In this document: positions 1-59,291 of the stretch, one piece after another
Layout of the letters: every line of letters starts with the position of its first letter
Numbering within the stretch: position 1 is the first letter of the stretch
Made by a program: the position numbers and the translations under genes
Notes under the pieces: model-generated
The model's input: the letters and a program-made list of their open reading frames with translations, nothing else
The model's database searches: none
Told to the model about the DNA's origin: nothing
Source: an uncultured Anaerolineaceae bacterium
GTDB taxonomy: Bacteria; Chloroflexota; Anaerolineae; 4572-78
Direction of reading: 5' to 3'
DNA length: 59,291 bases
Assembly: GCA_964413895.1 (NCBI GenBank)
Contig: CAYPUV010000001.1
Coordinates: forward strand, 1-59,291

Positions 1-687
1 GTGGCACATGTGCCCATTTTGATGTACCATTACCTTTCGCTCCCCCCCCCCACTGCCGATATTTACCGCAAAGATTTGTCAGTTACGCCGGAAAATTTCG
101 CAGCGCAGTTGGCATATCTGAAAAAAGCAGGCTACACGAGCATCTCGCTGGCAGATTTGGCGTACTATCTGGCTGGAAGGCGCGACTTGCCGCCCAAGCC
201 CATCATCATTACGTTTGATGATGGCTACGTGGACAATTACACCAACGCTTTTCCTTTGCTGAAAAAGTATGGCTTCACCGCCACCTTTTCCATTGTGACG
301 GATCCGTTTGATTTTGGTGATCCGCGTTATATGTCGTGGGATAATATCATCGAAATGCACGCCGCCGGAATGGAAATCGGCGCGCACAGCAAGCGACACT
401 ACGATTTACGCAGCAACGATACAGATTTTTTGGTGTACGAAATTCTGGGGTCGAAAGAGGCAATTGAGGCGCGCATCAACGAACCGGTGCGCGTGTTTGT
501 CTATCCCTCGGGGAAATACACCCCGCTCACCGAAAAAGTGGTGGATTCGGCAGGCTATTGGGTGGCACTGACCACCCATTATGGTGCAGAAGAACAGTAC
601 GCCACCCGCTTTGAACTGCCGCGCATTCGCATTCGTGGGAGTGACACAGTGGAAGAATTTAAGGCGAAAGTGGAGGCAAAAGAATGA
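1..687 (+). CDS. polysaccharide deacetylase family protein (NodB-homology domain), probably 5'-truncated at the window edge
   Basis: ORF 1..687. Motifs VPILMYH, TFDDGY and HSKRH are typical of NodB-type deacetylases. The stop overlaps the next start (ATGA). Confidence 0.8.
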   Translation: MAHVPILMYHYLSLPPPTADIYRKDLSVTPENFAAQLAYLKKAGYTSISLADLAYYLAGRRDLPPKPIIITFDDGYVDNYTNAFPLLKKYGFTATFSIVTDPFDFGDPRYMSWDNIIEMHAAGMEIGAHSKRHYDLRSNDTDFLVYEILGSKEAIEARINEPVRVFVYPSGKYTPLTEKVVDSAGYWVALTTHYGAEEQYATRFELPRIRIRGSDTVEEFKAKVEAKE

Positions 688-1247
688 ACATCCATTTTGA
701 TTGGCTGGCGCCCATTTATGACCGGGCCATTGGACTGCCAGACCCAACGCAACTGCAAAATGCGCTGAATCTCCCCACTGAAGGGGTGCTGCTCGATGCT
801 GGGGGCGGCACTGGACGCGTTTCATCGCTGTTGCGCCCACTGACGGGGGGCGTGATCATCAACGATTGGTCAAAACCAATGCTGCTGCAAGCGCGGGAAA
901 AAGGTGGGTTGATGCTGGTGAACGGGCGGGTGGAAACGCTCCCCTACCCCGATGCAAGTTTCGAGCGCCTGCTGGTGGTAGATGCTTTGCATCATTTCCC
1001 CAACCAGCACGGGGCGATTAAAGAATTTGCACGAGTACTCAAACCTGGCGGCAGATTGGTGATAGAGGAACCGGATATCAAAAAATTTGCGGTGAAGTTG
1101 ATTGCCTGGGGAGAAAAACTGGCGCTGATGGGCAGCCATTTTCACGCCCCCGCCGAAATCGCCACTATGCTCTCCGCCGTGGGACTGTCGGTGCAGATAG
1201 ACCACGATTACAAAGGTGCGGCACTGATTATCGCAGACAGGCAATAG
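684..1247 (+). CDS. class I SAM-dependent methyltransferase
   Basis: 187-aa ORF with the SAM-binding motif LLDAGGGTGR and a downstream LKPGGRLVI motif. It overlaps the upstream gene by 4 nt. Confidence 0.8.
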   Translation: MNIHFDWLAPIYDRAIGLPDPTQLQNALNLPTEGVLLDAGGGTGRVSSLLRPLTGGVIINDWSKPMLLQAREKGGLMLVNGRVETLPYPDASFERLLVVDALHHFPNQHGAIKEFARVLKPGGRLVIEEPDIKKFAVKLIAWGEKLALMGSHFHAPAEIATMLSAVGLSVQIDHDYKGAALIIADRQ

Positions 1248-1272
1248 CGGCTGTTGGCAGTGCTTAAGGTAG

Positions 1273-4167
1273 ATGAAATTAATTTTGGTCTCAACCGTTT
1301 CTCCAGTTGAATATCCATTGCTAAAAAACAGCATCATCGTGGGCAGTGATGCGGTGGCAGATATTTGTTTAGAAGATACCACTGTAAAACCACAACATGC
1401 AATCATCTGGCAAAATCGAGGGATGTTTGCGATTAGTGCCGCAAATACCCAGGGACCCGTGCTGGTAAACGGCAAAGCGGCAATCTTTGGACAACCACTA
1501 TGGCCTGGAGATGAAATTACGTTGGGAAACGCGCGTTTATTGTTTGTTGGTGACAATGTCACCGCAGCAGAAAGCGCGCCTCAACCCGAAACCCCTTCTC
1601 CTGCAACGCCAGCTTCTGGTGACGAGGCTGTACCGCCACCCCAGACGCGTTCCCGGCAAGATATGTTGGCCAACCTCGATCCAGCGCTTGTAAAAAAGCT
1701 TCGTCAGCGGGGCGGTTTAACGCCTGTGGGCTGGCGCGCGCACTGGCAACGCGCCGTCGCTGCCAATTATTTGCAACGCGGAACAGGATTATTCAGCGCC
1801 ATCCTGTCGATGCCTGCTTTTGTTGGGGCGTTGGCGCACGCAGCGCGCGACAAATTGCTGCGCCGTAAGCCGAAAAAAGCCTTTCCCCATGGGTTTTGGC
1901 AGTATTACAGCGAACTGGCGTTTAAAACAGATTCGGCGCGCCACATATTTGAAACAACAGGGTTTCAACAACACATCCCCCCTGATGCCACCGAAGTGGA
2001 ACAAGCAGCAGCCTGGATATTCCAGGCCTTAACCACGTTGTTTGAATATGATGCCTTATTGGAGAATAAATGGATAGAGCACACCCTTTTGCGTTTGGTA
2101 GATGAAGCAATTGCGGATTCGGTAATTTGCCGTTGGGTGGTTGATCGCCTGGGGTTGGATGTAAGTGCCTCGTCTCCCGAGTTTAAGGCCGAACAACACC
2201 GTGTATGGGAAGAAGCGCGGGAAGCGATAGAATTGGAAGCCGAACAAATGAAGGGTGCTTTGGGCATGGATGATTTGGAACAAATGTGGGCAACGCAGGC
2301 CCCATTCTTAAAACCACCCAGCCACCTCCACGAAACGTTTCCTGAGTATCGGCACAAAAAATTTCTGGAGTTTTTAACAGAAGCAGCTAAACAGTTGCCC
2401 CGCCAAGTGGGTGCTTTTGTGGGGGAACACTACTACAAACGGGTAGCAGAAAAAATGCCTGCGTTTAAGGCGCAAATGAGCATCCTTTCAGCAAAAGAAT
2501 GTAGAAACGATGCGCAAAAACAGAGAATTCCCATCTGGAAAGCAAAAGTTGCTTTTTTGGTGGGAGAGCGATATTACCTGGTCGATGTTGCACACCGCGA
2601 TCGGCGCGGGCGGTTGCTGGCCTTTATCCCCGGCAAACCGGATGATCCCGGTGAACCACTTACTTTGATTGAAACCGCCGCTGGGACATTGGTGGACCAA
2701 AAGGGCCGTCGCGTTTCGATAGACCGCCAGGGAGGGGTAACAATTACAAACACCGTCGGGCAGGTACAAACAAAGGTGTTGCGACCTACCCCGGCGCGTG
2801 AAATTAAAGCATTTGCGGCTGCAATATTGCACAATGAAGCAATGTTATCCTTCACGGCTTCCGCTCTCCCAAAGGCAACCGTGGCATCCGAAAGGCAGGT
2901 GCGGGGCAACCGCTGGCCTCAACAACGTTCGAGCGTTACCCCGGCGGCCATAAGGGTATTAAATAACGTTCCCCTTGTCATCAATTGGAACCAAAAAAAA
3001 CACACCGCTGCCCCCCAAAAAAGAAACGGAACTTTGGGAATTGGCAACTTTCCAGTGTATCTTTGGCGGAAACAAAAAACAGTTGAATTCAATCTTTCTC
3101 CTGTGTTTTTTGATCCAACCTGGGGAGCCGCATTTTGCCAAATGATGGCGGCAGGGGCGACGAATGCCTATCGGTTGATCCACCAGATTTCGGGAACCGG
3201 GACGCTGAGCAATTTGCCACACGCCTTCAGAATGCAGATGGCGCCCGCCACTTCGGCCGTGGAAGGAAGTTCCCCTGCTCCAGGCGAGCTTATCGTCACC
3301 ACTCATAAGCCTGACTTGCCGTTGCTTCACCGGGCCACAGAGAAATTGACGCAATACCAAATTCTGATTTCGGTTGACGACTTGTTGATTCTTTATCGCA
3401 ATTTGCACAATCAACTTTACAAACCTGGCCCGCTGGCACAGCAGGCGGTGATGTCTCTCCGCGCGCAAAACAGAGAAACAGTTGCCAAAAAACTCGAAGC
3501 ACTGTGGCCTGAGCGGAAACGCAAGCCGGTGCGCCTTATTATTCCACTGGACGCCTCCCATATGGCTCCTGAATTGCGTGTCGTCCCCGTTGCGTATGAG
3601 CCGGTGACTGCTGACTTTGCGCTGTTATACAGAGCGTTGCTTGCGCAGTTAAATGGTAAACCGGTGTTGAAGGCAGTCGCAACGGATGAACCGTATTTGC
3701 AAAAACGAGCCGCATTTATTGACCGCTTGCGGGTAGAAGCCGCATATCTGGCACTGCTCAGGAACATTGCTCAACGCGGGGAGACGTTCAGCACGGCGGC
3801 AATGCCACTTTTAGTCCTGCAGCCGTCGCTGTCTGATGCAGCCAGGCGGTTTCAACACTGCGTTGGTGGGCTGAACACCTTGTCAAATGGAAATGAGGTA
3901 TTTGCAATTATCAATGAAGCCTCGCCCACCACATCGCTGACGCATTTTGTGTATGCCAAAGAGGATGGGTTTACCCGTAATTTAATTTGGAGTGCTCTAA
4001 TAGCTGAGCCGCAAACACTGACGCTCACCCTGCGCGATTTTCGCCCACCCGTGCTGCAATTGTTGTCCGCCGATTTTGCAAATGAAGCGGCGCTGGTGGC
4101 GCAAGATACTCTGGAATCCTACGCCAACGGCCTGAACCAATTTGCCCAGATAATTTTATCGGTTTAG
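1273..4167 (+). CDS. large FHA-like domain protein of unknown function
   Basis: 964-aa ORF. The N-terminal ~95 aa resemble an FHA fold (IIVGS..., ...QHAII..., VLVNGK..., ITLGNARLLFVG). A Pro-rich linker follows, then ~800 aa with no domain I recognise. Confidence 0.6.
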   Translation: MKLILVSTVSPVEYPLLKNSIIVGSDAVADICLEDTTVKPQHAIIWQNRGMFAISAANTQGPVLVNGKAAIFGQPLWPGDEITLGNARLLFVGDNVTAAESAPQPETPSPATPASGDEAVPPPQTRSRQDMLANLDPALVKKLRQRGGLTPVGWRAHWQRAVAANYLQRGTGLFSAILSMPAFVGALAHAARDKLLRRKPKKAFPHGFWQYYSELAFKTDSARHIFETTGFQQHIPPDATEVEQAAAWIFQALTTLFEYDALLENKWIEHTLLRLVDEAIADSVICRWVVDRLGLDVSASSPEFKAEQHRVWEEAREAIELEAEQMKGALGMDDLEQMWATQAPFLKPPSHLHETFPEYRHKKFLEFLTEAAKQLPRQVGAFVGEHYYKRVAEKMPAFKAQMSILSAKECRNDAQKQRIPIWKAKVAFLVGERYYLVDVAHRDRRGRLLAFIPGKPDDPGEPLTLIETAAGTLVDQKGRRVSIDRQGGVTITNTVGQVQTKVLRPTPAREIKAFAAAILHNEAMLSFTASALPKATVASERQVRGNRWPQQRSSVTPAAIRVLNNVPLVINWNQKKHTAAPQKRNGTLGIGNFPVYLWRKQKTVEFNLSPVFFDPTWGAAFCQMMAAGATNAYRLIHQISGTGTLSNLPHAFRMQMAPATSAVEGSSPAPGELIVTTHKPDLPLLHRATEKLTQYQILISVDDLLILYRNLHNQLYKPGPLAQQAVMSLRAQNRETVAKKLEALWPERKRKPVRLIIPLDASHMAPELRVVPVAYEPVTADFALLYRALLAQLNGKPVLKAVATDEPYLQKRAAFIDRLRVEAAYLALLRNIAQRGETFSTAAMPLLVLQPSLSDAARRFQHCVGGLNTLSNGNEVFAIINEASPTTSLTHFVYAKEDGFTRNLIWSALIAEPQTLTLTLRDFRPPVLQLLSADFANEAALVAQDTLESYANGLNQFAQIILSV

Positions 4168-4227
4168 CGGACGTTTAGCTTGTTTTTTTGAAATATCCTG
4201 AGTAAAGATACCAATTGAGGGAAAAAC

Positions 4228-5568
4228 ATGCAACCGGTTTCATCATATAAAGAAGCACTGAACTATATTTACAGTCGCACCAACTTTGAACGCAAGCAAA
4301 TGGCCAAATACAATATGACCACGCTTGACCTTTCACGGATAGAAACGCTGCTGGATAAACTGCACTGGCCACAGCAAGAATTTAAGGTATTGCTGATTGC
4401 CGGCACAAAAGGGAAGGGGTCTACCGCAGCGATGTGTGAGAGTATGTTGCGCGCGGCAGGCTACAAAACCGGACTGTATAGTTCGCCCCATTTGCACTCA
4501 TTCCGGGAGCGCATCCGGGTGAACGGGCAACTAATTTCGCCGGAAGCGGTTGTGGCGCGGGTGAATGTGCTCCGTCCACACGCCGACACCGTTGTGGGCC
4601 TGACCGCCTGGGAGGTGATGACCGCTTTGGCGTTTGTGACCTTTGCTGAAGCAGCCGTGGATCTGGCGGTGCTGGAAGTGGGGCTTGGCGGGCGATTGGA
4701 TGCCACGAACATTACAACGCCGGCGGTGTCGGTCATTACCGCTATTAGCTACGACCACACGCAGTTGTTGGGAAACACACTCTCTTCGATTGCCTTTGAA
4801 AAGGCGGGAATCATCCGGCAGGGAGGTGTTGTGGTGAGCGCACCGCAATTTCCCGAAGTGATGACGGTGATTGAAGAGGTGTGCCGCGAGCGTGAGGCTT
4901 CACTCACGGTGGTGGGGGATGAAATACCGTGGCGAGTGGGTCGGGAATCACTGGGTGGGCAAGTGGTTTACCGGGATGGGCAACGGTACAGCATTCCATT
5001 ATTGGGAAAACACCAAGCCGCCAATGCAGCGACCGCGCTAACGGCCATTGAAGCGTTGGAAAGTAGAGACCTGGGCCTTCGCGTGCCGGTACCGGCGCGT
5101 CAGCAAGGGTTGGCTACAGTTGATTGGCCTGGGCGATTGGAAATTTTGTCCCGGTCTCCGTTTTTGTTGGTGGACAGCGCTATGAACGGTGATTCGGCGC
5201 GTAAGTTGCGCCAAACGTTGACTGAATATTTCCCCGGTCGAACGGTGATCCTGGTTTTTGGAGCCTCCAGAGACCACGATTACGCAGCGATGCTCAAGGA
5301 GCTTTTACCCATCAGCCGGCAGGTTATTGCTACTCAAGCGAACCATCCCCGGGCCACACGGCCTGCTGTGTTGGCCGCCGCCGCCCGCTCGTTGGGCGTG
5401 GAAATTGCTACGGCGCCCACAGTGGAACAGGCGCTGAACGAAGCGCTGGCGCAAGCTGGGGAGCGTGACCTGATCTGCGTTGCCGGCTCGCTGTTTTGTG
5501 CGGCAGAAGCACGCCTGGTCTGGGCAAAACAAAACGGGGGTCCGTTGCCAGAAACGGATCCCGTGTAG
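4228..5568 (+). CDS. folC: bifunctional folylpolyglutamate synthase / dihydrofolate synthase
   Basis: 446 aa. Mur-ligase P-loop IAGTKGKGST, overall FolC-like sequence, GAGGGA-like RBS upstream of the ATG. Confidence 0.85.
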   Translation: MQPVSSYKEALNYIYSRTNFERKQMAKYNMTTLDLSRIETLLDKLHWPQQEFKVLLIAGTKGKGSTAAMCESMLRAAGYKTGLYSSPHLHSFRERIRVNGQLISPEAVVARVNVLRPHADTVVGLTAWEVMTALAFVTFAEAAVDLAVLEVGLGGRLDATNITTPAVSVITAISYDHTQLLGNTLSSIAFEKAGIIRQGGVVVSAPQFPEVMTVIEEVCREREASLTVVGDEIPWRVGRESLGGQVVYRDGQRYSIPLLGKHQAANAATALTAIEALESRDLGLRVPVPARQQGLATVDWPGRLEILSRSPFLLVDSAMNGDSARKLRQTLTEYFPGRTVILVFGASRDHDYAAMLKELLPISRQVIATQANHPRATRPAVLAAAARSLGVEIATAPTVEQALNEALAQAGERDLICVAGSLFCAAEARLVWAKQNGGPLPETDPV

Positions 5569-5604
5569 TGGTTCAATGAACAAGGGTTGTTCGTGTCTAA
5601 TTGC

Positions 5605-6378
5605 TCATTGTTTTTGTGCTACGGCTATGAGTGATGTGCCAAAGGGCAGGTTGAGCATTTTGATCAGCCGGGCTTCTATTTTGCCCACAATAGTCAGCAC
5701 GCTGTTGGCCAGCGGCGAAGCCGGTTCCATTTCCACCTGATATTCGTCTTCTTGCAGGTGATGTGAAGCGAGTTCCGGTTCGTTACCCCGGCGCAGGATG
5801 ATGAGCGGTGCTGCCAAGGGGAACACGAAGAAGTTGTTGTAGCTTAACCGCTTCAGTTTAAACCCCGCTTGTTTTAAACGAAGTTCTAGTTCTGCTGCGG
5901 TGTAGCGGCGTTTGTGGGCATTGATGACATCGTTGTGCGACCAGAGGAACATAAACGCGGGGACGGTAACAATTATATGCCCGCCGGGTTTTAGAACGCG
6001 AAATGATTCTTTTAGCACCGGCATATCATCATCAATGTGTTCAATCACATCCAGCGCCGTGACCACATCATATGTAGCATCTTCAAACGGAAAGGGGTCC
6101 TGCGCGTCGTACTGGTCAACATCATATCCGCGTAGACGAGCCTGACGTACCGGGCGAGCGTCAACTTCCAGCCCTTTTACTTTCCCGTATTTGCTTAAAT
6201 GGTGAATCATATTTCCTGCACCACAGCCCACGTCTAGTAGTTTCAGACCGGTAACTTGTGGCATCACCTGATGCATCAGGGTGTTGATAACCAATGTTCG
6301 GCTGGCGAACCACCAATGGTGGTCCTCAGCAATACTATCAGGGATGGGAACATTTGCAATAGGGGGTAGTTCTGTCAT
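5605..6378 (-). CDS. class I SAM-dependent methyltransferase
   Basis: 257 aa. Motif LLDVGCGAGN plus VLKPGGHIIV. Convergent with folC. Confidence 0.8.
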   Translation of the reverse strand: MTELPPIANVPIPDSIAEDHHWWFASRTLVINTLMHQVMPQVTGLKLLDVGCGAGNMIHHLSKYGKVKGLEVDARPVRQARLRGYDVDQYDAQDPFPFEDATYDVVTALDVIEHIDDDMPVLKESFRVLKPGGHIIVTVPAFMFLWSHNDVINAHKRRYTAAELELRLKQAGFKLKRLSYNNFFVFPLAAPLIILRRGNEPELASHHLQEDEYQVEMEPASPLANSVLTIVGKIEARLIKMLNLPFGTSLIAVAQKQ

Positions 6379-6395
6379 AAAACGAGTGCCTTAGA

Positions 6396-7373
6396 TTATT
6401 CATTAAAAAGTTCGCCCACGCTCACACCCAGATGAATGCGGCGAATGACCTCGGATAGCAGGGGAGCGATGGACAAGATGGTTAGTTTTTCCAAATGTTT
6501 GTAAGGGGCAACCGGCACGGTATTAGTGATAATGACTTCTTTTATTGGCGCTTCGCTCAGGCGTTCTGTGGCGGGGTCAGAAAGGACCCCGTGAGTCACA
6601 CATGCGTAAATATCGGCGGCGCCATTGCTTTTGATGAAGTTGACGGCTTCCAGAATTGTTCCGGCGGTATCAATTTCATCGTCAAAGATAATGCAATTCT
6701 TTCCTTCCACTTCACCGATAACGTTTAGCGATTTGGCGCGACTGCCATCACTGAGCTGTATCCGCCGTTTCTCAATAATGGCCAGCGGCATATTCAGCGC
6801 CTGGGCAAAATTGCGCGAGCGTTTGGTGGCGCCAATGTCCCCGGCCACTACTACGGTATCGGGGAGCTTTTTTTCTCGCATATAGTCGCTGAGCAGATGG
6901 AAGGCGGTCAGTTCATCGCCGGGGATGCTGAAAAAACCTTGTATCTGTCCGGCGTGGAGATCGACCGTTAAAAAGCGATTGGCGCCGGCGACGGTCAGCA
7001 AATCGGCAACCAGGCGAGCTGTAATCGGCACGCGGGGTTGGTCTTTTTTGTCGGTACGTCCATAGCCGTAGTAGGGAATGACCGCCGTAATGCGCCCCGC
7101 CGAATCTCGGCGCAACGTGTCTATCATAATTAACAGTTCCATCAAATTATCATTGGTGGACACAATGTTGCCGTCTTTATCGAAGGAGGCGGAGATGGGT
7201 TGCACCACAAACACATCTTTGCCCCGCACGCTGGAATGTAACCGACAAAAGGTATTCTGATTGGGAAATTTGAATACGTCGGCTTTCCCCAGCGGGACGG
7301 AAAGCTCTTCACTAATTTCTTCTGCCAATGGACGATTGGCATTCCCGCTGTATAATGCTATTTCTCCGTACAT
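6396..7373 (-). CDS. prs: ribose-phosphate pyrophosphokinase
   Basis: 325 aa. Motifs DLHAGQIQGFF, the PRPP-binding VVAGDIGATKR and IIFDDEIDTAGT. Confidence 0.9.
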   Translation of the reverse strand: MYGEIALYSGNANRPLAEEISEELSVPLGKADVFKFPNQNTFCRLHSSVRGKDVFVVQPISASFDKDGNIVSTNDNLMELLIMIDTLRRDSAGRITAVIPYYGYGRTDKKDQPRVPITARLVADLLTVAGANRFLTVDLHAGQIQGFFSIPGDELTAFHLLSDYMREKKLPDTVVVAGDIGATKRSRNFAQALNMPLAIIEKRRIQLSDGSRAKSLNVIGEVEGKNCIIFDDEIDTAGTILEAVNFIKSNGAADIYACVTHGVLSDPATERLSEAPIKEVIITNTVPVAPYKHLEKLTILSIAPLLSEVIRRIHLGVSVGELFNE

Positions 7374-7384
7374 AGCACCGTCCT

Positions 7385-7936
7385 CTACCTGTTGGTATTA
7401 GGGGTTGTTTGTTTTGCCGCGGTATGTTCGCGCCGCAAAACACTCATCAAATATTGGTTGATAAACTGACCTGCTCTAAACTCAACCTGGCGCATTTCTC
7501 CCTCAGTTACAAAGCCGCAGCGCTGGTAACATTTTATCGCGCCCGGATGGTTGGTATCAACGCGCAAATAAACCCGGTTCAGGTTCAGCGTGTTAAAGGC
7601 ATATTCCAGCAGCAACAGGATGGCTTCTTGCCCGTACCCTTTGCCCCATTCGCTTTTTTCGCCAATGACAATTCCAAGTTCGGCGGATTGAACGCGCTGG
7701 TTAATGTTCATCAACCCCACCGACCCAATATGCTTGCCTGCTTTTGTCTCAATGGCGAAATTCTGGACGCTGGCATTTTTGCGCTGCGCTTCGTACCACT
7801 CGGTTTCGTCATCAATATTCATGGGCAAGAACAACGACAAATGTTCAATTACCTCTGGATCGTTGAGCCAGGCCACGTAGCGAGGTAAATCAGCGCGGGT
7901 TATAGCTCTGAGTGTAAGGTTTGTCCCTGTGAACAT
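7385..7936 (-). CDS. GNAT family N-acetyltransferase (RimJ/RimL-like)
   Basis: 183 aa. The RimJ-like N-terminus LTLRAITRADLPRYVAWLNDPEV and the acetyl-CoA motif region GKGYGQEA. Its start overlaps the upstream gene by 47 nt. Confidence 0.8.
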   Translation of the reverse strand: MFTGTNLTLRAITRADLPRYVAWLNDPEVIEHLSLFLPMNIDDETEWYEAQRKNASVQNFAIETKAGKHIGSVGLMNINQRVQSAELGIVIGEKSEWGKGYGQEAILLLLEYAFNTLNLNRVYLRVDTNHPGAIKCYQRCGFVTEGEMRQVEFRAGQFINQYLMSVLRREHTAAKQTTPNTNR

Positions 7937-8555
7937 GGTGTTCTCCTAAATGGTTTGTATCGTTCAATAGAACTAACCGCACATACGAAGGGTACACGTC
8001 TACTATGGTCAGCGAGCAGTTGCTGAAGGTAAAGGTTAAGTGTCCGCCGTGGTTAATATTGAGCCAATTTTTTAGCATCTGTTTTAATGTGCCGCCGTGC
8101 GAAAAAACGGCGATAGTTTCACCAACAGAGGTATGGGCCAAAATAGAATCCACGGCGCTCTGCACGCGCTGGGCAAAGGTTTGGTCGCTTTCCAGGCCGG
8201 TTATGGGTGGACGAGGGAGGTTGTTGGTCCAGGCGTGTTCAAGATCTGGAAACAGGTTTCTTACTTCTTGTTTTGTTAATCCAGAGAGGGGGCCGAGGTT
8301 TTGTTCTTTCAGGTTATGCTCAAATTGCAGGGGCAACGCCAGCAATTGGCCAAGGTAGGCGGCCGTTTGTCGGGCACGAGTGAGGGGGCTGCTAAAAACT
8401 TGAGACACGTTGAATTCTACGGCGATGCGTGCGCTGAGCATTTGGGCATGCCGATGCCCCAACTCGCTGAGTGGAGAATCGAGCCAGCCTTGAACACGCC
8501 CTTCTCTATTGGCCTGAGATTGGGCGTGTCTGATAAGCAACAGTCGTTTTTTCAA
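7890..8555 (-). CDS. histidine phosphatase family protein (phosphoglycerate-mutase-like; possibly CobC-type alpha-ribazole phosphatase)
   Basis: 221 aa with the catalytic motif LLLIRHAQSQAN. It lies 5 nt downstream of meaB in a B12-enzyme cluster. The CobC idea is inference only. Confidence 0.7.
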   Translation of the reverse strand: MKKRLLLIRHAQSQANREGRVQGWLDSPLSELGHRHAQMLSARIAVEFNVSQVFSSPLTRARQTAAYLGQLLALPLQFEHNLKEQNLGPLSGLTKQEVRNLFPDLEHAWTNNLPRPPITGLESDQTFAQRVQSAVDSILAHTSVGETIAVFSHGGTLKQMLKNWLNINHGGHLTFTFSNCSLTIVDVYPSYVRLVLLNDTNHLGEHHVHRDKPYTQSYNPR

Positions 8556-8560
8556 GAGGC

Positions 8561-9568
8561 TTATTCCTCCAGCAAAATTTGGACTGCATTATAGGGGGAT
8601 AATGTTCTATTAACAAGTTTGGTGATGATTTCTGTGAGGGTGCTGGCTGGAGTTCGGGCCAGGAGTCGGCGCAGCATCTCGTGCTGCAACCGGTCTTCCA
8701 GCTCGGCTGTGAGGCGAGCGCGGTTTCGCCCGGTGAGCAGCCCTGTTTGGGCCAGGTGCTGGCGGTGTTGGGTGATGGTGTCTACAAGGCTGGCGACGCC
8801 TTCTCCGGTGAGAGCAACTGTTTTTACAATAGGGTGTTCCCACGTGTTCTCTGGGGTGGGGTCGGGTACCGGCGCAGGCATAGGGATGGAGATGAGTGTG
8901 CCGTGGTGCGCTACCTGCCGGGGCGTGGTGTGTCCTAGTTCTAGCATTGTTTTTAGGGCCGAAACGGTTTTATTGGCGCCTGGTTTGTCGGCTTTGTTTA
9001 CCACAAAGATGTCGGCAATTTCTAAAATACCTGCTTTTATGGCCTGAATATCATCGCCCAGCCCCGGCGCTTCTACCACCAGCACGGTATGAGCCGTACG
9101 GGCAATATCCACTTCGCCTTGCCCAACGCCCACCGTTTCAATCAGGATGATGTCGAATCCGGCGGCGTCAAATACTTTGATGGCGTCATGCACCCCGCGA
9201 GCCAATCCGCCCAGACTGCCTCGACTGGCCATACTGCGGATGAATATGCCGGGGTCGCCGGACAGTTCACGCATCCGAATCCGGTCGCCCAAAATGGCGC
9301 CCCCAGAGAAGGGGCTGGTGGGGTCAACGGCAATAATGGCCACCGTTTTCCCTTTTCCCCGATAGATTTTCGCCAGTTCATTCACCAGGCTGGATTTTCC
9401 GGTGCCGGGTGCGCCGGTAATGCCGATTAGATGCGCCTGGCCAGTGTGCGGGTATAATTCTGTTAATACTTGTTGCGCCGGCGGCGCTTCGTTTTCAATG
9501 TGGCTAATCAGGCGGGCAATTGCCCGCCGTTTTCCGTTGAGGAGGGGGTCAACCAGGGACGTCGGCAT
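8561..9568 (-). CDS. meaB: methylmalonyl-CoA mutase-associated G-protein chaperone MeaB/ArgK
   Basis: P-loop GAPGTGKSS, VDPTSPFSGGAILGDR and NKAD motifs. I chose the start at MPTSLVD (ATG at 9568), 4 nt after the upstream stop, over the longer ORF start at 9646. Confidence 0.85.
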   Translation of the reverse strand: MPTSLVDPLLNGKRRAIARLISHIENEAPPAQQVLTELYPHTGQAHLIGITGAPGTGKSSLVNELAKIYRGKGKTVAIIAVDPTSPFSGGAILGDRIRMRELSGDPGIFIRSMASRGSLGGLARGVHDAIKVFDAAGFDIILIETVGVGQGEVDIARTAHTVLVVEAPGLGDDIQAIKAGILEIADIFVVNKADKPGANKTVSALKTMLELGHTTPRQVAHHGTLISIPMPAPVPDPTPENTWEHPIVKTVALTGEGVASLVDTITQHRQHLAQTGLLTGRNRARLTAELEDRLQHEMLRRLLARTPASTLTEIITKLVNRTLSPYNAVQILLEE

Positions 9569-9572
9569 ATGG

Positions 9573-9974
9573 CTAATCCAGTGAAACGTGTTCTGTAATG
9601 TATGTGACAATATCTTGCGTTGACGTGCCGGGCGTAAAGATAGCATTCACGCCAGCCTGTTGCAATTGCGGAATGTCTTCATCGGGGATAATACCCCCGG
9701 CGATGACTAGAACGTGGCTCATATCAGCCTCTTTGAGCTTTTGGGCAATCACCGGCAACAGGGCCATATGCGCCCCGCTTAAAACAGATAGCCCCACAAC
9801 GTCCACATCTTCTTGCAAGGCGCTTTCTACAATCATGTCTGGGGTTTGGCGCAGGCCGGTATAAATTACTTCCATCCCGGCGTCACGCAGGGCGCGAGCC
9901 ACAACTTTTGCGCCCCGGTCATGACCATCTAGCCCAGGTTTGGCAACCAGTACTCTGATTTTTCGGCGTGGCAT
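9573..9974 (-). CDS. cobalamin-binding small subunit of a split acyl-CoA mutase
   Basis: 133 aa. The canonical B12 motif DxHxxG is present as [10 protein letters not shown], and the whole sequence resembles the MCM C-terminal domain. Confidence 0.9.
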
Positions 9975-10108
9975 AAGTTTCCTCTTCCTTCTTGAGTTTT
10001 CAAAAATGGTAACTCACCTTACGCAGTTTAAAATTTGACAAGATTGGATGTTCTAGAATTGAGGTTTTGCCCTTCGTGCGCTCTTTCCCCCGTTCCCATT
10101 GGGAGCGG

Positions 10109-11788
10109 TTAGATGACGGCCTGCTCATGATATTCTCCAAACACCTCACGGAAGACATCCATGATTTCTTGCAGCGTTGCGTATTCTTTTACGGCGTTTA
10201 AAATGGCGGGCATTGTGTTTTTGTTGCTCTGGGCAACGGTTTTTAGCTCCGCCAGCCGACGTGCGACGGCGCGGTTGTCTCTGGTGGCTTTCACTTCTTC
10301 TATGCGCGCGCATTGCCGCTCGAATCCCTGCGGGTCCATTGCCAAAAGGGGGATCTCCAGCGGGTCTTCGCTGACGTAGTTGTTAACACCCACAACGGTG
10401 CGCTGGTGCGTGTCAATTTCGTGCTGATAGCGGTAGGCTGCATCGGCAATTTCCTGTTGGAAAAAACCGGCTTCAATAGCGGGCAACACGCCCCCCAGGG
10501 CCTCTATTTTGTCAAAGTACTCCCAGGCGGCTGCTTCCATCTGGTCGGTGAATTGCTCCACAAAGTAGCTGCCTCCCAGCGGGTCGATGGTGTTGGCAAC
10601 GCCGCTTTCGTGGGCAATGATTTGCTGGGTGCGCAGGGCCACGCGGGCCGCCGTTTCGCTGGGCAGAGCCAGCGCCTCGTCCATAGAATTGGTGTGCAAA
10701 CTTTGTGTTCCGCCCAAAACTGCCGCCAGCGCCTGAATTGCCACCCGCGCGATGTTGTTTTCTGGTTGTTGGGCGGTTAAACTGGCCCCCGCCGTTTGCG
10801 TGTGGAACCGCAATAACCACGAGCGCGGATTTTTAGCCTTAAATTTTTCTTTCATCACCGTTGCCCAAATGCGACGTGCGGCGCGATATTTGGCGATTTC
10901 TTCAAAAAAATCGTTGTGGGCATTGAAGAAAAAGCTCAGTCGCGGGGCAAAAGCATCTACGTCCAGTCCCCGTTCGATGGCCCATTTTACGTATTCCATG
11001 CCGTCGGCCAGGGTAAAGGCCATCTCTTGCACTGCTGTGCTGCCGGCCTCTCTGATGTGGTAGCCACTAATGCTGATGGTGTTCCACTGCGGGAGCTGCG
11101 CTGTGCCAAATTCAATGGTGTCTACAACCAGTCGCATGCTCGGCTGGGGGGGGAAGATGTATTCTTTTTGCGCAATATACTCTTTGAGAATATCGTTTTG
11201 GATGGTTCCGGCCAGTTTGTTTCTGGGGACGCCGCGCTTGTCGGCCACGGCGATGAACATTGCCCAGATAACGGCAGCCGGGCTGTTAATGGTCATACTG
11301 GTGGAAACTTTGTCCAGCGGGAGGCCGTCTAGCAGTACTTCCATATCCCGCAGTGAGGAGATGGCCACGCCACATTTGCCAAACTCACCCAATGCTTGCG
11401 GGGCGTCGGAGTCGTACCCATACAGGGTGGGCATATCAAAGGCAACAGACAAGCCAGTTTGTCCCTGTTGTAGCAAATATTTAAAGCGGGCATTGGTTTC
11501 TTCCGCCGTGCCAAACCCGGCGAACATTCGCATCGTCCAGAGTTTGCCGCGATAGCCGGTGGCGTGAATGCCGCGCGTGTATGGGTATTGGCCGGGGTAG
11601 TTGAGCTTGTTGAGGTATTCGACGGGAGTCGTCTCGCTGGGGGTGTAAAGCCGTTCAATGGGGGTAGAAGAAGTGGTGATAAATTGAGTCTGTCGCTCTG
11701 GGCGTTTTTGCAGCGTTTGTTTGAGCGTTGTCTCTTCCCACTGTTGCTTGCTCTCTTGATAGAGTCTGGAATTATTGCTGTTAGACAT
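10109..11788 (-). CDS. acyl-CoA mutase large (catalytic) subunit with an isobutyryl-CoA-mutase-type active-site signature
   Basis: 559 aa, MCM-family TIM barrel. WTMRMFAGF has Phe at the MCM Tyr89 position, and [10 protein letters not shown] has Gln at the MCM Arg207 position. Confidence 0.75.
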
Positions 11789-11890
11789 AGTACATCTCCT
11801 GGGCGCAGCCGTTGAGCTCAGTTTTGAAAAAAGGTGGTCCCTATTCTACCCTGCTTTTCTCCCCCCTTGCCCAAAATGCGGGGCAGAGGG

Positions 11891-11904
11891 TTGGAAAAGG
11901 GTCG
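11891..11904 (-). terminator. possible weak intrinsic terminator after the response regulator gene
   Basis: 14-nt perfect palindrome GGTCGCCGGCGACC, 14 nt past the stop. On the minus strand it is followed by CTTTTCC. Confidence 0.3.
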
Positions 11905-11917
11905 CCGGCGACCGCGT

Positions 11918-12286
11918 TTAACCTAAAATTTCCTCAACTTTGTTCATCAGTTCTAGCGGGCTAAAGGGTTTGGTAAAGTACCCATCTGCGCCCGCCTCAT
12001 TGCCGCGCCGAAGGTCTTCTTCTTTGTCCAATGCAGTGAGCATTAAAATATGGGCGTATTTTGTCCGTTCATCGCTTTTGAGGATGCGGCAGGTTTCAAA
12101 ACCATCGATGGAACTGTTGGGCATCATAACATCTAGAAAAATAAGGTCTGGTTGGTGTTCTCTGGCAACTTCAAGTGCCTCATCACCAGAGGCTGCCTCA
12201 AGAATCTGGTAATCGCCAATGCGAATAGTAACGTGGACCAATTCTCTGATTTTTGCCTGGTCGTCAACAATCAATATTTTTTTCAT
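11918..12286 (-). CDS. single-domain response regulator (CheY-like)
   Basis: 122 aa. ILIVDDQ, DLIFLDVMMP (phospho-Asp), LMLTAL and FTKPF motifs. Confidence 0.9.
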   Translation of the reverse strand: MKKILIVDDQAKIRELVHVTIRIGDYQILEAASGDEALEVAREHQPDLIFLDVMMPNSSIDGFETCRILKSDERTKYAHILMLTALDKEEDLRRGNEAGADGYFTKPFSPLELMNKVEEILG

Positions 12287-12302
12287 GAAAGGTCTCCATC
12301 TA

Positions 12303-15300
12303 TTATTTATTGAGGGCTAATTTTATTCTTCCCAGGTATTCATCAATATCAAAAGGTTTGGTTAAGAAATCTACAGCACCCAGAGAAAATGTCCGCTCAA
12401 TGTGTGCCAGATCTGATTTAGCGGAAACCACCACTACCGGAATGTGTTGTGTTGCCGGCGTGGATTTTAGATGTTGTAAAACCGCTTCTCCGTTCATTTT
12501 GGGGAGCATTAGATCTAAAACAATCAAATCTGGATGTTCATTGCGCGCCCGTTCCAGGCCGCTGGCGCCATCTTGGGCGGTTATTACTTCGTACCCGTCT
12601 GTGCGCAGTATCCGTTCTTCCACTTCTAATATACTCGGTTCGTCTTCAATAATCAAAATATTGGCCACACCGATGACCAAAGGCAACGTGAAGCTGATGG
12701 TTGTTCCTTGTGATTTTTGGCTGGAGACCCAAATTTTGCCGCCGTGAGACTCGATGATGTGTTTGACAATGACCATGCCCAGGCCGGTGCCTTCTATGGC
12801 GGTGGAACTGGCGTCGGCGCGCCAGAATTTTTCAAACACATGCGCTTGTTCCACCAAAGACATGCCGATGCCGTTATCTTGCACGCTAACACGCAAATTT
12901 GCCGTGCTTCGCGTAACAGTAACAGTGATGGAGCCACCATCGGGCGAGTATTTTATGGCGTTGGAAAGCAAATTATTAAGCGCTTGTTCCAGCCGGCTTT
13001 CGTCGATTTTTAGTTCTGGCCAGTAATCGGGTTCAATAAGTTGAATGTTGTGGTTGGTGGTGCGAGATTGCCAGAGCGCAATCTGTTTTTCAAAAAGCTG
13101 GCGGGGATTCATTAGCCTGGGCGAGATGGAAAACGCCGCACCTGATTCAATTTTTGACACATCCAGTAAATCAGAAACCAAATTAGAGAGATGAACGGAT
13201 TGCTCGTGGATGTACCCCACAAACTTCTTGATTTCCTCTCGACTAAAATCGGTGCGAGCCATCAATAATTCTGCATAGCCTCTGATGGTTGTGAGTGGGC
13301 TTCTGAGTTCGTGCGCCGCCGTTCCCAAGAATTCAGTTTTCAGACGGTCAAGTTCTCTTAATTTTGAAATATCACGTTGAATGCCCACAAATTTATCAAT
13401 CTGGCCGTGATGGTTAAAGATGGGGGCAATGGTCAGGTCAGCATCGTACTGGGTATCATCTTTGCGTTTATCTTTTAATTCGCCGCGCCAAATTTTACCT
13501 TCAAGAAGCGTTTTCCACATATGGGCATATACGTGTGGCGGTGTCTGTTTCGTGTTTAGGATGCGGGGGTTTTTGCCAATAACTTCTTCTGGGTAGTAGC
13601 CGGTTAGCGTGGTGAACGCGGGGTTTACGTATTCTATTGTGCCGTCGGCATTTGTGATGATAATGGCGTCGGCGGCGCTGGCGAGGATGGCATCTGTTTG
13701 TTCTTTTTGTGAGCGGATTTCGGCGGTGCGCGCTTCCACCTGCGCGGCCAGGTTGCGGGCATAGTCGTTAACTTGTTGGAACAGCAAGGCGTTTTCTACC
13801 GCGACACCGGTTTGCCGGCCAATGGCTTCGATTGTATTCAAAACTTCAATGGAATGTTCGATGGGGAGATTGAAAGAAAAAAGGCCGAGCACGCCCAACG
13901 GTTCGTTCCCGCTGGTAATGGGGACCGCAATAGCGCCGGTAACGCCAATGGGCAACCAGGGAGGCGTATTGTAATTTTCAACGGCCAGATTGTCGGTAAC
14001 CAATACCTTTTGCTCTTCTAGAACTTTGTACACAATGCCGGGCGTTGTTTTTAGCACTGGTGGAAGGTCATCGGTGGGGAAATTATGCCAGTACTGTAAG
14101 AATGATTCTCCGTTAGCCGGATTAACCAGGGTCAGCGTGGCCGCATCAGCTTCGGCGATGGCGCTGGCTGTTTGCATAATATCTGTGGCCAGGGCATCGA
14201 GGCTGAGTTTGCTGCTTAATCGACGTGCCAGGCGATTGAGCAACGCTTCGCACTTCAGGCGGCGTTCTACTTGTTGGTAAAGGCGGCTATTTTCAATGGC
14301 GATGCCGGTTTGCAGAGCAAATCGCGTGAGCAAATCTAAATCGGCCGATTTGAAGGCGGAGTCTCCTCCCCGGCACATGGTAATTGCGCCGATTACTTTA
14401 TCCTTTATTACAAAGGGAACAGACATGAACGCGCCCGGTAGGGGAGGGGCGGTGGGTGGTGGCACATTGTTTTGGTATTGCGGGTTGCGAATAATGCCTT
14501 GTTTCGCGGCGATCGCCTGAGTGGCTACGGCTTTTGCCTCGTTAGAACATTGAGGATTGTCGGTGTCGTCCAGGCAAACAATGGTGTCTAATGTTTGTTT
14601 GTCTCGTGTAATTAGATGCACCGCGGTTAACCGGGCTTGCATAAGGTCTTTCACCCGCGTAGCCATAGCGTTGATTACTTTTTGCGTATCCAGTGTAGAG
14701 GCTACATCTCTGGCACTGTTTAATAAAGCTCTCAGTTCGTCGGCGGTTTTGGTGGTTTGCCGAAACAAGCGTGCATTATTGATGGCGGTGGAGACGTGCT
14801 GGGCAAAGGTAAAAGCCAGTTGGCCCTCTTTTTCTGAGAAGGCGTTTACAGCAAAACTGTCGATGGAAATTTGTCCGATGGTTTTGTCTTGCCAAATGAG
14901 GGGCGTGCCAATCCATGAGCGAATGGGACTGGTCCCGGCCCAAAAAGCGTAACGGGGATCTTTGCGCACATCATTAATGACAATCGGTTTGTGATACCGC
15001 TTCATCTCCTGGTAGAGGGTGTTGGTTTCTACCGGAACCACAACATTCAGCACGGCCTCTTTTTTGGTGAAACCACTCCCCGCCTCTAGTTTTAGGGTGT
15101 TGTTTCTTTCTAGCAATATAGAAGCGCTGTCGTACTGTACCACTTGCGACAGTTGTTCTAGAATGAGGTTCAAGACAATATCCAGGTCCAGGCTGCTGCT
15201 GACAATTTTGCTGACATTTTGCAGGGTTTCGGCAATTCTTTGCTGCTCTTTTGCTTGCTGAACCAGAACCAGGTTCTCCATAATTGCCGAACCAAACGTG

Positions 15301-15845
15301 GCAAATGCGTTGATAACCGGCATATCGTCTGGGTGGATGTTTGTTGATGTGGCAACAAGCAAATGTGTCACCGTGCCTTTGGCTTTTAAGGGGGCAATAA
15401 TACAGGTACATGGGGCCACGTTTTTTTGATCTGCAAGATCTTTGTCCTGGCCAGCGACAGGGGAAACAAGTTGCAGCACATCTTTTCTGGCAAGAGGCAA
15501 GAGGATTGCTTCTCCGCGTCCAAACACGGCTTCGTAGAAGGATAAATCTTGCAGCGGAACGACGCGATTGTTCAGGGCAGCGACAGTTGATAAAGATATA
15601 TGACCGAACGCGGGACGCGACGTAGAGCGCAGCGATACGTGTTGAATGGTGAGCGTTGTTTGCGTGGAATCAATTCGCCCGGTCAAAACGTCAAAGCCCA
15701 GTCTGTTTAGGCTTTGGGTAATAATGCGCAGAATGTCGCTTGCAGTTTTAGCCTTGCTCAGGGCAATGGATGCATTGTTTAATATGGGCCACTGGGTTGC
15801 ATTGCGGGGAGCAAAACCAGCCGCTGAATTAAGGTTCTGAGACAT
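12303..15845 (-). CDS. hybrid sensor histidine kinase (multiple GAF, PAS, HisKA, HATPase_c, C-terminal REC)
   Basis: 1180 aa. H-box AAHELRSPLTTIRGY, N-box NLLSNAIKYSPDGG, G-boxes DNGIGM and GTGLGM, and a C-terminal REC (ILIIEDEP...DLIVLDLMLP). Confidence 0.9.
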   Translation of the reverse strand: MSQNLNSAAGFAPRNATQWPILNNASIALSKAKTASDILRIITQSLNRLGFDVLTGRIDSTQTTLTIQHVSLRSTSRPAFGHISLSTVAALNNRVVPLQDLSFYEAVFGRGEAILLPLARKDVLQLVSPVAGQDKDLADQKNVAPCTCIIAPLKAKGTVTHLLVATSTNIHPDDMPVINAFATFGSAIMENLVLVQQAKEQQRIAETLQNVSKIVSSSLDLDIVLNLILEQLSQVVQYDSASILLERNNTLKLEAGSGFTKKEAVLNVVVPVETNTLYQEMKRYHKPIVINDVRKDPRYAFWAGTSPIRSWIGTPLIWQDKTIGQISIDSFAVNAFSEKEGQLAFTFAQHVSTAINNARLFRQTTKTADELRALLNSARDVASTLDTQKVINAMATRVKDLMQARLTAVHLITRDKQTLDTIVCLDDTDNPQCSNEAKAVATQAIAAKQGIIRNPQYQNNVPPPTAPPLPGAFMSVPFVIKDKVIGAITMCRGGDSAFKSADLDLLTRFALQTGIAIENSRLYQQVERRLKCEALLNRLARRLSSKLSLDALATDIMQTASAIAEADAATLTLVNPANGESFLQYWHNFPTDDLPPVLKTTPGIVYKVLEEQKVLVTDNLAVENYNTPPWLPIGVTGAIAVPITSGNEPLGVLGLFSFNLPIEHSIEVLNTIEAIGRQTGVAVENALLFQQVNDYARNLAAQVEARTAEIRSQKEQTDAILASAADAIIITNADGTIEYVNPAFTTLTGYYPEEVIGKNPRILNTKQTPPHVYAHMWKTLLEGKIWRGELKDKRKDDTQYDADLTIAPIFNHHGQIDKFVGIQRDISKLRELDRLKTEFLGTAAHELRSPLTTIRGYAELLMARTDFSREEIKKFVGYIHEQSVHLSNLVSDLLDVSKIESGAAFSISPRLMNPRQLFEKQIALWQSRTTNHNIQLIEPDYWPELKIDESRLEQALNNLLSNAIKYSPDGGSITVTVTRSTANLRVSVQDNGIGMSLVEQAHVFEKFWRADASSTAIEGTGLGMVIVKHIIESHGGKIWVSSQKSQGTTISFTLPLVIGVANILIIEDEPSILEVEERILRTDGYEVITAQDGASGLERARNEHPDLIVLDLMLPKMNGEAVLQHLKSTPATQHIPVVVVSAKSDLAHIERTFSLGAVDFLTKPFDIDEYLGRIKLALNK

Positions 15846-17940
15846 TAGTTTCGTTTACATCCTCTGAGATTACGGGCAAAAAAATGGAAAAGGTTGTTCC
15901 TTTGCCCAAAACGCTGTCCACGGAAATGCGTCCATGGTGGTTGTTTATAATTTGTTTGGTTACCGATAAACCTAATCCGGTCCCTGATTTATCTTGTTTT
16001 GTCGTAAAAAAGGCCTCAAAAATATGCTCCAGGTTTTCTGGTGCAATGCCCTGTCCTGTATCTGATATTTGCAGCGATACGAAATCAGGAGCGGTATCTT
16101 CGGTCAGGGAAGTTTTTATGGTTAGCACGCCGCCGGCGGGCATTGCGTCGATGGCGTTGATGATGATGTTCAGGATAACTTGCGAAATCTGAATAGAACT
16201 TCCATAGATTAAAGCTTGCGCTTGTGAATAAGACTTTGTTACATCTATATTAGCATGTTTTATTTTTATTTCTAAAATGTGAAGCATCTCTTCAACAAGC
16301 TGGTTAAGGTCGAATACCTCAAATTTGTCGGCGTTGGTTCTGGAAAGCGTTACCATTTGCCGGAGCAACACGTTGGCGCGCCGGGAGATGCTCAAAATGC
16401 GTTCAATAATGTTGACCATTGTGGGGTCTATTGTGTCGCGGCGGCGCAATATTATTTGTGAGTAGCCTAGAATGGGGGAGATGAGATTGCTGAGATCGTG
16501 CGCCACACTGGCAGCCATCTGCCCCATCAGAATCAACCGGTCGGTATGGATATCTGGCGCTGATTTGGGTCTTGCCGGGGGGGGTTCTGTTTTTTGCTGC
16601 TGGTACAGTTTGGCCAGATCTCTGGCATAGGCTAAATTTTGAGATTGGGTAATTTCCAGTTGTTGTTTTAATTTATTAATAATGGTTGTCTGAGTTTGTT
16701 GTTGGGTGTTTTTTTGTTTTTCTTGCTGCAAACTCAGTTGATGTTGCATTTTTAGCCATTCTTGGCGGGCCAAATTTACATTGTCTGCGGTAAAGCGCGG
16801 GAAGGTTAATGTAAACGTGCTTCCCTCTCCCAGGGTCGATTCAACGGCCAGCCGGCCCCGATGCAGGGTGAGGATGCGTTGAACAATTGACAGTCCCAGA
16901 CCCATGCCTACTGTACGGCGCGTGGTGTGTTGTTCAACCTGGTAGAACGGCTGCAAAATGTGTGCCAGATCTATGGGAGGGATTCCCTTGCCGGTATCGG
17001 CAAACGTTAGCGTGTATGAATCCGCATTTTTTTGGCCGGTGATGGTTAATGTTCCCCCCGGTTTGTTGTGCCGAAGGCCGTTTTCAATTAAGTGTCCCAC
17101 TGCGGTGACAAGTTGTTTTTGGTTGCCCAGCACCAGCATACTGTCTTCTGGCAAATGCACCGTAACGGCCACGTTGCGTTCGGCGGCCAGGGTGGAGAGC
17201 AGCGATTGCGCCGTATCAACAATGGCGCGCAAATCAATGGCCGCTACTTCAGTTTCTTTTAGATCGCTGATGGTGGCGTTGATAAGGTTGTTAATGGTGT
17301 GCCGCAGTTTTTCCGATGCACCCTGAACGTGATTTAATACGGCGCGCGATTCATCATCTAAACTAGCGGCAATATGTTCCAGCATCGAGGTGAATCCAAT
17401 AACGCTGGCCAAAGGGGTTCTTAATTCATGCGCCGCCAGGTGCAGAAATTCCTCGCGCATTGAATTAACCCGTTCTTCCCAGGTGATGTCGTGGATTACC
17501 AGCGCCCAGCCTCCGTCGGGCAGGGGGGCCGCCTGGATGGACACGGTGCGAGGAAGCGGCTCGCTCAATGTCAATTGGACGGCATGGGTTGCTTGTGACG
17601 ATTGGCTCAGTTGCTGTAAAAATGCGTCTGTGTCATCGCCAATCAACAGCGCCGACAGTGGTTTCCCATGGGCGTCGGCGGCGGCAATGTTCAACAAGGT
17701 TGTGCCGGCTCGATTGATTTCTTGCACGTGGAAGGTTTTGTCCACAACCAAAAACACATCGCTCATACTGGCAAACGCGGCCTCTAGTTTTTTGTAGGCC
17801 ATTTCCAGCGCCTCGCGCTTTTGCCGCTCTTGCTTGTAGAGCGCAACCATATCCTGGCCGTACTGCAACGCCTGCCGATAGGCCAGATCAAGCTGGTCAA
17901 TATTTCTATCTTCAAAACTTGACGGATTGGGGTCACTCAT
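15829..17940 (-). CDS. sensor histidine kinase with two tandem complete kinase cores
   Basis: 703 aa. Core 1 has H-box AAHELRTPLASV (H171), N-box ENGLRHNKPGG, DTGKGI and GMGLGLSIV. A Gln-rich coiled coil follows. Core 2 has H-box SVAHDLSNLISPILGY (H481), N-box NIIINAIDAMPAGG, DTGQGI and GTGLGLSV. Confidence 0.85.
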   Translation of the reverse strand: MSDPNPSSFEDRNIDQLDLAYRQALQYGQDMVALYKQERQKREALEMAYKKLEAAFASMSDVFLVVDKTFHVQEINRAGTTLLNIAAADAHGKPLSALLIGDDTDAFLQQLSQSSQATHAVQLTLSEPLPRTVSIQAAPLPDGGWALVIHDITWEERVNSMREEFLHLAAHELRTPLASVIGFTSMLEHIAASLDDESRAVLNHVQGASEKLRHTINNLINATISDLKETEVAAIDLRAIVDTAQSLLSTLAAERNVAVTVHLPEDSMLVLGNQKQLVTAVGHLIENGLRHNKPGGTLTITGQKNADSYTLTFADTGKGIPPIDLAHILQPFYQVEQHTTRRTVGMGLGLSIVQRILTLHRGRLAVESTLGEGSTFTLTFPRFTADNVNLARQEWLKMQHQLSLQQEKQKNTQQQTQTTIINKLKQQLEITQSQNLAYARDLAKLYQQQKTEPPPARPKSAPDIHTDRLILMGQMAASVAHDLSNLISPILGYSQIILRRRDTIDPTMVNIIERILSISRRANVLLRQMVTLSRTNADKFEVFDLNQLVEEMLHILEIKIKHANIDVTKSYSQAQALIYGSSIQISQVILNIIINAIDAMPAGGVLTIKTSLTEDTAPDFVSLQISDTGQGIAPENLEHIFEAFFTTKQDKSGTGLGLSVTKQIINNHHGRISVDSVLGKGTTFSIFLPVISEDVNETNVSEP

Positions 17941-18349
17941 AATGTGGTTTTTCGTATAGCTCTATAAGTACGCCGTGCGTGGTTTTGGGGTGGACAAAAA
18001 CGTACTTTTGGCCCTGGCTTCCAATACGAGGCTTGTCTTCTATAATTTGCAGGCCTTTGGCAGCCAGGTCTGCCATAGCCTGTTCAATATTATCTACCGT
18101 TACACAAATGTGGTGAATGCCCTCGCCGTGATTTGCCAGAAACTTGCTCACGCCGGTGTCGGGAGCAGTGGGCTGAATCAGCTCAATCTCGTTGCTGCCG
18201 TTTGCCAGGGGCAAGAAGGCCACTTTTACATGTTCCGCGGGGACGGTTTCGACGCGAGCGATCGGCAAGCCCAGCGCATCGCGGTACACCTTCAGGGCGT
18301 TATGGATATCTTTCACGACAATGGCGATGTGGTCAATTTTTAGTGACAT
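17933..18349 (-). CDS. mce: methylmalonyl-CoA epimerase (VOC/glyoxalase fold)
   Basis: 138 aa. It starts IDHIAIVVKDI, has GEGIHHICV and VFVHPKTTHGVLIEL, and lies 31 nt downstream of the MCM large subunit. Confidence 0.85.
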   Translation of the reverse strand: MSLKIDHIAIVVKDIHNALKVYRDALGLPIARVETVPAEHVKVAFLPLANGSNEIELIQPTAPDTGVSKFLANHGEGIHHICVTVDNIEQAMADLAAKGLQIIEDKPRIGSQGQKYVFVHPKTTHGVLIELYEKPHYE

Positions 18350-18380
18350 TTTTGGCCTCTATGATTTCCTGGTTTTTAGG

Positions 18381-20054
18381 CTAAATATAGGTAACGGGGT
18401 GATATTCCCCCCATATTTTGCGTAATGTGTGGTTAATTTCACCGATGGTGGCATACGCTTCTACGGCGGCGAGGATGTGTGGCATTAATGGTGCAGCTGA
18501 TGAGCGCGCTGCGTTGGACAACCGGTTGAGGGCGGCTTCTACGGCGGCGGCATCTCTGTCGGTTCTCAGGCGCGCCAGCCGTTGCACCTGAGTTTGCTCA
18601 ATTGTCTCATCAACACGCATAATTTGCGGCTTTGTTTTTTCTTCCACTAAAAAACGATTGACGCCCACCACAACCCGCTGTTTGGCCTCTACCGCTCGCT
18701 GGTGTTGATAGGCGGCATTTTGAATTTCTTTCTGCATGTAGCCGGTTTCGATTGCGTGTAGTGCGCCGCCCAGTTCATCTATTTCTTTAATATAAGCGGC
18801 GGCCCGTGCTTCTATTTCATCGGTGAGGTTTTCGATGAAATAGCTGCCGGCCAGAGGGTCGATGGTGTCGGCTACGCCGCTTTCGTAGGCAATAATTTGC
18901 TGGGTGCGCAGCGCAATTTGTGCCGCTTCTTCTGTGGGTAGCCCCAACGCTTCGTCCAGTGAATTGGTGTGCAGGCTCTGTGTACCGCCCATTACCGAGG
19001 CCAAAGCTTGCAGTGTTACGCGCACCACATTGTTTACGGGCTGTTGCACGGTTAGCGTGCTGCCGCCCGTTTGGGTGTGGAAACGAAGTCGCCAGCTTTT
19101 GGGGTCTTTTGCGCCGAAGCGATCTTTCATTATTTTGGCCCACAAGCGACGCGCGGCTCTGAATTTGGCGACTTCTTCCAGGAAATTGTTGTGCGCGTTG
19201 AAGAAGAAAGAAAGCTGTTGCGCAAATTCATCTACCGATAATCCGGCGTCCAGGGCGGCTTGCACATAAGCCACGGCATTTGCCAGGGTGAAGGCAACTT
19301 CTTGCACGGCTGTGCTGCCGGCCTCTCTAATGTGATACCCGCTGATTGAGATGGTGTTCCAGTGGGGGATGTTGTTTTTGCAGTAGGTAATAATATCGGT
19401 AATTAAACGCATTGAGGGGGCCGGGGGGAAGATATATGTTCCGCGCGCAATGTATTCTTTCAGAATATCGTTCTGCACGGTTCCCCGTAGTTTTGCTGGA
19501 GCAACGCCCTGTTTTTTGGCGACAGCAATGTACATTGCCAGCAAAATTCCGGCCGGCGCATTGATGGTCATGCTGGTTGAAACTTTGTCCAGCGGGATGC
19601 CATTGAATAGCGTTTCCATATCCTTAAGGGAGGAGATGGAAACGCCAACTTTGCCCACCTCACCGGATGCCAGGGGGTCATCGGCGTCATAACCCAACTG
19701 GGTGGGCAGGTCGAAGGCGACACTCAAGCCGGTTTGTCCCGCTTTGAGCAGGTATTTAAAGCGGCGATTGGTCTCTTCGGCAGTGCCGAAGCCGGCGTAC
19801 TGCCGCATTGTCCAAAACCGGCCCCGATACATTGTGGGCTGCACGCCCCGCGTGAAGGGATATTCGCCGGGGAAGCCAAGTTCATTTAGATAGTGTTCCT
19901 CGGCATTAGAGCGGGGGAGCGCTACCCGCTCAACTGGAATGTTGGAATTGGTGACAAAGGTTTCTTGTCGCTCGGGGAATTTTTTTAGCGTGGGGTTGAG
20001 CCTGGTAGAAACCCATGCGTTGAATTTGGTTTTTAAGGATGCTGTCAGCGCCAT
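18381..20054 (-). CDS. methylmalonyl-CoA mutase large (catalytic) subunit, canonical Tyr/Arg signature
   Basis: 557 aa. WTMRQYAGF keeps the Tyr equivalent to MCM Y89, and [10 protein letters not shown] keeps the Arg equivalent to R207. Adjacent to the epimerase. Confidence 0.85.
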
Positions 20055-20107
20055 TGTTGATCTTCTTTCTCTGGGGGAGTGTGTAATTTCAGTTTTCCAA
20101 TCTCTGC

Positions 20108-21445
20108 TTATGGATACACATGCCCCAATGTGCGGGGGAAGGGGTTGGTTTCTCTAACGTGATGAATACCGCAGATCCAGGCCACGGTTCGCTCAACGCC
20201 CAGGCCAAACCCGCTGTGGGGCACGCTGCCGTATTTGCGCAAGTCAATGTACCATTTAAAGGCATCTTCTGGTAAACCATCCTCATGGATCCGTTTTAGG
20301 AGCAGGTCTGGATCAGAAATGCGTTCGCTGCCGCCCGTAATTTCACCATAGCCTTCCGGGGCGAGCAGATCAACGCTTTTGCAAACTTCAGGCCGACCGG
20401 GCCACGGTTCCATATAAAATGCTTTGGCCTGTGAGGGAAAGCCATATACAAAAATGGGTTTTTTGTATAGTTTAGTCAATTCTGTCTCGTGCGGTGAACC
20501 AAAATCATCGCCCCATTCCAATTCCAGTAGCGATTTCAATTCGGGGTCGGTGGTGTGGGCACGAATCTCGGTGAGTTTTTCCACGGCTTCATCATATGAT
20601 ACGCGCGGGAAGGGAGGCGTAACGTTTTCTAGCATCCTGACGTCCCTTTCCAACACGGCCAGTTCTGGCCGGTGTTTTTGCAGCACCCGCTGAACAATGG
20701 CGCTGACGAATTGTTCTTCCATTTCCATCAGCCCGTCAAGGTCTTGATAGGCGGTTTCCGGTTCTACCATCCAGAATTCGGTCATATGACGGCGGGTTTT
20801 ACTTTTTTCGGCGCGGAAAGTAGGGCCAAAAGCGTACACTTTCCCAAAGGCAAAGATGTTGGCTTCATTGTAAAGTTGCCCGGTTTGCGCCAAATACACC
20901 GGTTCGCCAAAGTAATCTACCTCAAACAGGGTGGTCGTTCCTTCTCCGGCGGCGGGCGTAAAAATGGGCGTGGACATTTCCACGTAGCCGTGTTCGGCAA
21001 GCCAATCTCGGATGGCCTGCATTACGGTGGCGCGGATGCGCAGCGCGGCCCACTGTTTGCGTGAGCGAATCCACAGGTGACGGTTTTCCATCAAAAACTC
21101 AATCCCATGTTCTTTGGGGGTAATGGGGAACTCTGCGGCCAGCTGCACAACGTCAAGGTCAACCACATCCAGCTCGTAGCCGGCGGGAATGCCTTTTGCG
21201 CGCGGCTCTGCTTTTACTGTGCCGGTGACGATGATTGCAGATTCCTGAGTGAGTCTTTTCCCCGTTTCAAATACCGCGGGCGACAAAGTCGGTTTGAACA
21301 GTACTCCCTGAATCTGTCCGCTACCGTCTCTTATTTGCAAAAATTGCAATTTCCCTTTGCCTGTTTTGTTGTACAGCCACCCTTGCAGGGTAACGGTTTG
21401 ACCAACATAGTGGGCAATGTCTTGAATGCGAATTACTTTGGGCAT
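20108..21445 (-). CDS. asnS: asparagine--tRNA ligase
   Basis: 445 aa class IIb synthetase. [31 protein letters not shown] and [17 protein letters not shown] match the AsnRS pattern. Confidence 0.85.
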
Positions 21446-21471
21446 TAAAAACTCCTCGTATAAAATGGTAG

Positions 21472-21534
21472 TCAGTCATCAGCTTTCAGCGGTTAGTTTT
21501 ACTGCTGATAGCTGACTGCTGACGGCTGAAAGCT
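21472..21534. repeat. inverted arrays of 7-nt repeats (3x TCAGnnn facing 4x GCTGAnn) that form a hairpin
   Basis: tcagtca tcagctt tcagcgg at 21472-21492, and gctgata gctgact gctgacg gctgaaa at 21504-21531. The perfect 10-bp arms 21481-21490 and 25-34 of the same kb (21525-21534) pair. The element lies between the lon stop and the asnS start. Confidence 0.6.
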
Positions 21535-21601
21535 AAGTTTTCAACCGCTGTGGTGTGCTGTAGGCTCATGAAAACGCCCTTGATAAAATACGAACTACGA
21601 A

Positions 21602-23968
21602 TTACACCAATACCAGTTGCAATACCTCATCTAACGTTTTAACCAGAATGAATTCCAGATGGCGGCGAATTTTTGGTGGAATTTCTTCCAGGTCTTTTTT
21701 GTTTGGCTGGGGGATAATAACTTTTTTAATCCCCACCCGATACGCGGCCATCGCTTTGGCGCGCAAGCCGCCCACCGGCAACACTTTTCCGCGCAGGGTA
21801 ATTTCGCCGGTCATTGCAATTTGACGGTTGATTTTTCGTTTAGAAAAAGCGGAAATCAGAGCCGCGGCCATTGTAACACCGGCGCTTGGCCCATCTTTGG
21901 GGGTTGCGCCTTCTGGCACGTGCAGGTGAATATCGGTATTTTCAAACAGTGAGCGATCGATATTGTATTCTTGGGCGTGCGCTTTGGTATATGATAAGGC
22001 AGCCTGCACTGATTCTTGCATTATTTCGCCCAATTGACCGGTGAGGAGAAGGTTTCCTTTGCCTTCGTAGATACTTACTTCAATAGAAAGTATGTCGCCC
22101 CCCCCGCTTGTCCAAGCCAGACCGGTGGCGATGCCCACGGCATTTTCTTTTTCTAAAAAAGAATCAGGATAAGTGGGCGGCCCCAAAAAAAGGTCTACAG
22201 ATTTTGCCGTAATGATGTGGGGCGTTTTTTTGTTTTGCATTAGCCGACGTACGGTTTTCCGGCAAATGCGTCCAAGTTCTCGATCCAAATTGCGGACGCC
22301 GGATTCATACGTGTAAGCGCGAATTATCCGTTGAATGGCACTGTCGGCAAACTTTAATTCGTCTGTTTGTAAGCCATGCTCTTCCATATGCCGGGGAATG
22401 AGGAATTGGTTGGCAATGGCAATTTTTTCCTGGTCAATGTACCCGGGGAAGTCAATAATTTCCATGCGGTCTGCCAGGGCCGGGGGGATCGTGTCTATTA
22501 CATTGGCCGTGGTGATGAACAGCACTTTAGACAGGTTGTAGGGCAAATCAAGGTAGTGGTCAGAAAAGTTGTTGTTTTGCTCCGGGTCAAGTACTTCTAG
22601 CAAGGCGGCGGTAGGGTCACCGCGGTAGTCTGCGCCAAGTTTATCAATTTCATCCAGCATAATCAGGGGATTGATTGTTCCGACACGTTTCATTGTTTGG
22701 ATGATGCGGCCCGGCATTGCGCCGATGTAGGTACGGCGATGCCCTCTAATTTCGGCCTCGTCGCGGATGCCACCCAGACTCAGGCGGGCGAACTTGCGGT
22801 CAAGCGCCTCGGCGATGGATTTTCCCAACGATGTTTTGCCGGTTCCCGGTGGCCCCACAAAGCAAAGGATGGGGCTGCGGAGTTTGCTGTTGTTGCCGGT
22901 GCGGGCACGCACGGCCATATATTCCAGAATACGTTCTTTTACTCTGCGCAGCCCGTAGTGATTTTTGTTTAGGATTTGCTCGGCATGATTAATGTCCAGG
23001 TTGTCGGCGGTGGCGTTTGTCCAGGGAAGTTCCAGGATCCAATCCAGGTAGGTTCTAATGATGCCCACTTCGGGTGCCATCGGGGGAATATCGGCCAGGC
23101 GTTTGATTTCTTTTTCTGCTTTTTCGCGGGCTTCTTCGGGCAAGATGATGGCGTTAAGGCGTTCGCGTAACTCATTCACTTCGGCCAACGTGCCACCAGA
23201 TTCGCCCAGCTCGTTTTGCATAACTCGAATCTGTTCCCGGAGAAAAAAGTCGCGCTGGCTTTTGTCTACTTCTTGTTGCACCTGTACCTGAATCCGATCT
23301 TCCAACTCCAGCACGTCCAGTTCTCTGGCCAGGATGGTTGTAATACGCTGCAAGCGCGTAAATGGATCAAACGTTTCCAAAATTTCCTGTCGCACAGCAA
23401 TATTCAGGTCAAGCACCGAGGCGATTAAATCGGCCAGCCACCCCGGCGATGAAACATTATTGGCGGCAATAAACGCATCTTCTGGGATATGGGGATGGAG
23501 TTTGGCGCATTTTTCAAACAAAGCCAGCACAGCCCGCATTTGGGCTTCTGTGGAGAGGCTGAGTTCATCTTCATCTTGGAGTTCGGTAACGCGCTGCACG
23601 GTTACAATAGGGTAAGGCGTTAGTTGCGTCCACTCAAGGAGTTGAACGCGCTCAAACCCTTGTAGCAAAATATTGACAGTGCCATCGGGCATGCGCAAGT
23701 GGCGCACAATTGAAGCCCGCACGCCAACTGTATACACATCATCAGGGCCGGGTTGCTCCAGTAGCGGGTCGCGCTGAGTGACTACAATCAGGTCTTCTTC
23801 ATCATTTTTAACTGCCTCTACCGTCTCTAATGATGTTCGTTCGATGACCATCAGCGGGGTTAGTATTCTGGGGAAAAGGACGGCATCATTGACAATTAAA
23901 AGCGGCCTTTCAATGATGGGGTCTAGCAGCTCATCTAGTGCTTCGCTGTTTGTTTCAAAATTGAACAT
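21602..23968 (-). CDS. lon: ATP-dependent Lon protease (endopeptidase La)
   Basis: 788 aa. Walker A GPPGTGKTS, the catalytic Ser motif PKDGPSAG, and an N-terminal LON substrate-binding domain. Confidence 0.95.
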   Translation of the reverse strand: MFNFETNSEALDELLDPIIERPLLIVNDAVLFPRILTPLMVIERTSLETVEAVKNDEEDLIVVTQRDPLLEQPGPDDVYTVGVRASIVRHLRMPDGTVNILLQGFERVQLLEWTQLTPYPIVTVQRVTELQDEDELSLSTEAQMRAVLALFEKCAKLHPHIPEDAFIAANNVSSPGWLADLIASVLDLNIAVRQEILETFDPFTRLQRITTILARELDVLELEDRIQVQVQQEVDKSQRDFFLREQIRVMQNELGESGGTLAEVNELRERLNAIILPEEAREKAEKEIKRLADIPPMAPEVGIIRTYLDWILELPWTNATADNLDINHAEQILNKNHYGLRRVKERILEYMAVRARTGNNSKLRSPILCFVGPPGTGKTSLGKSIAEALDRKFARLSLGGIRDEAEIRGHRRTYIGAMPGRIIQTMKRVGTINPLIMLDEIDKLGADYRGDPTAALLEVLDPEQNNNFSDHYLDLPYNLSKVLFITTANVIDTIPPALADRMEIIDFPGYIDQEKIAIANQFLIPRHMEEHGLQTDELKFADSAIQRIIRAYTYESGVRNLDRELGRICRKTVRRLMQNKKTPHIITAKSVDLFLGPPTYPDSFLEKENAVGIATGLAWTSGGGDILSIEVSIYEGKGNLLLTGQLGEIMQESVQAALSYTKAHAQEYNIDRSLFENTDIHLHVPEGATPKDGPSAGVTMAAALISAFSKRKINRQIAMTGEITLRGKVLPVGGLRAKAMAAYRVGIKKVIIPQPNKKDLEEIPPKIRRHLEFILVKTLDEVLQLVLV

Positions 23969-24004
23969 TCTTACCTTCTAATAGAAAGGGATATTCGTTG
24001 GTGT

Positions 24005-24032
24005 TATTGAGTTCGTTGGCAACTTCTCAATA
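24005..24032. promoter_or_regulatory. imperfect 28-bp palindrome upstream of lon (candidate operator)
   Basis: TATTGAG-TTC-GTTGGCAAC-TTC-TCAATA. A third ATTGAGAAG copy sits at 24077-24085. The palindrome lies 37-64 nt upstream of the lon ATG. Confidence 0.35.
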
Positions 24033-24352
24033 GTCTGGGAATATTGCTTCCAACCCTGACGGGTTTTCCCCGAACAATTGAGAAGATACGTTCATATTAT
24101 AACAAACACCAATGAAAAGCAACAAACCTTCTGGGGTGCATTTCGGCCCAGGGGCAAGGTTGACGCTACTGCAATAAAAAGGGCATTCCGGAAAACAGAA
24201 GGGTATTCCCGCGAGTCAAGTTCGCTGTTGTATAATCCTCCATTCTGCGTTATGATTATATATTATACCTATTTGAGATTTGCAGCGGCGTTTGATTGTG
24301 GTTAATAACCTAATTCCACGTCAAACTGATGATACAGAGTGTTGGAGGAGCG

Positions 24353-25504
24353 ATGAATAGCGAGGCCGCATACTGGTTAGCTTTGCTCAATGCGGGTGAG
24401 TTGAAGTTGAGTACGATAAAGCCGGTGGCTCAGCAATGGTACTTGATGGAAGGAAAACCCATTGCAGAACTATTTAACCTCTCTGTAGCAGAAGTGAGCC
24501 TTCATTTTAATGTAGCGGAGAATGTAGCCGAAAAAATTCTGAAGACGGTGGATACCTACCAGCGCCAATTGAAAATAATTGAACAGTGGAAACAACAAGG
24601 GGTTGAAGTTTTGCCGTTGAGTCACCCCAATTACCCCACTCGATTACTTTACACGCTTCCCCCTCGGCAGCAGCCCCTGGTATTATGGGCCAAAGGAAAC
24701 TTAAAATTGCTCGCTGAACCCACCGTCACCGTTTTAGGTAACCCTGACCCTGTTGCTGAAACGGTAGAGAGTATTCAAAACCTGGTTTCTGTTTTGGTGG
24801 AAGAAGAAATAGGGATGGTGAGTGGCTATGGCAAGGGACTTGATCGCCTGGCGTTTGAAACAATGTTGGCCACGCCAAACGGATTCGGCGTGGCTATTTT
24901 GCCCCTGGGGTTGGCGACGTTTGTCCGCCTAACCCAAAAACTGAACGCGCCGGTTGCCGCAGGGAAAACAGTGCTGCTAAGTCCCTTTGCGCCTGATACG
25001 GCATATCAAGAGTCATTTTCGGCGGCCCGCAATTTGCTTGTTGATTCATTGGCGATGGTGTTGTTGGTTCCCCAAATTGATCAAACAGCGCTCCCCCGCG
25101 CCAAAGCCGGTTTAGAGCGTGGTATGCCGGTACTGGTGGGGAAAACAGACACCCCAGAAAATCGAGAACTGATTGCCGCCGGCGCCTTTTTGATGACCGA
25201 CCCCGCCGAGGTGGTGGAACTGGTGCAACAGGCTGTCATCGATAACGCGATGCAATCTCAAATAGCACAAAAACCGGCCGTAGAAGAAGCGCCTCCTCCG
25301 CCGCCCAAATCTTCGCATAACCTTTTGAACGATACCGACGATTATGCGTTGGGAAAAGAGGTTGCGGAGCCACTGTCACCAGACCGGACAATGACAATTC
25401 TTTCGGCAGGGGGAACTGTCCCCAATTCTTTGCGGGCCCGGTTAATGGCGCTGGAAAAAGAACACGCTGAATCTGAAGCTGAATCTGGATCTGAAGCTGA
25501 ATAA
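24353..25504 (+). CDS. divergent DprA/Smf-like Rossmann-fold protein with a Pro-rich and acidic C-terminal tail
   Basis: Blocks are collinear with DprA: YPTRLLYTLPPRQQPLVLWAKG, VTVLG, GMVSGYGKGLD, GVAILPLG, LLSPFAPDT, VLLVPQ and MPVLVG. The start was chosen at the ATG 24353, preceded by GGAGGAG. Confidence 0.55.
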   Translation: MNSEAAYWLALLNAGELKLSTIKPVAQQWYLMEGKPIAELFNLSVAEVSLHFNVAENVAEKILKTVDTYQRQLKIIEQWKQQGVEVLPLSHPNYPTRLLYTLPPRQQPLVLWAKGNLKLLAEPTVTVLGNPDPVAETVESIQNLVSVLVEEEIGMVSGYGKGLDRLAFETMLATPNGFGVAILPLGLATFVRLTQKLNAPVAAGKTVLLSPFAPDTAYQESFSAARNLLVDSLAMVLLVPQIDQTALPRAKAGLERGMPVLVGKTDTPENRELIAAGAFLMTDPAEVVELVQQAVIDNAMQSQIAQKPAVEEAPPPPPKSSHNLLNDTDDYALGKEVAEPLSPDRTMTILSAGGTVPNSLRARLMALEKEHAESEAESGSEAE

Positions 25505-25536
25505 AGTGTTTGGGCCAAACCAGACCACCTGATTTT

Positions 25537-26376
25537 ATGAAAGCGCTAAAAACAATATTAGTCCAGGCTATTCGCACCTTATCGCAAGCGGATAGCCAGA
25601 CGCCGCGCCTGGATGCTGAGGTTTTGCTGGCACATATTTTGCAACAGAACCGAAGCTGGCTGTACGCTCACAGCGAAGCGCCGCTCTCTGCGGCGACAGA
25701 ACGCCAATTTTTGCAATTGATTGCGCGTCGCGCCCAGAGCGAGCCGGTGGCCTACCTTACCGGCGAACGTGAATTCTTTGGGCTAACCTTCCACGTTAGT
25801 CCGGCAGTCCTCATTCCGCGCCCCGAAACCGAATTATTGGTTGAGTTGGCGCTATCGTGTTTGCCCCAAGCGGCTAGCCTGCTCGATGTGGGGACGGGCA
25901 GTGGCTGTATTGCCGTATCCGTCGCTGTGAATGCGCCAACCACGCGAATTATTGCCACCGATGTTTCGGCGGGGGCGCTGGCCGTGGCCCGGAAAAACGT
26001 AACCCGGCATCGCGTTGGCCGGCGCGTCTCGCTGGTGCAAACAAACTTGCTTGCTCCCCTGTCCAAACCGGTCGATGCGATTATTTCCAACCCCCCTTAC
26101 ATCTCCCGCGCAGAAATGGAAACGCTGGCTCCCACCGTGCACGCTTATGAACCGCGCCAGGCGTTGCTTGCCGGAGAAACAGGCCTGATGTACATTACAA
26201 AAATTTTGCAACAGGCTCCGATGAACATAAAACCCGGCGGGCATCTCTTCATCGAATTCGGCGTGTCACAGGGAGCGCAGGTATTGTCGCTGGCGCGGAC
26301 AACTTGTTCCGCTGCCAGCTTCACCATAAAAACAGATTTGGCTGGCAGAGAACGAGTTTTAATCGGTGAATTCTAA
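25537..26376 (+). CDS. prmC: peptide chain release factor N5-glutamine methyltransferase
   Basis: HemK-like. LLDVGTGSGCIA and the catalytic NPPY motif (IISNPPYIS). The ATG at 25537 is preferred over the TTG at 25510. Confidence 0.85.
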   Translation: MKALKTILVQAIRTLSQADSQTPRLDAEVLLAHILQQNRSWLYAHSEAPLSAATERQFLQLIARRAQSEPVAYLTGEREFFGLTFHVSPAVLIPRPETELLVELALSCLPQAASLLDVGTGSGCIAVSVAVNAPTTRIIATDVSAGALAVARKNVTRHRVGRRVSLVQTNLLAPLSKPVDAIISNPPYISRAEMETLAPTVHAYEPRQALLAGETGLMYITKILQQAPMNIKPGGHLFIEFGVSQGAQVLSLARTTCSAASFTIKTDLAGRERVLIGEF

Positions 26377-26412
26377 TGATTTTCTCGCGTTTGTTCCCTT
26401 TGCACAAAATAC

Positions 26413-26441
26413 TTGCCAAAGGCATAGCCGCGTGCTAGAAT
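26413..26441 (+). promoter_or_regulatory. candidate sigma70-type promoter for the glycoside-hydrolase-like gene
   Basis: TTGCCA, a 17-nt spacer, then TAGAAT. Confidence 0.4.
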
Positions 26442-26596
26442 ATTTTGACTTTTGCTTCTTCTGGTATGAAGCAATTTTTTTTTTACAGCCTGATAGCGAC
26501 TTCAAAATTATTCGTAAACCCTTGAAACAACATGCTTCCACACAGCAATAGCACTAGAAGTTGCGGGTAAAACACAATGAGGAGAACCATTTTAAT

Positions 26597-29563
26597 ATGG
26601 CAAACCGAGTGAATACTTCAATGGACAATCCACTGGGGGCTTTTGGTGCGGTCATCGAAAGCAAACGCGGCGGGATCATTATCAATTTTGTGTTGATTCC
26701 CTTGCTGCTGCTAGCGTCGCTGCTGCTGCCGCCCATCCGTTTGGTAGACCGGGTGGTGAATCTCACCGCAGGCTACCAAACGTTTGACCAACTGACCGGG
26801 GGCAGCGTCACCGACCCGGACGGGACCCAGGTGGATGTTTTGCCGGAAGGATTGGATGGAGACATTAGCCTGGTGCTAACGCCCATTCCACGAGACATCT
26901 TTTTGCGCGGCGACACCAACAAAAACCTGGTAAAAGCGGCGGAACAGTTTCCTCCCAACCTGGTGATGAAAAGCCCGCTGTATGAAATTAGACATAAGGG
27001 GAGCGACCCCACCGCTGTAATATTGTACATCCCCATTCCCAACGAGGCCGAGCCGTATTCTACGCTGGACCTTTACTCATGGAATGGAGAGCGCTGGGAG
27101 TGGCTCCCCAGCCAGCAGGTTATTGGCGAAGAAACGTTGGAATCGCGGCTGGGTTATTTGCCGCAATCTGTGGTTGTGGTGCAAACACATCCGGTGCGCC
27201 CTTACTTTTCAACCAACATTACCCCCGGCAGCGTGGTTCCCGACACGGTAAAAGATTCGCTGGTAGAAATAAATCCTCAGGGATTATTTTTGGGCGTTGA
27301 TGGGCAAATTGATGGCTCCGTGGCTGATTTTGCCCCCGCAGACGAAAATACCCCCTACACCACGGTCCCCACAATTAGAAACTGGGAAGATAGTGGTGTT
27401 GTTCGTAGTGACCTGATTGATAATTTGCTCATTGACCCCGCCGCCCGCCAACGACACATTCAAGCAATTAAAGACCTGGTGGTGGGCAAAAATTACGGCG
27501 GCATAGACATTGATTATCGCGGTATTAGCCCGGATTTAAAAAACGAATTTTCCTCCTTCATCTCCAACCTGAACGCGGCGTTGCCGGAAACCAAACGGTT
27601 GTCTGTACACGTAGATTTGCCCGTACAGGTTTCGGCAGATGCGTGGAACACCGGAGCTTACGATTGGCGGTCGTTGGGCAAGGCTGCTGACGTGGTGAAG
27701 GTGCCTACGCCGGTTGACCCCAGAGCCTATGTGCCAGATGGACAAATGGATGCGCTGCTCAAATGGGCCGTCGGAGAAATTAATCGCTACAAAATACAAT
27801 TGTTGTTAAATACAAAAAGCCTGGAAGAAACCAACGGCATCCGGCGAGAAATTAGCTACGATGACGCCCTGGCCCCGTTTGGCAATATTAATATCGCTTC
27901 TGGCAACAGCGTGGTTGTGCCGGGGCAAGAAGTTCTTTTCAACCTGATTGGGTTGCAGGGGACAACAGGCATCCAATATGACGCCAATAGCGGCTCATAC
28001 TGGTATGCCTATGTTGATAATGGTGGTCAACAACGCACTGTTTACATTGAAGATGCTACCAGCATTTCCAAAAAACTGAGCTACGTGGCTAACTACAATC
28101 TGGGGGGAGTGGCAGTGCAAAACCTGCTCACCGAACCCAATGACAGCCAGATTTGGGGCGTTGTGAAAGAATTTTTGAACCTGGTCATTCCTCAGGTTCA
28201 AAGCAATTTCTCTGTGGTATGGAAAGTAGATAATGCTAACCAGGGTGGCTTGGTTTCGGAAAATAGCGCCCCGCTGAATAACCCCAACTTCAAATGGGTT
28301 GCTCCCGAAGACGCCAATGGGGGCGTGTATGAAATATCTGCCTTGATCAGCGCCGACGGTGGCAACAGTGGCAGTTTCCGGGGCAGTGTGCAGGTGGTCG
28401 TCGCTTCGCCCACGCCCACACCATCGCCTACCCCTGTGCCGCCCACGCCTACACCCACTCCTGTGCCTACGGCAACCCCCAAGCCCCCACCCACGCCCAA
28501 ACCGGTGGAACAACCCAAATCGACCGCCAAAACACCCGCTTCAATAGCAAGTGGACCTAAACCTCAAGTTAACCTCCCGTTTGATTACGGCATTCAAGTT
28601 GACCCGATGAACATTCCCAACAACGTCCAGCCGGTAGTGAATATGGGATTCCGCTGGGTAAAACTGCAAATGCCCTGGAAAGTCGTGGAACCAGGCCAGG
28701 GGAATTTCCAATGGGAGAGCTGGGATGACGGGATCAATGCTTTTGCTGCCGCCGGTATAAAAGTGTTGCTTAGTATTCCCAAAGCGCCCGATTGGGCGCG
28801 CCCGGCTAATACAGACCTGGGCGTTGAAGGTCCTCCCGCCGACCCGCAGACCTACGCCAACTTTGTCGGCGCGGTAGCAGGGCGCTACGCAGGAAAAGTG
28901 CAAGCCATTGAAGTGTGGAACGAGCAAAACATCGCCTACGAATGGGGGAACGAACCATTTGACGCCGCCCGCTATATGTCAATTTTAAAGGCGTCTTATG
29001 TAGCCATAAAAGCCGCAGACCCCGCTATGATTGTTGTGAGTGGCGCGCCTACCCCTACCGGAGCACCCCCGCCAGCCGCTACGGACGATGTTGGATACCT
29101 GCGCCAGATGTACGCCAATGGCCTGAAAGAGTACTCCGATGCCATTGGGGCACACCCCAGTGGATTTGCCAATCCCCCGGATGCCCTATTTGCCGGCGGC
29201 GACTTTGATCCCAATCGCGGTTTCGACGACCATCGCAGCTTCTTCTTCCGCAATACGATGGAAGCGTACCGGCAGGTGATGGTTGAAAACGGCGATAGCG
29301 CCAAAACTATCTGGCCCACCGAATTTGGTTGGCCCGTAATGCGCTACGATGATGGCCGCTTCCCCTTCGCCTCAGATAACACACTCGATGAGCAGGCACA
29401 ATTCACCGTGCGTGCCTACCAAATGGGCAAAGAGTGGGGCTGGGTTGGCACAATGTTCTTGTGGAATCTGGACTACAACGTTACTGCCGGCGGCAAGGAG
29501 TTGGCTAACTTTGGCATATTAGGAACGAAAACGTATGATGCTCTGGCAGGTATGCCCAAGTAG
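26597..29563 (+). CDS. membrane-anchored two-domain carbohydrate-active protein: GH18-like domain, Pro/Thr linker, clan GH-A (GH5-like) TIM barrel
   Basis: N-terminal TM helix IIINFVLIPLLLLASLLLPP. GH18-like blocks GGIDIDYRG and NLGGVAVQNL. PT linker ASPTPTPSPTPVPPTPTPTPVPTATPKPPPTPKP. C-terminal EVWNEQN (acid/base NE) and IWPTEFGW (nucleophile E). The start at ATG 26597 follows GAGGAG; the ORF is open from 26561. Confidence 0.7.
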   Translation: MANRVNTSMDNPLGAFGAVIESKRGGIIINFVLIPLLLLASLLLPPIRLVDRVVNLTAGYQTFDQLTGGSVTDPDGTQVDVLPEGLDGDISLVLTPIPRDIFLRGDTNKNLVKAAEQFPPNLVMKSPLYEIRHKGSDPTAVILYIPIPNEAEPYSTLDLYSWNGERWEWLPSQQVIGEETLESRLGYLPQSVVVVQTHPVRPYFSTNITPGSVVPDTVKDSLVEINPQGLFLGVDGQIDGSVADFAPADENTPYTTVPTIRNWEDSGVVRSDLIDNLLIDPAARQRHIQAIKDLVVGKNYGGIDIDYRGISPDLKNEFSSFISNLNAALPETKRLSVHVDLPVQVSADAWNTGAYDWRSLGKAADVVKVPTPVDPRAYVPDGQMDALLKWAVGEINRYKIQLLLNTKSLEETNGIRREISYDDALAPFGNINIASGNSVVVPGQEVLFNLIGLQGTTGIQYDANSGSYWYAYVDNGGQQRTVYIEDATSISKKLSYVANYNLGGVAVQNLLTEPNDSQIWGVVKEFLNLVIPQVQSNFSVVWKVDNANQGGLVSENSAPLNNPNFKWVAPEDANGGVYEISALISADGGNSGSFRGSVQVVVASPTPTPSPTPVPPTPTPTPVPTATPKPPPTPKPVEQPKSTAKTPASIASGPKPQVNLPFDYGIQVDPMNIPNNVQPVVNMGFRWVKLQMPWKVVEPGQGNFQWESWDDGINAFAAAGIKVLLSIPKAPDWARPANTDLGVEGPPADPQTYANFVGAVAGRYAGKVQAIEVWNEQNIAYEWGNEPFDAARYMSILKASYVAIKAADPAMIVVSGAPTPTGAPPPAATDDVGYLRQMYANGLKEYSDAIGAHPSGFANPPDALFAGGDFDPNRGFDDHRSFFFRNTMEAYRQVMVENGDSAKTIWPTEFGWPVMRYDDGRFPFASDNTLDEQAQFTVRAYQMGKEWGWVGTMFLWNLDYNVTAGGKELANFGILGTKTYDALAGMPK

Positions 29564-29584
29564 CACAAAACAGTAAAAAAACAC

Positions 29585-29621
29585 AACGCCTGCAAGGTCA
29601 CAACCCTGCAGGCGTTTTTTT
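29585..29621 (+). terminator. rho-independent terminator
   Basis: Stem AACGCCTGCA / TGCAGGCGTT (29585-29594 and 29607-29616) followed by T7, 22 nt after the stop. Confidence 0.8.
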
Positions 29622-29753
29622 GTGCGGCTCAAAAAAATGGGGACAATGAAGGGCAAAACCCGCTCGTGTTCCTCGTTTTGTTCCCCTTCCCCCAAATTTT
29701 GGGGTAGGGAAAAGACTATTTTTCAACAACCGTGCCTGAAACAACATGTGCAA

Positions 29754-29782
29754 TTGACGTACTGCCAAAACAATGGTAACAT
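29754..29782 (+). promoter_or_regulatory. candidate promoter
   Basis: TTGACG, a 17-nt spacer, then TAACAT, about 40 nt upstream of the ATG at 29820. Confidence 0.3.
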
Positions 29783-29819
29783 TATGTTATCTTGCATGTG
29801 CGCGTAGGGAGTTCTATCT

Positions 29820-31031
29820 ATGCTGGCCATACTTAGAAGTTTGTTGCAATACATTTTCCGTACCCTTGCCAGTTCAATTGGGTTGGTTGTTTTTCTGCTG
29901 CTGATTGGGTATTTGGTTGCTCGACTGTACGGCATTGATCTTGACCCCTATTTTTTGCAAGCCGGACGATGGCTCAGCGGAGGACGCCTGGTCGATTTTC
30001 AGCAGGTGTTTGTCCATTCGGTCAACCCGGAGATGCGGGTGTGCGAGGTGCAGCGCGTAGACACCGATAACGATGGCTTCAATGAGTGGCTGGTTTTTTA
30101 TCAATTTGATACAGCGAATCCCAAAGATTGGCGGAAGCCGTGCCCGGATAATTCTCCTCGCGCTGCTGTTATTTATGACAACGATCGAGGCAAGCCGGCC
30201 GTCTTGTTCCCCTATAAACTTCAGCCGCCAGACAGTGATTACCTGGGAGAATACGGTGTTTCATTTGACCAACAAGAAATCGTCCCGAATTTTGGCGCAA
30301 GTACCACCGATCCCATCAAAGAGTTATTATTTTACGGCAGCGGCGCAGCCCAGCGCCTGACAATTTTTAAATACCAATCAAATTCTGAACCCTGGGCCGC
30401 TCCCACCGATGTTACGCCGCGCTATCAATTGATTGGCGCTTTCAAGGGGACGGGAGGCGTACAGTACAACCCAAAAACAAGGCAAGTTACCGTGTTCGAT
30501 AGAGGGCCGTTTGAGCGCAGCCAATTGGCCATAAAAACTGTCTACCGTTTGCATGGCGAAGGTAACGAGCAAACCTATATGACGGAAATCGGCGCAACGG
30601 CGCTGGCTGCGCCCGTGCAATCTACCATCGATTTTGGCACAAATCCCCCGCTGGATATTCAGAACACTGCATTCCCGGAGAAAATCCTGCTGGCTTTTTA
30701 CGAAGCGTTAACCAATAGCCGGGACTGGCAGCCCCAAGATTTTGTTGCTGTTGGCAGCGCGGCGGAGATGCACTTAAAGGAGAAAGATCTGAAATATTTT
30801 GGTTTTGGGGAAGAAGGCTCTCCCTCTGCATTAGCGGTTACGGATTTGAAATACTACCCCTACGCTGAACAATCTATCAACAATCCCACCACCGGCAATG
30901 CGCCGTTTGTGGGCCAGGTAGCTATCAGCGCCTCCGCAACGCAAAACGGCAAGCGTGTTTCCACCGGACTCATCACCTTTCAACTGGTACAGGTTGAAGG
31001 CCAGTGGAAAGTCAACAAGAAACTCAACTGA
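29820..31031 (+). CDS. membrane-anchored hypothetical protein
   Basis: 403 aa. N-terminal TM helix LASSIGLVVFLLLIGYLVARL, a DTDNDGFNEW (DxDxDG-like) motif, and no other domain I recognise. Confidence 0.6.
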   Translation: MLAILRSLLQYIFRTLASSIGLVVFLLLIGYLVARLYGIDLDPYFLQAGRWLSGGRLVDFQQVFVHSVNPEMRVCEVQRVDTDNDGFNEWLVFYQFDTANPKDWRKPCPDNSPRAAVIYDNDRGKPAVLFPYKLQPPDSDYLGEYGVSFDQQEIVPNFGASTTDPIKELLFYGSGAAQRLTIFKYQSNSEPWAAPTDVTPRYQLIGAFKGTGGVQYNPKTRQVTVFDRGPFERSQLAIKTVYRLHGEGNEQTYMTEIGATALAAPVQSTIDFGTNPPLDIQNTAFPEKILLAFYEALTNSRDWQPQDFVAVGSAAEMHLKEKDLKYFGFGEEGSPSALAVTDLKYYPYAEQSINNPTTGNAPFVGQVAISASATQNGKRVSTGLITFQLVQVEGQWKVNKKLN

Positions 31032-31034
31032 ATT

Positions 31035-32411
31035 ATGGCTCCGGTGGATGTTGACCTACTTTTTCGTGACCCCGCCCACACCGCTTTCCTTGCTGCGGAA
31101 AGCAGTGAAAATTCCATTGCACAACTGCTGGTGGCTCTGGCAAACAACGGGGGCGGAACCATTGTCATTGGGCTCACCAAAACCGGCAAACCCCGTAAAT
31201 TTCCCCACCCCAGCGAAACCCGTGACCGCGTGATGCAGGCCGCGCTTCAGTGTGATCCGCCGCTGATCATTCCTGCTCCCGCATTACACCGGTACAACAA
31301 TCATCCCCTGCTTGTGATTTCTGTACCGCCCGATTTGCCCCACGTGTACAACATCGACGGACGATACCTTATTTGGGAGCAAGGACAGGCTGTGCCATTG
31401 CGGGGCAGCGCCCTGCGCGCACTTATTTTCGCTCGCGGCGAGGCTGGCTTTGACGGGATGATTGTATCCACGGCTACCCGCGACGATTTAAATTGGAATG
31501 CTGTGCTGGCTTACGTTGGCTCGGTAGAGGGATTACAGCACTTATCGCCGGAAGAGGCGTTGCTAAAGCGTGGTTGTCTGAAGATGGATGGCTCGGTACT
31601 GCGCCCAACCCACGCTGGTATTTTGCTGTTTGGCCGCGAGCCTCAAAAATGGCTTCCCCAGGCAGAAATAACTGTGGTCCGCTATCCGGGCTTGCAAATG
31701 ACCGACACCTTTTTACGGGCTGATATTCAGGGGACGTTGCCGGAACAGGCCCGCAAAGCCGAAACGTTTGTGCGCGAAAATATTGCGCAAGACGTAGCCA
31801 TCAATAGCTTGCAGCGCTCCGATGCCTATTTGTATCCCCTTGTCGCGGTACGCGAGGTAATTGTTAACGCATTGGCGCACCGTGATTACGGTATTCAGGG
31901 CGATAACATCCGCCTGCTGCTATTTGCCAATCGGCTGGAGTGTTACAGCCCTGGTCGCCTACCGGGGCACATCACAGTAGACAATATCTTGCAAGAACGC
32001 TTCAGCCGTAATGCCACCCTGGTGCAGGTGCTATTTGACATGGGTTTCATTGAACGGCTGGGTTATGGCATTGACCGTATTATCCGCAGCGTGGCCGAAC
32101 ACGGAATGCCCGCTCCCTCGATGGCAGAAACCCCGGCCGGGTTCAGAATTACACTCTTTACCCGCCAGCAAGCCACCGCAGCCCAGTCTCCGGCAGCGGT
32201 GCGGACATGGCTTGAAATGGGCCTGAACGAACGGCAAATTGCTGCCTTAGGCTTTCTGGCAGAGCACGGCCGCATTACCAATGCCGATTATCAGGCATTG
32301 TGCCCCTCGGTTAGTCCGGAAACCTTGCGCCGTGACCTGGCCGATTTGGTTCGGCGGGATATTCTGCTGCGCATTGGGGAAAAACGAGCCACTTTTTACA
32401 TTCTAAAGTAA
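31035..32411 (+). CDS. AlbA_2 (Schlafen-like) DNA-binding domain plus HATPase_c_4 plus C-terminal wHTH protein (putative ATP-binding regulator)
   Basis: 458 aa. AQLLVALANNGGGTIVIGL (AlbA_2-like), VREVIVNALAHRDY (HATPase_c_4 N-box-like), and a C-terminal LNERQIAALGFLAEHGRITNADYQAL...TLRRDLADLV wHTH. The start is 3 nt after the upstream stop. Confidence 0.65.
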   Translation: MAPVDVDLLFRDPAHTAFLAAESSENSIAQLLVALANNGGGTIVIGLTKTGKPRKFPHPSETRDRVMQAALQCDPPLIIPAPALHRYNNHPLLVISVPPDLPHVYNIDGRYLIWEQGQAVPLRGSALRALIFARGEAGFDGMIVSTATRDDLNWNAVLAYVGSVEGLQHLSPEEALLKRGCLKMDGSVLRPTHAGILLFGREPQKWLPQAEITVVRYPGLQMTDTFLRADIQGTLPEQARKAETFVRENIAQDVAINSLQRSDAYLYPLVAVREVIVNALAHRDYGIQGDNIRLLLFANRLECYSPGRLPGHITVDNILQERFSRNATLVQVLFDMGFIERLGYGIDRIIRSVAEHGMPAPSMAETPAGFRITLFTRQQATAAQSPAAVRTWLEMGLNERQIAALGFLAEHGRITNADYQALCPSVSPETLRRDLADLVRRDILLRIGEKRATFYILK

Positions 32412-32413
32412 AA

Positions 32414-32443
32414 TATCCCACAGTATCCCACAGTATCCCGCAC
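32414..32443 (+). repeat. three tandem 10-bp repeats TATCCCACAG (third copy TATCCCGCAC)
   Basis: Read directly. The copies are exactly head-to-tail. An inverted CTGTGG at 32456-32461 abuts a -10-like TAAAAT at 32462-32467, upstream of the kinase gene at 32524. Confidence 0.8.
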
Positions 32444-32523
32444 AATGTTGGAAAACTGTGGTAAAATGATAGGCGTAGAAGATTAATTCTCTTTGCCCAT
32501 CGCAACAGTGGGGTCTTCACGCC

Positions 32524-35112
32524 ATGCATATGGAAAAGTTTTTCCAGGAACAAAAAATTTTTTTTGCCTATCAAGAGCCATGCGAGTTGTTTGATGCCAT
32601 CCTGGCGTTTCTCCCGCAGTTAGGGGCAGATTTTGGATCAATACTGATTCAAACTGCCGCGAACACCATCTATTTTCGATCTAGCATCCCCGGACAAGAA
32701 GAAATGGTTGGGCCGGCCGGCCGGCGCTTTGCGGCGCGACTAATTGAAGAGGGGGTGGAAGGCGCAATAATGCGCCGTGGCACGTCGGAGATAATTGCAG
32801 ATGTACAACTAGACCCGCGCTGGTACCGGGCAGAGTACCTGATGGAGGTTTGCCGGAGTGCGGTGTTGCTCCCCATTTCATTATTTAAGGTGCAGGCCGA
32901 GGGAGTTCTTTTACTCGGCAGCAAACAGGTCGATGTTTTCTCCTCGGTCAATTTACCTTTTTTAGAGATTGTCACGGCTCAATTGGGTTTTGCCATTGAA
33001 AACACGCTGTTGTTCCGCAACCAGGTTGAACACCTGGCTCAGTTGAGCGTCATCAACGAAGTTAGTCGGGCTGCCACGTCCATTCTCAATGCAAATTTAA
33101 TGCTCACCACTATTACCCAGGCTATTCAACAAAGTTTTAGCATTAACAGCGTGGGTATTTATCATTTTTCAGCCCCGGAGAAAAAAATAATCCTTGACGC
33201 ATTTACCGGGGCAGATGGTCGTTCTCATGCACAGGTAGATGTATCACCTTCGGCAATCCCTTTAGTTACGTGGGTTTTACAACATGGCTCCACCGCAGTG
33301 GTCAACGACATTAAGCTAGACGATCGCTTCAGCGCGGAACAAAAGCTAGCGCACATAAAATCGCAACTGGTCATTCCAATAAAACTGGGGAGTAAAATCA
33401 TCGGCGCGTTGAGCCTGGAAAGCGCCGAACTTGATGCCTTTGACCCCGCATTGGTTTCGGCGCTGGGAATGTTAGGGGAACAGTTGGCCGTAGCCATTGA
33501 AAATGCTCGCCTCTATGACGAACTGAATGATACCGTTAACGAACTCCTCTCGCTGAATAGTATTACCCAATCGGTTACCGCTTCATTGGATATGCAGCAA
33601 ACATTAACCCTTATCAGCGAACATGTAACGGTTATGCTCAATGTTGCTGCCACATCTGTTGCACTGCGCGATGACGAAACAGACGAAGTATGGTTTGCTG
33701 CCGCCTCTGGTGCAGGGTCCAGTACCGTGCTGGGGAAACGCCTCCATCTGGGGCAGGGGATAATTGGCTGGGTCGCCAAACATGGCCGTTCGCTGATTGT
33801 GCAAGATGTGTGGCGCGACCCGCGCTTTTTCCGCGAGATGGACAAACACAGTGGCTTTAATACCAAATCCATTCTGTGCGTTCCCCTCCAAACCAAAGGG
33901 AGATTAATCGGAGCTATAGAAGCAATCAATAAGTTAGAGGGTCAATTTACCACCCAAGACCTGAACCGGTTGACCGATTTAACCGCGCCAGCCGCTTCGG
34001 CTATTGAAAACGCACAATTGTACCAGCAGCTTGCGCAGCGTATGACCCAGGTGGAAAATTTGCGCGCCTTCAATCAAAACATCATCGAAAATATCACCAC
34101 CGGTCTAATTGCACTGGATACCGAAAAAAAGATTACCGTATTCAATAAAGCAGCGGCTGCTTTGCTGGGCTTAAATGCAACTGACCTGCTTGGCAAACCT
34201 GTAGAAACAGGATTGTCACTGGTGCCACAATTGATTGCACCGTTGCTTGCACCCTTGGTCGCCCGCGAAACAAAAATTGCCCGCGACCTGGAATTGTCAC
34301 ACTGGGGCGGTGGTGTTGTGACCGTGACTGTCACTGCTGCGCCAATCTACAGTGCAGATAACCAACTTTCTGGGGTGGTGGGGCTGATTGAAGATATAAC
34401 CGAGTTGAAAACACTGGAAGCCGAACGCCGCCGATTGGATAGATTGGCCGCGTTGGGCGAAATGTCGGCTGTGGTGGCCCACGAGTTGCGCAACCCAATT
34501 GCAGGCATTGCTGCTGGCGTCAATTACCTCACCAGACACGTCGCCGCCGATAACACCATTGAGCAGGCCAGCCAGATGATTTTGAAAGAGGTGGATCGCG
34601 TACATCGTATTGTTGAAGATATTTTGCTGGTTGCCCGCCCCCTTAATTTACAGAAAACGCCGCAGGCCATTGAGAGCATAATTGATACAATCCGCCAACG
34701 ATTCGCCGCCAAATTGAAGGACGGGTCCATTCAGCCTTCTTTCCACATTGCCAAAGATCTGCCGCACCTATGGCTCGATCGAGCCAGAATAGAACAAGTT
34801 TTCAATAATCTGTTTGATAACGCGCTTCAGGCAATGCCAAATGGGGGGAGCATCGATGTTTCTGTGGCGCAATCGGTCGATCAATCGGAACTGGTGTGCT
34901 TGTTCCGCGATACAGGCCCGGGGATACCAACCGTTGAACGGCAAAAAATTTTTGATCCATTCTACACTACCAAAACACGTGGCACGGGGTTAGGTCTGGC
35001 ATTGTGTCGGCAAATCATCGAGGCGCACCACGGACACATTCGCCTTGTAAATTCAGAACGTGGCGGAACTACATTTGAAATAAGATTACCGCTTTTGCAG
35101 GAAAATCAATGA
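32524..35112 (+). CDS. cytoplasmic multi-GAF/PAS sensor histidine kinase
   Basis: 862 aa. H-box VVAHELRNPIAGI, N-box FDNALQAMPNGG, DTGPGI and GTGLGLALC. Several GAF-like modules end in AIENA/TLLF-type motifs. Confidence 0.9.
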   Translation: MHMEKFFQEQKIFFAYQEPCELFDAILAFLPQLGADFGSILIQTAANTIYFRSSIPGQEEMVGPAGRRFAARLIEEGVEGAIMRRGTSEIIADVQLDPRWYRAEYLMEVCRSAVLLPISLFKVQAEGVLLLGSKQVDVFSSVNLPFLEIVTAQLGFAIENTLLFRNQVEHLAQLSVINEVSRAATSILNANLMLTTITQAIQQSFSINSVGIYHFSAPEKKIILDAFTGADGRSHAQVDVSPSAIPLVTWVLQHGSTAVVNDIKLDDRFSAEQKLAHIKSQLVIPIKLGSKIIGALSLESAELDAFDPALVSALGMLGEQLAVAIENARLYDELNDTVNELLSLNSITQSVTASLDMQQTLTLISEHVTVMLNVAATSVALRDDETDEVWFAAASGAGSSTVLGKRLHLGQGIIGWVAKHGRSLIVQDVWRDPRFFREMDKHSGFNTKSILCVPLQTKGRLIGAIEAINKLEGQFTTQDLNRLTDLTAPAASAIENAQLYQQLAQRMTQVENLRAFNQNIIENITTGLIALDTEKKITVFNKAAAALLGLNATDLLGKPVETGLSLVPQLIAPLLAPLVARETKIARDLELSHWGGGVVTVTVTAAPIYSADNQLSGVVGLIEDITELKTLEAERRRLDRLAALGEMSAVVAHELRNPIAGIAAGVNYLTRHVAADNTIEQASQMILKEVDRVHRIVEDILLVARPLNLQKTPQAIESIIDTIRQRFAAKLKDGSIQPSFHIAKDLPHLWLDRARIEQVFNNLFDNALQAMPNGGSIDVSVAQSVDQSELVCLFRDTGPGIPTVERQKIFDPFYTTKTRGTGLGLALCRQIIEAHHGHIRLVNSERGGTTFEIRLPLLQENQ

Positions 35113-35810
35113 AGCCTCAAATACTGATTGTTGATGACGAAGACACAATTCGGTACTTTTTAAAGTTAGAGTTGCAGCAGCAGGGGTACGATGTGCTAGA
35201 CACTGCCACCGGAGAAGAAGCGTTGGCGCTGTTAAAAACGCGCCCCGTCCATGTGGCTCTGCTTGATTTACGCTTGCCAGGGATTGGTGGCTTGGACGTG
35301 ATGCGTTATATTCGTCAGTATTCACCGCAAACCAGCATTATCATTATTACGGCCTACGCCACTCTGGGTTCGGCAATTGATGCGCTAAAACACGGCGCAC
35401 ACGATTACATCATGAAACCGTTCGACACGGCTGAAGTGCTGGCTTCTGTGGCCGATGGCATTGCCCGTCAGGGAGCGGCGGCCGCTGTAACCATTCGGTC
35501 AGACCAGGCATTGCATGCCGGCCCATTGACGCTGGATTTTAAAAGTCGACAAGTTTTTTTGCACCAGGTTCCTCTCAATCTCACCCCCACCGAGTTTGAT
35601 TTGCTGGTCTGTTTTATGAAAGCGCCCAACACGGCGCTAGACGCGGTTACCCTATTGCACACTATTCGCGGCTACATACTATCTGAAGCCGAGGCCAGGA
35701 GCATTGTGCGCGTCCACATTCACCGGTTGCGGCACAAAATAGAAACAAACCCCGCTGACCCCACATTGCTCACCACCGTAAAAGGTGGACGGTATCGATT
35801 GACCGTTTAA
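35109..35810 (+). CDS. OmpR-family response regulator (REC plus winged-helix)
   Basis: 233 aa. ILIVDDED, VALLDLRLP and IMKPF, with a C-terminal LTPTEFDLL...VRVHIHRLRHKIE...GGRYRL trans_reg_C pattern. It overlaps the kinase gene by 4 nt (ATGA). Confidence 0.9.
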   Translation: MKPQILIVDDEDTIRYFLKLELQQQGYDVLDTATGEEALALLKTRPVHVALLDLRLPGIGGLDVMRYIRQYSPQTSIIIITAYATLGSAIDALKHGAHDYIMKPFDTAEVLASVADGIARQGAAAAVTIRSDQALHAGPLTLDFKSRQVFLHQVPLNLTPTEFDLLVCFMKAPNTALDAVTLLHTIRGYILSEAEARSIVRVHIHRLRHKIETNPADPTLLTTVKGGRYRLTV

Positions 35811-35926
35811 TCCACGCCATTAATATTTTTCATTTTTTTGCGCAACGAACAGCTTACCACACGGGCGGGCTTTCGCGTAGCGTAGGCGCTGACTGGAGAC
35901 TGCCAGCGGGCGTGCAGCCGTGAAAA

Positions 35927-35945
35927 CTGTAACGATTCTGTAACG
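35927..35945 (+). repeat. direct repeat CTGTAACG-N3-CTGTAACG (11-bp register)
   Basis: Copies at 35927-35934 and 35938-35945, with another CTGT at 35961. The repeat lies between the OmpR-type regulator gene and the receiver gene at 36034. Confidence 0.6.
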
Positions 35946-36033
35946 CCAAAATTAAACGTTCTGTGCTATAGTAAAATTATTAAAAAAGCGAAAAAATCGC
36001 TATAATCTGGCTGAGTGTAGAGAAGCGTGCTTT

Positions 36034-36396
36034 ATGCAAAAAACAATATTATACATCGAAGATAATGCGGATAACAGATTACTCATAAAACGGGTGTTAG
36101 AAGCGGAAGGATACCAAATGCTGGAAGCTTCGTGCGGAGAAGAGGGTGTTTCTCTGGCAACTCGTCTCAATCCCGATTTAATTTTGATAGATATCAATCT
36201 CCCCGACATTGACGGTTATGAAGTTACCCGGCAATTGCGCAAAAAATTAGCCCTGGCTGAAACCCCCATCTTGGCGATAACAGCTAATGTGATGCAAGGA
36301 GACCGCGAAAAAACGCTAAAAGCCGGGTGCAACAATTACATTGGCAAACCCATCGATGTTGATTTATTACCCAAACTCATTGCCCAATATCTATAA
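36034..36396 (+). CDS. single-domain response regulator
   Basis: 120 aa. ILYIEDNADN, DLILIDINLP, ILAITAN and YIGKPI. Confidence 0.9.
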   Translation: MQKTILYIEDNADNRLLIKRVLEAEGYQMLEASCGEEGVSLATRLNPDLILIDINLPDIDGYEVTRQLRKKLALAETPILAITANVMQGDREKTLKAGCNNYIGKPIDVDLLPKLIAQYL

Positions 36397-36410
36397 TATT
36401 CAGGTGTGTT

Positions 36411-36884
36411 ATGTCTCAGACAATATCAAACGCAATTGATCACAAACAAAAATTAGCGTCACTTCCGTCTATTGAGCCGAAAGATGCGCAGGTTTTGGTT
36501 GTAGAAGATAATTTGCAGAACCTTGTTCTGGTAGCGCGCCTGATGGCTTTTATTGGCGTAAAAAACTATGAATGGAAAGCTTCTGGGTGGCAGGTGCTGG
36601 AGTTTGCGCTCACGATGCCTCAACTTGATCTGGTCTTGATGGACATTCACCTGCCGCACGAAGATGGATTTGAAGCACTGCGCAACTTAAGAGCAGAACC
36701 GAGGTTTGCACACACGCGCATTGTTGCCGTTACCGCAGATGCCACTCCTGCCACAATGAGAAAAGCAAAACAGGCCGGCTTTGATGGCTTTTTGGGTAAA
36801 CCAATTGACCCGGATAAATTCCCCGCACAAATTAAGACAATTTTACAGGGTCAACAAGTATGGGATTTGGGTATTGTTACGTGA
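36411..36884 (+). CDS. single-domain response regulator with an N-terminal extension
   Basis: 157 aa. VLVVEDNLQN, DLVLMDIHLP, IVAVTAD and FLGKPI. Confidence 0.9.
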   Translation: MSQTISNAIDHKQKLASLPSIEPKDAQVLVVEDNLQNLVLVARLMAFIGVKNYEWKASGWQVLEFALTMPQLDLVLMDIHLPHEDGFEALRNLRAEPRFAHTRIVAVTADATPATMRKAKQAGFDGFLGKPIDPDKFPAQIKTILQGQQVWDLGIVT

Positions 36885-36921
36885 TTAATCTGTCTTCCCC
36901 CATTAGTTAAAGGACTAAGCT

Positions 36922-39180
36922 ATGGTTCAAGTTCAATTTGAACAAGAGCAATCCCTCAAAGCACAAGCCTTCGAGGTATTATCTGGCGTCGGCGCGGCAC
37001 AAACACCGCAAGAGCTTCTCGACGCGCTCAAGCAAGTCCCCCTTATAAAAAATGCTACTCATACGCTGATTATCCTTTTTGAGGGAACTTCTGCTGCGGC
37101 CCAATCGGCGGCGGTTGTTGCAGCATTAAATAATCAATCTGCCGACCAGTCATGGGTGGGGTACACATACAACCCAAGTGTCGCTCCGTGGCTCTGGCAC
37201 GCTGAAACAAACACGCCTTTTTTGGTCGATAATGTGCAAACTGACTCCCGCTTGCAGGAGACGGCAGCCGAACCGTGGCTCGAGCCGGCGATGCAATCTA
37301 TTGTTGCCGCCGCATTGGTTGCTTCTGAGGAGCATTTGGGGTGGCTGGTGCTTACGCATACAATGCCAGAAGCCTTTTCTACCGCCAACGCCTATTTTTT
37401 GCAATTGCTGGCTCCCTATTTAGCCGCCGCTTTGCAGCAGCAAACTTACGTGCAGCAGGCACAAAAAAGCCTGGCCAATGTAAAAAAGATGTTCAATATA
37501 GCCCAAAAGCTGGGTGGGGTAGTAGAAGCGGCGGAAGTTTACCAGATCATGGCGCAAGCTTTTGTGTCTGCCGGAGCGAATACATGTATCCTGGCCACCT
37601 ATCTTGATGTTGACAGTGCTGCCTTGCCCCAACACGGCAAAATTGTTGCCGTAACTCAAAAAACGGACGCCTCCCGCCAAAATAACGCCCAAGCGCTGGA
37701 GGGAACCACGCAAACCCTGGCCGATTTTCCGCTGCTTTCAGTGGCCCTCACCTCTGGCGAGCCGGAAACCTTTATTAATATCGCTGCTACGCCCAACCTG
37801 AGTGCCGCCGAACGTGACTACTTTCACCAATTGGGAATCCAGGCTGCATTAATAGTGCCCCTGGTAGAGCGGATAAATGGCAAACCGGTAGGATACCTTA
37901 CCCTTGAATATCCTCATCAACAGCCACCTTCCCCAGACGAATTAACGTTTATTCGAGACCTGGCCCAGCAAACCGTGCGCACCATTGCTCATGCCCAGCA
38001 AATAGCCAACACCCGGCGGCGGGCCAGACAACTACAAACCGGCGCTGAAATTTCTAAAATTACCAGCCGTATTCTTGACGAGGAACAACTAATTGCCAGG
38101 GCCGTAACGCTGATTAAAGAGGGGTTTGACCTATATTACGTGGGATTATTTCTGGTTGACGACACAAACGAATGGGCGGTTTTACGCGCGGGCACGGGCG
38201 CAGAGGGCAAAGAGCAAATCCAGGCCAATCACCGATTATCCATTGCTGGGGAAGATTCAATGATTGGGTGGGCCATCGCGCGCAGGCAAGCACGTATTGC
38301 CCTGGATGTGGGACAAGACGCAGTGCGCTTTGACAACCCGTATTTGCCCCACACCCGTTCAGAAATGGCACTCCCTTTGGTTAGTCGAGAACAAGTTATT
38401 GGTGCAATCACCATTCAAAGCACCCAAAGGGCCGCTTTTTCCGAAGACGACAGTGCATCTTTGCAAATTATGGCCGACCAACTGGCCAACGCCATTCTCA
38501 ATTCACGGTTGTACCATAACATCCAGCAATCTACCGCAGAACTGAACACCCTGCTAGAAATCAATAGAGATATTTCCGCCAGCACTAATTTACAAGATTT
38601 ACTAGACCTGATTATTACCAAGGCCACGACAATAGTAAATGGCGATCAAGGCACCATTTTCCTGTTGCAGGGGGATACACTGATCCCAAAATCTGTAGTG
38701 GGGGGGTACACGGAAGAAATGCTGGCCGTTCGCCCCCGGGTAGGCGACGGCGTTTCTGGGACCGCGGCCCAAACTCGTCAGGCAGTATCGCACCTGTTTG
38801 CCGCGCCAGACCAGGGGGTACAGGTTCCTGGCACACCCGCAGTGCCAGAGGCCGTTGTTGCTGTGCCTATTCAAAACGATAAAGAAGTTATTGGTGTGTT
38901 GCTCATTCGTAGAATTAATATTGTTCGCCCTTTCTCCACAACTGAAATAAAATTATTGGAAGGGATGGCGGTTCAGGCAGCAATTGCCTGGCGAAACTTG
39001 CATCTACTTGCATCCGTTGAGCAAAGCTATCATCGCGAGCAAATAATCCGTCAGCTAACCGCAAAAATACATGCTGCATCTAGCGTGGAGAATATTTTGC
39101 AAACAACCGTAACCGAACTATCGAAAGCCCTCAATGCCCCCGGTGGGGTTATCCGTTTGGCTCCTAAAAAACCAGAATGA
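36922..39180 (+). CDS. multi-GAF protein without a recognisable output domain
   Basis: 752 aa. At least three GAF-like modules, for example LYYVGLFLVDDTNEWAVLRAGTG...TRSEMALPLVSREQVIGAITIQS. No H-box or ATPase motifs. Confidence 0.75.
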   Translation: MVQVQFEQEQSLKAQAFEVLSGVGAAQTPQELLDALKQVPLIKNATHTLIILFEGTSAAAQSAAVVAALNNQSADQSWVGYTYNPSVAPWLWHAETNTPFLVDNVQTDSRLQETAAEPWLEPAMQSIVAAALVASEEHLGWLVLTHTMPEAFSTANAYFLQLLAPYLAAALQQQTYVQQAQKSLANVKKMFNIAQKLGGVVEAAEVYQIMAQAFVSAGANTCILATYLDVDSAALPQHGKIVAVTQKTDASRQNNAQALEGTTQTLADFPLLSVALTSGEPETFINIAATPNLSAAERDYFHQLGIQAALIVPLVERINGKPVGYLTLEYPHQQPPSPDELTFIRDLAQQTVRTIAHAQQIANTRRRARQLQTGAEISKITSRILDEEQLIARAVTLIKEGFDLYYVGLFLVDDTNEWAVLRAGTGAEGKEQIQANHRLSIAGEDSMIGWAIARRQARIALDVGQDAVRFDNPYLPHTRSEMALPLVSREQVIGAITIQSTQRAAFSEDDSASLQIMADQLANAILNSRLYHNIQQSTAELNTLLEINRDISASTNLQDLLDLIITKATTIVNGDQGTIFLLQGDTLIPKSVVGGYTEEMLAVRPRVGDGVSGTAAQTRQAVSHLFAAPDQGVQVPGTPAVPEAVVAVPIQNDKEVIGVLLIRRINIVRPFSTTEIKLLEGMAVQAAIAWRNLHLLASVEQSYHREQIIRQLTAKIHAASSVENILQTTVTELSKALNAPGGVIRLAPKKPE

Positions 39181-39190
39181 GAACAAGCAA

Positions 39191-42100
39191 ATGAAAGTGC
39201 ACAACAATTTGAAAGAGTTGGTATCGCCCAAAAGCTGGTTTGATACAAGACACAGTTTGCGAAAAACCTTGTTTTGGTCTTTTGTGCTGGTAATTTTCCT
39301 CCCTATGTTTCTGGTGGGGAGTGTCGTTGCCTACACCAGTATCACCGCCAGCACCGAAAGCAGCGAAGATAAACTGGTGTCGATTGCTATTTTGAAAGAG
39401 GCTGCTATTAACCGCTGGCTTGATGGCGTGGTAGGCCGTCTCACTGAAGCCAGTACCATAGACATTGCTGCACGCACGCTGTATGAGTTTGAACGTCGCC
39501 CCGCCTTTGAAGAGCACTTGGTCTCTCGTTTCCGGCTCGATATGCTTGCCATCCGGGGCAACTCAGATGATTTTGAAAAGCTAACCTTGCTGGATTTAAC
39601 CGGAACAGTTAAAGCCTCTACCGATGTCGAAGAAGTTGGTGAAGATTATAGCAACCGAAACTTTTTCATCCTGGGCCAGAAATCTCTCTACATCACCCCC
39701 CTGTCTGTGGACAAAGGAACCAATTTTCCCACCCTGTACGTTGCTATTCCGGTTACCGCTGCCAAAAAAAATGTGGTGGGGGTATTGGTTGGCAAAGTAA
39801 AACTAAGTACTTTAAGCGAAATATTACAAGAAGCGAATGAATTGGGGCCTGAAAGCGAAACTTATTTGGCAACCCAGGCGCGTTCGGTGTTAGCCCCTGA
39901 CCTTACCCCTCGCCCAAAAACCTCGTTCTCTGCCGGTATTGAACAAGGGTTTATGGAACAGGAAAAGCTGAAATTCTACCATAACTATGCAGATGTGCCG
40001 GTGGTGGGGGCACAACGCTTCATTGGCCGTTTGGGGGCCGTATTGTTGGTAGAGCAGTCACAAAGAGCCGCGTTTGCTTCCATCACGCGCACGGTAAAAT
40101 TGTTGTTTGTGCTTTCTCTTATCATTGTTGCTGGAGCAATGTTCCTGGGATTCATGCTTTCAAACCATATTGTAAATCCTATTCGTAGTTTAACCGAGGT
40201 GGCTACAGAAATTGCCGCGGGACATCTGACCCAGACCATCACCTTGAAACGCCAGGATGAAGTTGGCATTCTAGCCGTCGCCTTCAATAATATGACCCGC
40301 CAACTTCGTGAGCTAATCAACACGCTAGAAACGAGAGTGAAACAACGCACCCAGGCATTGGCGCATCGCGGTGCGCAATTACGTACTGCTATCGCTGTGT
40401 CTCAGGCTGCCAACACCCTCTTAGACCCCCAAACATTGGTTCAGCAAGCGGTTGACCTGGTGAAGGACCAGTTTGAGTTTTATTACGTGGGACTGTTTTT
40501 GGTGGATGAACGCAATCAATGGGCGGTGTTAAAGGCCGGCACAGGGGAGGCTGGGCAAAAGCAACTTGCCGATAAACATCGCTTAAAAATTGATGACGCT
40601 TCGATGGTGGGATGGTGTATTAACCATCGCCAACCACGCATTTCCGCTGATGTTGAATATGAAAAGGTTCGTTTTGTTAACCCCTATTTGCCCGAAACAC
40701 GCTCTGAAATGGCGCTCCCCCTCATTAGCCGTAACCTGATTTTAGGGGCCATCAGCATTCAAAGCACGCTTCCCGAAGCCTTCTCAAAAGAAGATATTGA
40801 TGTACTGCAAACTGTGGCCGATCAAATTGCAAACGCCCTGCACAATAGCCAACTCTTCCGCCAAATTCAAATAATTCAGGCACGCTTCCAGGAACTGTAT
40901 CATCGCGCGCCGACTGGGTATTTTACGCTGGCGCTTGATGGGAAAATTAAGGAAATTAATGATACTGAACTGGCGATGTTGGGGTACAAGGGGCAGCGGG
41001 AGCAGATTGTCAATCAACGCAACATTACTGAATTTATGACCGCCGGGAGTAAAGAAAAATTTGAAGAACTCCTTGTTCAGTTGCGTATTGGGGAATTGGA
41101 CCGTGTAGAAAACCTGGAGCTTACTATTCTCCGCCAGGAAACACGCATTCCGGTACTTGTAACCGCAACCATTGAGCCGGAAAAAACAGATCGCCCCAGA
41201 GAAATTTACGCCACGGCACAAGACATTAGCCAGCAGAAGACAATTGAGGCCGCCCGCGAGGCGCTGTTGCGAGAAACCAGCATCTTGCACACCCTGGGCC
41301 AACATTTGTTGGTTGCTGATAGCTTTGAAGAAATTTATCAAGCCGGGCTTGACGCCATAAAAACAACCGCGCCCACCTGGGGGAGCGCAGTATTGCTGAG
41401 TGACCAGGCACGGCCAACGCCAAAAATTGAACTAACCGCCGTTTGGAATAATCCCAACCTTCAGGCAACCCCGTTGCCCATTGGCACAACCTTCTCTGTT
41501 GTAGAACTAGGGTTGCAAAATATTTTGAGTGTGGGACAAACGCTTATTTCCCAAAATGCCCCCGTCGATACAATATTTAGTGAACCGATGAGGCAATTGC
41601 TGGCCAATTTACAGATTGTAAGCCTTGTTGGCGTGCCGCTTTGGAGCGGCAGCACCGTTATTGGGTTTGTCTTGGTGGCGCATCAAACAGACACCCCGTT
41701 TGCGGCGGAAGAGATCCGCTTGTTTGAAGGCATAACGCGGCAGATGTCTATGAGCATCAACAACCACATTCACCTGCAACAAGCCATTCAACGCGCCACA
41801 CAATTACAGGCCGCTGCTGAAGTTGCCAAAAACACCACTGCCGAAACCAGCCTGGAAACACTGTTGCCGCATGTGGCCAACCTCATCCAGGAACGCTTTG
41901 ATTATTACGCCACTTCCATTTTTCTGGTAGATGACTATCGCCAGTATGCCGTATTAGAAGCGGTTGCCGGGCAACCTGAACCGGACCCGGGGAGTGACAC
42001 TTACAAGTATAAAATACCGCTCAACAGCAAAAGCCAGGTGTGTACAGCTATTGCCCAGGCCAGCATTCAAAACGTGCCCGATGTAACCCAAAGTTCCGTG

Positions 42101-44734
42101 TTTTTGGATCACGCATTATTGCCAGAGGCACGCTCTGAAATAACCTTGCCCCTCATTGTCCGTGGACAGGTGATTGGCGCGCTGGACGTGCAGAGTAAAA
42201 AGCGAGACGACTTTCAATATGGGGAAGAAATGGTGTTGCAAACCATCGCTGACCAGTTGGCAAATGCTATTCACGTCGCGCGCCTGCTGGAAAAAGAACG
42301 GGCGGCCACTCGTGAAATTCAAGACTTGCACCAGCGTTACCTTGAAAAATCGTGGGACGTCTATTTGCAGGCGCAAGAGGATCCGGCCAAAACCACTTTT
42401 GTACTCACCCCGCCAGATGGAAAAGATGAAGATGTTTCTCCCGCGTGGCTGCCCGCTGTGCCCGACGCCCCGATGTCAGCTTCTTACGCACTGAAACCCA
42501 ACGCGGGGAACGGGGCAGGCGATGATGCGTCGGCACATTCTTTGCTGGTAAGCCCTCTTACGCTCAGAGACACCCCTATCGGCGCGGTGGGGTTGGTCGA
42601 CAGCGCCGGCCGCACGTGGTCTGAAGATGACCGGGCAATCATTGAAGCCGTAAGCGCTCAAGCCGCCCTGGCTATAGACAACGCGCGCCTTATTGAGCAA
42701 ACTGAGCGCTGGGCTGCCTTGCTGAAAACCAGCACTGAAATCAGCCAAACAGTCACGGCCACCCTGGATATGGACGCGCTACTTTCCCAAAGTGTATCGC
42801 TAATTCAGGCGCAGTTCAAGTTCAAAGCCGTAAATCTATATTTAACCGACCCCGCCACATCTAATTGGGAAGCAACCGTTTACCGCAGCCGAAAACTCAC
42901 CACGTCCCGTGCCATCACACCCACACGACTCACCCTCCGTTTTGACAACCTTCCCTGGCAGGCCATTCACCAGCGGCAGCCTGTATTGGCACAAGCCAGC
43001 AATCCAGAGTCGCTGGCGTTTTTGCCCCCCGACGCTTCCGATGTAAAATCGGCGCTGGTAATCCCGCTGCTGGTGGGGCAGCAAGTAATCGGCGCGCTAG
43101 AGCTACACAGTCGGCAAAGCAACGCCTTTGACCAAAACCAGCAGGCCGTGCTTGAAATCCTGGCCGCTCAGGTGGCTACGTCTATTCGGAATGCCACCGC
43201 ATATCAGGAACAGCATAATATTGCCGAGAAACTTCGTGAGGTTGACAAACTCAAAACACAATTTCTGGCTAATATGTCTCACGAATTGCGTACCCCGTTG
43301 AATTCAATCATCGGCTTTTCCAGGGTTATTTTGAAGGGCATTGATGGTCCTCTCACCGAACTACAAAAAACAGACCTGGCTTCAATTCATCAAAGTGGCA
43401 AACATCTGCTAGACCTGATTAACAATATTCTAGATTTGGCAAAAATTGAAGCCGGGAAAATGGAAATTAACTTTGCCCCCATCAACTTTAATGATATGAT
43501 TAACGTAATTATTTCCACCGCCGTGGGATTGGTCAAAGACAAGGAGGTGGAAATAATCAGCGATGTTGCAGAGCATCTGCCCACCATTCAGGGGGACGAA
43601 ACGCGGCTACGGCAAGTATTGCTCAACCTGGTTTCAAACGCCGCCAAATTTACCGACACAGGAACCATCACCATCATTGCCGGGTACGATGCGCACCAGG
43701 TATGGATTAGTGTTAAAGATACAGGTATTGGCATTGCCCAAGAAAACCTGGATCGTATTTTCGATGAATTTACCCAGATTGATGCTTCTACCACGCGAAA
43801 AGCGGGCGGCACAGGGTTGGGATTGCCCATTACCCGCAAATTCATTGAACTTCACCACGGTCGCATCGACGTTGAAAGTGAGCTGGGTGCGGGGTCTACA
43901 TTCACCGTAACGCTTCCCCTGCTGACCGATGCTGATGACCACCCGCGTGAACACCCATCACCCCCTGCCGCCGAGGCAAAGCAGCAGGCCAGAGGAGCGA
44001 TTTTGGTGATTGATGGAGACACCAGAATTGCCGCCTACTATGAACAATATTTGCAAGGGAAAGCAATAGATGTTGTGAGCTTGACAAAGGGGGAACAAGC
44101 CGTTGTCACTGCTAAAAACTTGCAGCCCGCCGCCATCTTATTAGACATTTTGTTACCGGATATTGATGGCTGGCAGGTGTTGCGAGAGCTAAAAGAAAGT
44201 CCCCACGCAGCCCACATTCCGGTGATTATTTGCAGTATTGTTGAAGACCGCTTCCGGGCAACACAGCTTGGGGCAACCGACTATTTGGTGAAACCCATTA
44301 TTAAAAACGATTTACTTGAGGCGCTGGAAAAAATAGAGCGCGATAAAAATAATCTAAAACGTGTGTTAGTAATTGATGACCACGCCGACGACATCTTGCT
44401 CATTCGCCGCGTATTAGAATCGCGGGCGTGCCAGGTTGTGGAAGCCACAAACGGCGTGGAAGGATTGGAGAGTATTTATAATAATCACCCCGCTCTGGTA
44501 ATTTTAGATTTAACTATGCCAGAATTAGACGGATTCGGCGTGCTGCAAACGCTAAAAAGCGACCCCAAAACAGCCGATATTCCGGTGATTGTCATTACCG
44601 CCAGAGAATTAAACCCCACTGAAAAGGACACCATCACCCAGCAGGCTGCTGCGCTGCTAAGTAAAGGCCGATTCTCCGGCACGGAACTGCTACAACTTGT
44701 TGATCGCCTGTTGAATGGTGTAATAATAGCTTAA
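39191..44734 (+). CDS. giant membrane hybrid sensor histidine kinase (TM-extracytoplasmic domain-TM, HAMP, GAF x4 or more, PAS, HisKA, HATPase_c, REC x2)
   Basis: HAMP segment IVNPIRSLTEVATEIAAGHL...VAFNNMTRQL, H-box MSHELRTPLNSIIGF, N-box LNLVSNAAKFT, DTGIGI and GTGLGLPIT. Two C-terminal REC domains (ILVIDGD...ILLDILLPDIDG and VLVIDDHADD...VILDLTMPELDG). The start was chosen at ATG 39191 (MKVHNN), 10 nt after the upstream stop; the ORF is open from 39134. Confidence 0.85.
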   Translation: MKVHNNLKELVSPKSWFDTRHSLRKTLFWSFVLVIFLPMFLVGSVVAYTSITASTESSEDKLVSIAILKEAAINRWLDGVVGRLTEASTIDIAARTLYEFERRPAFEEHLVSRFRLDMLAIRGNSDDFEKLTLLDLTGTVKASTDVEEVGEDYSNRNFFILGQKSLYITPLSVDKGTNFPTLYVAIPVTAAKKNVVGVLVGKVKLSTLSEILQEANELGPESETYLATQARSVLAPDLTPRPKTSFSAGIEQGFMEQEKLKFYHNYADVPVVGAQRFIGRLGAVLLVEQSQRAAFASITRTVKLLFVLSLIIVAGAMFLGFMLSNHIVNPIRSLTEVATEIAAGHLTQTITLKRQDEVGILAVAFNNMTRQLRELINTLETRVKQRTQALAHRGAQLRTAIAVSQAANTLLDPQTLVQQAVDLVKDQFEFYYVGLFLVDERNQWAVLKAGTGEAGQKQLADKHRLKIDDASMVGWCINHRQPRISADVEYEKVRFVNPYLPETRSEMALPLISRNLILGAISIQSTLPEAFSKEDIDVLQTVADQIANALHNSQLFRQIQIIQARFQELYHRAPTGYFTLALDGKIKEINDTELAMLGYKGQREQIVNQRNITEFMTAGSKEKFEELLVQLRIGELDRVENLELTILRQETRIPVLVTATIEPEKTDRPREIYATAQDISQQKTIEAAREALLRETSILHTLGQHLLVADSFEEIYQAGLDAIKTTAPTWGSAVLLSDQARPTPKIELTAVWNNPNLQATPLPIGTTFSVVELGLQNILSVGQTLISQNAPVDTIFSEPMRQLLANLQIVSLVGVPLWSGSTVIGFVLVAHQTDTPFAAEEIRLFEGITRQMSMSINNHIHLQQAIQRATQLQAAAEVAKNTTAETSLETLLPHVANLIQERFDYYATSIFLVDDYRQYAVLEAVAGQPEPDPGSDTYKYKIPLNSKSQVCTAIAQASIQNVPDVTQSSVFLDHALLPEARSEITLPLIVRGQVIGALDVQSKKRDDFQYGEEMVLQTIADQLANAIHVARLLEKERAATREIQDLHQRYLEKSWDVYLQAQEDPAKTTFVLTPPDGKDEDVSPAWLPAVPDAPMSASYALKPNAGNGAGDDASAHSLLVSPLTLRDTPIGAVGLVDSAGRTWSEDDRAIIEAVSAQAALAIDNARLIEQTERWAALLKTSTEISQTVTATLDMDALLSQSVSLIQAQFKFKAVNLYLTDPATSNWEATVYRSRKLTTSRAITPTRLTLRFDNLPWQAIHQRQPVLAQASNPESLAFLPPDASDVKSALVIPLLVGQQVIGALELHSRQSNAFDQNQQAVLEILAAQVATSIRNATAYQEQHNIAEKLREVDKLKTQFLANMSHELRTPLNSIIGFSRVILKGIDGPLTELQKTDLASIHQSGKHLLDLINNILDLAKIEAGKMEINFAPINFNDMINVIISTAVGLVKDKEVEIISDVAEHLPTIQGDETRLRQVLLNLVSNAAKFTDTGTITIIAGYDAHQVWISVKDTGIGIAQENLDRIFDEFTQIDASTTRKAGGTGLGLPITRKFIELHHGRIDVESELGAGSTFTVTLPLLTDADDHPREHPSPPAAEAKQQARGAILVIDGDTRIAAYYEQYLQGKAIDVVSLTKGEQAVVTAKNLQPAAILLDILLPDIDGWQVLRELKESPHAAHIPVIICSIVEDRFRATQLGATDYLVKPIIKNDLLEALEKIERDKNNLKRVLVIDDHADDILLIRRVLESRACQVVEATNGVEGLESIYNNHPALVILDLTMPELDGFGVLQTLKSDPKTADIPVIVITARELNPTEKDTITQQAAALLSKGRFSGTELLQLVDRLLNGVIIA

Positions 44735-44860
44735 TCACGGTGAGCTTCAGCATTCATCCGCCAGCGATTGACAACTTCAAAATGCACCAATTTCTAATCT
44801 CCAAGTTCCAAAACTGTGAGCAATCTATTTCTTCATAAACACTCAATTTAACAACCTCCT

Positions 44861-46522
44861 ATGACAAAAAAAATCACCCTAAAATGTACGCACTGTCAAC
44901 ATCAAACACCCTATCATCCGGGGTTGGCCCACTGTCCCCATTGCGGCGGAGACTGGTTGGACCCCATTTATAATTTAGAAAAAGTAAAAGCCCTGTGGGC
45001 GCAAGAACTGTCTGCGCGCCCCCAAACAATGTGGCGCTATTGGGAATTGCTCCCTCTACTGAACAAGGACAACATCGTTTCAATGGGCGAAGGGTTTACC
45101 CCCCTCTTGCCACTCCCCAACCTGGGGCTTATGTTGGGTCACCCTCATCTTTATATGAAAGACGAGCGTCAGGGGCCAACCGGCTCTTTCAAAGACCGGC
45201 AGGCAGCGCTGGCAATTTCTGTATTTAAAGAGAGCGGCATCAGCGAGGCAGTGGTGGCCTCAACCGGCAACGTGGGCATTTCCTATTCTGCATATTCAGC
45301 CAGAGCGGGCATAAAATTATGGACATTCCTCAACAGCACCGTTCCCCAGGACAAGATGAGAGAGATCACCCTCTATGGCACAGAGGTGGTGAAAGTAACG
45401 GCCACGTATGACAAAACCAAAGTTGTGGCGGCTCAGTTTGCTCAACAAAAGGGGTTCTTTTTGGACAAAGGGTTAAAAAACCTGGCGGCCAAAGAAAGTA
45501 TGAAAACCGTAGCCTTTGAAATTGCAGAACAACTGGGTAACTTGCTTGAACCGGATGGCAAGGGGCGCTTTATTGCCCCTGATTGGTATGCCCAGGCTGT
45601 TAGTGGCGGTTTGGGGCCGGTGGGCGTGTGGAAAGGCTTTTTGGAACTCAAGGAAATGGGATTGATTGACAAGTTACCCAAACTTGCTCTTATTCAAGCG
45701 ACAGGCTGCGCGCCGATGGTCAATAGCTTTGCAGCCGGTCTTGCCGAAGCAGAGCCGGTTGAGAACCCCCAAACCCTCATTGCCACCGTTGCCACCGGTT
45801 CGCCGGGCGCGGCCTACCCCTACCTCCGAAATGTTGTTTTAACCCATGGTGGGCATTTTGAAGCCGTCCCCGATGGCGAAACCTTTAAGGCGATGCACGT
45901 GCTGGCCCAAATGGAAGGCATCTCAATGGAACCTGCCGCCGCGATGACCTTCGCCGGAGTCTTCAAAATGATTGGCCGGCGTCTTATTCGCCCCGATGAA
46001 ACTGTGGTGATTAATTGTTCAGGACACACCTTCCCCGTGGAGAAACATCTGCTGGACGAAAAACGGGTGCGGGCTGTATCCCCCGATGCCGTATCTCCAC
46101 CCGATACCGGCGAGGGGGTGCTGACCGCGCTAGACCACCTTGACGACCGGGTGCAGCGCATCGCTATTATTGAAGACGACCCCAACGCGGCTCGCCTGTT
46201 GCGGCGAATTTTGCAAGCCAAAGGCAACTATCACATTAGCGAAGCGGCAGACGGCCAGGCCGGACTGGACATAATCAAACAAGAGCATCCCGATTTGATA
46301 TTGCTGGACCTGATGCTGCCCATCATAGACGGCTTTGCCTTGCTAGACCAAATGAAAGTAGACCCGGACCTCAAGCATATTCCCGTGATTGTTGTCACGG
46401 CCAAATCGCTGACCTCATACGATAGAAAACGTTTGTCTGGACGGGTGCGGGCTTTGTTACGCAAAGGCACGTTTATGGAAGATGACTTGCTGGAAGATAT
46501 TCTGGAGGCACTTGAAGCTTGA
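44861..46522 (+). CDS. threonine-synthase-like fold-type II PLP enzyme fused to a C-terminal receiver (REC) domain
   Basis: 553 aa. N-terminal Cys4 ribbon (CTHC...CPHCGG), PLP-lysine motif GSFKDRQ (K111) and ASTGNVG. The C-terminal ~120 aa contain IAIIEDDPN, DLILLDLMLPIIDG (D483), VIVVTAK and LLRKG. Confidence 0.8.
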   Translation: MTKKITLKCTHCQHQTPYHPGLAHCPHCGGDWLDPIYNLEKVKALWAQELSARPQTMWRYWELLPLLNKDNIVSMGEGFTPLLPLPNLGLMLGHPHLYMKDERQGPTGSFKDRQAALAISVFKESGISEAVVASTGNVGISYSAYSARAGIKLWTFLNSTVPQDKMREITLYGTEVVKVTATYDKTKVVAAQFAQQKGFFLDKGLKNLAAKESMKTVAFEIAEQLGNLLEPDGKGRFIAPDWYAQAVSGGLGPVGVWKGFLELKEMGLIDKLPKLALIQATGCAPMVNSFAAGLAEAEPVENPQTLIATVATGSPGAAYPYLRNVVLTHGGHFEAVPDGETFKAMHVLAQMEGISMEPAAAMTFAGVFKMIGRRLIRPDETVVINCSGHTFPVEKHLLDEKRVRAVSPDAVSPPDTGEGVLTALDHLDDRVQRIAIIEDDPNAARLLRRILQAKGNYHISEAADGQAGLDIIKQEHPDLILLDLMLPIIDGFALLDQMKVDPDLKHIPVIVVTAKSLTSYDRKRLSGRVRALLRKGTFMEDDLLEDILEALEA

Positions 46523-46541
46523 TACCGGAGAATCCCGCGTT

Positions 46542-47186
46542 ATGACCATTCCCTACCACATTGTGCTGGCTTCTGGCTCACCCCGTCGTCAGGCGTTAAT
46601 GCATTTGCTTAACCTGCCGTTCAGCGTTCACACTGCTAACATTGATGAAACTCCATTGCCCGGCGAGCCTCCTGTAGACCTGGTGTGTCGATTGAGTCGG
46701 CAAAAAGCGCAGGCCGTCGCCTCCCATCACCCGCAAGCCTTAATCATCGCCGCCGATACAATTGTAGTGCTTGATGATCACATTTTGGGAAAACCGGCAA
46801 AACCGGCAGCAGCTCGCGCTATGCTCGTGCGGCTGCGAAATCGAGACCATTTTGTGCACAGTGCCATTACGTTTTTACGTCCCCAGACCGGCCAATACTA
46901 CACTGCACTCAGCAGCACTACTGTGACCATGCGAAATTACACTGATGCGGAAATTGACGCCTACATTGCCACCGGCGATTCAATGGACAAGGCCGGGGGG
47001 TACGCCATTCAGCACCACGGTTTTGCGCCGGTTGCCCGCGTAGACGGCTGTTACGCCGGCGTAATGGGGTTTCCATTGAAACATTTAGGAGCAGGACTGG
47101 CTCGGTTTGGTATTCGTATTGACCATCCAGCCGAAACGTGTACGCAATTTACCGGGCAGCCATGTTGTATAGATCAACAACCGTGA
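46542..47186 (+). CDS. maf: Maf-family nucleoside triphosphate pyrophosphatase
   Basis: IVLASGSPRRQALM, IIAADTIV, GKP and DKAGGYAIQ motifs. The ATG at 46542 is preferred over the ORF start at 46482, which overlaps the upstream gene. Confidence 0.85.
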   Translation: MTIPYHIVLASGSPRRQALMHLLNLPFSVHTANIDETPLPGEPPVDLVCRLSRQKAQAVASHHPQALIIAADTIVVLDDHILGKPAKPAAARAMLVRLRNRDHFVHSAITFLRPQTGQYYTALSSTTVTMRNYTDAEIDAYIATGDSMDKAGGYAIQHHGFAPVARVDGCYAGVMGFPLKHLGAGLARFGIRIDHPAETCTQFTGQPCCIDQQP

Positions 47187-47211
47187 AACCAAGATCGGGA
47201 CAAAAAAGTCT

Positions 47212-47240
47212 TTGACAACCCCTCTTGATGAATGTATAAT
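47212..47240 (+). promoter_or_regulatory. consensus sigma70 promoter driving the T-box leader
   Basis: TTGACA (47212-47217), an exact 17-nt spacer, then TATAAT (47235-47240). Confidence 0.7.
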
Positions 47241-47246
47241 CACCAC

Positions 47247-47477
47247 AGTTGCGTTGATGGAGCCACGTAAGAGGCAATGGGGTTCAGAGAGGCGCTGGGT
47301 GCTGCAAAGCGTCCCCCACCTGTTACAGTCCACTCCAGAGCACAATTGGCGATGAGTCAATCGGTGGCGCCCGTTATCGCGCACACGAGTCTTGCTCCCT
47401 TGTGACACCTCACAGAGCAAGAGAAGAAAGGTGGCACCGCGAAAATCCTTCGCCCTTTCCAGGGGGAGGATTTTTTG
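47247..47477 (+). promoter_or_regulatory. T-box riboswitch leader (putative Ser specifier UCC) with antiterminator/terminator switch
   Basis: Stem I has a K-turn-like UUGCGUUGAUGGAG / CUCCAGAGCA base, an AG bulge AGAGA (47286-47290) and a distal loop with GGUGCUG. Other elements are the F-box CCGTTA (47371-47376), Stem III TCTTGCTC...GAGCAAGA, and the T-box sequence AAAGGTGGCACCGCG (47427-47441). The antiterminator is GAAAGG[UGGCACC]GCGAA-AAUCC-UUCGCCCUUUC. A competing terminator stem ends in T6 (47471-47476). Confidence 0.8.
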
Positions 47478-47509
47478 TTTCAAAAAGAATGTAGAAAAGG
47501 AGAGCTGTT

Positions 47510-48421
47510 ATGTTTTATGAGTTAGACGGCATTTTTCCGGCGACCATCACCCCGTTTGCGGCTGACGGCTCACTGGATGTAAAGGCATTGCGCGCCAACA
47601 TTCGCCGCTGGAACCAGTACGGCTTGCGAGGATACCTGGTGTGTGGCTCCACCGGTGAAAGCGCCTTTCTTTCAGACGCAGAACGAACGCAAATCATCCA
47701 AATTACCAAAGAAACGATGTTAGACGGTATGACACTGCTTGCTGGCACCGGCAGGGAAAGTACCGCTCAAACCATCAAAACCTGTCAATCGGCGGCCAAC
47801 GCCGGTGCAGACGCAGCCCTGGTCATTACGCCCGGTTTTTATCGCTCATTGATGACAGCGCGCGCGCTGGAAAAACACTATCGTGCCATTGCAGACGCCA
47901 GTTCTATTCCCATTCTGCTATATAATATGCCAGCATTCACCGGTGTCAGCATCCCACTCGATTTGGTAATTTCATTATCTCAACACCCCAATGTCGTTGG
48001 CATAAAAGATAGTTCCGGCAATAGCCAATTTTTGGCCGCTGTTGTTCGCGGTACGCCAACCAATTTTGCTGTTTTTAGCGGCAACGTTCCCACGTTTGCA
48101 CAGGCGCTGGTGTCGAAGGCGTCCGGTGGAATACTGGCCATTGCCAACCTGGTTCCAGAAATCTGTGTGGCGTTGTACCGTGCGGGGCGGGCGCACAATT
48201 ATTCTGAAGTGCAGCGCTTGCACAACCTTTTGCAAACCATCAACGAGGTGGTCGGAGGAGCGTATGCCATTGGCGGATTGAAATACGCTATGGCTTTGCT
48301 GGGGTATGCTGCCGGTGTCCCCCGTCCTCCGTTATTGTCTCCCAGCCAGGAACAAATAGAAACCATAAAAACGGTTCTCCAAACGGCTGGACTACTCGAC
48401 CCGATGCCCCGTGTGGCTTAA
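47510..48421 (+). CDS. DHDPS/NAL-family class I pyruvate-dependent aldolase (DapA-like, probably not a true DapA)
   Basis: 303 aa. GSTGES, LLYNMPAFTG (Tyr conserved, Phe where E. coli DapA has Arg138), and the Schiff-base lysine in VGIKDSSG. RBS AAGGAG sits 8 nt upstream. Confidence 0.8.
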   Translation: MFYELDGIFPATITPFAADGSLDVKALRANIRRWNQYGLRGYLVCGSTGESAFLSDAERTQIIQITKETMLDGMTLLAGTGRESTAQTIKTCQSAANAGADAALVITPGFYRSLMTARALEKHYRAIADASSIPILLYNMPAFTGVSIPLDLVISLSQHPNVVGIKDSSGNSQFLAAVVRGTPTNFAVFSGNVPTFAQALVSKASGGILAIANLVPEICVALYRAGRAHNYSEVQRLHNLLQTINEVVGGAYAIGGLKYAMALLGYAAGVPRPPLLSPSQEQIETIKTVLQTAGLLDPMPRVA

Positions 48422-48488
48422 AAGTGAAAAAGCAAGCAGCAATTCCCGTTTTGGATAACCATATGGGGCTACCACCATGGGTATAGCA

Positions 48489-48592
48489 CACAGATGACAC
48501 AGATCGAACAGATTAATACGGATAAAATATAAAAATCAGTAAAAATCAGTGTAATCTGTACAATCCGTGTGCCATCATCTGTTTAATGGCAC
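48489..48592 (+). repeat. repeat-rich AT-rich region upstream of serS
   Basis: Three tandem 9-mers (CACAGATGA, CACAGATCG, AACAGATTA; 48489-48515). AAAAATCAGT x2 (48531-48550). Two inverted ATCTGT copies (48554-48559, 48577-48582). A 7-bp hairpin GTGCCAT/ATGGCAC (48569-48592). Confidence 0.6.
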
Positions 48593-48629
48593 ATTCATAC
48601 CGGGAATTACTGAAAAGCAAGGAGGAAAT

Positions 48630-49931
48630 ATGCTAGACTTGAATTTCATCCGTAAAAATCCTGATAAAGTAAAAGAAGCATTGGTCGCCCTGAACGTAGA
48701 AGCGCCCATCGACAAAATCCTTGAACTGGACCAACAACGACGCGCATTGTTGAAAGAAGTAGAAGCGCTGCGTGCCGAGCGGAACACCGGCTCGAAGGCG
48801 ATTGGCGCACTGATACGGGAAGGGAAGAAGGAAGAAGCTGAGGCCAAGAAAAAGCGAATGAGCGAAATTGGCGACCAGATTAGCGGGCTGAACGAAAAAT
48901 TACACCAGGTAGAAGCGGCCCTGTATGAAAAACAGTTGTGGGTCCCCAACATGCCGCACCCCAGCGTCCCCATTGGCCCAGATGAAGATCACAATGTCGT
49001 TGTGCGCACCTGGTATCCCAACGGCCAAACCGACGTTCCCCCGTTTGATTTTGAGCCACTGCCCCACTGGGATCTGGCTGAAGCACTGGACCTGATTGAT
49101 TTTGAACGGGGCATAAAAATGAGCGGCTCGCGCTTTTATATGTTCAAAGGAGTGGGGGCAGCGCTGCACAGGGCCTTAGTAAATTGGTTTTTAGATGTGG
49201 GCGTGAATGAACATGGCTACACAGAAGTCTACCCCCCATTCATGGTGCGGGAAAAGGCAATGATTGGTGCGGCACACCTACCCAAATTCCGTGACAATAT
49301 GTATTACGACGCTGAAGAAGATTACTGGTTTATTGGCACCGCCGAGGTTCCCCTCACCAACATGTTCGCCGATGAAATTTTGGACGAGGCAGCGTTGCCC
49401 ATGAAATTTGTAGCGCACACCCCCTGCTTCCGCCGCGAAAAATTCAGCGCTGGCCGGGATGTGCGAGGTATAAAACGGGTTCACCAATTTGAAAAAGTGG
49501 AAATGTACTACTACACCACGCCAGAAACCAGCTATCAGGCCCTTAACCAAATTATAACCGATGCAGAAGACCTGGTGCAACGCCTGGAAATTCCATATCG
49601 GGTGGTACAAATGTGTACTGGCGACCTGGGGTTTGCCGCCGCGATGAAGTTCGATATAGAAGCCTGGAGTCCCGGAAGCGGGGAGTGGATGGAAATCAGC
49701 TCGTGCAGCAACGTAACAGATTTTCAAGCACGGCGAGTCAACGCCCGATTCCGGCGAACGAAAAGCGGCAAGTTGGAATTTGTCCACACCCTCAACGGGT
49801 CGGGGCTGCCGCCAGGGCGCTTGATGATTGCCGTGCTGGAAAACTACCAGCAAGCCGATGGCAGCATTGTTCTCCCCCGCGTTTTGCGTCCTTATATGGG
49901 GGGATTGGATGTGATTGAGCCGCAAAAATAA
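48630..49931 (+). CDS. serS: serine--tRNA ligase
   Basis: MLDLNFIRKNPD start, preceded by AAGGAGG. N-terminal coiled-coil arm and class II motifs (FRRE, GSGLPPGR-type C-terminus). The ORF is open from 48567. Confidence 0.9.
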   Translation: MLDLNFIRKNPDKVKEALVALNVEAPIDKILELDQQRRALLKEVEALRAERNTGSKAIGALIREGKKEEAEAKKKRMSEIGDQISGLNEKLHQVEAALYEKQLWVPNMPHPSVPIGPDEDHNVVVRTWYPNGQTDVPPFDFEPLPHWDLAEALDLIDFERGIKMSGSRFYMFKGVGAALHRALVNWFLDVGVNEHGYTEVYPPFMVREKAMIGAAHLPKFRDNMYYDAEEDYWFIGTAEVPLTNMFADEILDEAALPMKFVAHTPCFRREKFSAGRDVRGIKRVHQFEKVEMYYYTTPETSYQALNQIITDAEDLVQRLEIPYRVVQMCTGDLGFAAAMKFDIEAWSPGSGEWMEISSCSNVTDFQARRVNARFRRTKSGKLEFVHTLNGSGLPPGRLMIAVLENYQQADGSIVLPRVLRPYMGGLDVIEPQK

Positions 49932-49943
49932 CACATTGCGCAG

Positions 49944-49980
49944 GAACGCCGGTCAGGGTTTTTACCCCTGACCGGCGTTC
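49944..49980. terminator. strong hairpin downstream of serS (15-bp perfect stem, no clear U-tract)
   Basis: GAACGCCGGTCAGGG (49944-49958), loop TTTTTAC, then CCCTGACCGGCGTTC (49966-49980). Confidence 0.5.
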
Positions 49981-50064
49981 ACCGTTCTCCCCGCGCATTG
50001 CGAAATCTCCGCAGGTATGGTATAGTGTTTTACCCTAATTTGGCAGAAAAAAAAGGAGCCGCCT

Positions 50065-50982
50065 GTGTCAGACGGATACGTGTTGGTAATAGGAGCTGCC
50101 GGAATAGACACCAAAGGTCACGCTCTTGCCCCCCTGAAACCAGGAACAAGCAATCCGGGCAAGATCAAAAGCAGTTCCGGCGGTGTAGCGCGCAACGTCA
50201 GTGAAAACCTGGCTCGATTAGGACAGGACGTAACCTTACTTTCTGCCATTGGAAACGACCCCTCCGGCGATAGAATCCTAAAGCGCTTAAACGAGGCCCG
50301 GGTTGACACCCGCCAGATTGTTGTGTCTGACAAGTTTCGCACTTCAGCCTATATTGCGTTGTATGATGAAAACAAGACGCTCATCCATTCTATAGATGAT
50401 ATGAGTGTGCTGGCTACTATTTCGCCGCAATTAGTGTACCGCAAGCGAAGTTTGATTCACCACGCCGAAATGGTGGTAATGGATGGCAACCCCTCCAGCG
50501 CCGTGATCGATTCGGTTATGAAACAGGCCGCAACCAGGAACATCCCCGTGGTTGCCGACCCCACCTCTGCCAGTTTGGCCGAAAAATTCAAGCCGCACCT
50601 GCCTGATTTGTATATGATTACGCCCAATGCACCAGAAGCGGAAACGTTATCTGGCCTGAAGGTAAAAACGCGCTCTCAAGCTATCAAAGCAGCGCAGAAA
50701 TTGGTGACCATGGGGGTGGATATTGTGGTAGTCACCCTGGCAGAAAAAGGCGTTGTTTACGCCACCAGCGACACCAGCGGGCACATTCCGGCCCTAACCA
50801 CCAACGTAGTAGATTTAACTGGCGCGTCTGATGCAATGAGCGCAGCCATTATTTTTGGCTTGCTGAACGACTTCAGCATAGACGAAGCCGTTCGACTGGG
50901 CGCGAGTGCCGCCGCCTTAACCTTGCAAACACAAGATAGCGTCATCAAAAACCTCACCCTGGATCAACTTTATGATCTGTAA
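50065..50982 (+). CDS. PfkB-family carbohydrate/nucleoside kinase
   Basis: 305 aa, GTG start. N-terminal VLVIGAAGIDTKG and a C-terminal DLTGASDA (variant of the DTxGAGD ATP/anion-hole motif). Confidence 0.75.
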   Translation: MSDGYVLVIGAAGIDTKGHALAPLKPGTSNPGKIKSSSGGVARNVSENLARLGQDVTLLSAIGNDPSGDRILKRLNEARVDTRQIVVSDKFRTSAYIALYDENKTLIHSIDDMSVLATISPQLVYRKRSLIHHAEMVVMDGNPSSAVIDSVMKQAATRNIPVVADPTSASLAEKFKPHLPDLYMITPNAPEAETLSGLKVKTRSQAIKAAQKLVTMGVDIVVVTLAEKGVVYATSDTSGHIPALTTNVVDLTGASDAMSAAIIFGLLNDFSIDEAVRLGASAAALTLQTQDSVIKNLTLDQLYDL

Positions 50983-51057
50983 CAGGGTGAGGCAGAGACA
51001 CTTGTTTTTCTGTTGTGCAATCAAAATGCCTGACAACGCTTGCTATTTGGAGGACGA

Positions 51058-51516
51058 ATGACGACTCAACCACGGGGACTTTATTTTGAAGAATTTGAAT
51101 TGGGGCAAACGATCGCTACCCCTTCGCGCACCATTACCGAGGCCGATATTGTGAACTTTGCCGGACTCTCTGGCGATTACAACGCCCTGCACACCGATGC
51201 AGAATTCGCCAAAGCGACTCCTTTTGGCAAACGCATTGCCCACGGGATGCTGGTTCTATCGGTTGCCACAGGGCTGGCGGCACGGCAGGGATTTATTGAA
51301 GGAACAACTTTGGCTTTTAGGGGCTTGACCTGGCGATTTAATGCCCCCGTGTTCATCGGTGATACCATCCACATGGTCGCCGAAGTGACCGAACTCAAGC
51401 CGATGCCCAGATTGGGCGGGGGATTGGTTGTCTTAAAAGCGACGATGATTAATCAGGATGGTCAAGCGGTTCAAAAGGGGGAATGGCAGGTTTTAATGAA
51501 AAGCAAATCGGCCTGA
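51058..51516 (+). CDS. MaoC-family (R)-specific enoyl-CoA hydratase/dehydratase (hotdog fold)
   Basis: Hydratase motif FAGLSGDYNALHTD. The ATG at 51058 is preceded by GGAGGA. Confidence 0.8.
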   Translation: MTTQPRGLYFEEFELGQTIATPSRTITEADIVNFAGLSGDYNALHTDAEFAKATPFGKRIAHGMLVLSVATGLAARQGFIEGTTLAFRGLTWRFNAPVFIGDTIHMVAEVTELKPMPRLGGGLVVLKATMINQDGQAVQKGEWQVLMKSKSA

Positions 51517-51525
51517 GTGGTTTGT

Positions 51526-52389
51526 TCATTTTGTAACCACAAAGGCCACCCAATCGCCATCCACATGCCGCGCTTCAACTTGCAATTGATGGTTGGCCAG
51601 GCAATTGAGCAACGTTTGTTCTTGCTCCTTGATAATACCAGACAGAATCAATTGCCCCTCTGGAGACAGTGCGGCTTTTAATTTTCCCATAATTTCAATT
51701 AAAACATTAGACAAAATATTAGCTACCACTAGTGACCATTGCCGCCCCCCGCCTGCCTCGACGCTCCCCACGGCTGTTTCTATGCCAAACAGATGGTTCA
51801 ACGCAAAGTTTTCCTCGGCAACCCGTACCGCCACGTCATCCACGTCTACCGCGCGCACCGGTCCGGCTCCCATCTTTGCCGCCGCAATGGAAAGAATCCC
51901 GGAGCCGGTTCCCACATCAAACATATCCACACCTTCCAAAGGCATTGACTGCAAAATTTCCAGACACAAGCGTGTGGTGGGGTGCAGCCCGCTGCCAAAG
52001 GCAACGCCGGGATCAAGGTGTACCACAATATCTCGGGGACGGGGATGATAATCGCGCCAGCTTGGTTGAATAACGACCCTGGCCCCCACCCGTACCACGT
52101 GGAAATTTTCCTTCCACGATTCAGCCCAGTCGTTTTTGGCTACAAACAGTGTTTGCGCCTCTGGCAGGCCATTGGGGAGAGCCTTGCCAATAAGCGCCAG
52201 GGCAATTTCAATTTTTTGCCGAATTTCATCGTCTGTGGCAGGGATGACGGTGCGCACTGTAATTTGTTTAAAATCAGGAGGCAACGTTTCCATGACCGCG
52301 CCCCCGTACCCATAGCGATTGAACACAGCGCTCACGGCCTCGGCAGCTTCTCCATCGATGTTTTCCACAGAAAATTGTATAAAATCCAT
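51526..52389 (-). CDS. prmA: ribosomal protein L11 methyltransferase
   Basis: 287 aa. DPGVAFGSGLHPTT and DVGTGSGILSIAAAKMGA motifs. Confidence 0.85.
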   Translation of the reverse strand: MDFIQFSVENIDGEAAEAVSAVFNRYGYGGAVMETLPPDFKQITVRTVIPATDDEIRQKIEIALALIGKALPNGLPEAQTLFVAKNDWAESWKENFHVVRVGARVVIQPSWRDYHPRPRDIVVHLDPGVAFGSGLHPTTRLCLEILQSMPLEGVDMFDVGTGSGILSIAAAKMGAGPVRAVDVDDVAVRVAEENFALNHLFGIETAVGSVEAGGGRQWSLVVANILSNVLIEIMGKLKAALSPEGQLILSGIIKEQEQTLLNCLANHQLQVEARHVDGDWVAFVVTK

Positions 52390-52503
52390 CGATCACCTTT
52401 TTACAAATTGTTTACAGATTTCTTATAATTTTATTATATTTCAGTGCCATACTATAAATACGTTAAAACTGATGCATTGAATTATAAAAGAAAGGATTGA
52501 ATT

Positions 52504-53415
52504 ATGAAATTTAAATTGAAATTGATGGCAATTGTTGGGTCTGTGATTTTGGCAGCAACGGTATTCACCGGTGCGGTGTTTGCACAGGAACCTGTTCAAC
52601 CTCCCCCCCAACCGCCAATTGGGCAACAAGGACAACCACCTGTTCGCCCGCCCCGTAACCGGGGCGCGCTGCTTGAACCGATTGCGGAAGCGTTGGGAAT
52701 GAGCGTTGATGATTTGAAGGCGGAGTTGAAAGCGGGCCAGCGCCTGGAAGATATTGCCGCCGAACAGGGCGTCTCGATGGCTGATATTGCCAACGCCGTG
52801 TACGATTACGCCGCCGACCGCGTTGCTTCTGCAGTGGCCGATGGAAAGTTGACCCAAGATCAGGCAGACAAAATTTTAGGGCGATTGCAAGAACGTCGGG
52901 ATGCGTGTGTGGAAGAAGATCAATGCCATTTATTTGCTCCGAAAAATCCGCGGCCCCAATTGGGCACCAAACAAATCATCGAAATGGGTAAGGTTATTGC
53001 CGATACGTTGAATATGGAACCGCGAGAGTTGTTGCAAGCTCTGCGCGCCGGGCAAACACTGGAAGAAATTGCTGCCGAACAGGGTGTATCGATGCAGGAT
53101 ATTGCCGATGCCGTTTACAATGATGCGCTTGAGCGCCTGAACAACGCCGTGGCCGATGGCAAGCTGACCCAGGACCAAGCCGATAAAATTCAAGCCCGGT
53201 TAGATGCTCAACGTGATAAATGTGTTAACGATGGAAAATGTTTGCCACCGCGTCGCCGCATTCAACAAAATCAATTTAACCGGCCCCATCAATTCAATCC
53301 CGGATTTAATCGACCTGGCGGCTCTAATTTCCCCAATCGTTTTAACCAGCGCGGGCAATTTAACCAGCCATTTGGCGGCAATCCATCGGCGCAGCCGCCA
53401 CAACAAAGTTGGTAA
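52504..53415 (+). CDS. secreted protein with two ~85-aa tandem repeats and an Asn/Gln/Phe/Pro-rich tail
   Basis: Signal peptide MKFKLKLMAIVGSVILAATVFTGAVFA-QEP. The two repeats share EIAAEQGVSM.DIA.AVY...AVADGKLTQDQADKI, and each ends in C-x5-C. Tail: QFNRPHQFNPGFNRPGGSNFPNRFNQRGQFNQPF. Confidence 0.7.
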   Translation: MKFKLKLMAIVGSVILAATVFTGAVFAQEPVQPPPQPPIGQQGQPPVRPPRNRGALLEPIAEALGMSVDDLKAELKAGQRLEDIAAEQGVSMADIANAVYDYAADRVASAVADGKLTQDQADKILGRLQERRDACVEEDQCHLFAPKNPRPQLGTKQIIEMGKVIADTLNMEPRELLQALRAGQTLEEIAAEQGVSMQDIADAVYNDALERLNNAVADGKLTQDQADKIQARLDAQRDKCVNDGKCLPPRRRIQQNQFNRPHQFNPGFNRPGGSNFPNRFNQRGQFNQPFGGNPSAQPPQQSW

Positions 53416-53479
53416 TGTGCAAGAAATAGATACAATTGTCCAAAAGTGTTAAGCCATAGTTTAGTTTGCTACACCCCCC

Positions 53480-53515
53480 GCAAAAAAGAGTGGCAGGAAT
53501 GCCACTCTTTTTTGC
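53480..53515. terminator. bidirectional rho-independent terminator between convergent genes
   Basis: Perfect 16-bp inverted repeat GCAAAAAAGAGTGGCA-GGAA-TGCCACTCTTTTTTGC, with an A-run and a T-run inside the arms. Confidence 0.85.
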
Positions 53516-53534
53516 GTCAATGGAGAAAATATCA

Positions 53535-54809
53535 TTATTCCTGGTGTGCAGGCAACAGAACGTAAAATGTGCTGCCGGGGTTTGTTTCCGGATCACAGCC
53601 ATCACTTTCAACCCAAATACGGCCGTCGTGTGCTTCCACAATGCCTTTCGCAATCGTTAATCCCAGGCCAGGTCCGCCCCCCATAAATTTTGTTTTCCCG
53701 GAACTATGCAGGGCCACATCTTCTACGGTGAAAAACTTTTCAAAAATAAGCCCCTGATCTTGTTTATTAATGCCTATTCCCGTATCAGCAATCGCTACTT
53801 CCACAAACGTTTTCCCCTTTGATCCCGGAGGAGGGGTGGGGTGGAGCCTGGCGTTGACTGTAATTTTACCAAAATCGGGGGTGTATTTTATAGCATTCCC
53901 CAAGAGGCGGGAAAACACCTGACCAAGCTGCGTGTCGTCGCCTTCTACCAGCGGCAGGGACGGGGGAACATTAACTTCCAACGTGATCTGCCGTTCTTCA
54001 ATGGCTTTTTGAAACTCTTCTACAACGGGCGTAATCACTACATTTAGCGACAGCGGTGTGTAGGCCAGGTCGATGGTGGCCAATTCAACCCGTGCGATGC
54101 TCACCATATCTTTGGTGATACTTCCTAACCGTTCCACCCCAGCTTTGAGTCCGGCCAACATTTCTTTTATCAGCGGGTTGTCTGAGGTTTTTAGCTGACT
54201 GGCCAGCATGTCTGCATAGGCGGTTACGGTGGTCAGCGGGGTACGCAGTTCATGGGCGGCAATATGGATAAAGTCCGTTTTGGCCTCATCCAATCGCTGT
54301 AGACGCTCATGGATGGCGTTTAGTTCTGCGTGTGCGGCACTCAACTCATTAAATTTGCGTTCCAGTTCCTCAACTAATGAGGCGCTGTGTTCGCGCAGAA
54401 AATATTCGCGCTGGGTAATCTTGTCTTCTGTGCGTGGCCTGCCAATGCGAGACGAAACCTCGGTTAGCAACTGGTCAACGCTAAATGGCTTGCTCACATA
54501 GCCGTCACATCCAATGGCTTTCGCGCGTTCCGGGTCGTCGGAGAAGTTGCGTGCCGTAATAGCGATAATGGGGACGGAAGCCAATTGTGGGTGGCTTCTA
54601 AGTCGCGTTACCACGCTAAAGCCATCCAGGTCGGGTAAATTAATGTCCATCAGAATCAGGTCGGGCTTTATTTTTTGTGCAAGGGTAATGCCTTCCAGCC
54701 CGGTTACCGCGTCAACAACATTGTACCCGCGACTTTCTAAAATACGCCGCACCAGTTCCCTATTATTTTTAAAATCTTCTACATGAAGAACGGTAAAAGT
54801 TTGAGTCAC
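53535..54809 (-). CDS. response-regulator-fused histidine kinase (N-terminal REC, HisKA, HATPase_c)
   Basis: 424 aa. REC motifs DLILMDINLPDLDG and IIAITAR, H-box AAHELRTPLTTV, N-box LLGNAIKYTP, DTGIGI and GPGLGLTIA. Confidence 0.9.
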   Translation of the reverse strand: MTQTFTVLHVEDFKNNRELVRRILESRGYNVVDAVTGLEGITLAQKIKPDLILMDINLPDLDGFSVVTRLRSHPQLASVPIIAITARNFSDDPERAKAIGCDGYVSKPFSVDQLLTEVSSRIGRPRTEDKITQREYFLREHSASLVEELERKFNELSAAHAELNAIHERLQRLDEAKTDFIHIAAHELRTPLTTVTAYADMLASQLKTSDNPLIKEMLAGLKAGVERLGSITKDMVSIARVELATIDLAYTPLSLNVVITPVVEEFQKAIEERQITLEVNVPPSLPLVEGDDTQLGQVFSRLLGNAIKYTPDFGKITVNARLHPTPPPGSKGKTFVEVAIADTGIGINKQDQGLIFEKFFTVEDVALHSSGKTKFMGGGPGLGLTIAKGIVEAHDGRIWVESDGCDPETNPGSTFYVLLPAHQE

Positions 54810-55018
54810 AGGTTTCTACAGCCAGAGGGTGAACATATTTCGATAATCGTTGGTTCGATAACTTAGTGGATTATCGCCAGAGATAGGGGCAGCTTGCATT
54901 AGTGATGTTTCTTGCAATCATAAGTCTTTTGCCTAACGTCTGGCGTGCCGTTATTTTACTTTGATTCAGGTGTTTTGGCGAATTAAATAAAGCCATCCCT
55001 GTGAACCGACGTATTGCT

Positions 55019-55046
55019 TTGGCAAATTCTTTTAAAATGGTAAAAT
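55019..55046 (+). promoter_or_regulatory. candidate promoter for the M16 peptidase gene
   Basis: TTGGCA, a 16-nt spacer, then TAAAAT. Confidence 0.3.
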
Positions 55047-55095
55047 CCCTGCACGTTACAATTTTGGGTTACAGATAAACGTACACGAGGAGATT

Positions 55096-58011
55096 ATGAT
55101 CAAATTACATGGATTTGAATTAATTAAAGCGGCAACCATTACCGAGTTGAACACCAAAGCCAAACTGTATCGGCACATAAAAACCGGCGCAGAGTTGTTG
55201 TCATTGGAAAACGATGACGAAAATAAAACGTTCGGTATTACCTTCCGCACGCCCCCCAGTGATTCTACCGGCGTGGCACACATTATGGAACACGCTGTAT
55301 TGTGCGGCTCACGGAAATACCCCGTAAAAGAGCCGTTTGTGGAATTAATCAAAGGCTCGCTAAAAACCTTCCTCAACGCCTTTACCTACCCCGATAAAAC
55401 ATGCTACCCCATTGCTAGTCAAAACACACAAGATTTTTACAACCTGATTGATGTCTACCTGGACGCGGTTTTTTATCCCAACATAACGCCGCAGATATTT
55501 CAGCAAGAGGGATGGCATTACGAATTAGACCGATTGGAGGACCCCATTGCATTGAAGGGTGTTGTCTTTAATGAAATGAAAGGCGTTTATTCCTCTCCCG
55601 ACGAAGTATTGAGTGAATACAGCCAGCAAGTTTTGTTCCCCAGCAACACCTATGGCCTCGATTCCGGTGGCAACCCCAAGCACATCCCTGATCTTACCTA
55701 CGAGCAGTTTAAGCTATTCCACGATACATATTACCACCCGTCAAACGCGCGTGTTTTTTTCTACGGCAATGACGACCCGGAAACACGCTTGCAAATTCTT
55801 GATGAATATTTAAAAGATTTTGATCGCATTGAGGTAGATTCCACGATCCCTTTGCAACCCAAGTTTGAGCAACCCAAACAAATTATCAAAACGTATGCTG
55901 CCAGCACCGACGCCAAAAACGACAAAAAAGCAATGCTCACGGTCAACTGGTTGCTGCCACAAACCACCGCTATTGACACTGCTGTGGCGCTGGGCGTACT
56001 CTCTTACATTTTGGTCGGTACGCCTGCGTCCCCGTTGCGCAAGGCGCTAATCGACTCTGGCCTGGGTGAAGACATTACCGGCGGTGGAACGGCCGCTCAT
56101 TTGCGCCAGATGTACTTTTCCACCGGTTTAAAGGGGATTGCCCTGAACGATGCCCCAAAAGTAGAAACGCTAATTTTTGATACACTGACACAGATTGTGC
56201 AAAATGGCATTGACCCCGATATGATTGAAGCGGCCCTGAATACGCTTGAATTTCGGCTGCGCGAGCAAAACACCGGTAGCTTCCCGCGTGGTTTGGCCCT
56301 TATGCTTTCGGCGTTGTCCACCTGGCTCTATGACGGCGACCCCTTTGCCCCGTTGGCTTTTGAGAAACCGTTGAACACAATCAAAAAACACGTCACCGAT
56401 CCAACCTTTTTCCAAACGCTCATTGAGCAGCACCTATTGCAAAACGCACATCGCGTCACGCTGATTCTAAAGCCAGATGCGGAACAACAGCAGCGTGAAG
56501 AGGCAGCAGAGCAGGCCCGGCTTGCCAGCGTGCGGGCTAATATGTCGGCGAAAGACTTGCAGACAGTCATTGAAATCACACGTAACCTGAAAAAGAAGCA
56601 AGAAACCCCAGATTCGCCGGAAGCATTGGCCACTATTCCTCATCTTACCCTGGCAGACCTGGACAAACAGAACAAACATATTCCCCTGACGGTGGAAGAA
56701 ATGAATGGGAGCCAGCTTCTGTACCACGACCTGTTCACGAATGGCATTGTTTACCTGGATGTGGGCTTCAATTTGCGCACCTTGCCCCAGGAATATTTAC
56801 CCTACCTGCCGCTATTTGGTGACGCATTGTTGGAAATTGGCACCGAAAAAGAAGACTTCGTTAAACTGTCGCAGCGCATCGGGCGTAAAACCGGCGGCAT
56901 TTGGATGTCCCCCTACACGTCAGCCGTGCGCGGCTCAAATGATCCGGCAGCGTGGCTGATTATGCGTGGTAAAGCCACGATGGATCACGCCGACGACCTG
57001 TTGAATATTTTGCGCGACGTTTTGCTAACCGTGAAACTTGACAATCAGGAGCGTTTCCTACAGATGGTGCTGGAGGACAAAGCCGGTCAGGAAGCGGGGT
57101 TGATACCTGGGGGGCACAGTGTTGCCGCCAGCCGATTGCGTGCGCATTTTGATCTTGCTGATTGGGCGGCTGAAGCAATGGGAGGCGTAAGCAATCTTTT
57201 TTTTGTACGGCAACTGGCACAAGAAGTGGAAACGAATTGGCCCGCCGTTTTGCAAAAATTAGAAGCCATTCGACAACACTTACTCAATAGAAAGGCAATG
57301 TTTTGCAATGTTACGCTTGATGCGGACAACTGGGATATCTTTCGGCCAAAACTGAACGCATTTGTGACCGACCTCCCCGCCAACCCTGTATCGTTGGCCC
57401 CCTGGACACCTGCATCTTTCCCCAGTTGCGAGGGATTAACCGTTCCGGCTCAGGTTAATTATGTAGCCAAAGGCGCCAATTTGTATGATTTAGGGTACAA
57501 GCTGCATGGTTCAATAATAGTCATTAATAATTTTTTGCGATCTACATGGTTGTGGGAACGGGTACGTGTGCACGGCGGCGCCTATGGCGGCACGTGCTCT
57601 TTCAGCCAGCATTCTGGTGTATTCACCTTTTTATCCTACCGTGACCCGAATCTGCTAGACACACTGGAGGTGTACGACCAAACCGGCAAATTTCTGCGTG
57701 AGCTAGCATTAACCGATTCTGAGTTGACCAAGACAATTGTCGGTGCAATTGGCAGTATGGACAGCTACCAGCTCCCTGATGCAAAAGGCTACAGCTCACT
57801 GCTGCGCTATCTCATCGGCTACACCGACGAGACCCGGCAAAAAATACGCGACGAGATTCTTTCTACAACACGCGAACATTTTGTGAATTTTGCCGACGTG
57901 CTAAACAGGGTGAAAGAAAAGGGACAGGTTGTTGTGTTAGGGTCGTCAGAGGCCATAGAAACCGCCAACCAGCAGCGAAATAACTGGCTCTCGGTGCAAA
58001 AAGTGCTGTAA
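55096..58011 (+). CDS. M16-family zinc metallopeptidase, PreP/insulinase-like (M16C)
   Basis: 971 aa. The inverted zinc motif HxxEH is present as HIMEHAV, and the length and architecture fit PreP-type peptidases. RBS GAGGAG upstream. Confidence 0.85.
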   Translation: MIKLHGFELIKAATITELNTKAKLYRHIKTGAELLSLENDDENKTFGITFRTPPSDSTGVAHIMEHAVLCGSRKYPVKEPFVELIKGSLKTFLNAFTYPDKTCYPIASQNTQDFYNLIDVYLDAVFYPNITPQIFQQEGWHYELDRLEDPIALKGVVFNEMKGVYSSPDEVLSEYSQQVLFPSNTYGLDSGGNPKHIPDLTYEQFKLFHDTYYHPSNARVFFYGNDDPETRLQILDEYLKDFDRIEVDSTIPLQPKFEQPKQIIKTYAASTDAKNDKKAMLTVNWLLPQTTAIDTAVALGVLSYILVGTPASPLRKALIDSGLGEDITGGGTAAHLRQMYFSTGLKGIALNDAPKVETLIFDTLTQIVQNGIDPDMIEAALNTLEFRLREQNTGSFPRGLALMLSALSTWLYDGDPFAPLAFEKPLNTIKKHVTDPTFFQTLIEQHLLQNAHRVTLILKPDAEQQQREEAAEQARLASVRANMSAKDLQTVIEITRNLKKKQETPDSPEALATIPHLTLADLDKQNKHIPLTVEEMNGSQLLYHDLFTNGIVYLDVGFNLRTLPQEYLPYLPLFGDALLEIGTEKEDFVKLSQRIGRKTGGIWMSPYTSAVRGSNDPAAWLIMRGKATMDHADDLLNILRDVLLTVKLDNQERFLQMVLEDKAGQEAGLIPGGHSVAASRLRAHFDLADWAAEAMGGVSNLFFVRQLAQEVETNWPAVLQKLEAIRQHLLNRKAMFCNVTLDADNWDIFRPKLNAFVTDLPANPVSLAPWTPASFPSCEGLTVPAQVNYVAKGANLYDLGYKLHGSIIVINNFLRSTWLWERVRVHGGAYGGTCSFSQHSGVFTFLSYRDPNLLDTLEVYDQTGKFLRELALTDSELTKTIVGAIGSMDSYQLPDAKGYSSLLRYLIGYTDETRQKIRDEILSTTREHFVNFADVLNRVKEKGQVVVLGSSEAIETANQQRNNWLSVQKVL

Positions 58012-58110
58012 ACGAACGCTCGCCCAACGCGCTGCCAGCGCCAGGGTTGCTATTAATGGGGTGTTAGAGCTAATGGCGTTAGCGTCACTGCTCAAGACAC
58101 CGTGATGTAT

Positions 58111-58139
58111 TTGACACAAAACCAGTTCCTGTTTAAATT
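58111..58139 (+). promoter_or_regulatory. candidate promoter
   Basis: TTGACA, a 17-nt spacer, then TAAATT. Confidence 0.35.
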
Positions 58140-58235
58140 ACAGATCTCGGTAAATATATAGTAACCATTGTGCCTTCTCAATTATTCAGAGGGCAGGCAA
58201 ATCTGAGTCGCTTTAAGATACAGGTGGTGTGGCAA

Positions 58236-58964
58236 ATGAACACATTTGATTTATTGCCCTTTTTGGCAGCAAGTATAACATTTATATTCACGGGAATGGT
58301 GTTGCAGCGGTACTTCTTTCGCCCTAGTGCGTACCTTTTTTTCTGGATGGTGGGGTTGGGAATGTATGGCCTGGCATCTTTTGCTGAAGCATTCTTGAGT
58401 ATCAGTTGGAACCCAGTAGCCTTTCAATTATGGTATTTGTGTGGTGCGGTCCTTACGGCGGCCTGGTTGGGGCAGGGGACTATATTTTTGCTGGTTAGGA
58501 AAAAAAGAGTGTCTTACCTTTTGATGTGGTTGTTAATTGCTGCCTCTGTTTTTGCGATTTATGTTATGTTATCCACGCCACTGAACGCTGCTGCCTATTC
58601 ATCACAGGCTTCGCTCACTGCCACCTACAAAGTTATCTTGCCGCCTGGCGCGTTGGTCAGAAAACTTACGCCGTTCTTCAACATCTACGGCTCACTGGGG
58701 TTAGTAGGGGGCGCAATTTATTCAGCCTGGTTATTTTGGAGAAAACAGGTTTTACCGCATCGCGTAGTGGGGAACGTGCTTATTGCAGTCGGAGGAATGT
58801 CGCCGGCATTGGGTGGAACACTGGCTCGTTTTAATTTAAGTGAATTTCTATATATTAGTGAATTTCTGGGAGCAGTACTGATGCTGGCCGGATTCATTAT
58901 TGCCACATCGCCCGATTTGTTCAAACAGACCAGGCCCACCACCACTGTTCAGCAGGCACCTTGA
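58236..58964 (+). CDS. polytopic membrane protein of unknown function
   Basis: About 7 hydrophobic helices. The ATG at 58236 is preceded by AGGTGG; the ORF is open from 58170. Confidence 0.6.
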   Translation: MNTFDLLPFLAASITFIFTGMVLQRYFFRPSAYLFFWMVGLGMYGLASFAEAFLSISWNPVAFQLWYLCGAVLTAAWLGQGTIFLLVRKKRVSYLLMWLLIAASVFAIYVMLSTPLNAAAYSSQASLTATYKVILPPGALVRKLTPFFNIYGSLGLVGGAIYSAWLFWRKQVLPHRVVGNVLIAVGGMSPALGGTLARFNLSEFLYISEFLGAVLMLAGFIIATSPDLFKQTRPTTTVQQAP

Positions 58965-58981
58965 TTGCAGTGCGAAAATGC

Positions 58982-59022
58982 AACGGTGAAGACGCGCGCA
59001 AATTTGTGTCTTCACCGTTTTT
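58982..59022 (+). terminator. rho-independent terminator
   Basis: 12-bp stem AACGGTGAAGAC / GTCTTCACCGTT followed by TTTTTGTTT. It sits between convergent genes. Confidence 0.8.
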
Positions 59023-59024
59023 GT

Positions 59025-59291
59025 TTAGCGGGAAAGGGCCACTGCCACCTGGGCCGCAATTTTGGCATTATTCAGTAGCAACGCCACATTTGCTTTTATG
59101 CTTTGTCCTTTTGATAGCTTTGCAATTTGAGATAGCATAAATGGAGTAATTTGGTTGCCCTTAATTCGCTGTGCCGCCACTTCTGCCAATGCTTGTTCAA
59201 TGATGGCCTCTGCCTGCTCGGCAGGCCATTCATCTTTTGGGGGAACTGGAACCGTGAGCAAGATGGCGTTGTTCAGGCGCAGCGCATCACG
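59025..59291 (-). CDS. psuG: pseudouridine-5'-phosphate glycosidase, 3' part only (runs off the window)
   Basis: The C-terminal sequence ...AIIEQALAEVAAQRIKGNQITPFMLSQIAKLSKGQSIKANVALLLNNAKIAAQVA matches the YeiN/PsuG C-terminus as I remember it. The frame stays open to nt 59291. Confidence 0.75.
   Translation of the reverse strand, partial: RDALRLNNAILLTVPVPPKDEWPAEQAEAIIEQALAEVAAQRIKGNQITPFMLSQIAKLSKGQSIKANVALLLNNAKIAAQVAVALSR

What the first reader, a model, noticed from the sequence alone, without database searches (positions are those of the whole stretch)
32414..46522. Seven-gene sensory cluster that ends in an enzyme rather than only a transcription factor
Seven consecutive same-strand genes with short gaps make up this cluster:
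1. A cytoplasmic multi-GAF/PAS kinase (32524-35112).
2. Its OmpR-type regulator (35109-35810), overlapping the kinase by ATGA.
3. Two stand-alone receivers (36034-36396 and 36411-36884), 14 nt apart.
4. A 752-aa GAF-only protein (36922-39180).
5. An 1847-aa membrane hybrid kinase with HAMP, at least four GAF modules, PAS and two receiver domains (39191-44734), which starts 10 nt after the GAF-only gene.
6. The REC-fused PLP enzyme (44861-46522).

That gives five receiver domains after the first kinase/regulator pair but only one kinase core. I see no Hpt domain and no second DNA-binding output. This fits a branched phosphorelay or phosphate-sink network whose terminal output is metabolic. The wiring itself is inference.
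Basis: inference. Interest (0 to 1): 0.7.

Follow-up and report, generated by a model that had tools for sequence, protein, structure and literature searches.

The report
Receiver-fused PLP enzyme signalling module
A set of sensing genes conserved across Anaerolineae bacteria ends not in a gene switch but in a vitamin-B6 enzyme that carries its own phosphate-receiver domain, which suggests sensing is wired directly to metabolism in a way I could not find described.

Summary
The block is two units, not one.

1. The first kinase and its OmpR regulator (32524-35810) form an ordinary two-component pair. It is missing from this position in two close relatives.
2. RECa, RECb, the GAF-only protein, the giant hybrid kinase and the REC-fused PLP enzyme (36034-46522) form a module conserved across several Anaerolineae orders. 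Maf probably follows in the same transcript.

In 80 related genomes, 63 of the 64 loci with both flanks readable have a histidine kinase gene beside the enzyme-receiver fusion. No Hpt domain and no DNA-binding output was found in the module. The enzyme's receiver keeps every phosphorylation residue. A branched one-kinase, many-receiver network with an enzyme output is therefore the best reading, but the wiring is inferred.

Two corrections:
- Most relatives also carry a REC-histidine kinase gene directly after the enzyme. This genome lacks it there.
- The enzyme is threonine-synthase-like but fails both NCBIfam threonine synthase cut-offs. It also differs at five positions that are conserved in all five solved threonine synthases, so its reaction is unknown.

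I found no paper describing this fusion. I rate it a new variant of a known kind, of moderate interest.

The parts
32524..35112 (+). HK1: soluble GAFx3-PAS-HisKA-HATPase_c histidine kinase (His653). Part of a separate classical two-component pair, not of the conserved module.
   Evidence: Pfam. H-box and hydropathy. Absent between AlbA_2 and RECa in L081 and L084.
35109..35810 (+). RR1: OmpR-type response regulator (REC plus Trans_reg_C). Overlaps HK1 by ATGA.
   Evidence: Pfam. Sequence read. Its alpha1 helix differs from those of the other receivers.
35811..36033 (+). 223-nt gap between the two units. It holds a weak promoter-like match at 35799-35827.
   Evidence: The promoter scan as a whole is not above the shuffled expectation.
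36034..36396 (+). RECa: stand-alone receiver with intact phosphorylation residues. Its closest relatives are the receivers of REC-HK proteins: 48% identity to the receiver of g35 (53535-54809) and 48% to that of L083's enzyme-adjacent REC-HK.
   Evidence: Conserved in L029, L036, L048, L056, L081, L084.
36411..36884 (+). RECb: stand-alone receiver with an N-terminal extension and a conserved C-terminal VWDLG tail. It is 56-76% identical across orders.
   Evidence: Found in 16 of 47 loci that have at least 9 kb upstream.
36922..39180 (+). GAFp: 752-aa soluble protein made of four GAF domains, with no output domain.
   Evidence: Counterparts of 774-1102 aa in L081, L084 and L036.
39191..44734 (+). 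HHK: membrane hybrid histidine kinase. Layout by residue: TM 23-53, dCache 55-227, TM 293-329, HAMP 323-374, GAF/PAS array 412-1334, HisKA 1355-1422 (His1364), HATPase_c 1468-1577, REC1 1604-1712 (acidic pair D-G, Ser in place of Thr), REC2 about 1723-1844. No Hpt.
   Evidence: The DHp helix [28 protein letters not shown] is nearly invariant in about 45 loci.
44861..46522 (+). ThrC-like PLP enzyme fused to a C-terminal receiver. Layout by nucleotide: Cys4 zinc ribbon 44885-44944, PALP domain 45077-46024 (PLP Lys111), low-confidence linker 46028-46144, REC 46160-46489 (phospho-acceptor Asp483 at 46307-46309).
46542..47186 (+). Maf-like nucleotide pyrophosphatase, probably co-transcribed with the enzyme (19-nt gap, GGAG upstream). 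It marks the place where relatives carry a REC-HK gene between the enzyme and Maf.
   Evidence: L083 and L084 have enzyme - REC-HK - Maf; L081 has enzyme - Maf with a 4-nt overlap.
47212..47460 (+). 3' boundary of the unit: a perfect TTGACA-17-TATAAT (47212-47240) followed by a T-box leader (47245-47460). These start the DHDPS-family/serS transcription unit.

Best explanation
The region holds two systems.

**1. A classical pair (32524-35810).** HK1 and RR1 form an ordinary kinase/OmpR-type regulator pair that controls transcription independently.

**2. A conserved module (36034-46522, probably extended by Maf).** Its only conserved output is a threonine-synthase-like PLP enzyme with a C-terminal receiver domain. 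The proposed mechanism is:
- The membrane hybrid kinase integrates an extracytoplasmic Cache signal with several cytoplasmic GAF/PAS signals. The soluble four-GAF protein may act as an accessory sensor.
- The kinase autophosphorylates on His1364.
- Because no Hpt exists, it passes the phosphoryl group directly to several receivers that compete for it: its own REC2 (and perhaps the atypical REC1), RECa, RECb, and Asp483 of the enzyme's receiver.
- Phosphorylation of the flexibly tethered receiver then changes the enzyme's activity, most likely through receiver dimerisation acting on the dimeric PLP enzyme.
- The stand-alone receivers act as sinks or branch points that shape the response.

**What is shown:** gene order, domains, intact catalytic and phosphorylation residues, and conserved linkage.

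**What is inferred:** which kinase phosphorylates which receiver, the direction of the effect on the enzyme, and the reaction catalysed.
For: **The fusion is widespread.**
- The 120 best protein clusters all carry PALP plus Response_reg.
- All 80 best genome loci cover the query through the receiver. They come from Anaerolineales, Caldilineaceae, Ardenticatenaceae, Promineifilaceae, Thermoflexus and Aggregatilineales.

**The enzyme is linked to kinases.**
- 53 of 67 loci have a large GAF kinase directly upstream.
- 59 of 76 loci have a REC-HK directly downstream.
- 63 of 64 loci with both flanks readable have at least one of the two.

**The whole module recurs.**
- RECa-RECb-GAF protein-kinase-enzyme is tightly packed in L036, and Pfam confirms the domains.
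- The same order is found in L081 and L084.

**The receiver looks functional.** E438/D439, D483 and K535 are invariant and T513 nearly so in 120 sequences.

**No Hpt was found**.

**Receiver similarities point to a shared donor.**
- The enzyme's receiver is most similar to the kinase's own REC2 (86 bits). The two share an unusual K-G-x-F motif in place of K-P.
- The alpha1 pattern L-[LI]-[RK]-R-[IV]-L is shared by the enzyme's receiver, REC2 and RECa, and in slightly diverged form (E-L-V-R-R-I-L) by the REC-HK receiver. RR1, REC1 and RECb lack it.

**The kinase's partner-contact helix is fixed.** The upstream kinase's DHp helix is nearly invariant across orders, while the rest of the protein is 35-50% identical.

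**REC-HK and hybrid kinases are complementary.** Wherever the REC-HK is missing, as here, the upstream kinase is hybrid (13 of 13). Every non-hybrid upstream kinase is accompanied by a REC-HK (18 of 18). Fisher p = 0.0016, not corrected for phylogeny.

**C-terminal regulatory fusions recur in this enzyme superfamily.** Examples are the LeuA allosteric domain and a double REC.

**The structure model fits a tethered regulator.** AlphaFold gives confident PALP and REC domains joined by a low-confidence linker at residues 390-428.
Against: - No experiment was possible. Partner assignment rests on gene linkage and receiver similarity.
- The enzyme's receiver resembles orthodox stand-alone receivers. 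Its best solved match is RR468, with PleD and DivK among its best family matches. The REC-HK that usually follows it has an HK853-like core, and HK853 is RR468's partner. The REC-HK rather than the hybrid kinase may therefore be the usual donor, and that gene is not in this window.
- Twelve loci have the enzyme plus REC-HK but no upstream kinase.
- The H-box motif of hybrid kinases is conserved family-wide, so part of the DHp invariance is not specific to this system.
- The clade correlations are not phylogenetically independent.
- The single-chain AlphaFold model predicts no PALP-REC interface.
- The enzyme's reaction is unknown.
Confidence: 0.5

Rival explanations
1. A two-tier kinase cascade. 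The hybrid kinase phosphorylates only RECa-type receivers: RECa, its own receivers, and the receiver of a REC-HK. A REC-HK, or another orthodox kinase, is the true donor for the enzyme's receiver. In this genome that kinase would be encoded elsewhere: an adjacent-type REC-HK outside the window, the paralogue at 53535-54809, or the GAF-PAS hybrid kinase at 12303-15845.
For: - A REC-HK lies directly after the enzyme in 59 of 76 loci, often with a 4-nt overlap.
- 12 loci have only this kinase.
- Its core best matches HK853, and the enzyme's receiver best matches HK853's partner RR468.
- The receiver of L083's enzyme-adjacent REC-HK is 48% identical to RECa. This fits input from the upstream kinase.
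- The receiver of the kinase at 12303-15845 is 46% identical to the enzyme's receiver.
Against: - This window and relatives L081/L082 have no REC-HK after the enzyme. Thirteen further loci lack it too, and all of those have a hybrid upstream kinase.
- The REC-HK at 53535-54809 is a different orthologous group with its own conserved context.
- RR468 is a generic high-scoring receiver, so that match is weak evidence.
Confidence: 0.3
2. The PLP domain is the sensor, not the output. Binding of an amino acid, or turnover at the ThrC-like domain, alters how fast the fused receiver takes up or loses phosphate. The protein would then be a metabolite-gated phosphate sink that tunes signalling toward other, unidentified outputs.
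For: - The receiver is C-terminal, as in hybrid kinases, rather than N-terminal as in most response regulators.
- There are many receivers and few outputs.
- The substrate-site residues differ from catalytically proven threonine synthases.
- From my own knowledge: PLP domains act as sensors in MocR/GabR regulators.
Against: - The PLP lysine and most of the PALP core are invariant.
- An EamA-family transporter gene lies beside the enzyme or its REC-HK in 37 of 61 loci that have at least 3 kb downstream, in either orientation. This points to a metabolite being made or used.
- No alternative output is conserved in the module.
Confidence: 0.12
3. The adjacency is coincidental. Anaerolineae genomes are dense in two-component genes (five kinases in this 59-kb window), so the enzyme merely sits next to unrelated kinases.
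For: Kinase density in the window is high. The sensor parts of the upstream proteins vary widely between lineages.
Against: The same orthologous families recur beside the enzyme in 63 of 64 evaluable loci across several orders: a kinase with a nearly invariant DHp helix, the REC-HK family, and RECb at 56-76% identity. In addition, the enzyme itself carries a receiver domain.
Confidence: 0.03

Closest known systems
Threonine synthase, class I (Thermus thermophilus 1UIM/1V7C, Aquifex 2ZSJ, M. tuberculosis 2D1F, B. subtilis 6CGQ)
   Same: It has the fold-type II PLP fold. These are the best sequence matches (146 bits, about 35% identity) and the best structural matches (TM-score 0.82 normalised to target length). 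The SFKDR lysine motif is kept. The N-terminal Cys4 ribbon is shared with the PRK08197-type enzymes.
   Different: It scores below both NCBIfam equivalog cut-offs: 142.8 against 167.1, and 260 against 303. The residues T88, N154-S155, R160 and N188 (Thermus numbering) are conserved in all five solved enzymes. I recall them as the substrate-phosphate site. Here they are V138, K203-G204, A210 and G249. It also has an extra C-terminal receiver.
Response regulators with enzymatic output (CheB methylesterase, PleD/WspR diguanylate cyclases, RpfG HD-GYP, PP2C-type); from my own knowledge
   Same: A receiver domain is fused to an enzyme and linked to histidine kinase genes. Phosphorylation is expected to control catalysis.
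   Different: The output is a PLP-dependent amino-acid-type enzyme. The receiver is C-terminal, behind a low-confidence linker of about 40 residues. I found no described example of this in the searchable literature.
Branched (one-to-many) two-component pathways with phosphate sinks, such as CheA with CheY1/CheY2 in Sinorhizobium, and multi-component systems such as Myxococcus RedCDEF; from my own knowledge
   Same: One kinase core sits with several single-domain receivers in one operon. There is no Hpt and no DNA-binding output in the module.
   Different: There is no CheA/CheW-type machinery. The terminal element is an enzyme. Relatives add a second kinase gated by its own receiver.
Hybrid-kinase phosphorelays (ArcB, BarA, TorS, RcsC)
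   Same: The kinase core and receivers of the 1847-aa protein score best against these families (313 bits to BarA, 271 to TorS).
   Different: All scores are far below the equivalog cut-offs. No Hpt was found in the protein or among the scanned genes of the cluster and window. There are two tandem receivers, and the first has an incomplete acidic pocket.
Allosterically regulated threonine synthase and relatives: plant threonine synthase activated by S-adenosylmethionine (2C2B), and ThrC-like proteins fused to the LeuA allosteric domain (P0174, P0261)
   Same: A regulatory module is appended to a ThrC-type catalytic domain.
   Different: Here the appended module is a phosphorylation-dependent receiver rather than a small-molecule-binding domain.

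Membership tests
Threonine synthase (EC 4.2.3.1; NCBIfam TIGR00260, PRK08197) | Fold-type II PLP fold with the Schiff-base lysine in the S-F-K-D-R motif | tested here: met
   PALP 203 bits. K111 is invariant in 120 homologues. The best PDB sequence and fold matches are threonine synthases.
Threonine synthase (EC 4.2.3.1; NCBIfam TIGR00260, PRK08197) | Score at or above the curated equivalog cut-off | tested here: not met
   For the PALP part alone: TIGR00260 142.8 against 167.1, and PRK08197 260.4 against 303. Control proteins with the canonical residues score 285-337 on TIGR00260.
Threonine synthase (EC 4.2.3.1; NCBIfam TIGR00260, PRK08197) | Residues conserved in all solved enzymes around the substrate phosphate (Thermus T88, N154-S155, R160, N188). 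Their role is recalled from memory; their conservation was tested here. | tested here: not met
   They are V138, K203-G204, A210 and G249 in the window protein, and the same or similar across the fused clade. They are canonical in the Thermus, Aquifex, M. tuberculosis, B. subtilis and Arabidopsis enzymes and in P0189, P0198, P0228 and P0241.
Threonine synthase (EC 4.2.3.1; NCBIfam TIGR00260, PRK08197) | Converts O-phosphohomoserine to threonine, and is the only such enzyme in the genome | not testable with these tools
   No whole-genome access. No canonical ThrC was found in the roughly 1.4 Mb of fetched loci, but that says little.
Two-component receiver domain (PF00072), phosphorylatable | Pfam score above the cut-off, plus acidic pair, phospho-acceptor Asp, Thr/Ser and Lys | tested here: met
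   All seven receivers between 35109 and 46522 pass Pfam. The residues are present in RR1, RECa, RECb, REC2 and the enzyme's receiver. REC1 has D-G in place of the acidic pair and Ser in place of Thr.
Two-component receiver domain (PF00072), phosphorylatable | Conserved genetic linkage to a histidine kinase | tested here: met
   63 of 64 loci with both flanks readable have a kinase gene directly beside the enzyme-receiver gene.
Multistep His-Asp-His-Asp phosphorelay | Hpt domain (PF01627) in the hybrid kinase or in a neighbouring gene | tested here: not met
   No Hpt at E<=1 in five overlapping segments of the kinase. None in the other cluster proteins, in the scanned window genes, or in the L036 module. 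An Hpt gene elsewhere in the genome cannot be excluded.
Classical OmpR-type two-component system (for 32524-35810) | HisKA/HATPase_c kinase gene overlapping a REC/Trans_reg_C regulator gene | tested here: met
Branched one-kinase/many-receiver pathway with phosphate sinks | Several single-domain receiver genes co-located with one kinase core, with no Hpt | tested here: met
   Conserved in L029, L036, L048, L056, L081 and L084.
Branched one-kinase/many-receiver pathway with phosphate sinks | Demonstrated transfer from one kinase to several receivers, with sink behaviour | not testable with these tools
   Needs phosphotransfer profiling.

The most novel reading that the evidence does not exclude
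The ThrC-like enzyme does not make threonine. It makes an amino-acid-derived metabolite that is exported through the EamA-family transporter encoded beside it in most lineages. The Cache and GAF sensors of the neighbouring kinases sense that compound or a related one. Kinase, receivers and enzyme-receiver would then form a self-regulating production-and-sensing loop, a quorum-sensing-like circuit in filamentous Anaerolineae. It would be loosely comparable to the PLP-dependent CqsA/LqsA autoinducer synthases that sit next to sensor kinases.
Probability: 0.06. Interest if true: 0.85.

Novelty: new variant of a known kind. Interest (0 to 1): 0.55.

Why it matters
Almost all characterised two-component outputs are transcription factors, second-messenger enzymes or chemotaxis proteins. 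A receiver fused to a PLP-dependent, amino-acid-type enzyme would be a direct, post-translational route from environmental sensing to a metabolic step.

The case is stronger because the fusion is conserved with its kinases across Anaerolineae orders. Anaerolineae are abundant in wastewater, sediments and hot springs and are poorly studied genetically.

It also gives a concrete test case for three questions:
- How does one kinase serve many receivers without an Hpt?
- What do kinases gated by their own receiver do in a network?
- What reaction does an unassigned branch of the threonine synthase superfamily catalyse?

Practically, automatic annotations call this protein 'threonine synthase'. That should be treated with caution in metabolic reconstructions of Anaerolineae.

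Tried and rejected
1. **The REC-HisKA-HATPase gene at 53535-54809 as a displaced partner kinase.** I first took it for the partner, because it was the best window match of the REC-HK genes that follow the enzyme in relatives. I rejected this for three reasons:
   - It is only 39-45% identical to all of them, although the enzymes are up to 75% identical.
   - It has its own orthologues at 65-73% identity.
   - One 1.47-Mb contig carries both an adjacent REC-HK and, 130 kb away, the orthologue of 53535-54809 in the same PrmA/PreP context as in the window.
2. **Hidden Hpt.** None was found.
3. **Promoter and terminator scan of 32000-48600.** Promoter-like counts were at the shuffled expectation and terminator-like counts were only modestly above it (32 against 21.8, sd 4.4). 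Only the perfect consensus at 47212-47240 was useful.
4. **Rfam.** Nothing reached a gathering score in the window. There is no leader RNA before the enzyme gene. The only strong sub-threshold hit is the T-box before the DHDPS/serS unit.
5. **Literature.** Seven searches found no description of a receiver-fused threonine-synthase-like enzyme. The Thermus threonine synthase papers are not held, so the role of the five site residues rests on my memory plus their conservation in five solved enzymes.
6. **A canonical threonine synthase in the same genomes.** This could not be tested.
7. **Covariation between kinase DHp and receiver alpha1.** The upstream kinase helix is invariant. The REC-HK helix varies only clade by clade, giving about six independent groups, which is too few for a test.
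8. **A regex-based count of hybrid kinases.** It gave false negatives. I replaced it with an HMM-based count.

Full report
**Origin of the window.** The window comes from an uncultured member of the class Anaerolineae (Chloroflexota). The PLP-enzyme protein is found at 100% identity on a 59,291-bp NCBI contig. Every named close homologue is from Anaerolineae or Anaerolineales MAGs.

All seven ORFs exist as described. Pfam gives these domains:
- 32524-35112: GAFx3-PAS-HisKA-HATPase_c.
- 35109-35810: REC plus Trans_reg_C. The ATGA overlap with the kinase is read directly.
- 36034-36396 and 36411-36884: single receivers.
- 36922-39180: four GAF domains and nothing else.
- 39191-44734: two hydrophobic segments around a dCache match, then HAMP, GAF, PAS, four more GAF, HisKA (His1364), HATPase_c and two receivers.
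- 44861-46522: PALP plus a C-terminal receiver.

No Hpt appeared in five overlapping segments of the giant kinase at E<=1, in the other cluster proteins, or in the other window genes I scanned.

**Phosphorylation residues.** An alignment of the window's receivers with CheY shows the phospho-acceptor Asp in all of them. A complete acidic pocket, Thr/Ser and Lys are present in all except REC1 of the hybrid kinase, which has D-G and Ser.

The best 80 loci all cover the query through its receiver. They come from Anaerolineales, Caldilineaceae, Ardenticatenaceae, Promineifilaceae, Thermoflexus and Aggregatilineales. I called ORFs in these loci, compared them with the window proteins and clustered them. 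The results:
- A large GAF histidine kinase lies directly upstream of the enzyme gene in 53 of 67 loci with enough sequence.
- A 410-450-aa REC-HisKA-HATPase kinase lies directly downstream in 59 of 76 loci, often with a 4-nt overlap.
- 63 of 64 loci with both flanks readable have at least one of the two.
- RECb (56-76% identity) is present in 16 of 47 loci with at least 9 kb upstream, and RECa in 4 of 47.
- In Candidatus Leptovillus (L036), Pfam confirms a tightly packed RECa - RECb - four-GAF protein - GAF kinase - enzyme/REC - REC-HK series.

**Close relatives.** Three show what belongs together.
- L081/L082 (enzyme 72% identical): AlbA_2 - RECa - RECb - GAF protein - 1836-aa hybrid kinase - enzyme - Maf - DHDPS - SerS.
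- L084 (68%): AlbA_2 - RECa - RECb - GAF/PAS protein - kinase - enzyme - REC-HK - Maf.
- L083 (75%): dCache-HAMP-GAF protein - GAF kinase/REC - enzyme - REC-HK - Maf - DHDPS - SerS.

Two conclusions follow:
- The first kinase/OmpR pair of the window (32524-35810) is not part of the conserved unit. In L081 and L084 the AlbA_2 gene, the homologue of window 31035-32411, is followed directly by RECa. Only L001 has a comparable pair before the receivers.
- The last five genes are a conserved module.

**Operon boundaries.**
- A 223-nt gap separates the two units in the window.
- Downstream, Maf most likely starts at 46542, behind a GGAG, 19 nt after the enzyme's stop.
- A perfect -35/-10 consensus at 47212-47240 is followed by a T-box leader at 47245-47460. 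Together they begin a new unit.

**A hypothesis I had to drop.** I first took the REC-HisKA-HATPase gene at 53535-54809 (minus strand) for the displaced partner kinase. Three results refute this:
- It is only 39-45% identical to every enzyme-adjacent REC-HK, although the enzymes reach 75% identity.
- It has its own orthologues at 65-73% identity.
- One 1.47-Mb contig carries both kinds. An adjacent REC-HK sits next to the enzyme (L084). The orthologue of 53535-54809 sits 130 kb away, in the same PrmA/PreP context as in the window (L085).

So this genome, like L081, has no REC-HK after the enzyme. Across loci, the REC-HK is missing only where the upstream kinase is hybrid (13 of 13). Every non-hybrid upstream kinase is accompanied by one (18 of 18). 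Fisher p = 0.0016 without phylogenetic correction.

**The enzyme.** It resembles threonine synthase in several ways:
- Its best solved relatives are class I threonine synthases (146 bits, about 35% identity).
- An AlphaFold model has mean pLDDT 81, with the linker at residues 390-428 below 50.
- The model's best structural matches are the same enzymes and the cysteate synthase CapA2.
- The PLP lysine (K111) and an N-terminal Cys4 ribbon are conserved.

It does not, however, meet the criteria for a threonine synthase:
- The catalytic part scores 142.8 against a cut-off of 167.1 on TIGR00260, and 260 against 303 on PRK08197. Zinc-ribbon proteins with canonical residues score 285-337 on TIGR00260.
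- Five positions are identical or conserved in the Thermus, Aquifex, Mycobacterium, Bacillus and Arabidopsis enzymes: Thermus T88, N154, S155, R160 and N188. I recall these as contacts of the substrate phosphate. Here they are V138, K203, G204, A210 and G249, and the same or similar throughout the fused clade.

A search of 1.84 billion representatives shows a large and varied zinc-ribbon ThrC-like superfamily. The fused clade and a few unfused relatives form one branch. Other branches are fused to the LeuA allosteric domain or to two receivers.

I therefore call the protein a ThrC-like PLP enzyme of unknown specificity. It could still be a divergent threonine synthase, because K203 and K211 might replace the lost phosphate ligands. 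I could not check whether these genomes also encode a canonical enzyme.

**A possible hint at function.** An EamA-family transporter gene lies beside the enzyme or its REC-HK in 37 of 61 loci with at least 3 kb downstream, in either orientation. None is in the window.

**Likely mechanism.** Without an Hpt, receiver-to-receiver transfer is not expected. Every receiver should therefore be charged directly from a kinase His. This makes the system a branched one-to-many pathway rather than a phosphorelay. Several observations point to the hybrid kinase as a common donor:
- Its DHp helix [28 protein letters not shown] is nearly invariant in about 45 loci, although the proteins are otherwise 35-50% identical.
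- The enzyme's receiver is most similar to the kinase's REC2 (86 bits). The two share K-G-x-F in place of the usual K-P.
- The alpha1 pattern L-[LI]-[RK]-R-[IV]-L is shared by the enzyme's receiver, REC2 and RECa, and in slightly diverged form by the REC-HK receiver. RR1, REC1 and RECb lack it.

The main counter-argument has two parts:
- The enzyme's receiver looks like an orthodox stand-alone receiver. Its best solved match is RR468.
- The adjacent REC-HK of relatives looks like RR468's partner HK853, and its receiver is a RECa paralogue.

A cascade of upstream kinase to REC-HK to enzyme is therefore a serious rival. Under that rival, the donor in this genome would be encoded elsewhere.

The enzyme's receiver is under strong purifying selection, including helix alpha5. 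It is tethered by a low-confidence linker. Phosphorylation-driven receiver dimerisation acting on the dimeric enzyme is the most plausible control mechanism. This is inference.

**Novelty.** Seven literature searches found no description of a receiver-fused threonine-synthase-like enzyme or of this module. Databases annotate it automatically as 'threonine synthase' (JGI) or 'pyridoxal-phosphate dependent enzyme' (NCBI). Response regulators with enzymatic outputs and branched pathways with phosphate sinks are known kinds. A PLP enzyme as the conserved output, embedded in a multi-receiver network across Anaerolineae orders, is a new variant of them.

**Verdict.**
- The block is two units.
- The enzyme's reaction and the wiring remain open.
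- Interest is moderate (0.55).

Noticed in passing
window 47212-47460 (+): A perfect TTGACA-17-TATAAT is followed by a full-length T-box leader (RF00230, 84.3 bits against a gathering score of 93, E 1.6e-17). The specifier position reads UCC (Ser). It lies upstream of a DHDPS-family gene (47510-48421) and serS (48567-49931). A DHDPS-family gene under a Ser-tRNA T-box together with serS is unusual. The Maf-DHDPS-SerS order is conserved in L081 and L083.
   Followed up: partly
window 53535-54809 (-): A REC-HisKA-HATPase kinase belongs to a separate, widely conserved Anaerolineae family (orthologues at 65-73% identity) with a conserved PrmA/PreP context. It shares a 7-residue ATP-lid insertion with the enzyme-adjacent REC-HK family but is not its orthologue.
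   Followed up: yes
window 8561-20054 (-): Two histidine kinase genes sit between two methylmalonyl-CoA mutase large-subunit paralogues (10109-11788 and 18381-20054), with MeaB at 8561-9646. The kinases are 12303-15845 (GAFx3-PAS-HK-REC) and 15829-17940 (PAS-HisKA with two HATPase_c stretches). The receiver of the first kinase is 46% identical to the enzyme's receiver.
   Followed up: no
L006, L008, L027, L029, L036, L044 and 37 other loci, directly after the enzyme or its REC-HK: An EamA-family (DMT) transporter gene is linked to the enzyme/REC gene in either orientation, in 37 of 61 loci with at least 3 kb downstream. It is absent from the window and from its closest relatives, which have Maf there instead.
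   Followed up: partly
P0174, P0261 (about 611-633 aa); P0122, P0123 (708-715 aa): Other branches of the zinc-ribbon ThrC-like superfamily are fused at the C-terminus to the LeuA allosteric/dimerisation domain or to two tandem receivers. C-terminal regulatory fusions recur in this enzyme family.
   Followed up: partly
window 36411-36884 and RECb homologues in 15 loci: RECb is more conserved than the enzyme itself (56-76% identity across orders). It has a nearly invariant alpha1 (NFVLIARLLAFxGV), an EWKxxGW motif and a C-terminal VWDLGI tail not seen in ordinary receivers.
   Followed up: no
L031:5005-5820, L044:1306-2097, L058:7597-9723 and neighbours: The module has lineage-specific additions. 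Promineifilaceae-type loci have a PF04672 SAM methyltransferase between the GAF protein and the kinase. Others have a ParA/MinD-like ATPase among the GAF genes. A third clade lacks the upstream kinase and instead has a divergently transcribed Ser/Thr kinase-PP2C-FHA-VWA/DnaJ cluster next to the enzyme.
   Followed up: no
Using it would overlap the GAF-only gene by 47 nt. The gene callers for relatives give 1834-1836 aa, which is closer to the 39191 start.
   Followed up: partly
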